A stretch of 64,000 nucleotides of DNA, taken from Ascidiella aspersa. Lineage: Eukaryota. Of the stretch, positions 1 through 64,000 are shown in pieces. The position numbers and the translations under genes were made by a program. Every line of letters starts with the position of its first letter. Within the stretch, counting starts at the first letter, position 1. The DNA lies in NCBI GenBank assembly GCA_963924565.1, contig OZ004612.1:30752001-30816000 (forward strand). The letters run 5' to 3'. Below the pieces are notes generated by a model. It was not told the origin of the DNA. It saw nothing but the letters and a program-made list of their open reading frames with translations, and did no database searches.

Positions 1-973
1 AAAGCCAACAACTTAAGGTATTTGTTTCTCTGTTTGATGCGGTATTGATTAGAGTTGTTCGAAAACGTGATTTTGAATTTTCCGCTTTGCTTTGTGCTTT
101 AAATCTTTGTGTCTCTTTTGACCTATAGGTAGGCCACGAAATTAAATGTTTTTCTGCATCGCAGACTTGTATAGGTTAGGATATGCTATGATATTTAATG
201 GCTAAAATCAAAAATTTAGTTCTTCAGTGTTTATCGAATGACCGATTATGGAATTGCGTCCGATTTTTTTGTGTTTTTCTAGCTAACTCTTTGTTTTGTT
301 AGCTTTTTGAAATATATTTACGTTATTTTAAAGCACCATTGGTATGTGCTCCCATGCCGCAAAGAATCCTGTGTAATCATGCTCTGTCGTTTTATTTCTA
401 AAAAAGCAACTCCAGTTGTTTACCTATACTATTTTTGACTAAGTTTAGTTTTTAAGTTCTGATCACTCCATCAAGGCTAAAATTGCGATAAAAAATCGAT
501 ATCGGTTCGGCATCGATACCACCTTTTTATCGGACGAGTACCGATACTTCCACTTTGCATAGGGTATCGGCTCCGATCCGATATTATCGGGCATCACAGG
601 TTTTTGTAAGCTTCCAGATCGCTTATAATCTTGGTCAAGTGTAACATTTTTCGTTTTATATATTGCTTTCAAAATGAATCTGTTTCACAAAGATTTAATT
701 TACAAATGCCAAACACTTCAATGTTTCAATGTTGCTGCCTTTCTTTTTCATGTCAACCGTTGAATTTTATTTCGCAAACAGCATCTTGAATTCTAGGAAG
801 CGTCAAGTTTTACTCTTGTTATTCTTCGAAGCGACACGTGTTATATTTGGGCGGTCGTTTTCCCGCTTTGTTGTGTCTACGTGGCGCCTTGTGGTTGGAT
901 TGTTTGAAATATCGTTCGTCCAATCAAAACACAGCGGTCTGGGCCGATATATTCCAGCAGTTACAAACCGAAT

Positions 974-1210
974 GTTGAGTTGTGTGACATGTTTGTGGAG
1001 CCTTTTGATCTGAAGTGCGAAAATTTATTACAATTACGTCATTGTCGAGCTGTATCACATAACATGACGTCATACCTGAATAAATCTATTTATAACAGCT
1101 TCGTTGAGTTGTGTGACATGTTTGCAAAAAGTTTTGATCTGAATTGCGAATGTTTATTGTAATTACGTCATCCAGTTGCGCTGCGAGGCATAACATGACG
1201 TCATACCTGT
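974..1210. repeat. Two-copy tandem duplication, period ~129 bp
   Basis: GTTGAGTTGTGTGACATGTTTG...ATAACATGACGTCATACCTG starts at 974 and again at 1103. Confidence 0.85.
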
Positions 1211-3264
1211 ATAAATTTGTGATTAACAGTTCCATTTTACTGAATGCAACAAAGTTTGTGTTGGCCACAAATTTTGATGGATATGAAGTTTTTATGCATT
1301 AAGATTTTGTTAATTCGCTGTTATAGTATTGCATTTGCCATAAGATTGATTTAAAAAGCACATAAAAAGATACTTTTGTTTAATATAAAATTATTAATAA
1401 CAAAACTTTTCATTTTGAGTTGAGGCGTATGTATTTGTTTTTCAAAATGGTTTTCTTTTATATTTTAACGTACATAGAACAAATTCTATTGGCAGCAAAC
1501 TATTTTAATCGCAATATTTTTCTTAAATATTCAAACCCGACATTATTCGCATTGCAGTGATTTGTACTTAAAGTTACACGATGTAACCTACCCTTACATT
1601 ATCTTTAATATTTATTCTAAAAGTTTCCTTAAAAACCCTCCCAACGTCCATATAACGTGATCAGCAACTCGGCACTACTTTAACTAAATTGCAAATTTCT
1701 TACAAAATGGCGATTGCTTGATAAGCTTTACCGCGTCCAATATCACCGGATGGTGTTTTGTTCAACCCCCGCCCAGCAATCAGCCAAATAGCACGTTGAA
1801 GCGCCGCACCTTTCCACACAACGCAGGTGCTGTCCTGTACTTTGCTACTTGCTCGTTGAGAAATATGCTTTTTGTGTCTCTAAGTTTTCACCATCTGTGT
1901 TATACACTGATACTTATTAGTCTGTGGGAAGAATTCGCAAGTCGTAATTACGCATAAGGAGTTGATCAAATTTCGAAGAAATGTAAACTTGGTTAAAATT
2001 TTGAACCATTTGCGATTAATTTCAAATTTCGAAGACTATTTTTATGCGTTAAATCGCAATTTGTATTCGTTTTATTTTATAAGATGTTAAATTTACTTTT
2101 TAAAGAGAATATTGCGACAAACAAAGCACATTTTGATTATAAAAACGTTATCAACTGTATAGTGAAAAAGTTTAAATGGCAGATTGACTGCTTTAAACGA
2201 AACTATACATTGTGCAAACATATTGTAAATACGCAATTATTAGCCTTAAACATTTGCCAGTGCGACTTCAGAAATGGCTAATTTGAACGACAGACGTAGA
2301 CAATAGACATGTGTAAACTGCAAACATAGTTAAAGATTTATTCAGTTGTAGTTTGTATCTTATTTACAAACTGTGTTACTAACGCGGCAAAATTTCATGG
2401 AATTTTAAAATTTAATCTTTTTTTGTCGTCAATTCATCGATTGACAGCCATAGCCGCTGGTAGCCAACGACTGACATTCAATGGCCGGTTGTAAAAATTT
2501 GTGTCTAAATAAATTTGGTATCTGTCGATACCGTACCGGCTCGTATGCCAACTTAGTTTTTAACGATTACCGATACCACCACTTGACAAAGGGTATCGGC
2601 TCCGATCCGATATTATCGAATAATGCTATTCCAGATAAATCCGTTAATCTTTTGGACCATTGTTAGCCCTATTCTAACTTTTTTAAAGAAACATGCCGCC
2701 GGCCGTATTTAGTAGTCGTTGCTATAGCGGTGATGGGCATCAAACTAAAACCCATATAAAGAAACGATAAAGGCTACGCGCGTCAAAAAACATTTTAAAA
2801 CTCTTGCTAGCGCGTAAACTATTAATATTCGTTTTTTTTATTTATAATCGTTCCTTAGCTTTATTAAGGGAATATGCCGCAGGTGACCGCTCTTTCAGAG
2901 GACTTACGGTAATCAAAAGTAAAAAGAAGAGTAAAAAACAACTGTACGCGTGTCGAAAAAAGGCAGTTACGCAGTACATTGGAATAACAAATTAATATCG
3001 CTCTTGAAGTTTTCCCAGCCTTGTCACAATGCTAGTCTGATCAAAGGTTTTAACGACCACGTGTTTGTGTCGCGACCTTGACACTCGAGTGTGACCTTCA
3101 CGGATGGTCACAGGTCGCTTTCGGCTCGTGTAATTGCAGGTTTGACACGTGTTCCTTCAATAGATGCAGGTCGCTATTGAAAGTGGCTCGGAATTCGACG
3201 AATTCTGTTCAATTGCTGGAAGTTGTTGGTTTCGTCTGCTGAGATTCTCTTGTATCAATACTTT

Positions 3265-4030
3265 CCAAAAATTCTCTCTTAGGCGGTGTACAGCAAAGCC
3301 TGTTTTTTAAGACTAACTTATTTCTGATCCACCCAAATTCAGGACAACTCTTAAAACCTTATCTGATAGAGATCGATCTTTTTTCAGTTTTTGCCTGTTT
3401 TGTGCCATTAATGCAATTCTGAGACTCTGTTCTAGCAAGACATGACAAAATTCACTCTTGTAGACTTGTACAGCAAAGCCAGTATTTAAGAGTAACTTTT
3501 TACCTGTTTTTTGCCAATAATGTAATCCTGATCAAGACTTTGCAAATTCACTATTATAGCCGGAGGATTGCAAAGCCAGTTTGGGCTCTATTTTCTATTT
3601 TCCAATTTCTAGCCAAAATGCAAAACCTTTTTTAATGAAAGGTTTTTTTCTGTGTTATGCTATTAATGTAATACTAATGTACTCGTGTATAACGGCATGA
3701 TAAAATTTCCTCTTATAGACTTGTACAGCAAGGCAAGTTTTAGAGTAACTTCTTTTCACATCTACACAATTTAAGTCCAACTCTTGAAACCTTATCTAAT
3801 AAAAATCGCTTTTTAACCTGTTTTGTGCCATTAATGTATGCTTCATGTATCAAGACTGGCAAATCCACTATTATTGGCGGGGAATAGCAAAGCCCGTTTT
3901 CAAGAACGACTCTGTATTCCTTTTCCCAATTTCAGGCCAAAATTTAAAACCTTTTTTGATAAAAACGCTGCTTAAGTTTTTACCTGAGTTATGCTATTAA
4001 TGTAATACTAAATGATCTTGATCAAGATTT
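3265..4030. repeat. Degenerate tandem array with alternating sub-units
   Basis: Recurrent AAATTCACT(C/A)TT...CAGCAAAGCC and TGTGCCATTAATG / ATGCTATTAATGTAATACTAA blocks starting ~3270, 3449, 3545, 3703 and 3861. Confidence 0.7.
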
Positions 4031-5470
4031 GGTTGAATTCCCTTGTTATTCACTTTTCAATGTCGACTTGTTTTTTATTTAACATTAAAAGTACAAAAAT
4101 AGGTAAAATAGTAACTTGAGCCGAGTAATAACTGATGTGTGTCTACTCCTCTCGGAAACTCCCCACTCCAAAACCACCCCAAACCCTTGATCGTGAATTG
4201 GCCTTTTGAGAATCGCTTGAACCGCGTCGTGTGTGACGTAATAATGCCGTATCCCCCTTCTGGTGTCGTGACCCCCCTAAGTGGCCAAGTACCCCTCAAA
4301 CGGTGTTAGAGTGATGTTAATGTGACGGAAAATGTGGTTTGTACGCTGGTTTTTTGTTCTATGCCACGAAATTTTCTAGTTAACTTCTAGTTCTGGAAAC
4401 ATATACTAGGGGGTAGCGCGAATCCTTAGTCCAGGGGTTATTTTATGACGCTCATTCCTTGATTTTTTTTTTCGCTAGGACAAAACCAGCATAAATTGTA
4501 GAAATTATGTCATTAAACAAGTAAACTTAGGTAGCTTGTTATTTTGGTCCAAGAATTTTAAACTGAAATGGAGTTTAAATACATTTAAGGAGAAGGCCTC
4601 AAAACCGTTTTTTTCTTAATTCTTTTCTTTTATAGCAAATATTCCATTTTTAAAATAATATACTAAGATTTAAATTAGGCATTTATGGGCCCCCTAAAAC
4701 TAGTTCACGTACCCCTCGAACGGTGTTAGAATGATGTTAATGTGACAGGAATGCGCGGTTTGTACGCTGCTACACCAACGCACTCATTATAGGTTATGAA
4801 GGGGTAGAGCGAATGCCTGATCCTGGGTTATTTTGAACGCTGGTTTCCCAATTTGTTTTGCTATGCCCTCTATAGACAGAACAGCTCCCCTTAGAATATT
4901 TTTTAACTGTCTGTGAAATAATTACTTTACAGTCGGCCATTAAGACGTTTCGCTATTTCAACAAAATGGCGTCAACTTTGATTTAGTCGGAAGAAATGTT
5001 TAGGACTGAATCCAAGTGTTGCCACTCTTGCATATTTATAATTTATATTGCTCAAAAGCAGTATCATTTTGAAATTACTTAGTTCTCAGTCAATTACTTT
5101 CCAATAAATAACAAGTCTAGTCCCAGTCCAAGTCATCAGTTGCACAACTCAATTCAATTCCAAGTCAAGATTAAACCTTAAACTATTAAAATTGGTCAAC
5201 TCGAACGATTATAAGCATTAAATCAACAAACAAAGAACAAAAACCTAAGATATAACAAGCAATCTTTTTTTACGTAAACATTCAGATAAATACCAAATTT
5301 TATTATGTTTTTGGGTGTGCTGTGTTCATGCCTGAATGTCATTAAAATGATTGAATATTCTTGCTGAATAGATATAAGGGCAAACTTATTATTTATTCTT
5401 GGGTTGCAACTAATGAAGAAGGCCCCAGACGTGCTGTGTTTGGCAACTAAAATGTTCAACAGATGTACAA

Positions 5471-5617
5471 TATATTTAAAATAGGTTCGTCTGGCGTATA
5501 TTTCTTCAACCAACGGTTCGGCTTTCTATCCGGCAACTTCCTGACGAAGGCTTGTCGGATAGTAAGCCGAAACGTTAGTAGAAGAAATATACGCCAGAGG
5601 AACGTATTTTAAATATA
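5471..5617. repeat. Fold-back palindrome containing a hammerhead-like core (Penelope pLTR-like)
   Basis: Arms of ~65 bp are inverted copies. CTGACGA (5541)-A-GGCTT-loop-AAGCC-GAAACGTT lies on the plus strand. AGATGTACAAT direct repeats at 5461-5471 and 5646-5656. Confidence 0.75.
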
Positions 5618-6343
5618 CTATGCTTGTTAGCAACAGCATATTTATAGATGTACAATCTAAATATGTCCGATAGTATCGTTTTGGAGCCGATATTCGATGG
5701 CATTATCCGTACTCATCCGATATATCTGTGCCGATCCAAGATCAATTTATCTTTGATTTGAGGTTGGACACAGCAATTCTACATTAAAGGGTACATCTAA
5801 CAAAAAAAACGGCTATTAAATTTCCTGACGCTCACGGACCCATTTAAAAAACATTTAAGCTTACACACTCCTCAGTTGTTCAAAACTAACCCTAACCAGT
5901 AACTTTGAAAAACTGTATGCTGTCTTAATTTATACCAGCGACCCTTTAACGCTATATTTCCGCCAGATTAAATAAACTCTTGGCTGGGAAAGCATTGTTT
6001 CAAAAAAGGAAGGAGGTGTTTTATTAGAGTTGTATGCAAATGAACTACTGGGCAGCATTCGCCTTGATTGACAGTCTGTGTGAGAACCATTTTAAAGCAA
6101 GATAAAACGAATTTCCGTCTTTAGATTTATTCCCAGTTTTGTAGCTAAGGCATTTTCAAATGACTGATCCCAGTCAAGTCAATTAAAAAATAACTTAAAG
6201 ACAGAAAATTTGCAACCATTTTTACTGCAACAAATTTTGGAGGGAAATAAATTCATCATTTGCTAGACACATAATAAAATATTTTGCTTTTTAATATTTC
6301 AATCATAGCATAAAATGATAAAAAGATTAAACAAAGTTTAGAC

Positions 6344-6599
6344 CAGTGGTCTCCACCTTTTTTCTTTCGTGGCCCATTTACGTTGCAAAAAAATTCTGTG
6401 GCCCAATATTTTTTTATGAAAGTAAAAACTTTAAAATAGGTTTAGAACCAAACACAGCAGAACATATTTCAAAACCTCCCCAAGCCATTATTCCTGTAAA
6501 ATTAAATATAGTGACACAAATTAAACTAAAACTAGCTTTTTTTAAATTGGTCTGTGACACACCTCAAAGTTCTTATAGCCCACTGGTTGAGAACCGCTG
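6344..6599. mobile_element. Degenerate hAT-type MITE
   Basis: Ends CAGTGGTCTCCACC / GGTTGAGAACCGCTG. No clear TSD. Confidence 0.55.
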
Positions 6600-6786
6600 A
6601 GCTAAGGCATTTTTAAATGACTGTTTTTTTTAAATGACATAGGAAGCCATTTTTAAATGACATCGCAAGTCAAGTCCCAGTCCAAGTGATCGGTTGCAGT
6701 CCAAGTCAAGTCATCTTTAGAGTGAATTTTGTTCTAAACAAAAGTTGCACATATATGGCACTAACAGCACTAACAGGTTTGTTCCA

Positions 6787-7045
6787 ACAGCAGAATAGTC
6801 TAGTAAAGCTTGCAATTCAGGTCAGACACTTTTTATAAATGGTAAAAGATATAATATTTCGCCAATGAATATATCTTAATTCGAATCAATTAGTTAATGT
6901 ATATTTAGATCTTTTAACATTAATAGTGTCTGACCTGAATTACTAGCAATGCTAGACCATTCTGCTGTTACTGTTCAGGAATTGAGGTTGATATTTATAT
7001 TGCAAGGGTCAAGAATATTTCAAGTATCACATATTCAGTGCAACA
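6787..7045. repeat. Palindromic dispersed repeat, related to 20308-20430
   Basis: CAGCAGAAT..CTAG..AATTCAGGTCAGACAC / GTGTCTGACCTGAATT..CTAG..ATTCTGCTG inverted arms. The right arm plus tail recurs at ~20308-20430. Confidence 0.75.
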
Positions 7046-10000
7046 TCATTATATGGTTATGCTTTGTATTCAAGTAAAATAAAATTAACAAAGTTCTTTA
7101 AAAACGTTGCAACAAGCTCTGTCGTGCAAGTTCTTCTTTATATGACGCATATTCCTACTAGCTCCTTCGTTTGTTCGTTGGTTGCTTCAAGGCCCTCTCC
7201 GCAGAGAAAAGGCCGGTGCATTTTTCAAATGCCTCCTGTTTATGACGTAATAATCGTTGTGGTGTCACAGGGGAAACCAGTTCGTGTTTACTGCGGAAGT
7301 TTTTGCGCCTAGCTGCCTTGGAATAGACCTGGTCGGGAAATAAGCGAGGCTGTGTTGCAAGGTTTCAGTTTATTGAGAAATGTCAAAGTAAACAATAAAG
7401 TAGGCAAAGTTGTTAAAGAAAAAAGTGTTTTCTAAGAGTAAAATTTAAAATCTAGTAACAATATCAAAGCCCATACAGAAGTAGATATCATTTTAAACGT
7501 TTCGAACAAATCTTTATTTATTTTAAACAATTAACATGAATAAAGAGATATTCGAAACGTTTATAATGCTATTTACTTTTATATGGGTTTTATATTGTAA
7601 CTACGTCGCACGACAACCTCCAACCGTTATGCTCCAAAATTTGAAATCGTTTAAAAATCGGAGTTAAAAAAGACGAGTAATTTCGACGATTTAAAATGCA
7701 ATTCGGCATCAATTTCGACAGACGTTTCAATAGTCATTTGTCTAAACGACTTAAGTCAAGTCAAGTTATGCTTAAACAGCGAATTTTGAATAAATCAACA
7801 TCATACTGACAAAGACATTTCTATACGAACTTGTATCATCTTCAGTTATGCGTTTTGAAGCAAATTTATATAAACTTGTTAAACAGCTCTTCTTGCTTTT
7901 TTACTCAATCGTTTCGACGTCCTGCAATTCGCCGGAACGTGTTAGTCCCTCAAATGCACGTAAAGTACACACAGGGTTATGTAAGACCGGATAGCGCCTT
8001 GCTTTAACCCATGTATTTGTTGGGTGGTAATCACTTGTTGAACTTTGTCGTTGAACCCCTGAAAGTTCAGCCAAGCTGCCTTGTTTACTTCAAGCAAACA
8101 AAATGATAAATTGTCGGTGAGGAGCGTAAATGTATGAGCAGTGTGTCAGTCGTTTCTGAGGACTGAACAGACTTTGAATTATAGCTTACAAAATATAGCA
8201 GAGAAATAACATTTATTATTTAGATAAGGGTTTCCAATTTTTTTGTAAGACTGACAATGGATTTTATTGTGGTTTGCGTGTACCAGGGTGGACGTGAAGT
8301 TTTTTTCCAAGAGTACGTCGTAATACAAGAAGACTTGCTGTTTTCGGTATTTTTAAACTTAAATCGAATATATCCAAGGGTATAATTTATTATTTTTTAA
8401 GCATATATTGTATAAATCTATCGATTTTATTTTGGCCCCTAAAACTGTTCCACGTACCCCTAAAGCAGTGGTTCCCAAACTGTGGGCCACAAGACTATTT
8501 TCATTGGGACATAGAGCTATTGGAAAATATTGCATCTAAATATGTTATGTTTTACGGTATAACTGTTAGCATATTTAATTTTTTTAAATTGGAATGAGGC
8601 CATTTATTTTAATTGGAATGAGGCCATTTGTTGGCTATTTGTAAACTATATACTTAAAGGCAAAATCTCTCGACACGTGTTTGTTTCACTACGCAGTTAG
8701 CACGGCAGTCAACTTAAAATTCAGTTTCTTGTCATCGAGATGTTTAATTCTAATCTACAAATAAGCCGGAACCAAAAAGGATTATTTAAATGTTGTTAAA
8801 AAATATTGAGTAAGACATTTTTGTTGTCATTTATTGACAGGACGTTCATGTTTTAAGTTGTAATACAAACTGTTCGTATGTAAAACGAAAAAAAACTGGC
8901 TTTGTATGTGAGTTTACCTGCTACCCTATTTAGCACCCCTAACTTTTCTTTCAAACTTACATAAAACCTTACACGAAACTTTTAACAGACAACGCACTAA
9001 ACTACCCAGAGGCAAAAAAGCAATTTGTAATGTCAAAGCACAAATCAATTTATCACTAGCGCCATTCGATACTGAGCCCCATTAGCCTATGGACCCATGT
9101 GCGTCACCCACCAGTTGTAGGGGCGCGATTTATGTCTGGAGGTGATAAGTGTAACACCCCAAGGTAACTTACCCCCTAACCCCAAACCCACACACCCATG
9201 CTCTGCTAAACCAACAAGATATTTCGAGCATGAAACCTGTCGCTTCACCCGTTGGAAATAATTTAGCCGAGGGTGTTTTTAGGGGTACAGTGGGTGACAA
9301 AAGCGGGATGAAGGGGTTGATTTATTTTTCCCCGTTCGGCAATATTTTTACTCTTAAAATCCGTTGTTGGTTATTTTTTAATATTTTGAGAAAATATTCC
9401 CTTCTAAACGGGAAAGTGTATTGTATTTTTGCTTAGTTTGTCATTTTCCTAATTTGGTTTAGTGTTCCAATGTTAAGTTGTTCTTCTAGGACCTTTCGGG
9501 TTCATTTTTCGAGTCGTCGGTAATTTTTTTGGGGGGTTAAGTCCAATTCAAAACAATGTTTCTTTGGCCTGCCCTTACCCAAGAATTTATCGTGTTCAAC
9601 ACGACCGTTATATTCTACTCTAATTCCCAATGCGCCACAATACCTCAAACCCATTTCGCCCCTGCGCGTTTATCCCAGCCTCGAGTCCCGCCGGCTTTAT
9701 TTACAGCAGACGTTCAAACCGGAGATAAATAAAGGCGGAGGTAATCGACTCCTCAAAACACAGCAGACGTCTGGCCCTGCGCTCACACCGCTTCACGCAG
9801 TCGCCCGTGCAACCGCGCGCCAACCGTTGTGAAGTCGCGCTCATTGCGACAATTCGTTCAGCGATCAAGTTTTGAGCTTCATTCTCGGCGCGTCGGTAAC
9901 CTGAGCGCCTCCTTCGCCGCCGCTCGCTTATTAAGCGTCGCGCGCTAGCCTTTGTGACGTCACCTGGCCGATTGTTAGCGGCGGGTACGTAACAGAGACC

Positions 10001-11130
10001 CGTCTCTGGGAAATGGTCATTAGGCTTGGAGCGTGATTTGAGAAGGCAGGTTTTTTTTCGATTACGCCCGAAAAACGAGTTTATTGCGGCGGAAATGAAG
10101 CGGTGTGAGAATAAGCGCCCCCTCAAGGTCGTTCCAAAGTTAGTCGCGAGATTGAAGGTCGTGCCAAGGTCGAAAATCTAATTGGATTAGAAGGTCGCAG
10201 TTTGTCGCGCCGATTGCGATTTTGTGAAGCTTTACTTACGGCCACTTTACTTTTGACACGCACAGGTGTAGGGCTGATAGTTGTATTTTGTGGTAAACTG
10301 AACTCTCAAACTGGTTGGATTCTGAAAAGCTGAAAGCAAGTTTGTCTTACTGGAGTAGGAAGCATTTTGAACGTTTCGAATATCTCATTTTGATTGAAAA
10401 TGACTAAATATTTATTCGAAACTTTCAAAATGCTACCCAATACTTCTGAATGGGCTTTGATATTCTTACGAAGTCTAACTACAACCTCCAGCCATTATGA
10501 TCGAAGGTCACCTTGAAGGTTCTCGCCACGTGGAGTTTTGCAAGCTGCCTGAGATTTCTCGCCACTGTTTTGTGTACTTTTGTGGAAGCTTTTAGATTCT
10601 GCAGTCTGCTATTTTTTAAACCAAAGCGTCGCAGAATTCTCGTAGCCTTTGAACCTAAAGTTTCCCTCTGGAGTGTTACTTATGCACTTCAAAAGTAGGC
10701 AAAATTGCCTTAAATTTATTGAGAATGGAGCTATAAACCTAGAAATGCGAATTGCGATCAACGAAACTTAAGCGTCATGTCGGGCTTATTGTGAAAATTC
10801 TTTGTACCGGAAAACTACGTTTTTTTACACTCTGTAACCTTAAGATTAATTTTAAGATTTCTAGTAAATTCTTTCAAAGCTTGTGTTAAATTTCGACCCG
10901 AAGCAACGACGAGTTGAACTCTAGCGTGAAATCCAGTGCTAGTTTGTTGAGTAAAACGTTAAAATGGCGTCTCACTGAGCACCGAACCTCGCCGGCAACC
11001 CTCGTCTTTCTGCATATGGTTGTTAGTGTTACAACTTGGTGGTAACAACCAGATGAGAAAGCCGTTGAGTTTTCGAGCGGAATGACACCGACGAAGCGTG
11101 CTATAAAATAACCATTAGGAGGATAGTTAA

Positions 11131-11290
11131 AAGTAGAAAAATGTCAAAGCCCATGTAGAAGTAGGCAGCATTTTGTGAACGTTTCTAATGTATTTTTGAT
11201 TTATTTAAATCGTTCACGAAATGCTATACTTACTTCTGTATGGGCTTTGATATTCTTTCTACGTCTAACTACAACCTCCAGTCATTATGC
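11131..11290. repeat. Dominant palindromic dispersed repeat (representative copy)
   Basis: Unit ATAATGGCTGGAGGTTGTAGTTAGACGTAGAA-GAATATCAAAGCCCATACAGAAGTAGG-AGCATTTT-GAACGTTTCGAATA in inverted pairs. Copies at ~7450-7635, 10350-10500, 14090-14210, 21720-21785, 22225-22340, 23340-23460, 27600-27745, 29290-29530, 35650-35800, 37120-37265, 39915-40190, 43975-44210 and 44585-44620. Confidence 0.9.
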
Positions 11291-14200
11291 TTTTAAAAGT
11301 TGGGATTTCCCGTTCAAATGTTTTTTCACTGCATTTTTTACACTAAAACGCGCAGTAACGTCTTGCTTTACCGTGTTGTTTTTGTTAATAATTTGAAACT
11401 CTTGCAAAATTTTTAGTAAAAACATATCTAACATGTATTTTCCAGTGAAAAATGTAAGGAAACAGCCTTTTAACAGTTTCAAATTATATCTATTTTATTT
11501 TTGGTAAAACTTTATACAATTTCAATTTAAGCGTTTATTTTTATGTAAAATATGTTATCTCAATATATTGCTTAACACAAGTAACCAATCTCATATACAG
11601 TATATCAAAGCCTTTACATTGGCCTTACATTCCGTTGTGCAAGCATAGCTTACAACAACACACGGGGGAGGGGGGTATTCCTGGCCGTGTTTTACAACTA
11701 TGACATCACAAACGGGACATTGTCGGGCGTCGCGCGTCGGAAAATGGCGGCTGCTTTGTCGGCGAGTCACGTACAGAGAGAAAGTGGACCGTTTAGAAAG
11801 CCGGAACCTTTTTGTCTTGTTTAAGGCCCACGGCCATTTTTGCTGAAGTGGACTTTTTAATTAGTTTGAACTATCAAAATGATTTTTTTACGCCGCTTTA
11901 ACCATTTTATAACAATATTCGTCACGCTAAACTTTTTTTACAACAACATTTGTTTCTTTTTATCACAATATTTCCTTCAAAATAGTAACATTTTGTCACT
12001 TATTTTGCAACTGTAGCCTATTTAAAAGAACGTTCAAATTTTTTACCCTGCTTTAGCGTTTTTTGAATACATTTCATTATTTCAATATAATTAGCAATAT
12101 ATATCTAGATATATACATTGGTGTATTGGTCATTTAAAACTAGTGAAAAGTGGCCACGTTTTTAACATTCCCTCTCGTGTAGTTACTGGCTGGAGGCTTT
12201 GCAGCTAAAAATTAGGCGGCGTTTTCTACACTTTAAAGATTTAACTCAAATGGCCTAGCCGTTCGAAATTAGCCATATATGTGTCCAAAGCGGCTAGCAG
12301 AAATTAATTAGCGACAGACTGTCATCATTTATAAAAAGTCTGCTTTTGTAGAATCGTTTCGTTGGATTTAACAACTTACCCCTATGCAGTGTTAAAAACA
12401 CCAAAGTGTTTTAATATAAAGGAACCGTCTACCTTAAAAGAAATCTGGCTGAAACAAAAATTTTGCGTTTCCGAGACAATATAATGCCTAAAACCGACCA
12501 AAAAGATAGGTAATGTGTGACAAAAAATGTGGCCTTATGCCTTAAATGTTGAAAAGAACCGGCCTCTAAATGTAGCCACGGATTCTGGCCAATTCCCCCT
12601 TTATCCATTTGTGCGTAACACAAGCCTCGACTCCCAACCTCTTTGTATCGCTTCTGCTTGGTGGAACTTGGTTGGGGAGTTATAACGCCACATATTTCAA
12701 ATGACATAACTTAATAAAACGCACACACCACAGTGGGCCACAGGTTATGAAAACATGCCTCCAATATCCATGGTCAATAGACGCCATGCCTTCCCACAAT
12801 ATTAGTTTTCCTTTTGAAAAAAACCTTATGTTACATGTTGCTTGTGTCATTTTGTGTATTCTTGCGATATTGTCATTTTGTCTACTTTGCTTTTTCGTTG
12901 CGTCATCAAATTTGGTTTAATAAAACACTGAGCAGTAATTCTGGTCAACTGGTGGATGTTGAAGTTAGGTTTTGGTGGAAATTACAATAAAATAAGACGT
13001 ACATTCCCCCTAAGTCTTACTTTATACACTTTTTAATGTCTCTGATAAACTAGTCTATTTATTTCAGTCGGATTTTTAACTTGAACTGGTTGAAAGTGAC
13101 GGAAATAACGTCAACATATTCGTTTGCAGTTTTTCGTATTATTTTTTCTTTTACCTTATTTACAACGCATTTACCCTTTTACATACAACTTAACGCCTAT
13201 ACGACAACCTTGGTTTAATATAGGCGGTTGCTACAAGGTAGTTTACAGTCGTTTAACTCTAAGGTATTACTTTTATCGTTCATTACTAAGAGGCGCACTG
13301 TTGTAAACAAGATATTTTTGAATAAATTAAGCCCAAGTCGAGTCTTTTCAAAAAAATAACATGACAAGTCCCGGTCTTGGTCAATACTTAACTATCATCA
13401 AATATCAGTTAAGTCATTTTCAGGGCAAGTCTACTCTAAGTGAAATCACCGATTTAAAAGTAATAAAAAACTTAAAATTGCTAAACTGCTCCTAATATGA
13501 ATAAATTTAAATAAACATTATTAAAAAAACAACAAGAAGTGATCTTAAGTGCAAAACTTTTTTAAGTGTAAAGAGATATATAAAAGTACAGCGATAAGTC
13601 AATATGGTGTTGATGGTGTATTTGCATGCGGTAACAACAAAGTACAGCGATTTACAAAGCAATGCGTCTTTTTGTTAAAAGCAAATTTACAACTCAAAAC
13701 TGACTTAACATCATGATAACGCAGTGCTTTTTAACCTTTTATGTGGCCAACAAAATACAAGCGTTTATTTTTATTTCATTTAATGTTTCACGGTTTAAAA
13801 TTAACATTTCACCAATTAGACCAAAAGCATTTACAATTTCAAATAATCATTTAAACCTTGGTCTTTTGTAAAAATTTCTGGGACATTAGCAATTCAAACG
13901 GCGGCCCATAGGTTAAAAGCACTGTTACAAGTTTAAATACATTTAAGATGTTTACAAATCACGAGCAATGGTTATACTGAATGCGTGGTAATTATAATAA
14001 TTATATAGACATTATCTGAACTCTAAAAAAGCGCAGTGGAATTACTTGAATGCAAAGTTAACAACAAGAATAATTATAATCGTTGGATCATAATGGCTGG
14101 ATGTTGTAGTTAGACGTACAAGGAATAGCAAAGCCCATACAGAAGTAGGTTGTTGAAAACGATGCATTTAAAGCTTTCAAAATATATGGGCTTTGATATT

Positions 14201-14698
14201 CTTACTAAGCATTATCAGGCTGAGAAGTTTTTGTTTAAAGGTTTGAATATAGATTAATAAGAACTAAACCAGTTGCAAAACAGTCTGCATTAATCCCCAG
14301 TCATAGCCTAATAACATTTCGTTTTGTTGCTGCAATAAGTGTTTAAAATTTTACAACGAAAATAAACTTTTAGAGTTTGTTATTTGACCCAGAACTTTCA
14401 ATCTTTGTAAAATTTACCAGAAACTTATGTTTTTACCAAAAATGCACGTTTTTAATTTATTTATCCTTAAAACAGATAAGTTATTTGTCACCAAAAACGC
14501 GCCTTTGTTTAGAAATAAAGCTTTAACTTTTTTTGCAAATACCAAACAAACCACTATTTATTTGCTCCCCCCCCCCTCCCCCCAAACAACAAAAAAAATT
14601 AATTTTTTATCAAAATTTTTGATTTTCAAACCCATAAGCGACGGGCCTTTACCCCTAAACCCCATACCCCGCCCTAAACCCGATTAACCCCGTGTGTA

Positions 14699-17600
14699 TC
14701 AGTGGTGTCGGCGCACATGCCTGGGTTTCTGCTTCGGCTTTGGCCACTTGGGCCTCACCACCCTTCCCATGAAAAGCACAGCTCCAGTCGGTTCGTGACG
14801 GATAAAGAACATGAATGGCCTGTCTATGCGGACATCGGTGGGGATAATCCGGGCAGACACCCCCAAAGCAGTGGCAGCGACCGCTTTTACCCCCTTTTCA
14901 TCAACCTCAATAACCGCTTTATGTGCCGCGTCGCTAACATACAGTCCTTCCATGTCTGTAAGCCCGGATAGGTCCGCGTGGTTTTGTGAAAAGATGTCGT
15001 TTACTCCAAGGCGCTTTAGTGATGTTTTCAAGTCTTCTAGCCCGTGTTCAACTTTGAACTTTGGCATTTCAACCCTGCATGGCCCCATGTCACGGCCGTT
15101 ATAAACCAATAGACGGTCGAGTTGTTCTCGGATGATGTCTTTCGATTGCGGATTAGTCAGGTGCGTGAAGTTGCCAGCTATGTGCGGCATAACGACCACA
15201 AAGTTCAACTCATGACCTGCAGGAGTATAGGATATTGTTAGCCGTGCTGGTTCGTACCGCTTTGAATGACGTCGTTTTATATGACTTAACCCAGCGTTTC
15301 TCAACCGTGGCCCTCGGAACCCCAAGGGGCCACGGAGCAGTTTTCAGAATATAGCAACAAAGGTTTGAATTTAAACAATAAAAAAACAGTGGTGGAAATA
15401 AATAGAAATTTCAAAGATTTCAAAGATCCACAGGAAAATACCCGCTTCTGCCACGGAGCAGCCACAAGCATATCTCAGTTTACTAATTAGCGTGTTAAAG
15501 TATTGTTTGTTTGTTTTTTGCTATGGCTTTAGAGACCTGTCTTGATATGTTATTTAAAAGTGTTTTTCGAATTACCAAGGTGGACACATAGTGTTTAGTG
15601 CTTATGGAAGGGGCCACGACTTTTTCAAGGTTGAAAACCACTGACCTTACCATACGTCCCGATTAAGGCGGGACAGTCCCCATTATTAGGGCTTTGTCCC
15701 GGCTTCACAAATAATTCCTAAAATATTCCGCTTTTTAGTCAGACAATATTTTCTAACCCGCACAGATGTTTTTGGTACAATAAGCATGAGTTTGTTGACT
15801 TAAATGCCGGTTTTTATACAATTGATTAGCGTTTAAACTTTAAAGTTACTTAAACCAAAGTGGAGGAAACAAAAACGTCATATTTAATTAATTTAAAGTT
15901 TCTCTCTTTGGTAATTTTCGGGCCTTTTCTATGTGTCCACAGCCTAGCAATGCGTCTTTTTACTTTTTACCTTTCTACAAACGCTAGTTTTTTATTATAG
16001 CACCCCAAACGTAAGCTACGATTCCGCCTGTGTATGTATTGTATACAAAGTTGTTGTTGGGTTGTTACCCATGTAACACGGAACGGAAGTTTTTGGACGC
16101 CATCTTGTTTTGCTTTTAATGTTTTGATTTTGTAGTAACCAAAAATGAGTTAAAAGTTTTACTCACAATTTCCAAAACAGCTAACGACTGTATAATGCGG
16201 GGTAGCTTACAGGCACAAATTTTGTGGCATTATCGAATTTATGACGTCATTGGGTTATTGACGTCATCCATTTTTTCATTGACGTCATTGCATTATTCAC
16301 TGATCTGCATGATGCTTGGGTATATATACACGGATCTGAAATGTAGCTTGATAATGAATTGCAAAGCCAAAAAGGTCGAGTAGATCAACATCGTCTTGAT
16401 TATTAAGACGTTTCGATACGAACTTGTATCTTCATCGGTTAATACTTTACGCTTTTTATTAAACAACTAAATTTAAAATGCAAATTTAAGCTTAAAGTTT
16501 TGCCCAACCATGCACCAGACATTTGACTGTGTACAATCACACTAGAGTTTTCTGTACAGCTGCAAGTTGAAATACAGGAAGCACTTTAGCGCCAAGTGCC
16601 CCGTAGTGCATCGGCAAGTGCCCGCTCCGGCTGCTTTCTTGGCTTAATTGTGTTAAACTGACATGTTGTTGTTTTTGGCGCCCCATTGAAATGATCGATT
16701 GCAATCGCGGTATTGTTCTTATAATCCCAACTTGTCAGGCTTGGGCGATTTTTAAAGCACTTTGCGGCTGAAATGTTCAGGTTTTTTAGAATTGTAACTT
16801 TATGCGTTTGAATGGCTCATGTGGAATTAGTGTAGCACGCATTTTTAACCTTGCACTTGTTCGGACAATGTGTTTGTTTTTCACATTTGAACCAAAACAA
16901 ATCTGTTATCAAGCTTAATTTCTGCATTATGTCGTCACAGTTAACGCTGTGTCGTCACAGTTGTGCGTTTTATTCAAAACAACTGGATTGACAAATGTGC
17001 AAAGGCGTTTATTAGGTTACTTTGAAATAATAATAACGCGAGTTTTTTCGGTGCATTTCAACTTTCCTCGGGAAACCCCGACTCGCGTCACTTGTTACGT
17101 CACAAAGCGCAACAATATGCTGTTATCAAGCGTCATAATGGAAAGCACCCAAATGCTTCGGAAACGCAAATGGTGATTTATCGCAAAAGGGCCACATTGA
17201 GAACCATCTCACCTTTTGTTTTCAAATAAACTCGCCAAACTACTACATGTCATGAAATGTTTGGTTTGTCACTACAAAATTCTTTAAATTATTAAAAAAG
17301 TATTTGAATTTATTTGCATTTAAATAGAAAAACTTTTGCATTTAAATAGATTTACCTTAAAAACTATATTCAAAACACGTCAAGTGATCCAATTTAGAGT
17401 TTTTTTGAAACCCAATAAATGTTTTCTGAAAATTCTTTATATGCCTATTTTTTTTATAAATACCCTGGTTTGCTCGTGATTAACACGTGTTACAATAAAA
17501 TGCTTTAAACTGACCTAACCTTAAATCTCATTTATCCAAGTCTTAAAGAGGAAATGAGCTAGTGTTTGTGGGTCCACGAAGGCCTTTTTGAAATATTTGT

Positions 17601-20600
17601 GTAGGTAAAAAAAACGTTTTAGCACCGATATATTTAGACTCCATTTCAGTTTCACATTTTTTGGACTGAAAACAACAGGTTTCCGAGGTCTGCTTGTTTT
17701 ATGACGTAAATTTATGACGTCAGCTTTAAAATTTTATGCCCAACCATCGTCTACGCCAGGGTTCCCAACCTGCGGTACGCGAAGGTTTTTTGGAAGGTAC
17801 GCGGTAGCTTTTGTTTTTCACACAAAACTAGATTCGGAGCTTAATATTTTGTTTATCTGGTTTCGTTTATTCCCCCGAGCCCATTCTTAGTACGTAACTA
17901 TGGCTGTTGTTTCGTAACATTACGATGTTCAAAACACAGGCCATGTCAATTGTCGACAAGGAGCACAGTTGCTTTGTAAAGTGTACAACGCTGTGGGACA
18001 GTGGGCGTTATTTATGTCAAATGCTTGCTCTTGATAGATATCACGCTGTAGTGTTAATTTAGTAGGCCAATATTATTATTCTGAATAAAATATGATTCAA
18101 TCAAATTAATTGTTCTGCGAGAAATGGTACGTGTCGCAGTACAGAGCGTCCAAGTGGTACGAGATCGTAAAAAGGTTGGGAACCCTTGGTCTACACAAAC
18201 CAAAACTTTTTTTAGAGGGTCCGTGTTGAAAAAGATTAAACATTTTTTTATGGGATTTTTAATGCTTAAGTGTGCCGCGAGACATTTGGCAATTTGTTTG
18301 CTGTTATTGGTAAGCTTTTTGATACAACTCTTTGTGTAGGATTAGAATACAATAATATATAAACATATATTTTCCTATACATTGTGTGTAAGGTTAATGT
18401 GTATTGCTATAATTTCGTTTATTGTGACATAACAGTAAAGCACTTAGCGAAAATTTTAGTAGGGGTGCACCAATATATTTATTTTCTGGGGGTGCGGTAA
18501 GGAGTAAAAGGTTGGGAACCACTGTACTACAGACACTCTTGTCTACCGTGCAGCTGACTGGAAGGTCATTTGGACCCATCGCTGCTACGGCCGTATCGCG
18601 CATCAATTTGTTTCTTCTTATATTTTGTGTATTTTAATTTCAGCGCCAACTGAAAATAAACATTACTTACTTACTTATGTTTGTGTGGTACTTACCAACA
18701 AATGGCAGCACGACAATTTCAGCCTTCAGTCGGTACATATGAACCGAATGACATTTTGCGTCGTATGACGTCATAATGGGTACTGTGACGTGCTCGTGAG
18801 GCGACACTTTGAACTTGCCCTTGAGGTTTGTGGAGGTGAATGAGTTCATCCAAGATGCCTGTGGAAAAACAACTCTTAACTCACTTAAGTACGTTTAACT
18901 CACTTAAGTGCGAGGACGTTAAACTTAAATTCGTTTAACTTGTGTTGTTAAATGTTTTTAGCTTTTTTTGAGCGAGTGCGTTTAGCTACTCACAGTGCGA
19001 GTGCGTTTAGCTCACCTTAAGTGCTTAAGTGCATTAACTCGCTGAATTGATATGAACCCACCTTAAGTGCAAGTGCGTTTATGAGGTAGATCTTGGTGTT
19101 GTGAGTGACTGAGTTGTGAGACACAAGATCGTGTATTTCATCGTCAGTTTGCTTCGAAGCGAACCTGTTCATCTTTCGACGAGCTCGCTGCGGGAAAGCC
19201 GCGAACATTACCTTCTTCACTGTTGCGTTGTTGTGGCTGGGATGGAATGTTTACAATTATGTCGATCTATTTACATCCAATGGTTTAAAAGCGCTGGTTA
19301 AACATATTGCGTCATATTGTTGTAGGGTCATACCATCCTTTGTTGTAATTACCGGTTGGTGTCGGCCTTTATTAACTGACACAAAGGCACTTAGACAGAC
19401 GATCGAATACACGTACCAACACCCGTAAAAATTCACGGACACACGGACACAAACATAGACACATGAACAAACATACGGACACACGAACAAACGTACATAC
19501 ACGCATAGAAACACGGATAGACAGACGTACAAACGGAAACACGGGCACACGAATAGAACAGACAAAAACATGGACACACATAGACACACGTACAAACAAA
19601 CGGACACACATAGACACGCGTACAGACACACGAACAGACTCACCCTATCACACGAAAAACACGTACAGACACTCGGACCCACGGGCACACGAACAGACAA
19701 ACAACAAACGAGCACACATAAACACACGGACAGACAAACAGACAAACGTACAGACACACTTAAAGACACACGAACAGACAAACAACAAACGAGCACACAT
19801 AAACACACAGAGAGACAAACAGAAACACAGACAAATTGACACGCGTAACAGACAGCCAAGTACAATTTAAGCATCAACACAGCTGTTGTAAGACTTTTAC
19901 CTCTTTAGTGTTTTCTTAAAGGACTTAAGAATCCTGACTCCCATGTCGGCGAATATCCTGTTTGCCCTCCTAAGGGTGAGGTTGCCCCCTGGGGCGAACA
20001 CCTGGTTGCAAAGTTCGGCCTCCGCATCTGAGGGTTGGGGAATCCCCTCGAGACGAAGCGCGGCCAAAACCTGCCGCTGGGAGTCGCCACCGAGCCCTGG
20101 TGGTTAAAAATGTTTTTGTGAGAAATTATTGCACAAATATTTTGGGACAGTTTTCTGTTTCCACTTTTCTTTTTTAGCTGAAGGTTACCAGTTTTCAGCG
20201 ATGAGCGTATTGGATGTTTTTTTTGATGGTTCAAAATTTATAAACTGACGTTACCTTTCCTGGCGAAATATATATATCTATTTTATTTTTTTAAGATTCT
20301 TTTATTAGTTTCTGACCTGAATTGCTAGCTTTGCTAGAATATTTTGCTGTTACTGATCAGGAATTAAGGTCTACATTTATCTTGCAAGGGTCAATGTGAT
20401 TTCCAATAATACTTATTCAGTGCAACATTCAAGAAATCATGCACAAATTTTTTGGATAGTTTTCTGTTTTTACTGTTAACAGTTTTTAAAACAGTTGTCA
20501 GCGATGAACGTTCTGGGTGCCATATTTCCTTTGGGTAAAATATGCCACTTTTTGCAAAAAAAGATCAAAACTTAATAAAAGAAGCAATGACTTTAAACTA

Positions 20601-22101
20601 CTATAGTTACTTTAACTTTAACATTCAACCAACGTAGATTGCCTTTGTGGTTCTTGTATTGCACAAAGCAGCAAAGTTTTTACAAAACAGTGGTTTTACG
20701 TTGTTTATGAATGCTTATTTAAAAGGTGTACGATCAAGGACTGTGTTATGTTAAAGAATTCGCTAGCATAATGTTAGTGAAGTACCAAGCCGCCCTTTGT
20801 AGATGCATTGTGTACTTTAGCGTTTTACTAATTCAATAGCTACTTTGACTGGAGCTCTTTTTCAATCACGCTAGTTTAACAATTTAACTGACGTTGATAC
20901 AAGTGCGTATCGGAACTTCTTTATTAAGATGATGTCGATCTACTCAAACTTTTTGGCTTTGTTATTTATTTTTAAACTATGTTTCAGGTCCGTGTTGAGC
21001 CCAACAAAATTAGTTTTGTTGGCAAAAAAACGAAGTTCGACATTATTGTTACTTTAGGACGGTCCCGGTATGACCGAGGTCGTGAGTTCGAACCTCACTA
21101 CAGGCTAGTTTTACAAATAGAATGCAGCAGGCAACGGTGCTGTGGTTGTTTCTCGACTCGCTCCCCTCTGAGCCTGTGTAGCTCAGTTGGTAGAGCGACG
21201 GTCCCGGTATGACCGAGGTCGTGGGTTCCAACCTCACGGCAGACTAGTTTTGTATATTTTTTTCGATGTTTGTTATAAAAGTTGAATGTATAGTCTTAAA
21301 AATGGAAATCAAGTGACACTGTTTAGCTACAAATTGTATTACAATGTTAAAAATATTTTCGCTTTATCATTAAAGATGTTCAAAAGTATTTTTTGTAAAT
21401 AATTCACCTGGGACGATTAGGGAAAGCACCGAAAATATCGAGATTGGCGAAAAGACGAAGTTTTTGTCTTGGGAAAGCCCCTTCTCTATTTCGTGGTTCA
21501 AGTGAAATGAAAATTCGTGCAAGGATCTGGCCACGCGATTCGAGAAGGCGCTAGAGGGCTGGTAGAGGACTCCGTTAGCTGAAATAATAAAAGATAAATC
21601 ATAAAAATTACACTTTTATAAGCGGCTGTTTCAGTAAACCAATCTTTAGTTTAATAATTAGTTATTTTTCTTAATTGTAATAAAAATGCAACTTTGTTAA
21701 ATATGGAAAACAAATCATGGAGCATAATGGTTGGAAGTTGTAGTAAGACTTATAAGAATATCAAAGCCCTTCTGTATGGGCTTTGAAAAGAATTAGTTAC
21801 ACTAAAACTTCATTTTTGGAGTAAAAAAGCCTTTTTGATTAAGTACCAATTTTATTATAAAAAATAAAAAAAAATTAAGTTACACTTTTTTCTTCTTTTT
21901 TTTATATATTCTCTTTCGGTAAAGCCATCTTTAGTTAAAAAATGTTTTTTTTCTTAAAATCGAAATCAGCCGCGAAACAAACTTATATTCGTTTCGGGTC
22001 CAAGTTTTTGAAGCATCGCTAGAAAATATACACAGTTTAAACTTACCTTGAAACACGAAGATTATTCCAAGCAGAAAGCCTAAATATAATGGATTCATCA
22101 T
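14699..22101 (-). CDS. Secreted serpin (serpin A), ~425 aa, 6 coding exons, predicted inhibitory with P1 Arg
   Basis: Exons (minus): 22101-22047, 21578-21408, 20096-19901, 19236-19062, 18858-18696, 15216-14699. All introns GT-AG, phases consistent, total 1278 nt. Signal-like MMNPLYLGFLLGIIFVFQA. Serpin motifs NFVFSPISI, LRRANRIF, IYLINALALKASW, MPKFKVE, hinge/RCL EKGVKAVAATALGVSAR-IIP, IDRPFMFFIRHEPTGAVLFMGRV. Confidence 0.93.
15292..15643. mobile_element. hAT-type MITE in the last intron of serpin A
   Basis: Ends CAGCGTTTCTCAACC / GGTTGAAAACCACTG. Flanks ACTTAACC and ACCTTACC (6/8). Confidence 0.7.
16401..16444 (-). ncRNA. Minimal type-I hammerhead ribozyme-like motif in a ~110-bp dispersed repeat
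   Basis: Minus strand TATTAA-CCGATGA-A-GATAC-AAGTTC-GTATC-GAAAC-GTC-TTAATA: 6-bp stem I, 5-bp stem II, GAAACGUC core with palindromic ACGU. U4 is C here. Activity untested. Confidence 0.55.
17757..18188. mobile_element. hAT-type MITE
   Basis: TIR CAGGGTTCCCAACCT / AGGTTGGGAACCCTTG. 8-bp flanks GTCTACGC and GTCTACAC (7/8). Confidence 0.85.
19430..19860. repeat. CA/CAGA-rich low-complexity minisatellite in serpin A intron 3
   Basis: Mixed ACAC/ACAG/ACGG units. GCACACGAACAGACAAACAACAAACGAGCACACATAAACACAC is repeated. It accounts for several spurious ORFs. Confidence 0.9.
21058..21112 (+). repeat. 5'-truncated second copy of the tRNA-derived element
   Basis: GACGGTCCCGGTATGACCGAGGTCGTGAGTTCGAACCTCACTACAGGCTAGTTTT is near-identical to the 3' two thirds of 21172-21251. 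Confidence 0.8.
21172..21245 (+). pseudogene. tRNA-derived pseudogene or SINE head (anticodon-position GGT), inside serpin A intron 2
   Basis: A-box TAGCTCAGTTGGTAGAGC, stem CGGTC/GACCG with loop CCGGTAT, T-arm GTGGG-TTCCAAC-CTCAC, followed by a TTTT run. The acceptor stem has mismatches, and position 33 is C rather than U. Confidence 0.7.
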
Positions 22102-23935
22102 GTTTATACTGCTATATTAATCTGGAAAAGACGTTGTAAATATAAACTGAAGATATGTTTAATTTAAACACAGAGAAGCATCATCGCATTTATTTAAAAC
22201 TTGCAAGTAACTTGAAAACATCGGAGCATATGAACTGGATGTTGTAGTTAGACGTAGAATAAATATCAAAGCTCATACAGAAGTAGGAAGCATTTTGAAC
22301 GTTTCGAATAACTCTGAGGATAATGGCTGAAGGTTATGACATCATCTCTGATTCTGTTTTAATAAGCTTTTTGGCAGGACTGATGATGCCATTTTTGGCG
22401 TAACTGCAGTATTCTGTCTTTTAATTAAATTGTTTAAATTATTTTCAAACCTTTACGGTTCTTTCTTTTTAATCACATATCTGAATTTTAGGCTTTTCGG
22501 TGAGAAAATTGTTCTATTTTTGCCCCTGCTACGTAGTAAAGTTTATAGAACAAATTTATTCTTACGAAAATGTGCTGCTACTTTTTCTTTTTACTCTCTA
22601 AAGGTTTACAATCTGAAAACGTAAATAATCACTTCCCCAGGCACTGAACGTATTTTTAAATCTCGTTTTATGTCCCAGCAAAAGCTTCAAGCCATTTCCT
22701 TTTACCACCGCATGCTCAGTTCTTACTGGAGCGTGTAATTGGCGGTTTCACACGCTGGCTTGGAACTGCTGGAATCTTGAGCATTTACTGCCAACCTCAA
22801 AATACCCAGGCGAGATTGTTATTGGCTGCTTATTGGCTTTAACCCGATCGCAGCAATAAGCCAGTTATTTGTGTCAATCCAGAAATGGAAAAGCGATCGC
22901 AATATGAAATATTTTTTTGCCAAGTGTTTTTGCACAACAGAAAAAAAATGAAGGAGAAAGCTAAATAGGTCGAGTAACTTGACATAATCTTTGGAAGACG
23001 TTTCGATTATAAAAAAACTTTAAAAAATGATGTCGATTTATTAATATCCAACATACATGAATGTTGTACGAAAAACAAACGTTTGTTTGTAAATTCACCT
23101 TCTTTATCATAACTCCATCTATTTTGGGCGAAAAGCTGGACTATATATTCTCTAACGATTTACAACTGGCATTCTTTCTTTATACTTATTGCTTTGTTTA
23201 ATGAAAAGTAAATTTTCTGCTCCAGAATCTCCTGCTTTTCATCAAACTGTTTTCAAAGTCCAACAAATTACTGTCAATAATAATCTGTTTGTAACGCATG
23301 TTATAAAAAACGAGGCAACTTTAAATTACTGGAAACTTAATTAGTATGAATATCAAAGGCAACACAAAAGCAGGCAAGATTTCAAACGTTCAAGAGATAT
23401 CCGGCACGTTCAAAACGGTACCTACCTCTGTATGAATTTTAATACATCTATTGCAAAGCTTAATTAATACACGATCTCGTTCTACTTGTGGCTCCATATA
23501 ACATTTTCACGGTAATTGCGTATTGATTGCATCCACAAAAACAAACCCATGATTGCTTTTTATCGATTTTAGCGCCCTTTCATTATAATGACACAAAACG
23601 TATAATTCAAGTTAAATGCTCTGTTCCAAAATAATCAATCAATAAGTCAATTCTCGATGAAGCTAGCTCAGCGATCCAAAAAATAAGACAAAGTATAACC
23701 GCTAAGCCTTGTCATCTAACTCTATTCACTGAATATTTGTAAGCTTAAGTTGAACAAAACAATAATACGATAACATCATTAAAATGATTCATGTCTTTGT
23801 ATTTGATTCGGAAAATGTCTTATTTAAAAAAAACATTCTCTTAACTTTTGATATGTCCTATATTTGACGTTTTACTACGGCACCAAATGACTTTATCATG
23901 TTAAAATAAAAAAGACAAAAATTGAAACGTTAAAA

Positions 23936-24704
23936 CAGGGGCGTGCAACTGTTTATCGCAGCGGGCTATAATGTATAATTATGATGGTGGTGCGGGCCGG
24001 ACAATCGAACAACAGATATATTTTTTTAAACAAATTTTTTATTGGAAAACTGCGTAGAATCAAGTTACTCATTAAGCGATTAATGAGATGTGTGATATCT
24101 TCTCTCACCAGAGATCTTGTTAGTTTTGGCAGAAGTGCCAACTCGAAGTTCACTTAACAGTTGCTCATCTGTGAGCTGATTCCTGAATTTTGTCTTGAAG
24201 AGGCTTTCCTTTTTCGGCAATTGCTTTCGATAACTTATAGCCCAGTTTTGTAACAAGCTCAACGTCTTTCTTATAACAATGAAATACCTCTTGTTGTTTG
24301 CTCAAAGACTTTTTCAATTGCAGCATTTTATCAACCCGCAATTGACCTACAACGCTATCATAATTAGAGTGTTTTTAACTATAGGGTCCCTTAGAAATTA
24401 TACTCTTTTATTACTGCTATAACGTTTTGACAAAGCAGGCAAACTACATCTTGCTTGAATTTCCACCTTTAATAATCAACCTTTCTATTTGCCAGCAAAA
24501 CAAGGCAGTTTTACTACAATGCACACTATGACGCAATAATGGAGGTTCGGACAGTGTGACGTAATACAAATTGATAAATGCCAATGATTCCGTTACAAAT
24601 AACTTCTTAAACAGTGAAAAATTTAAAAAAAACAATGGGCTACTTGACGTAGTCTGTGCGGGCCACGTAAATAGGTCTCGCGGGCCGTATGTTGCACGCC
24701 TCTG
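23936..24704 (-). mobile_element. Non-autonomous hAT (Buster/Charlie-like) element with transposase C-terminal remnant
   Basis: TIRs CAGGGGCGTGCAAC / GTTGCACGCCTCTG (13/14). Perfect 8-bp TSD CGTTAAAA at 23928-23935 and 24705-24712. Minus-strand peptide ESLFKTKFRNQLTDEQLLSELRVGTS resembles the end of the hAT dimerisation domain. Confidence 0.88.
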
Positions 24705-24954
24705 CGTTAAAAGGTCACTAAATTCAAAATTTAGGACGTACTAAAATCTGTTTAGGAACCATTGAATAGTCACGTGTATATTTTGCGTCCGGGGCCTATC
24801 TTAACCAAAGGTCATACCTATTACCAAACTTCCACTAACAAATACATCAATAAAAAACTTCACTTTCAATGGAGAAGTGATCACAAAACTCAATTTGTGT
24901 CGCGCTCAAAAAAATTAGGAACTTAATGCTCACGTATATATTTTGTAACCGTGC

Positions 24955-25485
24955 TTATCATTACCAAATCCCACTATCCAAACACATCGTTAAAAAACAC
25001 CTCACTACCAATGGAACACAGTTGGGCTTCAAAAAGCAATCGTTCGTCTTTCTATTGAAACTATATTCTAGGAAACAACTCGAGCACTTCGTACGTAGTT
25101 TGGCCAAAGCAAAGGGCTCCTGTTTTTGCTCCAGAAAAACTATGCAATCATTAATACAGCCAGCGACTTCTAAAGTTTTGAGGTTTAACCAGAACTGTTT
25201 TGTTCTTCAAAATGATAATTTTTATAAGTTAAAATTCTTACGTAGAGAGAACAACGGTTACCTATATTTTGCCGCTCGATATGTAAGACCAACCGTATAT
25301 AGCCACGTATATATTTGGTAACCGGGGCCTAGCTTAACCTAACCACACTCACAAAATCCACCAATATCAAAAACCTCACTATCAATGGAACACAGTTCGG
25401 CTTCAAAAAGCAATCTTTCGACCTTCTATTGAAACTATTCATTCTAGGAAACAACTCGAGCAGCTTCGTGCGTAGTTTGGCCTCA
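24955..25485. repeat. Two-copy degenerate direct repeat, period ~365 bp
   Basis: CCTCACTA(C/T)CAATGGAACACAGTT(G/C)GGCTTCAAAAAGCAATC...ATTCTAGGAAACAACTCGAGCA...GTAGTTTGGCC at ~25000-25105 and ~25374-25482. Confidence 0.85.
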
Positions 25486-27162
25486 GTAAAGAGTTGCTGG
25501 TCTTTTAATTGACCCCGATCCAGCTCCAGTGGCACTTTCTATTGCTTCCTGTCCTTTTTCACACTTGCTTCTTTACAGCTTGTCCCGGAAAGTGTCAGCT
25601 CGTATTCACGACGTCACAGTCACCGGTTTGTGACGAAACAGTGCAGGAATTCCACGCTTAACTGCACATTTGGCGGTTGTGGTCTCATTGCAAGCTTAAG
25701 GTTGTATAGGCTTGACCTTATATGGCGAGCACTCTAGCGTTTAGTGGTTTGCAGACGAGACTAGCCTTATTACATGAGTCAGGCATTAAGCAAAGCGTGG
25801 GAACTTGGATCACAATTCCAAGGAACTAGTGTTGGGAGAAGATTGTTTTTTCATTCAACAAGGGTGAACAAATATTCCCTGGTTATGTATAGTAGGTAAA
25901 AGCTATACATAGCAGTGTTGTAATCAAATTATTTTGAAATGACTCAAGTCCCAGTCAAGTCATTTAAAAAAAATGAAGCCCAAGTCAAGTTATTTTGAAT
26001 AAATAACAAGTTAAGTCATAATTATAGCAACATCTAAACGTTTATTCTGTTCAACCTTTACAATTTACAGTTTGCGGCCTTATCAGTTTCCAATTTGGTA
26101 CTGCGCATGCGCACCTATAGTCTTTGGTGTTCTGACTGGAGTCCCTACTCCACAGTCCTGCTTTTGTGTTGCGGTAAACCAGTGGTGGCCAACTTTTATT
26201 CCAATGCGCTGCAAAAAATGTTTAATGTTTTACGACGATAGTCAACAGATGCACACTAAACAGCAAAAGCTGTTAGTCATTGTCATTGTTCAGTTACTTA
26301 AATTTATGTTGTAATTTGTTTCTTGAAAACAGTTGTAATTATTTTTTAACGATGCCTTTCCTTATATTATATCTGTGGTATGATGCACCACTTGTAATGG
26401 TACGTGAGCTATTAGCTGGCCACGCCTACTTGAAATATTCCGGCTGCTAAAGTTGTCTTTTTAGCAAAATAGTTTTTTCATGGATTGGAAAAAATATTCA
26501 ATAAATTTTTTTGTTTTCATTTTTTTACTTTTTAACACACAATTGAAATTGATAACAAAACAATTGTTCGACAGGCAACATTTATTTACAACAATTAAAA
26601 AATCTTTATAGAAACAAACCACACAAAAATCGACTAAGATGGTTGTGAACTTTTAATACGAAAGCGTTGGAAAAAAATGGCTGCAAAGCTACAAGTGTGT
26701 TATAATTGACGAGAAATTTGTGTAAAACGAGAAAATATTGTGTTGTGTACAACCATATAATTTTAAAAAACTTCTGTCAAAACGCGTATAGTTTTCCATA
26801 TGTTCCCAATTACCCACAGAAAAGTTTTGCCGATTATTATTTAAAATTGGCTTTTACCAATTTTTTCGTTCAAATGTTTATCAATTTAAAGTCTTTCTTG
26901 GTTTACAGTTTAGTTTTTTTATTTTGTGTCCAAATTATGTACAGATATTTAAATTAAACTTCTGTTCAAATGCAGACAGACATGCCACCCACAAAAGTGT
27001 AAAAACTAAAAAAGTTGGAACTATAACTTAATGTGTCAGACGAAAAGAGAGAAGTATAAATAACAAGTGTTCATTGAAAACATTTCCCGCCCAATCTTGG
27101 CGATTTCAAACGTAAACAAAAAAAATCCCGCCTTTTTTAAAAAAAAAGGTCAGCAACTTCTC

Positions 27163-30100
27163 TCATCCAATCGGATTGCCGACTTTTCCCGCGAAAAGAA
27201 TCGCTCCGGTCGCATCGTGACGTAACAAGTAGAGGAAGGGCTTATTGACCTTTTGAACCCGGGTCACGACCGATCTAATTCCGACCGATATGACCGTTGA
27301 CCCCGCCGCCTCGACCCCTTGCTCAGTGGCGCGTAACTTCGCTTTGTGACGTATGTCTTGCACGTGGAGGTGCTCGAAGTTGCTCATGCGTGACAGGTCC
27401 GCGTGCTGTGCGTCAAATACGTCATTGACGCCCATGCGACGTAATACTGACGTCATATCCCTGACGTCATACTCCATCTTGAACTTAGGCATTGTGATCT
27501 GGCACATTACGATCTCACGTTTTCCACGATTGCGATCTAAAATGTAGAATAAGGCAGAAATAAAAAAAAAAGTAATGATAATAACAAAAAACAAATTTTA
27601 AATGCGTAGAATGAATTTCAAAGCTCATACAGAAGTAGGTGGCATTTTTTAAACGTTTCGAATAATTCTTAATATTTTTTCAAAATGCTACTTACTTCTG
27701 TGTGGGCTTTGACATTTTACTACTGAAACCTCCAGCCATTATGCTTCACAGTTTTAAAGGATATTTTGGTCTATGAAAAAGTAGAAAAATAAAAACGTGC
27801 TTAATTAGAAAAAAAATATCAAAAATAGTATTTAACAACTGGACATTACTGAACTTCTTAAAGCATAAGCAAATTTTGACATAACACCTGGAAAAATACC
27901 TTTGAACGTTTTATTTCGCTTGTTTAAACATTATCGCATCTGATCGCGATTCGTTTAGTCCAAAATATCGGGTATCGATATTTGAACAAAATGTCAAGTA
28001 TCGGGCATTTCTAATTTCAACTTGACGTCGTACTGTCTTGTTGTTCCAGTGTTTATAGCAGAGTAGTAACCCACCTTGCCATATTTGGTTGATAAGGTTC
28101 CCAACTTTCTCCACCATAGTTCCATCCTCGTTGTCATAAAGTAAGCTGAAGTTACCTGCCTCTCTTGGCATTATCATCATCATACTGATGCTGTCTGTAA
28201 AAATAACAGATTTTAAACAAGGGTTCTTAAACACAATGTTCTGTTGCGTCGTTTTAATGAATCCATCTACATTGAATTTCGCTAATGACGTGTACATTTG
28301 AGCCTAGTGTTACGAAAAGATAACTGTAGCCATTGATTAATAATGATTTTCTGACACAAACAAATGACAAATTTGCGTTGCTGTGTATAAATTTTACGGA
28401 AAATTAGTTTCTTTAGCCTGATGTGTTTTAAGTTTACAAACTTTTTCTAAAGGCTAGAAAAAAGTTTGATAACTACTGGTTCGAAGGTTTGAATGATAAT
28501 AAGTCAATTTAGAATCAATAATTACAGTAGTCACTGATGTGAATGTTCTATTAAAACAACAGGCATTTTGACGTCACAATGGCTTAAGTTTGTAGCATAA
28601 CTTCTTCATTACAAGGCAACTGACATGTTAACAATTGTTCTTGACGTATTTAAACATCGTGTTTGGAGCACTGATGCTTTTGGCCAGAGATGTCTTTAGA
28701 TTTCGTGTTCTAATGAATTGTTTTACAAGTATTGCTTGTAGACATGTTAAATCGATGGCATTCGTGTGCGGATTTTTTACAAGCTTACATCGAAACATAT
28801 ACTGCAGTTTAAAACTATTGGAGAATCAAGCTTCAATAGCAACTAACGTTGCATAGTAGCTGTATTTTGTGTATTCATTTTGCAGTATTAGCAGCAGACA
28901 GTTACGCTTACAAATAGTCTGTACATCTTGTTTTACATGAAATGCTGCATTGAACTGTCATGTATGGTTTGTTTTGTTTTATCAGCTTTGCTGTCAGATA
29001 CTGGTGTACGTTAAGAGCTCAGCTTTATACAGATAACGCCTATGCAACCGACAAAACAGTTTCCAGCTAATATAAAAAGCCTATACTGGCTGTGTCATTT
29101 CTTTAAATGTGGGCAGAGAGTACAATAGAACCCCGCTGATTCAGTTCTTTCGGCACCAGTTAGTTTCGTTTTAGCACAGAGCATTTCTTCAGCAAGATAA
29201 CTGCTATTGTTGCCACTTCACAAAGCTATAAGCTGTCTTTAGTTACCCTTATATTTTGCATTGTACTTTCATTGAACTAATTGAGGATGCAGTAATATCA
29301 AAGCCCATACAGAAGTAGTTAACATTTTGTGGAAGTTTTGAATAAATCTTGATTCTTGAGATATTGGCTGTAGATTGCATATGCGCGTAAAATGAATATC
29401 AAAGCCTATTCAGAAGTAGGCAACATTTTTTATGTTTTCAATAATTCATGTTGAAAATGAATAAAGAGATAGTCAAAACGAAATGTTACCTACTATATGT
29501 GGGTTTTGATTTCTTACTTCGGTTAACTACATTCTATAATAGAGGATGTAACTTGATGCACACTTCTTGTATAGAGTGATTATGTTAATTAAACCACAAG
29601 ATTACCCAAAACTCGCCTAATGTTGTTGATAAGACAAGTAATGTGAAATGCTAGATATATTTTTTTGCCTAATCGTGTTGTCTCTAAAAATGCAAAAATA
29701 CCGTTATTAGCAAAACAAACAAGTCTTGGATTTCTTGGCTTTCTTGTTTCGTTTAAAATACATTTATTTGCAAACAAACCATACAGTTTTTACCCAAATT
29801 GAAAACGTTAATGTTGCGCAAAGCACTTAGGTAGCTTGATTCGCCGTAGATGACACTTGTATTATAATAGCAACGCAACAATCTGTTAAAAGCAACATTA
29901 AATGCAACAATGTGTTAAATAGCAGCACTTGTGTCATTATTGTTGCTTCCTTATTACCACCCCCACATCCAGCTTTTCACTAAACTGCATTCTCGTATGC
30001 TATGCACTGTTCTACACCGCATATGGATGGCAGTGGATACAGTTATTGTATGTGGGCTGACACTAGCATGTTAAGTTAGCGTACTGTAGAACATTTAGTG

Positions 30101-33100
30101 AAAAGTAGTTGATGAAATATATCACTAAGTTATCTGTGAGTTTCGTCTCGTTAGTTTTTGTTAGACCAATCGTATTTACGCGTTTGTCGTGCATATGAAT
30201 GGATATATCTCTTGCATATGATTTGACACTAGTTAGCGTTGCAATGTTAACGGACAGTTAGGCGAAATGTAGTTGAACTTTTGGCTGAGTTACTAATGTG
30301 TTGTTTTTAGGTTTTTAGTCGAGTCAGTTTTTGTTTTAATTAAAAACTTTTGCAAAGTGGAATTGTTGCAAGACCATTCCTATCTGTAAGTTGTCAACTT
30401 AATATACATTAGTGTTTCATCTTTTTAATGTATAAGAGCATTTAAATGTATAAGTACTTCTATGAAATGTACTGATGGCTGCATGTAATGACCGACACAT
30501 AAAACAAAACAAATTAATTGCCAGCATCAGGCTTGTCCGATAGTATCAAATAAGAGTCGATACCCGATGCCGAGTTGTAGTATCGCTAAGGTGGGATCGG
30601 AGCCGATCCAATACCAAACTAATATAGGTATTGTAGATATGATTTGCTACCTAATGCATGAATTTCCACCTTAAATGGTTGAATTCATCGTAAAATAATA
30701 GTTAACAACTGGTGGTAAATAAACTTATTTACGCTAAAGCGAATTTGGGCCTTTTAACATGAGAAAATTCCCTACGAGCGTTTTAACTTAATCTATTTAG
30801 TTTGTTTGAGCTTAGTAATGACGTCATTGGTATCAGATCGAATCGCGATATGTTTTATCTAAATAATAATGTCGACTATCGGACTCCACTAGTCAGCATT
30901 AGGTTCGACTATATCACATTAGTTTATCGCTCTCACCTGCCAGCGACAGTACGGTGACGTCAGAGTTGATGACGTCGTCAGCGTACATGGTGCACTGGTA
31001 CTCCTTGTTGTACATGGTTGGCACGTTGATGAAGTGGTGGGGGGAGAGCCAGAACTTGCGGGATCGCGTTTTGGAGAGGTCGAAGCCGATCTTCCACGAA
31101 GCCTGTGTGGAAATAAATGTAGAAGTATTTTTTTAAACTGATGTTTAACATTTTAAGCAGTGGTTTCTAAACTTTTTCGAGTCGTTTGAATTTTAAATGA
31201 CAAATTTTACTAATAAGTTGTAAAAAGAAAAAAATTGTCAGTTGCCAAAATGTTTTCCTCTTATAATTGCTGAAATGAAACGAACCTTAGTTCTTAGCGG
31301 GGTGTTTTAACTTGAATCAAACCTGACATTTTAACTAAAACCCAAATTTCAGTAAAATTTTATCTTGAAATTTAAGTATTTTCTAAGACATTGTACTGAA
31401 AAAAGGCGAAAAACAAATATTCGCTCACCTTCAGATAGAGGGCGTTAACGAGCAGTAATCTTGCATCGTTCGTGAGACTCCCGGCCGGAAGTATTTCGGC
31501 GATCAACTTCCGGGTTCGTTTTCTCACGTACTTGTTGATCTTCTGTCTAGCGACCTCAGTCGAGCCGCTGATGTCGATCCGTCGCGCTTGAGTGGCGTTC
31601 AAACTAGAGAAAGGCATCAGATGAATTTACAATATCTATAAAAAAAGGCGTATCTTTATTGAATCCAAAACCATCTGCAGCAGGTTTCTGCTTGTCGATC
31701 ACTGTTCCGCTGACGCGTATATTAACAATAAAACTTTAGGTCTAAGTCGTTTTTTTTTTAGATGTTGTAAAAATTCTCGTTTTTTTAAACTTTGAGTTTT
31801 ATTGCTTGTTTTAAAATGTGAGAACAAACGATAAATAAGTAAAAAAACAGCATTGGCCAATGAGAAAATACAAAATAAAATATATTTTTTTGTCAGTGAG
31901 GAGACAAAAAAGTTTGATTTAATGGAGCCCATACCTCTACTTCACTTTTGCTTTCTTTTCCGAAAAAAATTAAATCTTTAAATCCGCGCTCTATTATGAC
32001 TTTTATCTTAAATAAAAATTGGTCAATTTGAACCCGTTACCCCTGCTTCACTAAGTTTTTAAATTTGCGCTCTGTCCCCAGTCGTGACTTCTATCTTGTA
32101 AAAAAACAAAAAATAAAAATAATAAAATTGGGTCAATTGTCAATATAATTCACTTTGGTTTACAAAAAAGTTTAAATCTTCAAATCTGTGCTCTGTCCCA
32201 CCTTGTTACTTCCTTCTTGTACTTTTTCTTGAGCCTGACGCTTCTGTCGACGTAAACCCGGTTGGCGCAAGTAAGCTTGTACTTCCGCGTTCGCTCGAAC
32301 AACGTCGTGTACATCTCTGTGAGGTCATCACTACTGACGTCACGTTCAAGTCTCATGGCCGCGTTGACTTGGGCGAGCGACTGACCGCTAAGACCTATTG
32401 GAAGTTTAACATTTAGCAACGATTTTTTAACAATTTAATCAAGGATTGTTAAACTGTGCTTTGTGCAACCCTGGGTTGTTTTAATCTTTCCAAGGCCGTC
32501 GCATTTAATATCTACCACAAATAGTTTTATGACGTAAAAAACCTCGATCCACGTGAAGCAAAAATTGAATTTAGATTTTAAATTGCTTGTAAGTATAGTA
32601 ATTTAATTTCTATACAAGTAACTAATGTAGCACAGTAACGCAATACCAAAATGTGGCTTGGTTTACATTTAACTGAGACAAATAAATGATTTACACAAAT
32701 ACATTTTATATTTTATGTGTATGATTAAGCATCCCCGCATCCCCTTGGAACAGTTAGGGGTGCGAGAACCCCTGGTTAAAAACCTATCCTATATAGTTGT
32801 TACCTGGCCTGAGCATTGCGAGCGCTGTGTAGAGAGACAGAGGTGACAACACGAGGTTCTGACTCGCGTTTGCGTTTGGCATCTTGCTCATTAGGTCAAA
32901 GGTGAAGTCTTGGAGGGATTGTGACGCAACAAGGGTGAAGGGGCGGTGTTTAGGGGGTGAAGGTGAGGGTGCAGAGGGGTAAGCATCGTTGTCGAATTCA
33001 TCGGTTAACTGTAAAAAAAGAGATTTGATTTAAGCTAAATCTTTTTAAGTTACAGCTTTAAGGAAAATTATTAGCTGTGAATAAGGGATTTTTTTTTAAT

Positions 33101-33638
33101 ATTCGTAAATTCGTGATTTTAGCTACATTTTATGTAATTACAGCTTTAAAATTTAATTAAACCACATTTTATTCAAAACTAACAGAAAACCTTTTTAATT
33201 GTACTTGTAACTTTTATTAGAAGTTCATTTTGTAAATTATTATCGTTTTATTAAAGCATGATGTGCCAGTAGTTGGTATAAACTTTATATTAATCAAAAC
33301 AATCAAAAATGTCACAATTTTGGAAATTTCGAAAATTTATATAAAAATGTTGGTTTAAACTTACCCCATATTGATAATCACTCAACGAATATTCTGAAAA
33401 TAAACGAAACGGTTTTAAAAGTTGTTAAACAAACAATGATTTTTTAATTATACCACACACAAAAAAAATTACTCCAGTAGTGCACGGTAAACCAAATTAT
33501 AAATTAATTTATATGGAATATATGAAAAACGAGCAGAAAAAACATTTTCTTACCTTCATAATTTTGAGGAAACCCGTCGAATTCGTCGTGGCAGTGTGAC
33601 GTCACAATGCACATGCAGACGATTGCTAACACGATCAT
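27163..33638 (-). CDS. Secreted serpin (serpin B), ~448 aa, 8 coding exons, RCL P1-P1' Arg-Ser, acidic N-terminal extension
   Basis: Exons (minus): 33638-33554, 33393-33365, 33008-32804, 32394-32202, 31603-31429, 31102-30937, 28194-28075, 27536-27163. GT-AG, total 1347 nt in frame. Signal-like MIVLAIVCMCIVTSHC. Motifs NLVLSPLSL, LTCANRVY, LLVNALYLKASW, MPKFKME, EQGVEAAGSTVISVGIR-S, VNKPFLYLLRHDATGAILFAGKV. Confidence 0.93.
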
Positions 33639-35473
33639 TTTTCAATTTCAATGTTCGTTTATAAAAATCTGTATCTAAACAAATAAACAGTATTTTTTAG
33701 ATTGGCATAATTTGTTTAATAATGCAATAGAAAAATGTGTCTAGGTTAACACCTGCAGGGAATTACAGTCACACACGTGTTGCCTACTGCTGGTAGCTAA
33801 CCTTTTTTGCGCTATAGCAAATTGTGGCTTAATAATCTGGAAATAAAACACCCTTGAACGTTTAATTTTTTTTTGTTTGAGCAAACTCATGACGTCATTT
33901 AGATCGGATCGCTTCGCGATAATTTTTGTATAAAAATATCGGGTATCGGTCTCTGAAAACAAGTATCGTTCATCCTTATACTGCCCCGTTCATATGGGGT
34001 CGATTTGTCAACTTAAGCTCAATTTCTTAAAAATCCACAGTGATGTCGCCTGATACCACCTGTTGTTTGGGTCAAACCTCTAATTAGACAATTATAACTG
34101 CTACTTTGATTAACCACCTGACATTAAGTGACAACATAAAGTTGCGCTTGAACCACTGATCATAACAATTCACTTGAAGATCTAATTAATTTCACTAAAA
34201 CTTTCCTTCTGAGCTCTCTTCGGTATCGGCTTAATTAGGTTGAAATCTACCTTTGCTGTTTCCCATTAAAAGCAAAATTAAAATACGTTGAACTAAATTC
34301 AAACCTTTTCAAATATCTGAGAAAAAACGTATAATATCTGAGAAAAAACGTAAATAAATTAAAAGAGCTTTGCAAACCATAATTTTGGAAGCTTTCTTCT
34401 AAAATGTCATCAAAACGTCGGCATTTAGCCAACCTGTCTAAACGACCTAATTTAGCTTTGCACCGAATTCGCAAACTCCATTCAAGTCGGTTTGACCTGG
34501 CGCATCTGAAGCTCTTCAATGGGAGGCTTCGCGCGTTCTGCGTTATATCCTTCCACTCGCCATTTAAACGTCACCTTAGGGCCTTGTGAAGTCACAGTCG
34601 CTCGACAATCGAGGCGGAAATTCGCACTTCAGGTCAAAATACTGAAACAACTTGGAGAGACTTGAATGGTGGAAGATGGCCGCTTATTAAATATCGGCCG
34701 CTGTAGCCTCTGGGACACCTTTGCGACGACTTATCTTGTCTCATGTAACTTGCGCCTTGAATCGAGTTAACGGAAGCGAGTTTATTTATATCAAACCTTT
34801 ACAGTTTCCGATTTGGAGCTAAACATCGCGCGCCAAAAGGTCACTGTACTTTTAACTTTGTAGTACCTTGGCTTTCTTTAACGAGCAGCAAACACGATAA
34901 GCGACGCTGTATTAAGTCCACACCAGGAAGCCTAATGCGTTATGGTCAATACTATATGTTTATACGTCGTTATTCATACTCAGTTACCCACTTACTCGCT
35001 TTGGTGAGAAATGTTAAAAAAATCCGACACTGAATAATGTAAGAGGCCAGAGATCGTAATAAAACTGACAAGTTAAGCCCTTTTTGACGCTGGCTGCTAA
35101 ACCAAACCTATATTGAACCATTTTGTCCATATTTAAGATTGTTTAATATAAAGATTTTTGCGTCGTTTCAATTTTCAAAGGGCTACACATAATTATTCCG
35201 TTTTGTAATTAAACTGAACTGCGGTATATAATACATCCACATTTTTATCTCCTGGCATATGCATTCAAAGTTACTGTTGCAAAAAATTGAATCGATTAAT
35301 TATGATTATGTGATACAAAATATGAATAAATAAATAAATAAAAATTGACTGCGACGCAATTCTAACAAACATTTTTAAAGCAAAAAAAGTTTGAGGACCG
35401 CCGCCTTAATTCCTTTCAACCAGGTTATTTGGGCAAAAACTAAGAAACACAACACGCACGAACCTACAGCACC

Positions 35474-35618
35474 CAGTGTTGTAAACAGGTCATTTTGAAA
35501 TCGACTTAGGTCCCAGTTAAGTCATTTTGAAATAACATTAGTAGTAGTCAGGTCATTTAAAAACAGTGACTTAAGTGTACTTAATTCAGGTCAAGGGCTT
35601 GAGTCATATACATCACTG
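35474..35618. mobile_element. Short MITE of the CAGTGTTGTA / (CAAGT)n family
   Basis: Ends CAGTGTTGTA / TACATCACTG, flanks ACAGCACC and ACCGCACC (7/8). Related copies or fragments near 5060-5170, 6170, 6670-6715, 13296-13450, 25913-26020 and 53560-53730. Confidence 0.75.
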
Positions 35619-38600
35619 ACCGCACCTGTTATTTTACTAGCGATTTTCGTAATGGTTGGAGGTTGTAGCAAGACGTAGTAAGAATATCAAAGCCCATACA
35701 GAAGTAGAAAGCATATGAATATGTTAAATATGAATAAAGAGTTATTCGAAACGTTCCCAATGATACATTGCTCTGTATGGGCTTTGATATTCTTACTTTC
35801 TTTTCACTTAATAACTTTGGTGTTTGCTAGCAACGCAAAACTACGCTACTTCAAACCTGCATTAAAATCCCCTTAAACCATGCACCTAGAACTTAGAGCA
35901 GCAACTTTTAAACGTTAAAAATATAAAAAGAACCGCTTTTAAAAAAAGAAGAGGCTTCTTTTTGAAACGCCAAGAATGCAAACCTTATAATGACGCACGT
36001 TAAAATACCTGTGGGGTTAACCACCCGTATAATGCTTTCGCTTGGTATATCATTGCATGTTGTGAAGGGCGGTAAACTTGTCTAATCGATTTATGGGTTT
36101 GGTCGCATTTGTCTTTATTATAAGCTTAAATTGTGGTTGCAATGTTAAACAATGTTGACAAGCTTACGCACCACCGTTTTTTCTGGGCAAAGAGTTAAAA
36201 AACACACAATAGCGCCTTTTTATTTTTTTTCTGGTGTATACTTGATTCTAATGCAAATTTAAATGACAAATTTTACAATATTTGCAAGTATTAAAGGCTC
36301 ATTCTAGATCACGTAAAATCGTATCTCAACTACATGAAAAACCTTGATTTTACGCATTTTTTCAATCATCATAGGAACGTGGTTAAATGCGATTTTAAAG
36401 CATTCCAGGAGATAACATGACTTTCGGCAAACAAGCCCTTAGCTTTACAGGACAACACCATAAGCTAATACCACGAAACACAAAATTTAACATCTCAATT
36501 AAATGTTGCTGAATACACTTTAGAATTGTCTTATTTTACAATCTGATACTTGACACTTTTTATATATTAGGAAACCATATTCCCAGCTGTCTCTATATAA
36601 AACCTTATACTTTTTTAGTGTTTTCTACACTCACCTATTTAGCATGTGATCGAAATGCACTTAAAATTAACCTTAACTAAAATAACTTAAAAAAAAACAA
36701 TCCGCATCGTGTATGTACGGCTTGTACGCTTACAACCAACCAACAACAAGTAAGTACCTCATTTCACTATTCCTGCAATCTGAACATATTGCACCTTAAA
36801 AAACAATTTCAAATCGCCTTTTTTTGCAAACTTGCAACACAACAACTCTTCTATTCATCGGGGAACATCGGAGGGAGTCTTGTCCATAACTGCGGTTCAA
36901 GCGCTTCGTAATTACATCTTTGCACCTGACTTAATTGATGCTCTCAGGTTCCACGTTGAGTAAATTGTGGATTAAGTGCTTCGTTCCATCCGCCTTAACA
37001 ATCGGGCGTCTGTTCTGTAGCATTCTGGCAACACGCCGCATTTTAAACTGCAAATTTTATCAAGATGTTCGCTGGCATTTTCCTACAAGTTTCTCAAAGA
37101 GTCCATTCTTACAAATACTGAGCATAATGGCTGGAGGTTGTTGTTAGACGTAGACGTAGAATGAAAAAAACATCTCATACAGAAGAAGTTAGCATTATCG
37201 GCCATTATCTTGTATTGGCATTAAAATTCCTTCTACTTTTAACTACAACCTCCAGCCATTATCTTAAGATTTATCCCAAACGTTCACAAAATTCTACAGT
37301 CTACTTAGTCATCCCACTTTAAAATCCAATTCGAAATGACAATTTTCACCGCTGCTTTTCATATTTATGCTCTTATATTCCATTATTGTGTCACAGTCAA
37401 CGCCACAATGAAGGCATTATCGCGTCAGACAAACCGCCAAGCTTGAAATTCGATGAAGAATTTCTCATTTCTCGCCGCCTGAACGCAATTCAAGTCCGCT
37501 GTGGTCTCCATATGCGCAGATTTAACGCCATCTGCCGAAATCCCGGGGTGCCAGTGAAAAATCCACAGACATTAAGAGCTCTTTCCTCACCCCAGGAATC
37601 GCAGGCTCAATGCTCTATCTACGTCACAGTGCCACTTGTTGCGTCACACTGCACGATAACTCGCTTGGCACGTGTAAATGACGTCACACTTGGCATTGTG
37701 TCGAGACAGGCGGCGATAGTGTGTGTTTGCAAACCTTCCTCTTCTTGATAAGACACGTTCTTTTCAGCCTTTCTAAAAGGTTCTAATTCTGTTGTTGTCT
37801 GAAATGGCTTCTATGTTTGGAATATGACGGACTTGTTAGGCTGTTCTGTGCAATCTCGTGGGATTATGTAGTCGGTAAATATATTGCCTGGAGAAATGCT
37901 ATTTCTGTGAAATCGCAAAATAAGCACGATACCACCCCCGTGTATTAAACTCCCCTTGCGGGCTGCAGCGCAAATATTAGTGCTCCTTGCTTGGCATTTG
38001 TTGTTTGTTTCTAGAGACTAATGATTCCTCATTTTGTGGCGAAACATATTCCTCGTAAAGAACTTATAAATGACTTTGATTAAGACAGAAAAGTGTTAAA
38101 GAATATTTGGTTCTATTTGAAGTAATTGTCATCATTTACGGGATTTTTGAGGGAGAATAAATATCTTGTTTTTACACATTTAGTTTGCCATTGTCCCTTT
38201 GTTTTTTTAGGCTTATTCATCTTTTCTTTGTTTTAGAAGTCTTTATCTGCTGCAGTTACGCAGACGGCTTGGTTTTAAGGGAGAAAGTAGCGGATCTAAA
38301 CACCTTTAACACCAATTATAGCTATTTAATCAATAATTTGTGTGCTCTGAGATTTCGGTGTCATTCACTTTGAAGAAGGCGACTTGAATAGGTTGCAGAA
38401 ACGTTGAAAAAATATAAAATTACTAGAGAGTTTTTTGATTAATGTTATGCCTGGCAACAACAGTTTATATATACTGCTATTGATTTGCCTTCACATTTAA
38501 ACGCCACTCGATAAACTGTTAGAAAACCAATTATAATCAATATTCACAACAAAACACACAAAGCAATCAAAATTCCTAAGCACAGCCAATACTTGAGCAA

Positions 38601-38897
38601 AACCAGGGTTAATACTCAGGTACAAACACAAAAAAGAAACACAATAACTCCCAATCATTGCCACACAACCTTCGTTATTCTCCTACTTACAATCTACTGC
38701 ATGCTTCTATCTCAACCAACAAGTTATTTGATATCTATCACGACTGCAGCATGTGGTTCTGCATTGGCCGACCTTATTCGGGTCCGTCGTGCATTTGTGG
38801 TCTGGGTCGTCTTGGGAGTCTAGCAATACACACATGAAAGCAACTGGCCCGCATTCATGGCCAATATGCAATAAGCCGGCTCCCTTCTGTACGCTAT

Positions 38898-38975
38898 ACA
38901 ACCAAACCTTAACCCTACAACCTACAACCAAACCTTAACCCTACAACCTACAACCAAACCTTAACCCTTCAACCA
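38898..38975. repeat. 26-bp minisatellite x3
   Basis: Unit ACAACCAAACCTTAACCCTACAACCT. Confidence 0.9.
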
Positions 38976-39035
38976 ATAAAAAATATCCCAAGGTCACTAA
39001 AAGTACTGTAAGGACACTAAACATGACCCTATTAC

Positions 39036-39233
39036 GGCGCTGGTCTAGAATCCTGTCACATTTTCACCGGGGTTTCCATTTCTGACATTATTTTGGTTAG
39101 GGTGCGGGTTAGCATTTAGGTTTGGGTGGGTCAAGTATCATTATGATATATAATATCACATATTTATTTCTCACTTGTAATTTCAATTTGGGCAACTTGG
39201 TAAAAAAGTTGGTAGGATTCTAGACCAGCTCCC
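39036..39233. mobile_element. MITE with GCTGGTCTAGAATCCT terminal inverted repeats
   Basis: GGCGCTGGTCTAGAATCCT ... AGGATTCTAGACCAGCTCCC, with internal GGTTAGGG-rich segment. Left-end copies at ~55594 and ~55934, fragment at ~63965-64000. Confidence 0.65.
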
Positions 39234-39914
39234 AAGTACTACTAATGTGACCTTAATAGCACTAAAATGAACCTAAAATCAGTAAAAAAACGCTTCACAA
39301 AATAACTGCCTGTTTTATCGTGGTATTTTTGTAAGTTACACAAAACAAAAACAATCTCTAAATGCATTTTCTATTAACTTTACATCCAAAATAAATACGA
39401 TTGATTGATAATTATTTGACATTGAATTCGTTTCATTCGGTGAGAATAGAATAAATCTGTTGATTGAAGATGTTTTGAACCATCCAATGTCCCCTAAAAT
39501 ACAAGTGTATTCAGACTTAAAAAGGGAGCCAGGCACGTTTTAAAGTGGCCCTGGCCGTCTAAAGTGGTCTCTTGTGTATTAGACCACCCAAGCCGTGAGA
39601 ACCTTTCATCTTAACAGGCCGCTCTTTGTGGCCGTTAAAGGCCGGCACCTTATAACTGGCCATGTTTTTGTTCCGTTTTATGGCCAATTTGCGTTGCTTT
39701 ATCTAGAATAGAAAAACCCTCGTGAAAACTGTTTTCTCGCCGAGTTTTCACAGAATAATTGGTTCTCCAAAGAGACCAGTTTTCACACAACTCCTATAAA
39801 CTAACTTTAAACTACGCTTTGTGCTTTTTTACCATTTGATCAGTGAACAAAGTCGTCATAAAACCGCTCAACTTCGTTATTTATCGCAAATTTCGAGCAA
39901 CAAAAAAGACGGCT

Positions 39915-40190
39915 TAGTACGAATATCAAAGAGAAAATGTTTGCATTTTGTGAACGTTTCAATTAAATTTTAAGATAATGACTGGAGGTTGTAGTTAGAC
40001 GTGGAATAAATATCAAAGCCCATTCTTATAGAGTTATTCAAAACGTTCGTATACTGCCTTCTTCTCAATGGGCTTTAATATTCATTCGTCGCCTAACTAC
40101 AACCTCCAGTCATTATCTTAAAATTAATTAGAAACGTTCAAAGTGTTTTCCTACTTCTGTATGGGCTTTGATATTCGTACTACGTCCTAC
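39915..40190. repeat. Nested multiple-inversion cluster of the dominant palindromic repeat
   Basis: Outer and inner inverted pairs of TCAAAGCCCAT / ATGGGCTTT and GGAGGTTGTAGTTAG / CTAACTACAACCTCC. Confidence 0.8.
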
Positions 40191-40443
40191 TAAAACCTTT
40201 TTTTTGCAAACCAAAATTATGCTTCAAAAATACGGCTGTTCTCTGAACCAGTAAACAAATTTCACAAAAACATGCTTCAATAGCGTGATTCATAGGAAGC
40301 GAAAATGCGCCAAATCCTCCTTGTTTATTGAAGTTCCGCTTCATGCATTCGTACAAAGGCCTTGTGTCCGTGCCAGGTTTAACCACAAGCAACCATAAGT
40401 CATGCTTAAACGCTCATGTTATTTTAAGGAGATACACCAGGAC

Positions 40444-40765
40444 TAGAGATGTCCGATACTTGACATTTTCTTCCGATACCCGATATTTTAAAAAAAATAT
40501 CGCGATCCGATCCCAAATGACGTCACTTCTATGACGAAACCAGCAAAATTGGTGAAATTGCGAAGTGCAATGGTAATGATTTTCAAGATATTAGGCCGAA
40601 ATTTGCTTTTGCGCTAGGAAGCGCATTTATTTACTTTTTGAATTGTATCCTTTTCTTGGAAATTTGCATTTGAATGTAGAAAATTGTAGGTTTTATAGCA
40701 GAACATGGCTGGAATGCGATCAGCATCGATACGACCCTAGTACCGAACAAATTTGTGCATCTCTA
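40444..40765. mobile_element. MITE of the TAGAGATG / GATCCGATA family
   Basis: TIR TAGAGATG / CATCTCTA with internal CGATAC/GATCCGAT motifs. Related pieces at ~495-595, 2520-2620, 5660-5740, 27930-28010, 30530-30890, 33890-33970, 41550-41630, 43205-43260 and 44227-44582. Confidence 0.7.
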
Positions 40766-41184
40766 TTCAGGTTTTAAAGCTCAGATTCAAACTTTAGCCT
40801 ATAACGGTCCCAAAAATGAGCTTTTCAATAATATCCGGCCACATAATCTGGCCATTCTCCACCCTCATTAGGTTTCCAGCCTTAATCCACCAGCACACGC
40901 CTTACATTACAACATGTCTGGCTCCACTCTTGTAAACAAGCTTTGAGTCGGCTCAACACAACCACAGCTTGTCCTATGGGAGGTTACACTGAAGCTATAC
41001 ACAGGGTTCTGCTCAGCACATATCAACGCCACCACTTCGACAAGGGATTTGCAATAAACCTATCGCTATCTGTTTGCCCAACGACCACGGGTTTGGAAAT
41101 GAACGTTTGATGTCTGGCTACAAATTAAGTCTGAAACACGCTCCCTGTAAACTATATTTATATAGTTATAAGTTTTACAAAAAA

Positions 41185-44100
41185 ATGTTCACAAAACTTG
41201 AAAATTTTATCAACATGGGTCTATGCGCAATCAGTGAAAAGAAGAATTCAAGAAACGTTTTCAAAGATTATGTCACAGAGTTACGACACGTCAAAATGTT
41301 ACATCATAATGCTGCATCTAAACGTGATAAAGAAGTAAGCGTCGTAGTAGCAACCTCAAGAACACTTATACAAATGCTATATATTACAAATATGTTATGA
41401 ATTCGCGCAAAGCGAAGAAACGCCTTTAAAAGTTGTCAGAACTTTAATTTTCGATGGTTCGGCAAGACACGACGTAAACGGCCCGACCTTGCCAGTTTTC
41501 CCCACCTAATTTAAATTTAAAGAACAAAGATGCTTTTTATTTGCTCTGCATCGATGCCACCCTACAGTCGGACGAGTAGCGATACTTACACTCGGCATAA
41601 GGTATCGGTTCCGATCCGATATTATCGGACACATTAACCGATATTAAGTGACTGTGGAATTCTTGGCGTCATAGTTGTTCTCATAGCCGAAAAGAAAACA
41701 GGTCAGAAAAAAAAAACTTTCCAATAATAACGTGTTTTATTCACGGTTGATGGATTAAAAGTTTAAAATCTATCAACCCAATAAGAAAAAAGCATTGCGT
41801 TCCATTAGAACAACAGGCATTATGACGTCATTATGTTTGTGGTTGGACGTAGAAGAAAGACAGGAGTAGGTGGAATTTGTGAAGATTTGTAGTAAACGTT
41901 TTAAAATTGTTATTTACCAAGTCATAACGTTTGTATAACGACCTTGAATAGATATTTAGTATAACGTTTTTCAATATCTTATTTTAGATTTTTTCAGAAC
42001 TACATATGTTTCCCTAAAGGCACCCATTTATTGTTGCTAAACATTGCTCCCTTTGTTCCAGGACCCTCCACCAGCCGCATCCCATTGTTCCATCTTCTCC
42101 TCCCAACAACTCACCCTTAATTCTAGCTGTTTCGTGAAACTGAGCAAATGCGACGATCTTCTGAGTCCAACATCACTTCGGAAGCTCACCACTGATCCCA
42201 CATCTTCCTTGCATCCCGGAGGAGAGGATCAACATCCGAAGGAAGAAGGTTTCGTCTTCAGTCAGCAAAGAATGAAGGAAGAACCATCACAGGATAAACA
42301 GGCAAGAGTTTAAGTTTAAATTAATAATACGTAACAATATACACGCATATGTGTGTGCATGTTTCATTGAATAGTGACAATATAGTTATATAACAGACAT
42401 TGTGACGTAACCAGCAGATGTAGAACAATTGTAGAATGGCCACATTATGACGTAAAACTTTCCAAGTAGAATACACGCATTGTGACGTAAACAGCAGGTG
42501 TGGAACAAAGGAATTGTGACGTAAAGCGCAAATGTAGAATAGCGGCATTATGAAACTTATCTTTCATTCCCCTAAAAAAAAAGTTCCAAACTAAACCACA
42601 GACTTTATTTCAGCTCATCTTCCCCGCATCCGGATCATCGGGACAAAAATCATCTTTTCCGGAGGATCCCAGCGACCAGGAAAGCCGGGGAAGTCGGGAC
42701 ATCTTCACTCCCATCCAGGATCAACCTCTCCAGGAGAAATCACATATTCCCATCCAGGAGTCACTTCCTCTTCATCAGGAGGAATTACATCTTCCCATCA
42801 GAGATAAACCTCCTCTTTATCAGGAGGAATCGCATCTTCCCATCCTCATCCCTTGCGAGTCCCTCGACTCCGACTCGGACACGCAGGAGGAAATCATGAC
42901 GTCACACTCTCGCGATGACGTCGCAATGACGTCACCCAACTGTGAGAAGATCGTTTGGGAGGATGTTAAGGAGGATGCAGGTATCTTTGAGGAGGACGCG
43001 CATTATGTCCACCTGGAGTTTTTGGAGGACATCCAGATCCCGCAAGTGATAAAAGATCAGAAGAAAGAGATAGAGGATTTCCTTAAGAAAATGTAAGATT
43101 TATTTCTTCGTGATAAACGTTTCTTAAATCTACGCACCGTGAAAACATGCATTTCGGTTGGAATTCATGAGTTTTTCTTTTGATTTGCGATCCGCACATA
43201 ATGTTGACGTCATTTGGTATCGGATCGGATCGGCGATACTTGTGCAAAATATCGGGCACTGGTTTCCAAACATAAGTCAAGTATTTACTACTCTTGGATT
43301 TTGTTCGCGACGGTAAATTCGTATTATTTTATTAAACAAGTGGTTAGTTGCAGGATAGCTATCCACTGGCAAAACCATAATTATAGGTTAAAATGAACAA
43401 GTTTTGATGTTCATTTAAAACATTTTGGTTACAGTTCCCTTCATTATAAACTTCTTAACAAAACTTTGATTATTTATTTTATTTATTTTATTTTTTTAAA
43501 ACTGGTTTTTGTATTTGTGGAAACGTAAGGGTATTATTTGTTGGAAAATTTTTTTTTAGAAAATACTGACAAACCTTTATTGACCAAAAATATACAACTT
43601 TTAAACTCAAATTAAATGCAACTGAGTAAATAAGCATCTAAAACCACCGCCCAACTTCTTACGTCATGAAATCTCCAGGTCCACTGTGACGTCACCCACA
43701 GAGACAATCGCAGATGACGTCACAAAGGCTGAGGAGCGTCGCGTGTTCGGCAGCGTTGAGATGTCGATGCTGGAGAAGTTCGCCGATCATCCTCGCTCCT
43801 TGCTCTTCATCTGCTCCAAACTCCTCTCACTCCGCTCCTACCCTCCTCCTCAACTCCTCTATGTCGTCATAAACAAACTCATCCTGGTGAGGAGCGGGAG
43901 GAAATGTTGCTCCTTTTGTTGATAGTTTGTTTGTTTGGCTGTTTTTTAACTTGGATTAACGACTGTAACAACGTTGGAGCATAATGGCTGGAGGCTGTAG
44001 TTTGACATCAAAGCCCATACAGAATTAGGCAGCAATTTGTGAACGTTTTGAATTAATTATAATAACGATCATTGTATTTATCGTAGGATGAATATTAAAG

Positions 44101-47100
44101 CCCATACAGAAGTAGGAAGCATTTTGAACGTTTAGAATAAGTCTTAAGATAATGGCTGGAGGTTGTAGTTAGACGTAGAATGAATATCAAAGCCCATACA
44201 GAAGTATAGGTAGGACGGTCAAAATAAAGATGTCCTATATTATTATTAAGGAGCCGATACCCGATGCCCAATGGTAGCATCGGTCCCGTTGCGATAACAA
44301 CTCAATACAGGCAATCCCAGCCATGATTTGCGATTCAACATATCAATTTCTACCTTAAGAAAAAAATAAAAAAGTAGTTTAACAACTGGTGGTAACTAGA
44401 CTTCTAAACGCTTAAGCAAACTTTGTGCTACAAACCTGGAAAAAATAAAATATTTAAATTACATCATTTTGCTTGTTTAAACACAGTAATGACGTCATTT
44501 AGTATCGTATCGGTTCGCGATACTTTTCGGTCGAAATATCGGGTATCGATTGGAATAAAAGGAATTCTTAAACATTTCTAGTTCAAAATGTTGCCTACTG
44601 CTGTATGGGCTTTGATATTATTCATGAACATGTTTAAACTGTAAACAGGTATTAAACAAAATCATTTCTTAAAATATTTTTAACAAACAATTTTGTGATT
44701 TTATGTTTTATACCTGTTTTTATAAACAGTTTGAATAGTATCTGGTGCGAAAGCAAGTATTTTCCTTTTACATTTTATTGTCTGCAGGAGATTTCTTACA
44801 TTCGAAAGTGTATCAGCTTACGTCAAATCACATTCACTTAACGTTGTCAAAATAAACTTCTCTTTTTCCAGGAATCTTCGAATCAACTTGAGGCCGACAG
44901 CGCTTTCAAGTTCCTCGTCGCCACACTGGCCCTCCACCCCCCAAACTCGCCCCACATACGTCACGATGACGTATACAGTAAGGTATGCTGACGTCACCGC
45001 CCCTTTTGTTGAACGAATCTTGAAAATTGGTCTCGAGTTTCAAGTTGTTTGTTGTCGCAGTTTGTGAGGAATGTGTTGTTGCAGAGGTTCTCAACCGGGG
45101 TGGATTTTTTCTTAAGGGGGGATTTGACTAAAAAAACACATTTTGGGGGTAAAAAAAGTTTCACGGAACACCGGTTGAAAATCACATCTCTAATGTTATT
45201 TCCTCCTAAAATGGCACCTTAAAAGCGAAAAGGGGGTTATAGTAAACCCGCTATCGTATAATGACAAATTTATTGTTTTTCTTTGGGGAGAATTGAGTTT
45301 AGAATAGCTGTTAAAGGGTCCATGGGATAAAAAAAAAGAAAACCACTGTGCGATTGAGTGAGTCTGTATTCCGCGAGATGAAAAGGGTTTTGAGTTGCTT
45401 CTAAAACAACACGCAGCCACTTCGCGAAGTTTCTGTTGACTTTGACCAAAGCAACGTGATATCTCACTAAAGCTGTCTGCGCCTTTTGTGAGACTTATGG
45501 CTGAAAAATATCCGTTCCTGTTTGAAAGCACTTCAACAAACGCAATTAAAAGTTAATTTTCGTGCCACTATGCAAGGCATTGATTTCTGCGATCCAAATA
45601 AACTGTAACTGAACTCTTAAGAATAGGCAAGAGCTTGCTTACAATTCTAATTAAAAATTAGCCTCCTTGAAAACAACTTACAGTTGAACTTAATCTGTAC
45701 GTTGTATAAAGCGAAAACCTTTTCCACAAGAATACTACACATCAGCTTCACTACGGTCGGCAGTAACAAAACAACCTGTGCGTTCCATGTAGCTCCGTAA
45801 ACAAAGTTTTTTAAACTTGGTCAAATTTTCGCGCTCAATTTGTCCTGTTGTTTCTATAAACCGCCTTATTTAAATTAAAAAAATTGTCAACTTAGATGTT
45901 GAAAAAATATTATATGGCTCTCGTGAAATACAAAATACAAGATTCCCGGCCCTTGTTATAAACAATTAAAAAATATATGCTTTGGTTATGAAGCAGGCCT
46001 GGCGCCCTGTTCAATTTATGATTTTTTCCAAACTATAACTAGATGTTCAAAAGGTATTATATGGCTCTCGTGGAAATACAACAAAAAATATTCGGGTTTC
46101 ATGGCTCCCTTAGCTAAAAAGTTGCGATCCCTGTCCTAACTATGAATAATCGCATCCCTTGAGGTGTAGATACAAATCTTCTGCTAAAACAAACAGTCAT
46201 TTGCGTCAACTCACAAGTACCTTTGACTTTCCACTTTCAACTTGTTACGTCACCAGGCGATAGGGATGACGTCATCACACCAATCGACCTTCCTTACGGC
46301 GGCTGGAGCGAAACGTCATGAGCCGAACCTAATATGGAATCAGTTCAAGAAAGAATCCAATGAGTGGAGCTTACTATCCACGGTGCTTTCGTGAGTACTT
46401 TTATAAATAGTTTTTAAGAAAAGAAGTTCTCTTTCGCAATTTATACAAATGTTTTTATTCCCGTCTGTGTCAATTTAATTTGTTTTAATTTGAGAGGTTC
46501 TCTTTCGTGAGTCGTATTATAAATAGTTCATTAAATTCGTGCATTTTTCGTTTTTTTGCATTTTTTTTCATAATTCGATCAATACCTGACACAAATGTAG
46601 ACATGTTGTGTGTATGACAATATTTCGGTGCCATTGACCAACTTTTGCTTTTGATAGCAATTCACCAGTATGGGAATAATATTAAACAGTGATTTTCAAT
46701 CGTTGTTCCGCAAGACACTTTAGTTCTGTGAAAGATCTTTAGATCTTCCGCAAGGAATTTATTATTTTGATGTTCCATGCAACACCGGGTGAAAATTTGC
46801 TGGTTTAACACACTAGGGGTGAGCTGCTGACGTGTTATGAAAGCCATCGGCAGTTTTATACCGTGTCGACCGTCCGCTTATAAATAGATTACATTATATT
46901 TTTCTTCACAGAGGAGCGTGCGACTGTAGCGCCCCCCAGCGGCAATACCGCACATTCAATCTCCTTTCTTTCCTCACCATTGTTCTGGAACAAAACGACC
47001 GATTGTTACGTCACACTTTCTGGCCGAGAAGCAGCAAATGTGCGCTCAACAGCGCCACCAAGCGACTTTTCAAACATTATCGCAATATGGTGGAAAAAGT

Positions 47101-50100
47101 TGCCGCTATGACGTCACAGCAGGTAATTGTAAAAGTGTTCTAACCATATGTAATTTACTTTTGTAATAATTCAAAATTCGGTTAATGCGTTTTTTACACC
47201 GGATTAAAAAATGAGATTTTTTTTAAATACTGATTTTTTAATACCATGAACTAAAATGAACTAAAAAATAAATTGAGTGAAAAAATTTTGAAATTAGGAA
47301 GTTTTGTGGGTTCAATTGTTTGATTTTCTTAATACCGAAGTTATTTTTCATAAACGATGACAGGATTTACAAACATAACCTTTTCCAAATGCATTAAAAT
47401 TGTATCTATTTGAGGTATTTGATCTTAAAAAATTCAATTTTTGTAAACTACTTGTTTTCAGAGCAATTCTGAAAGCGACGAAGAATTTTTAGAGGAAGAA
47501 ATATTGGACGAAAGTTCTTTGGGGGAAAACCCGGACAAAGGTAAGTGAATATATTAGGTTTCACTTGTTACTCGATGAAATCGGTTTGTCAAATATTTTG
47601 TGAAACGTTCAAGAAAGCATTTGAGTATTATATGATTCACAAATAAAATACGTTTTATGCATTGAGTAAAACATCGTTTTCGTCGGACTTAATCAGAATA
47701 AAAAAAACATTTTTTTCACGTTTTTTGCCAAAAATGTTAGGTTTAGGCATAGACCTTCAAAAAACAATTAAAATTCTTCAGAACGATGCAAAATAAATGA
47801 CGATCTGATTAAAGTGACATTTAACGAGCATTACTTGTGAGAATAATATTGTAAAACACGAGTTTTAAAATACTTAAATCTAATCAAAATTAATTGCAAA
47901 GAAGTGGCAAATAAAAAAAATTGATTTTTATATCTTTCCATGACCAATTTTTATCACCATATCTCACTTTATTACTGCCTTTTGTTGCAGATGACAATTC
48001 AAGCGAAAATCTATTATCATGCGATGACGTCACCCGAGAAGTGACGTCATGCTTCACGAGGATCGTGGTTGCCATGGCGACAATAAACTGTAAGCTATCC
48101 AGTTGTCATTAAAAAGCGTCTCACAGAGCGATCATCAAATTACTGTTTTTGATATCGGCATTTTGATAGTTTGAATTCTTGTTCGTTTTGAAATTAACTA
48201 ATAGTTTATAGGGTTGCTTGCTCCATAATTTATAACTGGGTATTACCTTATATTTTTATAAAGTATTTGACCATGGTTTTAAGATGCTATCTTTGAACTA
48301 TAAATGGCAAAACCAATTTGACATTACATTTGTTTAAAATTTTAAGTTCATTTAAATCGAACATATCAGGCCAATACAGTATTTATGAACTGCAAAATCA
48401 TATCTAAAATTAAAAAAAGCGAAATTAAAAGGTTTAAAAATTTAAAACTACACAGTGCGGTATTCCCCCGTTATGATACTCGATATATTGACCAGGTTCA
48501 GGTTCAAGTGACGTCACTGTGATGGGATTGGTCGAGGCGTTTCGTGACGCGGACCACGTGACTCTACGTCGTCTTTTTGTCGGTTTTCCGAATTTTCTCA
48601 CGATCCGAGTCGCTAGCGCCCTCTTGCGGAATACGTGCAAGTCGGATTTGGTGCGAGCGGACATCAGGGGTTAGTATCCGGTGAATCTATCTCAATAATG
48701 GCAAAAAATCGATTTTTTCTGTGTAGTGGACTACAGGGTAAAGTAGGACGTTATGCGAATCTATCCAAACAGTTACACACCAGGGGTCAGTAGCGGGTGG
48801 ATTGTACAGTGTGAATGAAGCGTAATAATTGCTAAAAAACAGTTTATTTTTCTGTGTAAAACATTCTAATTATTTTTTTGCTTTTTTAAAGATTGTTTTT
48901 AACTTTATAAAAAATATTATTACATTCTCTAAAGTTTGATTACGACTGACTTCTGTCAAAAATTACCTAGACACGCCAGAAAATGGTTAAAAAAATGATT
49001 TTTTAGCTTGATTGAATGCAAACTTGTATTATCTTCACTTAATGATAAGTTTTTTAGTTAAAAAAAACTCTTCATTTTTATGCAAATCACTGTAAAATTT
49101 TGTTCGGCAGGCGAAACTTCGCTTCATGTGATTGTGAACGGCTACTTCCGTCTTTTACCAATCGCACCAGACTCCATCGCAAAAGATTGGTCTCCCAACA
49201 TGTAAGTTTCTTAATGATACAATTAAAATTTCGAAAAAAACATGAAAAAAAAAATACCGTTACAAAACGGTTTGTTGTTCTTCAATATAAAAAGCGGGGC
49301 CCAAATTTATAGAAAAGGCCTAAGTTTTTTAATTTTTTTACGGATTTTGTTAAAATTCGAACTGTTCATTTTTATGTTCATTAACATTTAAAAGCACAAT
49401 TTGCGTATTGTATCTGTACAGTAACTCTTTGCATAAATGCTACTTAAAAAAATTTCAATTTACAGGGTAGAAAGGTCACCAGACAATACCAATCCGGACC
49501 AGCAGGGTGGCTCATCTGACAAAGAAAATAGCAAAGAGGTAAATATCACACAAAACTTTCATAAAACATGCTTCAAAACCTTATTAATCAAAATCGACGA
49601 AGCGCTCGACCTGATTACTTAAAACCAGAAGGTAGAGCTAAGAATAGCAAATTTGTAAGCTACTAGAGCTACTGTTGATCGCAATATCAGAAAAATACTT
49701 GTGTATGTGGATGGTTGAGAGTAAAATAAATAACAGAAAACAAATTGAAAGACAATAAAACAACTTTCTGATCGTAGATCCCGATTGAGCTTTCTCTGAA
49801 TCTCTCACTTTATTTAACGCTGTGTATCACTTTTTGCTAGCTTCTCGTAGATTTTGATGTAAATTCTTCCCCCGTTTAGACCATTGAGTTATTATGTACT
49901 GTTCTGCTACATCTAAACCGTTAGTTACTCTTTGTAAGGTTTTTGACTGATTTCCAAATTCGGATTCCCACAAATATTAAGAAGCAGTTAACAAATGCTG
50001 CAGCATTTTTTATGGGATTACAGGAGTTCAGCAGAAAGCTTTCCAGCATGGTTTATTGGTTTAACCAGGGTTCTGCAGGAATTTTTTCTGTGAACCCTTG

Positions 50101-53100
50101 ATTTCCCTTAAAGCGGTGGTCGGCAACTTTTTTCGTCGCGTAAAACAAAGTGGGTCATTAAAAATCTGTGGTGGGTCACTTTGTGACCCGCGGGACAGTG
50201 GTTCGCCATCCCTGTACTAGAGCTACTATTGATATTACTGAGACTCAACATTATAATTTATGAAAATTCAGAAAATACAAGAATACAAGGATCGTAGGAT
50301 TATTGCTTTTATTTAATGGTCGGCAAACTGTGGGCCGCGAGTTATTTTCTTATTTCTACCGTTACGTCGTTGTGGGTCGCAGGATAGCCGTAAAAAGTAC
50401 CAAAAAAATGTAGAAAAGTTTCGCAACCAAATGACATTTTAGGCCTCTGTAAATTCTTTGTTTGTTGTTAAGACAACCCACTGTTTTTCGAAGGTCGCTG
50501 GTTCGAATCCCACCTTACCCTTAACCCTATTAATCCTCCCTTTCCACGCAGTCTCCCTCCTCTCATCCGACTTCCGTCTCCAAACTCACAAATTCAAACG
50601 TAAACAAACGCAACGCAAAAGGGGAAACCCCGCTTCACCGGGCCTGCATGTTGGGGCAACCTGGACGTGTGGCCCAACTCCTGGGGGTGCCTGGGGTGGA
50701 ACCAAACGTTCCCGACCACGCCGGATGGACTCCCCTGCATGAGGCCTGTAACCACGGCCACTTGGAGTGCGCGAGAGCGCTTTTGAAGCTCCCTCTAGCA
50801 GCTAAAGCGACACCTGGTGGCGATAAAGGTTTGTTGTTTGTTATTTTAATTTTATACTTTTAGATTGGCGTGACGTCATAACCATTGCGTAATGTATGGC
50901 GCGTCCTGTGAGTAAGTGTGACGTCATTTTGCAATGTTTTGCAAGAAAAAAAAGGGGGAAAGAAAAAGACAGAAAATAAAAAATAAAACTTATCTTATTA
51001 TTCAACTTGGGTATATTTCCTTTATTACTTTTCTAACTTTGTGGTGTAACTTTTTTTCTTCCTTTTATCAGTTAAATATTCAAGAAAGGCGCTGTGCTTT
51101 TAGTTCCTTATTGATGTGTTTTTACCGTTAAGCTTGTGCCCGTGGATCATCTGGCAGTCATTCGCTCGCCTTGTTCTTCTAATTTTAACGTTAACCTGGA
51201 CATAAACTTACCTATATACCTGTATACAACACGTTTCGACATTTCAAGGAGTTTATTTAAATATGGATCAGTAGCTTAACACATTAACCGAAAAGTTCTA
51301 AAATCAATACTTATCATGGCCACCTAGCGGTCTTTTTAATGCACATTTATCCACCGGTAGATGTCGCCATAACCACCCACTTGTACTTCCCAAGGTACTT
51401 CCCCCATGGCAGCACCTGAGGGTTCACCACAGGCTGAGGGGGCAAACACCCCCACACTGGCCATCGATCTGCTCGCCTGCCCAGAAGAGGGCACCACAGC
51501 GCTACACGACGCCCTCAACAATGGCCACATAGAAATCGCACGATTGCTGATGGAGAAGGGAGGCGTGGAACTCCTTTATGTCGTGGACACACAGGTTTGT
51601 GACGTCATTTGCTTGAACACGTATGGGTTGTTGAGTGTTTTTTTTACTCTCACATGCGACCTTGAATTTCTTGATAAATTCTTGCTATAACGTTATTGTA
51701 GCTGCACAAATTTAATTTGCTTCTTAAACACCTCGGGCTCCACCTTTGATAGATGATGTTCGATGTTCGGCCATATTTCACTCACATTTACCGATGAAGA
51801 TACAAGTTCGTATCGAAACGTCCTAATCAAGACGATGTTAACCTACTCGACCTTTTTGGCTTTGCAATTCATATTCAAGCTTTTATAGATCCGTGCACAG
51901 TGCAGTGGTACATTTTATGTTTTTATTGTTTCACTAAAACACTCGTATCATTGCAGGGTAAAACACCACTTGAGGTTTGTGTCACCGATGAGGTTCGATC
52001 CCTGGTCCTTGAGATCGCGTGCCACATCGCAGCTCTCCACTTCAAACCAACAAACGTGATGGAAACTGATGAAGTAGAAGGGGAAGTATTTCTGCAACCG
52101 ATCAGCGCAAAAGAGTACAATAAGGTAAGGGTTGGTTGAGAAAAATATACAGAAAAAAGAATTAAAAAAGGAGGTGGCTAGTTGTGGTAACGCATAACAT
52201 GTCTAATAAATACCAATATTTATCTTACCGCAACGTTAAAAAGGGTTTGAAAAGGGATTTTTGCGTAACTGAAGACTGACTTAAAGGTATGCTTAAAAAC
52301 GTGAAAGTTAGCCGGAACTGTCATGGACGGCGATCCGGTAATATATTTTATGTTGGCACGCGTTATTTTTTTACCAAGTCATGTCCCTTTTTTGCCAGGC
52401 TATCCTGCAAACTACTTTAATGTGTTTGAACTAATATTTTAGTTACATATTTGTGCATTACATCGAGCGATAAGTCAGGTTTAAGGCACTAGTTTTAGAC
52501 ACCCTGTGATGACGTAACTTTGTAACGTGATCTCTTAAAACTTGCAAAGATGTACACTGGGGCATTTCTTCCTCAAGCAGAAATTTCGTGATTTTCAAAG
52601 AGGAATGTTTAATGCTTTATGTTTAAGGGTGTCCAAGTTTTATATACTGATAGTCATCGGTTAACTTAACAGTTTAAAAATGTGGTGAAATTATAATTTT
52701 AAGTCTATTTTTGAACAGAATAAACAGCAAAATAATTCCGTTTCGTTGAAGTGACTTTGAAAAAAGCGATTTCCCTTAATCCAGGGGTCACTCTCTTAGG
52801 GGTCTTGGGCGGCTTTTAAGGGGTTTTTGAAGGCCTAATTGAAAGTTTGGTGTGTGATTTCTAAAATGGATTACATTTCTCAAAACTAAACAGTACTTCC
52901 TCCTAAAATATATTTAGACTTAATTTTAGTTTTCATTAGTTTGAGTAAAACAGCAGGTTTCTTAGATCTGCTTGTTTATGACGTCAATTTATTACGTCAT
53001 CCTTAAAATTCCTTGCCGATCCTGATCCACGTGTTTATTTAGGAGTTTGTGTTGAAATAGTTGAATACCTCTGCTATGCTCGAACACACTTTGTTACATC

Positions 53101-53534
53101 TTTGCTTTAGTTTAAAATAATGATTTTTATGTTTTATAACGCAATTGTTTATGACGTAGTTTCTTCCTCCCCCTTCGTTGATGACGTCACCAGCATGGAC
53201 GAGCACGTGTTTCGCGTGGATCGCATTGTTACGTCATCTACTCATCGCCTTCGTCACAGAGAATCGTTTGTTGGACATTATGACGCACATAACCGCCAAA
53301 GGTTGCCAGGACAACACGGTTTTCGAACAATTAAAGCAGTGTGACGTCACAGAAGGTTCATTGTTACGAACACAAAGCGACCTTTCTTACGTCACAAAGT
53401 GGCGTCAGGTCGAGGAGTGGTTTTTGCGTCACGCTCGAATGGTCACGGGTAGAGAGGGTTTTCAGTTGGATGAAGATTTCGAATTGTTCGTTTCGTCAGA
53501 AATTGAAGATTTTGTTCGTTTGTTGAACGATTAA
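41185..53534 (+). CDS. SLF1: SMC5-SMC6 localization factor 1 (ANKRD32)-like ankyrin-repeat protein, ~1027 aa, ~17 exons
   Basis: Exons: 41185(or 41215)-41334, 41687-41701, 42062-42301, 42614-43092, 43679-43886, 44872-44982, 46257-46390, 46912-47122, 47462-47540, 47991-48089, 48496-48669, 49111-49201, 49466-49538, 50552-50828, 51395-51594, 51957-52124, 53160-53534 (3084 nt, in frame). Ankyrin block KRNAKGETPLHRAC..PDHAGWTPLHEACNHG..TTALHDALNNGHIEIARLL..GG..LL..QGKTPL and central YPPP / LALHPP / EWSLL motifs resemble SLF1 as I recall it. The first two exons are less certain. Confidence 0.8.
42395..42555. repeat. ~40-bp degenerate minisatellite x4 in an SLF1-like intron
   Basis: Recurring CATTGTGACGTAA...GTAGAA(C/T)A. 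Confidence 0.75.
51791..51895 (+). repeat. Second copy of the hammerhead-like dispersed repeat
   Basis: CCGATGAAGATACAAGTTCGTATCGAAACGTC...CTACTCGACCTTTTTGGCTTTGCAATTCAT...AGATCCGTG matches the reverse complement of ~16328-16438. Further degenerate copies at ~7790-7845(-), ~20888-20965(+), ~22960-23010(-). Confidence 0.85.
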
Positions 53535-55159
53535 AACAAAACATTTATTTTGCTTAAGAACAGTCTTGTAAACAAGTCATTTTCAAGTGACTTAAAAAGT
53601 TACCATCAAGTTATTTGAAACATGAACGTCCAAGTCAAGTCTATTTAGTAAAAGACAAGCCAAGTAATTTAAAAACAGTGACTTAAGTGCACTTAATTAA
53701 GTTATTGACTTAAATTATTACAACGCTGGACTACGGTAACCCTACAAACAGCAACAGTGTAGTCCGTCTGCTCCAATTTTCACCTTATTATAAACCAGGA
53801 TGGTGGGAAAAAATCACATTGGTTAATAGAGAGAATGAATTTCGCTTATCACGATGCTTAATCTCTAAATTAAAATATACTTTTTCAGTTCTTAACAATT
53901 TAATACTGCTTTGTTGTAAGGTAAACTTCAAATCGGATAGTTAGACATTATATAATAACCTGTTATTCGTATCATTTCACATGGCCAATCGTTTAATTAT
54001 TGTGATACTTAATTTGGCAAGGGCTTTGTTTGTTTTTCTTATACGTCATTCTAAAAACGTTTTCTTTTGATGTATATGACGATTTTTTATTTTATTTTTT
54101 AATGGTTTACGTTTGTTGCTGATTTCTCGAGTTCTGTTGTTTTATTGACATAAACTGTGAACCTATGCAAGCGTCTTGTTTTCACTAACTGTTATAAACA
54201 AGTCATTTGTAAAAACACGTTTTAACATATTTTAGAAAACTTTGTTTTCAGAAAACCAAATTTTAAAATAGTTCGACAATATTAACCTAACAATGAAAAC
54301 AGGGTAATTGAGCTAAAAGTCACGTCAAGATCCTTGCAACAGGTCTGACAAAATAGTTTTTTTACTATATACCGGTATATCTAACCTTATACTAAATATT
54401 ACACAAGATACTATCTTTTCTAAAATGTTATGTACCTTGACTTTAACCAACTAAATAATTTATGGACGCGTTGCGTTAGACAAGCTTACCGGTTGATGCT
54501 GCAAAAGTTGTTAAAACTTAAAATTGTATGAAAAACGCCAAAACAGGAAAATGTAGATAACTTCTGCGTTTGGGAAAATAAAGGATTTATTGTAGCGTCC
54601 GCTAGATGGCGGTAAATAGCTTCATTAATTAAACTTAAAGAAGTTCTAGTTGGGTCAACAACTGGTTTAAACCATTTTTAATCGCGTAATCATTACTAAC
54701 ATCATAGAAAATAGCTCCTCCTAGAATCCTAGTGGATGTTGCCAGTGCCTGATAAAAGGTTTAAAAATAGAAACATAACAGTTTAGATTAAAAAATTAGA
54801 CTAAAATCTCTTCCTGGTGTAAAACAACTTAAGGTTGGATTGATATATGCATAAAAATAAATCAAAAAATAATAAAATAATTACTCCAGGGTGTCCCCTG
54901 CGTTATAAATATATACCTAATTCACTATTGAAAAAAGTTTATAAAATGGTTCATCCCTGAAAAACAAATTGCTATATATATTAAGTCAAAAATATGTTTT
55001 ATCTAGTTTTTATATTAAATTTGTTTACTTGTATGTAAATGCATTTTTTTCGTTCCAAAATAGACCAAACTGCCGGTAAAAAGCAAATGATTATTTCTAC
55101 TCAAGCTTTAAACTCAACAAATACTTACATGCTTCCCTAGCTTGTCATACTATAGGCAA

Positions 55160-55330
55160 AAATTAACCAATAATCTTATTGGTGGCCATTTTACAGTTAA
55201 ACGTAAATAATATTTATTGCTAAATGTGTTTTAATTTGGCCAACCGGAAAAATTCCCCATTTTATTCAAAAAATTAACAGCGCCCCAAGTGTTCGTCCTC
55301 TGACGTCACATTTTGCGAAATTTAAAACGC
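55160..55330 (+). promoter_or_regulatory. Putative Aurora promoter (CCAAT boxes, CRE, CHR-like TTTAAA)
   Basis: CCAAT ~55168, ATTGG ~55178, TGACGTCA 55301-55308, TTTTGCGAAA-TTTAAA 55311-55326. Followed by a candidate 5'UTR exon 55414-55464 (TAG|...|GTAAGC). Confidence 0.45.
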
Positions 55331-55435
55331 GTTTGATTTTGTTTTTATTTGATTCTTTTGTGTTTTAAAAGAACTTTCAAGTAGTTTAATTTGTTCTTAA
55401 TGAATCATTCTAGGCGAAAATAAACGCCAAGCTAC

Positions 55436-56115
55436 TATATTCATTCTATCAAGCAGAAAACACAGTAAGCTTTCTGTATATTTTGTCTAGTAAAGTAAAT
55501 TATTTCGTTTAAAAGCGCAATTATTGCAAGTTTGAAGTTTTATGTTTTTTACCCTTAAAACATTGTTACATCTGACATTATATATGTTTTCTTGGGCGCT
55601 GGTCTAGAATCAAACCACAGCGCTGAAACAAATATTCAATCAACGCACAATATTTGGGTTAGGGTGTCGGTTATTGTTTGGGTGAGGGTGGGTCAAGTAT
55701 TATTATTAAATAATATTGCTTAACCTACCCAAACGCTAAGAAAATACCTAAATAAAAATATTATACTTATTAATTTATATTCATTCTATCAAGCAGAAAA
55801 CACAGTAAGCTTTCTGTATATTTTGTCTAGTAAAGTAAATTATTTTGTTTAAAAGCGCAATTATTGCAAGTTTGAACTTTTATGTTTTTTACCCTTAAAA
55901 CATTGTTACATCTGACATTATATATGTTTTCTTGGGCGCTGGTCTAGAATCAAACCACAGCGCTGAAACAAATATTCAATCAACGCACAATATTTGGGTT
56001 AGGGTGTCAGTTATTGTTTGGGTGAGGGTGGGTCAAGTATTATTATTAAATAATATTGTTTAACCTACCCAAACGCTAAGAAAATACCTAAATAAAAATA
56101 TTATACTTATTAATC
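55436..56115. repeat. 340-bp near-perfect tandem duplication upstream of the Aurora CDS
   Basis: 55436-55775 repeats at 55776-56115 with about 5 substitutions by eye. Confidence 0.95.
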
Positions 56116-57100
56116 TATGTATAAATTAATATTGAATCACTAAGTTGATAGGAAGAGACTATTCATCTGGACACCAAAGTAGTTTAAATCGACATAACTA
56201 ACTGGTGCAAGCGTAAAAGGGCGATCCGGTCAAAAACCGACAGGCACCTCCCGAGGTTATTTCCACGAATAGCAAATTAAATTCAAGAGATTTCCGAAAA
56301 AAATTGTTTAAATTATGCAGGAAAATTAAATCTGGCCAAATAGTCACTTCCAAGCCCTGCTGGAAGGTATGGCTCAACGAGATCTCGCGCGTGCACGGCC
56401 GAAATAATCCGTGTGACCGGGTGCAACAAATATTTACATATTTTTGGTGCAGTTCAGATTTTTTTGGGGTGCACTTTTAAAAGGTTCAAAAATTCTCACG
56501 GGTGCACTTGCCATACTTTCCGCAGTGGCTTCCAAGTTGATATATTGAGATAAAAGTGCTCATAGTAATATTATGTTTTATTTAAACCTAATAACCGAAC
56601 TTGACAATATATATTTCTTAACTTCAGATTAGAAATTTTGGCCTGAAAAATTCATAAAAGGTGTCTTCTAGAACACTTAAAAAACCTAAAGTTGATTTTG
56701 GTCATATTATCTAATGCTGCTCAAATTTTAGCTGTAACTTTGTTCATATCCATGCAATTTTAACTTGCATAATCGTCTCATTTGACAAAATACAAATTTT
56801 TTAATCCGGTATCCACTGTGAAAATATGGTAAAGATTGGAAACTTTTATTGAGATGTTATGCAGGTTGAAAATTAAGCGACTGTAAAAGGTCTCTGCTAA
56901 AATTTGAGGGACTATATTTAACACAAGGAATAGTTTTTTTTTTCCTTTCAAGGTTGTACGGTTAAACATAGAATATAACTAAAACGTAGAATGTCAGGAT
57001 ATTACAAATTGAGCTAAATTTCTGTAAACGTTTTTAGATTTTTATTTCATGCCATTCCTAAGTTCTTTTTGTTAACTGATTTTATTTGATTTCCACGAAG

Positions 57101-58024
57101 ATGAATCCGTCCACGTCTTCGATGAAAGCTCCATTGAGCGATCTTAACAAAAATAAAGAGAAAAAAGAAGGAACAGCTGTTGTGGGAAGAAAACCAAACG
57201 AATGGTCGCTCAAAAACTTTGACATCGGTAAACCGCTCGGGCGAGGAAAGTTCGGGAGCGTATATCTTGCTCGAGAACGCGACAGCAAGTTCATCGTGGC
57301 TCTTAAGGTTTTGTTTAAATCTCAATTGGTGAAAAGCAATGTTGAACATCAACTGAGAAGAGAGATTGAGATTCAGTCTCATTTGAGACATCCGCATATC
57401 TTGCGACTCTACGGTTATTTCCACGATGAAACTAGAGTTTACTTGATTCTTGAGTACGCCCCTCGTGGCGAAATGTTCAAGGAGCTTCAGAAAAAAGGCA
57501 GGTTTTCCGAAGAGCTGACGGCTACGTACGTAGCAGAGCTTGCAGACGCCCTCAAATACTGCCACAGCAAGAATGTCATCCACCGAGACATCAAGCCGGA
57601 AAATCTGCTCATGGGTTTACGAGGAGAACTTAAAATTGCCGATTTTGGTTGGTCTGTTCACGCTCCATCGTCAAAAAGACAAACCTTGTGCGGAACCCTG
57701 GATTACTTGCCACCGGAGATGGTAGAGGGCAAAAACCACGACGAAACTGTCGACCTTTGGACCCTTGGGATCCTCTGCTACGAGTTCTTGGTCGGAAAGC
57801 CTCCGTTTGAGTCGCAGACGAACCAGGAAACTTACCGTCGAATCACACAGCTGCAGTACAACTTCCCTTCATTTGTGTCGGACGGCGCCAAGGATTTGGT
57901 TCGTCGATTGCTCCAACGGACTCCACACCATCGCATTCCACTCGACGAGGTCATGGTTCATCCGTGGGTAAAGGCCAATGCAAAAGTGCATAAATTTGGA
58001 CCCAACGGAAAACCTTTAGAATGA
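57101..58024 (+). CDS. AURKA: Aurora kinase, 307 aa, intronless CDS
   Basis: ATG at 57101 directly after an acceptor-like TTCCACGAAG. Aurora signature [86 protein letters not shown] (Gly) is Aurora-A-like, but this may be the single pre-duplication Aurora. Confidence 0.96.
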
Positions 58025-60513
58025 TCCGACACTTTGCTATCCATGATTTGTTGCTCTTCTATGATTCGTGCCACGGCTCTTGTAAATATTGTTCTACTTT
58101 TTCTTAATATTTTGTGTATTGCCATATTCTTTCAATATTGGTGATTTCCTTTGTGTAATTTTCATCTAAAAACACTGCTTTCAAACCTGTGGTTATTACA
58201 TTTATATGACGAGATTTTGAATGCTCTTTGTACAGCCTTAAGAAAGTTTAAGTAACATTTAAATTGTGAGCTGTGCAAAATATAAGAAAAAGAAGTTAAG
58301 ATCAAGTCAGACTGCAACTTTGGTGAGCAAAAAATATTCCTGTTTTTTGTTAATAAGGTTATTAATAAGAGCTGGTTGGTCATCAAACCTGGAATAACTC
58401 AGCACTTTATTACTAACTATAAAAGATGCCTTGTTGGAAGTTAATATAATCAAAACCAAAGTATGAAAAATTGGGTTTAACTCATTTTAACTAGATTTTG
58501 CTGAAAGCTTATGACATCTGCTTTACAAGAGCAACTATTCTGTGATTGCGCATTAATGAGATATTGAACCACGGTTTTTGAACAACCGGTAAATTAAGGA
58601 CAAAGTAGCCTTATTAGAATGCATATTTAAAAATAATACAAATGGTTAGTAATTTGAAAGTTTGCATTTCTAACTTATTGGACTCAAAAAGACTGAAATT
58701 AGATTAAAATCAACATCGGAATAAAATACGGTTTCAAATAATACCCAAAAAGAACTAATATCTAATAGTCATAAAAGCATCTAAATTAATGAGACCAGAA
58801 CTAGTCAGAATAAAGGCCATACAACATTTTAATTAACCCATAACCCCACCCCAAACCACACACCTAACTCCCATAATAATTTCAACCTCTCAGCTTTAAA
58901 CAGTGTGGTGCCAAATCGGTGGTGCTGTTCAAACTAGGGCACCTGAACTAATGCCAGTTGTGTCCCCAACCGTCTCATTCCCTCTCTTTTTTTTCTTTCT
59001 TTCCCTTTTAAGAAAGATGAATATCAGATTTACCCCCAATATATAAAATGATTTAATAAAAAACAAATGTAACAAATTACATAGTTACATTCAATGCGAC
59101 AGCTGTCTTTGCTTTTTGGCAATGACAAATGAAGTAACTAAGAGACAAGGATGTTGCCAATAAACTAAAAAAAGTTTCAATTAGTGTAGCATAATGTTAA
59201 CAACACTAGATGATAAAGAATCAATAGGCTTCTAGGCTAGCTTGGTATTAGCGGGTTATCTGAACTAGGCTAGCAATACCTACAGCCGGCACAACTTTTC
59301 TGTCCCATCAACTGATGTGGATATTTCCCCTTAAAACGAGAAAATTTACCCCAGGTTAAGAAAGGCTGCTCTACAGTTTAAGGTGTTAGTTTTTTCTATT
59401 TTAGTCCTATTCCAATCAATTTAGGTCTTATTAGAACAGGTTTAGGTTGTATTTAGAGGGTTTTAAACCTTATTCTGTCATGGACATTCCCGCCATACTG
59501 GGTAATACAATCTTAAGGTTTTTAATTTTTTTTAATAACCACAACACTATTTAGGGTTGTATTGTGCAGTAAGCATATTGTGAGACTTTATGAGATTACG
59601 GTATTTGCTTATGTGAGAGAATTATTCTATGTGAAGCATCGCCAACTCACACCCAAGTGTTAAATGATACTCATATGGGTGCCGTATATCTTAACCAGGT
59701 CAAATATATTTGGAAAACATTCCTATGCACACATAAAAGATATTTGAATTTCACTCGTGTGTTCCCTGTGCAAAAAACATTTTCAAGAAAATAAATTGGT
59801 TGTGCGTCTTATAGCCGGGTGCGCCTTATGGTCGGTAAAATACGGTAGTTCATACTTGTTTTAATGCCATATAATATCACTTAAACTTTACCTCACAATC
59901 GTGGTTTCACTTTCTTTGTTGTTTAGCGAATCACAAAAACACTTTTGTAATTTTATTAATTGATATTGCAACATATACATTTAACTAACAGTTGTGTGGG
60001 TAAGTTAGCATATAAGAGAAAGTTAGTAAAATGCAACACAATCATGTTTATTCAATGTTTTACATTCGGGATAATCTAGTATAATTTGTTAGCTCAGCCT
60101 TTATTACAAGCCTCTCAAAAACAACGAGGTCTACTACCAAATGTTGTTGTTTTATACAGAAATACGCAATTCAATATTTTAACACCAATAAGCCAATTGC
60201 AGTTTAGCAAAAATTAAAAACAGTTTACAGGAATTTCAAAGAAATACATGTTGCAACATAAGGGTTATACATATGACAATGATTGGTTTGGTGAAAGTGC
60301 AACGCTTTACGAAGATAATGTAGTTGTTGTCCAAGCTGTTTTGGTTGGTGTTGTTATGGTTTTGTTGTTGATGTTGTTTTTGTGATTGTTGTTGAGCTGT
60401 TGTTTTTATTAGTGTTTTGTAGTAGCTTTTGTAGTTGTTGTTGTTGTTGTTAATGTGAGTGTTAATGACATGTGTTGATTATATCACGTTTATAACGTTT
60501 TTTTGTCATTCAT

Positions 60514-63500
60514 TTAACCATAATATCTTATATTCTGTTGTTCGTTGTGGGAATGTGGTTGGTTGTGGGAATGTGGGTGTGAGTGTGTGTATACTTGCTG
60601 TTGTTGTTGTTGTTGTTGTTGTACCCGTTGTCGTTGTTGTTGTTGTTGTCCACACAACCCTCTTGTAATGTCCAAGTTGTCGACATCAATAACTCCACTC
60701 TGCGGTCCTTTCCTTCCGACAATACGAATCTGAAAAAAATAAAAAAGCATTCAGTTATTATCAGTCATTTCATGGTCTTACTTTTTTCTAGACGATGAAC
60801 AAGTTATGCAACAATTTTTTTAACGATTAATTTATTGGAAATAGACATGTGTCTATATGCAATGTGGCTCCCAGAAACTTGTACTTACATATTTAGAATT
60901 TTTTTGTAATATTGTATTCTGGAAAGATTTTTTGGTAAAGAAATCCTACCTGGATTGCTGTGTAAATGTAACACATATTTTCTAAAAGCTGTTTTCCCCT
61001 GTTGTTCTTTATATTTTACTGAAGTTGAAAAAAATACCAAGCAGGTTATAACAAAAATTGAGCGAAAGTTAGGTGTTGTTTAAAAGTAATTTTACTGCTA
61101 GATGCAAACACATGCTTTTATTTTTCATCGGTGGTTTGTTAAATATTTCAGGTTAAGATTTTTACCTGCTCACAAAAACTACAACCTCAGTTTGGTTAGG
61201 TCGCCAACTGAAGAAGTTTTTTATAGTTGTTATAGGTTTCCGAGTCCAGCTCCTGTCAAAAGCGGCCATATTAGGTTTAGATTGGTTCTGCGCAGTCAGA
61301 CTCAGGATTTTGTTAGTTTTACGTGGTGTTACTTGGGTCCCAAGTCCGACTCCGCAGCCCTGGCCAGGTTTATTGAGATTTTTCTCAACTTTTTTTACCA
61401 TTATTTGTGTAGACATATGAAGACATGACCTCATTAAAATTGACTTTTTTCTCTTTAGTTTGAGCTTGCAAAAATAATTGGGTCGTCAAAGCTTCATTGT
61501 TCTATTTATGCTGAGTATTTGGGTCACTGTGATAAAAAGTTTAAGAAGCACTGATTTTGTTCAATTTGTTAAAAATAGAAATGGCCAGTTTTATTAAAAT
61601 TGACTTTATTTATGCTACTGATGTTTTTTCTTTGTTCACTTAAGCTTACACAGAGTTCATGAAAGAGAATTGGCCTGTCAAAGCTTCAATGTTATACTTA
61701 CGCATAGTATTTGGAACACTGCGGAAAAAAAAGGTCGCGAAACACTGGTTTTGTTCAATTTATTAAAAATAAATTTCACTTCTTATGTTTCAGCTTTTCA
61801 CTCTTAATCCCTACTCACCATGGAAGGTGTCCCGGTCTCGACCTGTACTTGCAGTCGTCTCCAGTTCAGCATCTGTTCGTACGTTTGAAACAACGACCGA
61901 CTATTAAGGTAAACATTCAAGCGACTTCCAACCACGGGCATTCTGTAGTTCAAATGCACACAGAAGCAGCCTTGTAGTCCACGTGTGGTGTGTAAGCTCA
62001 CCATATCCCCTGCAGATAACTGCGAACCCATTTGCATGTAGCGGTTACCACCTGAGAACAAATAGTAATTTTTTTTAGTTTTTTTAGAAGAAACTGCAAA
62101 AAAATTGACATGTCTTTGGTGTTGAAACCATTTTCATGTAGCAGTTGCCATCTGAAAGCATACAGGATTGCTACCATTTTTGTAAAATAATTTAGAAGAC
62201 TTAAAAAACATTTTTGAACAAAACTGTATAAATGTTATGATCAGCACAATACCAAACAACTGCGAACCCATTTGCATGTAGCAGTTGCCACCTTAAGCAA
62301 CTGTGTGTCAACATAATTGTTACTGGGTTGTTAAACAATTTTATGAAATAATTTTAAAGAGTTTTAAAAAAAGTTTTTAAAAAATTAAAGAAAAACCTTT
62401 ATTGTCGTTAAAAACCTAAATTTTACTCGCTCAATAAAACTATAAATTAATAATGAAAGTAAAAAGGTTTCTAAATCCTTATATGTATATATTTGTCCCT
62501 AAGTTATAGTAAAAAACAACAAAAATATGTAGATTGTGTTATATTGTGGCACTGTGACAGTATTATAAAATACCGAAAATAAAACCTTTTTATTAAGTTG
62601 TCTAAAACAATTACAAAAACGTTTTCCATACATTTACTTAACGGACGTGAAACTTACCGGCATCACTGGTCAATCTCCACATTGGTTGTCTCACATAAGG
62701 ACGCCGGTATCCTCCATTGGGATAATTGTTCCCATAATAATTTGGGTTTCCTCCGTAATAATAGTTGCCACCAATATTAAAATCGTCTCCATAATAATTT
62801 CTCCTGTTGTTATATATTCCTCCATTATATCCCCCGTTATCGTACCCCCTGTTGTTGTACCCCCCGTTGTTGTATGGTCCACGGTTATTGTATGGTCCAT
62901 AACCACTGGGACGATACTGAGAAACGCCCGTGTTCATCCATCCGTTGTAGTTATTTGTTTGAAAGCCTGTCCGGTACCCTGTGAAGATTTGAATAAGTTA
63001 CGAAAACCTTGTAAAAAAATACTGTCATTTGAATTGACATTTTAATTTTTTTAATTTTATGAAATAACTACATTAAATGATTTCGTAAACATTAGAGTTT
63101 ATCTACAATTTAAAATATTTTTTTATTCAAAAAAAAATATATGTATTTAAAATATTTGCTTTTAATTGACATACGTAGCGCGCTGTATTTGTAAGTCATG
63201 AGTGAAACTGACACTTTCAGAATAGCACAAATGCAATAATTACAGTCGCAAATTTACACCACTATAAAACACTTCTTTTTGTTGATTTAAAAGCTCAAAA
63301 GTTACTCACTGTTAAATGGAACTGAACTTTGTCCCGGATATCTGCAAGTCCGTGGGCCGACGACCAATCCACTTGCTGCTGCGACAGGCTGTGGTGCTCC
63401 CCCTGGTGGTAAAACAGGTACTTGCGGATTTACTTGAATAGGCGATGTTGCAGGCCCCGGTACGATAGGGTTGACGGGTCCTGGGGGGTTAACTGGTCCT

Positions 63501-63626
63501 GGGGGATTAACTGGTCCGGGGAGGATAACGGGTCCGGGGGGGTTAACCGGTGCTAGTGTTGTCGGGCAACCCACTACCGATAAAATGTCGGTTTGAAATA
63601 CACTGAAGCTTCGCACGACTGTAGCC
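60514..63626 (-). CDS. MAM-domain extracellular protein (3' part; 5' exons upstream or outside the window) with PVNPPG repeats, G/Y/N-rich insert and polyQ/His tail
   Basis: Exons (minus): 63626-63310, 62978-62658, 62051-61819, 60729-60514, GT-AG and in frame. MAM-like pattern GW...W...GNRYM...CFCVHLNYRM..GSRLNVYL...NWRRLQV...IRIVGRKG..SGVIDVDNLDITRGLC. Confidence 0.8.
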
Positions 63627-64000
63627 CTGCAAAAGTAAGGAGCAATTAAACACAAAGAAAAAATATTGTGAAATCTATTTCAGTGATTCTCAAAGTTTTT
63701 CACCTTGCCTTATAGGATTTCTTCAGATAATGGATGACCCGTTTAGTTTTTAAAACAACTAAAATTGAAATTTTATTGTACAATAATTATCCCAACATTT
63801 AGTTTGCTACTCTTACTAACTATATATACTTTGTTTGCACAAGCTGTCAAATATTTAATATTCTTATTAAAATTCAACAAGAAAAATAATTTCCCGAGTA
63901 AAATAACTTATCAAGTGCCAATTTGGCTGCAAAAACATACAATCTACAAATACCTCAAGGCAAATTTATTGGGTAGGGTGTCGGTGAGCATTTGGGTGTG

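Follow-up and report, generated by a model that had tools for sequence, protein, structure and literature searches.

A minimal hammerhead ribozyme motif in a serpin intron of Ascidiella aspersa and its very probable origin from the end of a Penelope-like retrotransposon

Hammerhead-bearing repeats in the window and their host genes

The DNA analysed here (the window) is a stretch of 64,000 nucleotides from Ascidiella aspersa (contig OZ004612.1, positions 30,752,001 to 30,816,000). It harbors five copies of a short dispersed repeat family with a hammerhead motif, one of them in an intron of a serpin gene and another in a predicted intron of an ankyrin-repeat gene. The features concerned are listed below; assignments to a Penelope-like element (PLE) carry the confidence given with the interpretation at the end.

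15217-18695 (-): serpin intron hosting the 16.4 kb copy, from a spliced contig of run X3 with GT..AG borders; the flanking exons match Pfam Serpin
16317-16444 (-): very probable 5′-truncated copy of a PLE 3′ end (pLTR), solo, sense in the serpin intron, 89% to a typical family copy over 128 nt
16401-16444 (-): minimal type-I hammerhead motif, by direct reading and BLAST copies
16317-16394 (-): "tail", an open frame probably comprising the first codons of the PLE ORF (M.IYSTFLALQFIIKLH..), with the optional PLE extension of ~30 nt at its end
51595-51956 (+): predicted intron (362 nt) of the ankyrin-repeat gene, hosting the 51.8 kb copy (GT..AG, continuous frame, Pfam Ank)
51778-51902 (+): sister copy with the same rare core alleles, sense in the ankyrin-gene intron (C3 = 51791, C17 = 51822)
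20884-20995 (+): older decayed copy, antisense within the serpin gene (A9, A13 and G16.2 changed)
7788-7848 (-): decayed copy that has retained CUGAAGA but neither the G10.1-C11.1 pair nor the CG palindrome
22957-23007 (-): copy cut inside stem II, lacking the CUGANGA box (BLAST against the window)

Upon re-reading, the minus-strand letters from 16444 to 16401 proved to be exactly those given by an earlier, sequence-only reading of this DNA. The motif consists of stem I, CCGAUGA (U4C, N7=U), an A at 9.1, a 5-bp stem II and GAAA-CG-UC, and departs from the CUGANGA box at U4. C3 is located at 16438 and position 4, a C, at 16437; in stem II, 16430-16426 pair with 16419-16415, and GAAA (16414-16411) is followed by CG and then GUC, with C17 at 16407. 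The perfect 6-bp stem I of that reading is indeed present with six pairs at this site, but the sixth is supplied by flanking DNA outside the element, and stem I of the family comprises 4-5 A-U pairs (TTAA/TTAA).

The anatomy of the motif, together with the parent RT/GIY-YIG element described below, bears out the assignment to the minimal type-I hammerheads (min-HHRs) of the Penelope pLTR kind. This class is defined by four anatomical features (PMC4209133), all of which this family possesses; inspection revealed the extra nucleotide 9/10.1, the G10.1-C11.1 pair and the palindromic 15.2-16.2. It follows from the sequence that helix III in a monomer would enclose only two bases and could therefore form only between two copies. 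An Rfam scan of the window gave no hammerhead family at E<=1; the Rfam models miss the minimal form. The hammerhead was likewise not obtained in monomer folding of the window copies.

The five copies of the earlier reading are all real, the four further ones being recovered by BLAST, but these are more damaged than had been noted. The 51.8 kb copy, which aligns at 51786-51895(+) with 88%, carries the same rare alleles as the one at 16.4 kb, but both its core-proximal stem I pairs are broken (TTTA/CTAA). CTGAAGA is kept near 7845(-), where a canonical copy had been seen, but the G10.1-C11.1 pair and the CG palindrome are gone; near 20888(+), a copy is present but also altered at A9, A13 and G16.2. 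The truncated copy near 23005(-) starts inside stem II, as described. A hammerhead descriptor that requires U4 passed none of the five window copies of the family, and all five are solo, none in tandem (BLAST against the window).

The sense orientation of the 16.4 kb copy in the serpin intron is supported by the spliced contig. Contigs of runs X1-X3 carry this insertion with C4, though one of these runs may be the assembly's own source. For the 51.8 kb copy, the claimed position, sense in an SLF1-like intron, agrees with the intron predicted from GT..AG borders and frame; the PDB matches of this gene include the SLF1 ankyrin domain (8pef_A, E 1.6e-10), which is not the best match.

The window contains further repeats. 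At 21058-21251(+), directly behind the 20.9 kb copy, lies a tRNA-like sequence that scores 32 bits with Rfam tRNA and is partly duplicated upstream; it looks like a tRNA-derived SINE. An abundant palindromic, MITE-like family is found at 7441-7637, 10345-10508, 11124-11292, 22223-22335, 27585-27748, 35647-35799, 39943-40206 and 43971-44210; a mir-3047 match on one of its copies in the Rfam scan was rejected as chance. A recent 340-bp tandem duplication (98.5% identical) occupies 55436-56118.

The repeat family and its parent element

A first search of the genome (308.6 Mb) with a 131-nt query of core and tail gave 2331 first-look candidates, 40 of which were scored. For a core pattern of 32 letters, in which positions 4, 7 and 9.1 may vary, the genome has at least 504 exact matches versus 0 for the reversed control, which places the motif far beyond chance. 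The majority form of the family is TTAA CTGAAGA T GATAC AAGYTC GTATC GAAA CG TC TTAA, with the boxes CUGAAGA/GAAA/GUC. The check proposed earlier, a genome-wide hammerhead search with a consensus, came out in favour of the motif. Canonical U4 is present in 96 of the first 100 core-pattern matches listed and in 131 of 134 copies from samples not selected on the core. Moving the query in 5′ direction, the number of candidates falls from 2331 (core and tail) to 531, 30 and finally 8; most copies are therefore short 3′ stubs.

Walking upstream from the copies led to the parent Penelope element with RT and GIY-YIG domains that the sequence-only reading had suspected. In the upstream-extended copies L046, L055, L095, L098, L099 and L102, an RT is followed by an endonuclease region with a YIGQT motif, and the stop of the PLE ORF lies ~120 nt before the hammerhead core. 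Pfam RVT_1 matches the RT of L098 and L102 (E 1e-7 to 3e-9), whereas Pfam GIY-YIG gave no match on the family's own endonuclease copies. The GIY-YIG assignment is made because of the YIGQT motif and the relation to P0001 and P0002, in both of which RVT_1 and GIY-YIG score above the Pfam cut-off; the endonuclease region of the family is 46% identical to P0002 over 295 aa. A protein search with L102 found 659 homologues. Inspection of the translations revealed the DKG motif (KPDKGNG in L098) and CCHH-type endonuclease residues (C-x-C..EH..RH in L095/L099), and no CX2-5CxxC linker finger was seen in those of the long copies. By these motifs, and not by a tree, the element would fit the Penelope/Poseidon clade of EN+ PLEs.

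A full-length element with two pLTRs was not found among the 32 and 8 upstream matches. The longest copies are 5′-truncated at ~1.9 kb, and all 8 matches to the most 5′ RT stretch are truncated or interrupted, leaving the N-terminal quarter of the ORF unbridged. Another element, whose transposase-like frame of 413 aa we take to be hAT-like, apparently splits one long PLE copy (L101/L214, G000:C7:14.684-14.690 Mb).

The ~70 nt of shared tail behind the core can be read without a stop as M.IYSTFLALQFIIKLHYRSVHSVP, and this frame extends further in L021 and L011. A similar peptide, MSFVSFALAVIFIIRLF, lies behind the hammerhead of a related PLE family, and the tail is best read as the putative N-terminus of the ORF inside the pLTR, with a likely start codon ~13 nt behind C17. 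The 3′ ends of the copies are bimodal: 83 of 331 distinct copies end at reference positions 108-112 and 130 at 138-140. These two preferred ends lie 30 nt apart, matching the optional 30-40-nt PLE tail, which has been tied to two internal RT start sites (PMC11167929). An inverted partner is present in 59 of 90 tail-anchored loci, with three pairs counted from both sides.

Many copies begin immediately ahead of stem I: among L122-L211, 30 of 90 start within 15 nt of C3, 18 of them at -8 to -6. This hotspot sits at ACATTAA, which is preceded in long copies by an acceptor-like TTCTCAG. It could mark the start of the transcript, a site of splicing or of endonuclease action, or the place where the strand folded back.

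In 56 copies of the family, no compensatory stem change was found, as expected of copies that decay from one master. Covariation was assessed between families, with a related PLE family from metagenomes and a second hammerhead family of this genome. The former was found through the endonuclease in 80 metagenome loci, 61 of them with room downstream, and a hammerhead lies ~200 nt behind the endonuclease in 30 of these 61 versus 0 of 3050 shuffles. With the same core, stem I is TTAA/TTAA in our family and TGCA/TGCA in the metagenome family, and stem II GATAC/GTATC and GATAAC/GTTATC, respectively. Stem covariation between families is therefore present, amounting to two or three independent data points, as the metagenome loci look like one family.

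The second hammerhead family, absent from the earlier reading, occupies 5471-5617 of the window. Its core at 5541(+) reads CUGACGA-A, stem II GGCUUG/UAAGCC and GAAA-CG-UU and lies inside an inverted repeat, stem I (as found by the descriptor) being formed by the inversion junction. It has 344 first-look candidates genome-wide, and its stems differ from those of the first and of the metagenome family. A weak endonuclease match (E 0.002) lies upstream of it in L309; it is probably another PLE.

In summary, the family consists of min-HHR-bearing pLTR stubs of a Penelope/Poseidon-type element, new as a sequence family but already known in its arrangement. Newness was judged against published main texts, and supplementary min-HHR alignments may list a closer family; our literature search found no paper on Penelope hammerheads in ascidians.

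Core substitutions, orientation and tandem copies

Changes in the core were counted in loci not selected on it. U4C occurs in 2 of 134 copies, compared to 69 T-to-C changes in 2918 at other T sites, and all core changes (68/1460) compare with 125/3733 in the tail; overall, core decay equals tail decay. Genome-wide, position 4 is other than U at 29 places. C is found at 17 of these, including four copies of one duplicated segment as well as the window pair, so that C4 reaches at most 3.4% relative to the 504 matches, which come from a slightly stricter pattern. In the samples, changes are more frequent at the non-CpG G's of the core (G5, G8) than at those of the tail (32/264 vs 16/401, p=1e-4). 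No such excess over the tail is seen at A, C or U of the core, and that at G8 against a loop G is not significant in a matched genome-wide count (19 vs 12, p=0.28). G5, with 20 changes in 134 unselected copies (14 to A), has the highest non-CpG rate in the core.

Core genotype was compared with orientation on the basis of a Pfam scan that covered 300 of the 4237 candidate frames in 119 loci. A host exon was recognised in 22 distinct loci in this way and in L008 by PDB, resulting in 23 loci. L016 was dropped because its DUF7041 frame was assigned to a transposon, and L060 because its Stomagen match was weak; L081-L084/L026 and L020/L033/L130 were counted once each, and L021, with an exon recognised by eye, was left out. 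"Sense" denotes a copy that has a coding exon on its own strand no more than 1.5 kb away, and not all such copies are proven intronic. Among loci not selected on the core, intact cores make up 5 of 7 sense and 2 of 10 antisense copies (p=0.06, small numbers). The four copies of the duplicated segment (L081-L084, G000:C8:0.72-1.45 Mb) are 92-94% identical and hold a PreP C-terminal exon and an antisense C4 copy.

These data bear on the proposal of the sequence-only reading that U4C is an attenuating change tolerated in transcribed introns: sense copies would cut the host pre-mRNA and thereby be selected for weakening changes of this kind. Such selection would be in line with the sense orientation of both C4 window copies, with the excess change at core G's in the samples, with the depletion of tandem retrozymes from Xenopus introns (according to bioRxiv 10.64898/2026.07.22.740005) and with a considerable loss of in vitro activity upon U4C, a change which is yet viable in a viroid (according to PMC3088659). 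The two C4 copies, however, represent one event, not two, as their joint core alleles are unique: their core exists at exactly 2 genome places, as does its U7/A9.1 part with position 4 left out, and they have two tail alleles in common, five rare alleles in all. U4C itself is found at the neutral rate. The C4 lineages with a mapped host exon comprise one in sense (the window pair) and three in antisense direction. At 9 loci, a total of 10 copies with an intact core and U4 share the strand of a host exon nearby; examples are L008, 40 nt behind a RECQL-like exon, and L122, in a P450 gene. Sense copies are intact at least as often as antisense ones in the sampled loci, a difference that runs opposite to attenuation. 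Furthermore, monomeric min-HHRs are described in PMC4209133 as lacking detectable cleavage, and stem I of the 51.8 kb copy is disrupted in any case. The idea is thus largely refuted by a single origin, a background frequency, intact sense copies and three antisense C4 lineages, and we consider it barely credible. A single ordinary mutation in the common ancestor of the 16.4 and 51.8 kb copies is the likely source of U4C. A C4/U7/A9.1 subfamily was also considered and rejected, the genome search giving only the two window copies.

The short copies had further been taken as a non-coding family of the retrozyme type, which would multiply non-autonomously as tandem units of 150-450 nt via self-cleaved circular RNA. 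By definition, a retrozyme requires tandem units and monomer or circular RNA (as given in PMC7229834 and bioRxiv 10.64898/2026.07.22.740005). L011 does hold one dimer in head-to-tail arrangement, in which the unit measures 162 nt and both cores are intact, the 30 of 90 copies starting within 15 nt upstream of C3 form a discrete short class, and animal retrozymes have been proposed to derive from PLE pLTRs (bioRxiv 10.64898/2026.07.22.740005). Against this stands the outcome of the suggested tandem-copy check, by which arrays are absent: none of the loci examined has more than two units, two same-strand core-covering copies occur in 3 of 90 tail-anchored loci, and all window copies are solo. 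Only 3 of 90 copies begin just behind C17, and the copies end at the two PLE tail sites instead of the cleavage site. They are best described as 5′-truncated ends of a coding PLE, with a tail that would encode the N-terminus of its ORF. On present evidence, including the RNA data below, this is not a retrozyme family, and we regard such an origin as very unlikely. If a double hammerhead is active in this family, or a retrozyme is in the making, the dimer at L011:1501-1764 (G000:C8:7190519) is the natural sequence most likely to represent it; the computed dimer fold lies ~19 kcal/mol above the free fold.

RNA was mapped with 1340 reads from ~6% of run X4 on the long copy L095 at 85% likeness. 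The depth is ~330 per strand over the ribozyme and mostly 0-35 over the ORF, and 93% of the reads extend into unrelated flanking sequence. The family RNA is passenger transcription, both strands alike; the library appears stranded, as judged from the serpin exon. In these reads, no pile-up of starts or ends indicative of cleavage was seen on L095 and no circle-type joint appeared among the RNA joints listed, which speaks against a retrozyme within the limits of one run of standard RNA-seq, a method that can miss small or circular RNA. At position 4 of the 16.4 kb site, where serpin coverage is thin, 7 of 7 reads of X4 have U and stem from other copies, so that they carry no information on this locus.

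Proposed origin and relation to known systems

The repeat very probably stems from a Penelope-like retrotransposon whose ORF combines an RT with a GIY-YIG-type endonuclease, and represents the 3′ end (pLTR) of that element, truncated on its 5′ side; the 16.4 kb copy is likely an inert, neutrally decaying fossil. This reading draws on the observed family size, upstream ORF, motif anatomy, inverted partners and two preferred 3′ ends; the insertion steps are modelled on PAc, the Poseidon element of Anolis carolinensis (PMC11167929). By analogy, the endonuclease of the element would have nicked AT-rich DNA, and reverse transcription would have begun at either of two positions a short way into the ORF and ended prematurely, leaving stubs of 100-130 nt, often with an inverted partner. 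For the hammerhead of the parent RNA, cleavage after C17 would be expected solely in the dimeric form (ACGU paired with ACGU), probably with the help of a protein. In min-HHRs, no cleavage was seen for monomers and low cleavage for dimers (PMC4209133), and that of the PAc hammerhead is reported to be protein-assisted and dispensable for insertion in vitro (PMC11167929). A copy standing alone has no partner with which to close helix III. It would therefore leave the host pre-mRNA uncut, and no attenuation is called for.

The closest parallels are the min-HHRs in metazoan PLE pLTRs (Cervera & De la Pena 2014, PMC4209133), with which the family shares the CUGANGA/GAAA boxes, the extra 9/10.1 nucleotide, G10.1-C11.1, the palindromic 15.2-16.2 and a short helix I, as well as thousands of mostly single truncated copies, few of them in long elements, and inverted neighbours. 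In contrast to those described there, helix II has 5 bp here (7-8 bp in Schistosoma), the sequence family is new and the 16.4 kb copy carries a private U4C. Similarities to PAc (Frangieh et al. 2024, PMC11167929) include an RT with a C-terminal GIY-YIG, a hammerhead at the pLTR-ORF junction with the ORF start beside the ribozyme, two 3′ ends ~30 nt apart and the lack of RNA-seq ends at the cleavage site. The PAc ORF, however, is described as starting at stem II, whereas the likely start here lies ~13 nt behind C17, and no intact full-length copy was found here. The DKG motif, the C-terminal endonuclease with CCHH-type residues, the missing CX2-5CxxC linker finger, the 5′ truncation with an inverted partner and the optional 30-40-bp tail are common to the Penelope/Poseidon EN+ PLEs as characterised by Craig et al. 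(2021, PMC8557442), the clade being assigned here by motif only. With the animal non-LTR retrozymes described by Cervera & De la Pena (2020, PMC7229834) and in bioRxiv 10.64898/2026.07.22.740005, the family has in common a type-I hammerhead in a short dispersed PLE-pLTR-related repeat and the L011 dimer. Unlike these, it lacks tandem arrays, its hammerhead is minimal instead of canonical, and it is contiguous with a PLE ORF and without sign of abundant monomer or circular RNA.

Concerning the window pair, the two copies share no flanks, differ in 5′ extent and lie inverted and 35 kb apart; a search for a segmental duplication around them gave matches only of the element and one unrelated repeat within 2 kb on each side. 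They may be parent and daughter or sisters from RNA-mediated re-insertion of an intronic stub already crippled by U4C, a scenario we regard as rather doubtful. If true, the Penelope RT would act in trans on short solo pLTRs carried in host pre-mRNAs, which would thus move in the manner of SINEs and need no functional ribozyme; the 5′-end hotspot 6-8 nt before the core would be the natural 5′ end of the template.

Min-HHRs in PLE ends are described as massive in number and widespread in metazoan genomes (PMC4209133), and there is little significance in the family itself. The useful result is a negative one: in this family, sense copies near genes show no enrichment of alleles that weaken the ribozyme, in agreement with the view of solo min-HHRs as inert. 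Beyond that, the intact dimer L011, hundreds of intact monomers and the C4 sister pair make the family material for the question of the role of hammerheads in PLEs.

What the first reader, a model, noticed from the sequence alone, without database searches (positions are those of the whole stretch)
32804..33638. Serpin B has a heparin-cofactor-II-like acidic Tyr tail plus an antithrombin-like Arg-Ser bait
Seen: after the signal peptide the protein reads HDEFDGFPQNYEEYSLSDYQYGLTDEFDNDAY-PSAPSPSPPK. This has two DEFD repeats, five Tyr in acidic context and a Pro/Ser linker. The body has strongly basic patches (RSVRLKKKYKKE, RQKINKYVRKRTRK), and the RCL is EAAGSTVISVGIR-S. Known: heparin cofactor II uses a sulfotyrosine-containing acidic N-terminal tail displaced by glycosaminoglycan binding to basic helices, and antithrombin has P1-P1' Arg-Ser. 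Inference: a glycosaminoglycan-activated, exosite-docking inhibitor of a trypsin-like protease in an invertebrate chordate, either convergent with or ancestral to vertebrate coagulation serpins.
Basis: partly seen in the sequence, partly recalled or inferred. Interest (0 to 1): 0.7.

Follow-up and report, generated by a model that had tools for sequence, protein, structure and literature searches.

The report
Sea-squirt serpin with acidic tyrosine tail
A sea-squirt protease inhibitor of a known family carries a conserved, so far unremarked, negatively charged tyrosine tail and a large positively charged surface, which hints that it evolved a sugar-assisted docking mechanism separately from the vertebrate anticoagulant heparin cofactor II, but nobody has tested this.

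Summary
A minus-strand 8-exon gene (33638-27163) encodes a 448-aa secreted serpin with an acidic tail (10 Asp/Glu, 5 Tyr), two basic stretches and P1-P1' Arg-Ser. It is the orthologue of Ciona Ci-Spn-1 (urochordate group U1): 4 of 5 core introns match exactly, tree support 99. A tail-less Ci-Spn-2/Not2 orthologue lies beside it, as in Ciona. All 4 orthologues with an intact N-terminus have the tail with a YxxY pair; 0 of 8 other U1-type serpins do. The interpretation needs correcting. The basic surface is helix E/strand 1A/helix F, while helix D, the heparin site of HCII and antithrombin, is acidic. Arg-Ser occurs in 11 of 16 Ciona serpins, P2 is Ile, not Gly, and the introns are not those of HCII, so ancestry to coagulation serpins is unsupported. 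Best reading: a polyanion-binding inhibitor of a trypsin-like protease whose probably sulfated tail docks on a basic exosite, convergent with HCII (about 0.4). No function was tested. A known family; the tail-plus-patch design was not found in print.

The parts
33554..33638 (-). Serpin B exon 1: signal peptide (about residues 1-16), first DEFD, Tyr27
   Evidence: ATG and GT donor, phase 1; mean hydropathy 3.2 over residues 2-13; bin enriched in run X3 (45.9 against about 3-9) and 0.53x in X4
33365..33393 (-). 29-nt micro-exon 2: Tyr30, 35, 37; completes the conserved YxxY pair
   Evidence: AG/GT with polypyrimidine tract; needed for frame; only candidate found; joints not displayed
32804..33008 (-). 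Exon 3: second DEFD, Tyr48, Pro/Ser linker, helices A-B; ends at intron 67a
   Evidence: Pfam Serpin 2.8e-7; RNA reads and X3 depth 318
32202..32394 (-). Exon 4: helix C, helix D, strand 2A, helix E; ends at intron 136b
32300..32332 (-). Helix D (residues 128-138): acidic, unlike the heparin-binding helix D of HCII and antithrombin
   Evidence: mapped from the model of the Ciona orthologue; charge counts
32213..32245 (-). Basic stretch 1 (residues 157-167): strand 2A-helix E loop and helix E
31429..31603 (-). Exon 5: strand 1A, helix F, strand 3A; ends at intron 191c
   Evidence: Pfam 4.1e-11; exon 5-6 joint in 2 reads of X4 and one X3 contig
31507..31548 (-). Basic stretch 2 (residues 190-203): helix F and its C-terminal turn; Arg200, Arg202, Lys203 are basic in all orthologues and mostly His/Asp/Gly in tail-less paralogues
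30937..31102 (-). Exon 6: strand 4C/3C gate with Arg242, Arg244, Lys245 (basic in orthologues), conserved Cys266; ends at intron 246a
28075..28194 (-). Exon 7: strand 3B, helices G-H; phase-1 intron absent from paralogue A
   Evidence: homology to orthologues; no Pfam hit alone
27163..27536 (-). Exon 8: C-terminal serpin core and stop; the 3' UTR runs to at least 26561
   Evidence: Pfam 1e-30; X3 contig piece 26561-27536 ends at the acceptor
27271..27324 (-). Reactive centre loop P17-P1': inhibitory-type small-residue hinge, P14 Val, P2 Ile, P1 Arg412, P1' Ser
14699..22101 (-). Tandem paralogue A (6 exons, 425 aa), Ci-Spn-2/Not2 type: no acidic tail, P1-P1' Arg-Ile, basic helices E/F (13 Lys/Arg), basic His-rich C-terminal tail

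Best explanation
Serpin B is a secreted, inhibitory group-U1 ascidian serpin, the orthologue of Ci-Spn-1 (shown by introns, tree and tandem partner). It traps a trypsin-like protease at Arg412-Ser413 by the standard loop-insertion mechanism (inferred from hinge and P1). [quoted passage not shown] The disordered acidic tail, probably sulfated at the conserved YxxY pair in the Golgi (inferred), acts as a hirudin-like tether to a basic exosite on the target protease, giving specificity and speed. Polyanion mainly concentrates or bridges the partners; it may also free the tail. This works like HCII in outline but with a different polyanion site and P1, and arose separately. With no true clotting factors in Ciona (PMC3299649, passage), the target is more likely a MASP/C1-type or other ascidian extracellular protease than thrombin. 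Step odds: identity 0.95, inhibitory with basic P1 0.85, polyanion binding 0.7, tail as protease-exosite ligand 0.5.
For: Tail in 4 of 4 orthologues with intact N-termini (B, Ci-Spn-1 P0276, Cs-Spn-4 in the printed alignment, Clavelina P0005) and 0 of 8 other full-length U1-type serpins. YxxY kept in all four; shuffle odds 0.37, 0.04, 0.11 for the three tested (pattern chosen post hoc). Each tail has the aromatic-acidic pair that defines hirudin-like motifs, and madanin's exosite-binding pair has the same spacing (PMC9372746 section 9). Tail disordered in the Ci-Spn-1 model, pLDDT under 50. Helix E-strand 1A-helix F holds 17-20 Lys/Arg in the 4 clade members against at most 11 in 140 other serpins; extra basic positions are clade-specific. 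In PAI-1 these three elements form one ligand-binding region (PMC9731859 passage). Ascidians make heparin and dermatan sulfate (PMC2527998 passage); C1 protease exosite binds sulfotyrosine motifs. Gene expressed; 7 of 7 displayed coding variants synonymous.
Against: No biochemical test exists. Tail-less paralogues also have basic helices E/F (A 13, P0017 14, Not2 11 Lys/Arg), so patch and tail are not strictly coupled, and tail plus patch arose on one branch, a single event. Helices E/F lie far from the reactive loop and at a site where ligand binding can restrain sheet A. Only 1 of 5 Tyr in B passes the recalled strict sulfation rule. Only 4-5 of 8 residues in B's hirudin-like windows are acidic or aromatic. 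Ciona databases also hold tail-less models of the orthologue (P0174 'isoform X2', P0175, P0018). The 140 control serpins are mostly prokaryotic or unnamed metagenomic proteins, not matched secreted animal serpins. No target protease identified.
Confidence: 0.42

Rival explanations
1. HCII-type switch: at rest the tail masks the serpin's own basic patch; glycosaminoglycan displaces it, and only then does it dock on the protease, giving a very large activation.
For: Opposite charges on one chain, both conserved and enhanced in the same clade; Pro/Ser linker gives reach; this is how HCII is described (PMC3601010 passages; PMC4026541 passage).
Against: HCII's coupling runs through helix D, which is acidic here. 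P1 Arg is already a good bait, whereas HCII has Leu (lamprey HCII loop; Leu444 in a reference title). Tail shorter and less acidic (10 Asp/Glu in 45 residues against 14 in residues 42-75 of a 75-residue extension).
Confidence: 0.2
2. Anchoring only: the basic face fixes the serpin to sulfated glycans of tunic or basement membrane and the sulfated tail binds a matrix protein or receptor (as PEDF uses separate heparin and collagen sites); neither changes the inhibition rate.
For: PEDF has a basic heparin region and an acidic collagen region (PMC3196545 passage); sulfotyrosine in acidic N-terminal tracts binds collagen-like proteins (PMC9372746 abstract); U1 shares intron 67a with group V4, which holds PEDF; the patch is far from the reactive loop and is present in tail-less paralogues.
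Against: The hinge and basic P1 are conserved as in inhibitors; YxxY spacing fits exosite ligands; identity of Ci-Spn-1 to PEDF is only 20%.
Confidence: 0.25
3. The tail is only a charge counterweight or spacer that keeps a very basic protein (core pI about 9.8) soluble during secretion and may be clipped off; Tyr spacing is incidental.
For: Tail length and sequence vary freely (61-74 residues before helix A); DEFD doubling is lineage-specific; the most basic U1 members are those with tails.
Against: Paralogue A is as basic overall (net +19 against +10) and has no tail; YxxY is conserved across three lineages at 42-45% core identity.
Confidence: 0.1
4. True ancestor or orthologue of vertebrate HCII or antithrombin, with the tail inherited from the tunicate-vertebrate ancestor.
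For: Intron 191c is shared with group V5 (antithrombin) (PMC4150122); tunicates are the vertebrate sister group.
Against: HCII's V2 introns are 192a, 282b, 331c; none match. Ci-Spn-1 is 24% identical to antithrombin, no closer than to MNEI (25.7%). Against solved structures antithrombin ranks 12th and HCII 54th of 60 shown by sequence; fold matches are undiscriminating. The published tree keeps U and V groups apart. The tail clade is nested among tail-less U1-type serpins.
Confidence: 0.03

Closest known systems
Ciona Ci-Spn-1 / Cs-Spn-4 (urochordate group U1; XP_002128201.1) and Clavelina CAK8692768.1
   Same: Orthologues: 42-44% core identity, same core introns, tandem with a Spn-2/Not2-type gene, acidic Tyr tail with YxxY, very basic helices E/F, acidic helix D, basic P1 with Ser at P1', bulky hydrophobic P2.
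   Different: B has 5 Tyr and a doubled DEFD, a Pro/Ser linker and a 29-nt micro-exon; Clavelina has Lys at P1. Ciona's flanking marker genes were not found in this window. No functional study found for any of them.
Heparin cofactor II (SERPIND1, clade D, group V2)
   Same: Secreted serpin with a flexible acidic N-terminal extension bearing Tyr in acidic context, two acidic repeats, and a basic surface on the body.
   Different: Basic surface on helices E/F, not D; P1 Arg, not Leu; shorter tail; different introns; no sign of orthology; no thrombin orthologue expected as target.
Antithrombin (SERPINC1, group V5) and amphioxus BjATl
   Same: P1-P1' Arg-Ser; intron 191c; BjATl shows that heparin-accelerated thrombin inhibition by an invertebrate chordate serpin is already reported (PMC3299649).
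   Different: P2 Ile, not Gly; helix D acidic; no three disulfide pairs (3 Cys in the core); antithrombin has no acidic Tyr tail.
Group V4 serpins (PEDF, alpha2-antiplasmin, C1 inhibitor, lamprey SpnV4_1)
   Same: Intron 67a; Val at P14 in the lamprey V4 loop listed; separate basic and acidic binding regions in PEDF; lamprey SpnV4_1 is an Arg-P1 inhibitor modestly helped by heparin.
   Different: Four of five V4 introns differ; identity to PEDF 20%; the published analysis finds no orthology.
Hirudin-like sulfotyrosine motifs (madanin, complement C4, gigastasin)
   Same: Aromatic-acidic pair and a two-Tyr cluster within six residues in a flexible anionic segment.
   Different: Sulfation and binding are not shown; B's motif is less acidic; here it is attached to a serpin.

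Membership tests
Serpin superfamily, inhibitory type | Serpin domain | tested here: met
   5 of 7 serpin-B exon pieces scanned hit PF00079; orthologue model pLDDT 85 matches serpin folds
Serpin superfamily, inhibitory type | Small-residue hinge P15-P9 and 17-residue loop to P1 | tested here: met
   P17 Glu, P15 Gly, P14 Val, P12-P9 Ala-Ala-Gly-Ser, P1 Arg; consensus recalled
Serpin superfamily, inhibitory type | Covalent complex with a protease | not testable with these tools
   needs recombinant protein
Urochordate group U1 (Ci-Spn-1 type) | Introns 67a, 136b, 191c, 246a | tested here: met
   B introns fall at Ci-Spn-1 residues 111, 174, 232, 288 with phases 1, 2, 0, 1; read by hand on the printed alignment these are antitrypsin 67, 136, 191, 246
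Urochordate group U1 (Ci-Spn-1 type) | Intron 274a, present in one paralogue only | tested here: inconclusive
   B has a fifth phase-1 intron that A lacks, but it maps about 7 positions later on the printed alignment, in a gap-rich segment
Urochordate group U1 (Ci-Spn-1 type) | Clade with Ci-Spn-1; tandem same-strand pair with Spn-2 | tested here: met
   SH-aLRT 99, quick tree only; A beside B; best hits P0005/P0018 for B, P0026/P0022 for A
Urochordate group U1 (Ci-Spn-1 type) | Flanking bZIP, pleckstrin-like, lactase, SEC23 genes | tested here: inconclusive
   150 of 165 GC-rich ORFs scanned; only ankyrin and kinase hits; short exons would be missed and the window may be too small
Heparin cofactor II (V2, clade D) | Acidic N-terminal extension with Tyr | tested here: met
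   45 residues, 10 Asp/Glu, 5 Tyr
Heparin cofactor II (V2, clade D) | Sulfated tyrosines in the tail | not testable with these tools
   1 of 5 Tyr passes a recalled rule; 2 each in the Ciona and Clavelina orthologues
Heparin cofactor II (V2, clade D) | Basic glycosaminoglycan site on helix D | tested here: not met
   helix D net negative in all 4 clade members; four basic residues follow it in B (141-146), only two of them mostly kept in orthologues
Heparin cofactor II (V2, clade D) | P1 Leu | tested here: not met
   P1 Arg; HCII Leu
Heparin cofactor II (V2, clade D) | Introns 192a, 282b, 331c; nesting in PI4KA | tested here: not met
   phases and positions differ; no PI4KA hit
Antithrombin (V5, clade C) | Gly-Arg-Ser at P2-P1' | tested here: not met
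   Ile-Arg-Ser
Antithrombin (V5, clade C) | Heparin-binding basic helix D and three Cys pairs | tested here: not met
   features from PMC4476131; acidic helix D, 3 core Cys
Hirudin-like motif | Phe/Tyr then Asp/Glu at positions 2-3, rest acidic or hydrophobic; Tyr cluster within six residues | tested here: inconclusive
   pair and cluster present in 3 of 3 tails tested; 7 of 8 residues fit in Ciona, 5-6 of 8 in B and Clavelina
Hirudin-like motif | Binding to a protease anion-binding exosite | not testable with these tools
   target unknown

The most novel reading that the evidence does not exclude
Ascidians independently evolved an HCII-like serpin: a sulfotyrosine YxxY tail that docks on the anion-binding exosite of a MASP/C1-type or other trypsin-like protease and is switched by ascidian dermatan sulfate or heparin binding at a helix E/strand 1A/helix F site, a polyanion-activation site not among the helix D or H sites usually described for inhibitory serpins. 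It would supply the missing endogenous partner for the anticoagulant glycans of ascidians.
Probability: 0.22. Interest if true: 0.75.

Novelty: new member of a known kind. Interest (0 to 1): 0.42.

Why it matters
HCII's acidic extension is called unique among serpins (PMC3601010 abstract). A conserved acidic YxxY tail in one ascidian serpin clade, paired with an extreme basic face at a non-canonical site, offers a clean case of possible convergence with a built-in control (the adjacent tail-less paralogue). Ascidian heparin and dermatan sulfates activate mammalian HCII and antithrombin, yet their native protein partners are unclear; this names a testable candidate, available in the model animal Ciona. 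It does not move the origin of vertebrate coagulation serpins.

Tried and rejected
No genome is held for the window. Word-index searches with exon 8 and exon 5 gave 1 distant hit of 135 candidates and 0 of 83; orthologues came only from the full HMMER scan and the profile search, which added just two more Ciona models. No stolidobranch or other named ascidian orthologue was retrieved, so the tail is seen in three lineages only. Complex prediction of the Ciona tail (23-58) with its own core: no verdict, score 0.01; not used either way. Surface electrostatics could not be computed (no coordinates returned), and B itself was not folded; the Ciona orthologue stood in. The careful tree did not finish; the quick tree has no vertebrate serpin, so V-group placement rests on introns, PMC4150122 and PDB ranks. 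In that tree P0018 was grouped with the tailed clade although its record is N-terminally truncated; it and P0017 were left out of the tail counts. The read lay was swamped by repeats: 564 joints and 497 variants were hidden. The run search listed no RNA holder by record; X3 is taken as RNA from its splice joint and exon-only depth. Atlas search gave only generic chordate serpin clusters. Earlier-finding look-ups returned nothing. An earlier phase-1 donor in exon 7 (near 28153) was rejected because it would delete helices G-H that orthologues keep. PDB sequence and fold ranks do not single out HCII or antithrombin.
Full report
Observation. The window is AT-rich animal DNA. The finding covers the first three exons of a minus-strand serpin gene of eight exons, 33638-27163, all with AG/GT ends, giving 448 residues. 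After a hydrophobic signal peptide come 45 residues with 10 Asp/Glu, 5 Tyr, two DEFD and a Pro/Ser linker. The tail needs a 29-nt micro-exon: skipping it frameshifts, and my scan found no other candidate. The basic stretches and the reactive loop are as quoted but lie in exons 4, 5 and 8. P1-P1' is Arg412-Ser413. Both charge clusters exceed composition shuffles (0.33% and 0.7% of 20000, post hoc windows). The gene is transcribed from the minus strand: run X4 has 12 of 12 reads in the expected sense at one exon 3 site and 2 reads over the exon 5-6 joint; run X3, taken as RNA, shows depth 318-445 on exons against about 3-9 in unique introns, and 45.9 in the exon 1-2 bin. The exon 1-2-3 joints were not among the 15 displayed of 579. 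The 7 coding variants among the 40 displayed rows are all synonymous.

Identity. A second serpin (A, 22101-14699, 425 aa) lies downstream on the same strand. PMC4150122 (whole text and supplement read) defines Ciona group U1 as a tandem pair, Ci-Spn-1 and Ci-Spn-2, with introns 67a, 136b, 191c, 246a and 274a. B's first four core introns map exactly to these by way of Ci-Spn-1 residues 111, 174, 232 and 288 (read by hand on the printed alignment); its fifth has the right phase, is missing from A, but maps about 7 positions later. The HMMER scan of cluster representatives gave Clavelina and Ciona proteins as best whole-protein matches; Ci-Spn-1 itself came as P0276. B is 42-44% identical to these in the core and 31-35% to the other U1-type proteins, and groups with them at SH-aLRT 99 in a quick 31-row tree; A groups with Ci-Spn-2 (named Not2 by its source) and the second Clavelina protein at 90. 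Ciona's flanking genes were not found (150 of 165 candidate ORFs scanned).

The tail is a clade feature. All 4 orthologues with an intact N-terminus have an acidic Tyr tail: B, Ci-Spn-1, Cs-Spn-4 (printed alignment only) and Clavelina P0005. None of 8 other full-length U1-type serpins has one (A, P0022, P0026, P0034, P0035, P0049, P0052, and Cs-Spn-3 in print; truncated P0017 and P0018 excluded), and 0 of 140 other serpins had an N-terminus with two or more Tyr and net charge -5 or lower (these controls are mostly prokaryotic or unnamed). What is kept is a YxxY pair and an aromatic-acidic pair, not the DEFD doubling. PMC9372746 (abstract, passages, section 9) defines hirudin-like motifs by that aromatic-acidic pair and describes two-sulfotyrosine clusters, including madanin's at the same spacing, as ligands of basic exosites on thrombin and complement C1. 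The fit is good for Ciona (7 of 8 residues) and partial for B (5-6 of 8). By a recalled sulfation rule only Tyr30 of B passes, and two Tyr each in Ciona and Clavelina. The tail is disordered in the AlphaFold model of Ci-Spn-1 (pLDDT under 50; mean 85). Against this, three Ciona database models start at an internal Met and lack signal peptide and tail (P0174, P0175, P0018).

The basic surface is not HCII's. [quoted passage not shown] Residues 157-205 hold 17 Lys/Arg in B and 18-20 in orthologues, against at most 11 in 140 other serpins; tail-less U1-type proteins hold 7-14. Arg200, Arg202, Lys203 and the gate residues Arg242, Arg244, Lys245 are basic in the tailed clade and mostly not in paralogues. 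HCII couples through helix D (PMC3601010 passages), and heparin sites of inhibitory serpins are usually near helix D or H (PMC10090351 passages). [quoted passage not shown]

The bait is not antithrombin-specific. Arg-Ser is listed for 7 of 11 C. intestinalis and 4 of 5 C. savignyi serpins and occurred in 14 of 135 countable control serpins. Antithrombin's signature is Gly-Arg-Ser (PMC3299649 passages); the clade has Ile, Leu, Phe or Trp at P2 and Clavelina has Lys at P1. A bulky P2 suits thrombin poorly (recalled).

Ancestry. HCII's group has introns 192a, 282b, 331c (PMC4476131 passages). Ci-Spn-1 is 24% identical to antithrombin and 25.7% to MNEI; among solved structures antithrombin ranks 12th and HCII 54th of the 60 shown. 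The tailed clade is nested among tail-less U1-type serpins. Any likeness to HCII is therefore convergent. The only other vertebrate link seen is intron 67a and a Val-P14 hinge shared with group V4, which is weak.

Mechanism. Most likely (0.42): a secreted inhibitor of a trypsin-like protease, held or bridged by sulfated polysaccharide at helices E/F, with a sulfated tail tethering it to a basic exosite of the target. Shown: identity, secretion signal, charge layout, conservation, expression. Inferred: inhibition, sulfation, polyanion binding, exosite docking. Rivals: a full HCII-type displacement switch (0.2), anchoring without kinetic effect (0.25), charge counterweight (0.1), true ancestor (0.03). 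Ascidians make heparin and dermatan sulfate (PMC2527998 passages), but Ciona lacks the principal clotting factors (PMC3299649 passage), so a MASP/C1-type or developmental protease is the better guess for the target; that choice is inference.

Novelty. The gene is a new member of a described group, and the tail is visible in the 2014 printed alignment, but that paper does not mention it. A search on Ci-Spn-1's name and accessions found only that paper; nine other searches showed no listing on this serpin's tail or function. The library lacks most subscription papers; older biochemistry of ascidian plasma protease inhibitors and an acidic N-terminal tail in protein Z-dependent protease inhibitor are recalled, not checked, and may lessen the novelty. 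Heparin-accelerated thrombin inhibition by an amphioxus serpin is already reported. Other papers seen: PMC4026541 (passages and section 14), PMC3034685, PMC6337849, PMC9110684, PMC3196545 (passages only). Interest 0.42: real, conserved, testable in Ciona, but functionally unproven and not an ancestor of coagulation serpins.

Noticed in passing
window 14699-14750 (-): Paralogue A ends in a basic, His-rich C-terminal extension of about 15 residues that its Ciona and Clavelina orthologues lack; P1-P1' is Arg-Ile.
   Followed up: partly
P0022 (Ci-Spn-2): Its source name is Not2. PMC3034685 mentions a notochord gene Noto2; I did not verify that they are the same gene, but if so the pair may act in notochord or sheath matrix.
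   Followed up: partly
window 28075-28194 and PMC4150122: The paper's text says intron 274a is missing in Ci-Spn-1, its figure legend says Ci-Spn-2. Here the Spn-1 orthologue has the fifth intron and the Spn-2 orthologue lacks it, siding with the legend.
   Followed up: yes
window exons 6 and 8 (Cys266, Cys336): Two Cys are conserved across nearly all U1-type serpins, suggesting a group-specific disulfide.
   Followed up: no
window 27310-27324 (-), intron at 32803: U1 serpins share intron 67a and a Gly-Val-(Glu/Lys)-Ala hinge with vertebrate group V4; the lamprey V4 loop listed resembles that of Not2.
   Followed up: partly
window about 33675 (-): A strong pyrimidine-rich AG acceptor sits about 37 nt before the start codon, with no high-depth upstream exon evident within 3 kb in run X3; possibly a spliced-leader trans-splice site.
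   Followed up: no
window 50534-51687 (+): Ankyrin-repeat exons, followed by further coding-looking exons to about 53531.
   Followed up: no
window 57080-58021 (+): Intronless protein kinase ORF (Pfam 4.6e-74); reads like an Aurora kinase (recalled), possibly a retrocopy.
   Followed up: no
window 21075-21240, 22240-22315, 29300-29450, 31676-31735, 35650-35800: High-copy interspersed repeats, the first tRNA-like; very high contig depth in DNA runs and present in RNA reads.
   Followed up: no
window 19438-19835: Degenerate GT-rich tandem array in an intron of paralogue A.
   Followed up: no
window 62641-63679 (-): ORFs with Pro/Gly/Val repeats and Tyr/Gly/Asn repeats, no clear Pfam hit; possibly a secreted structural protein.
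   Followed up: partly
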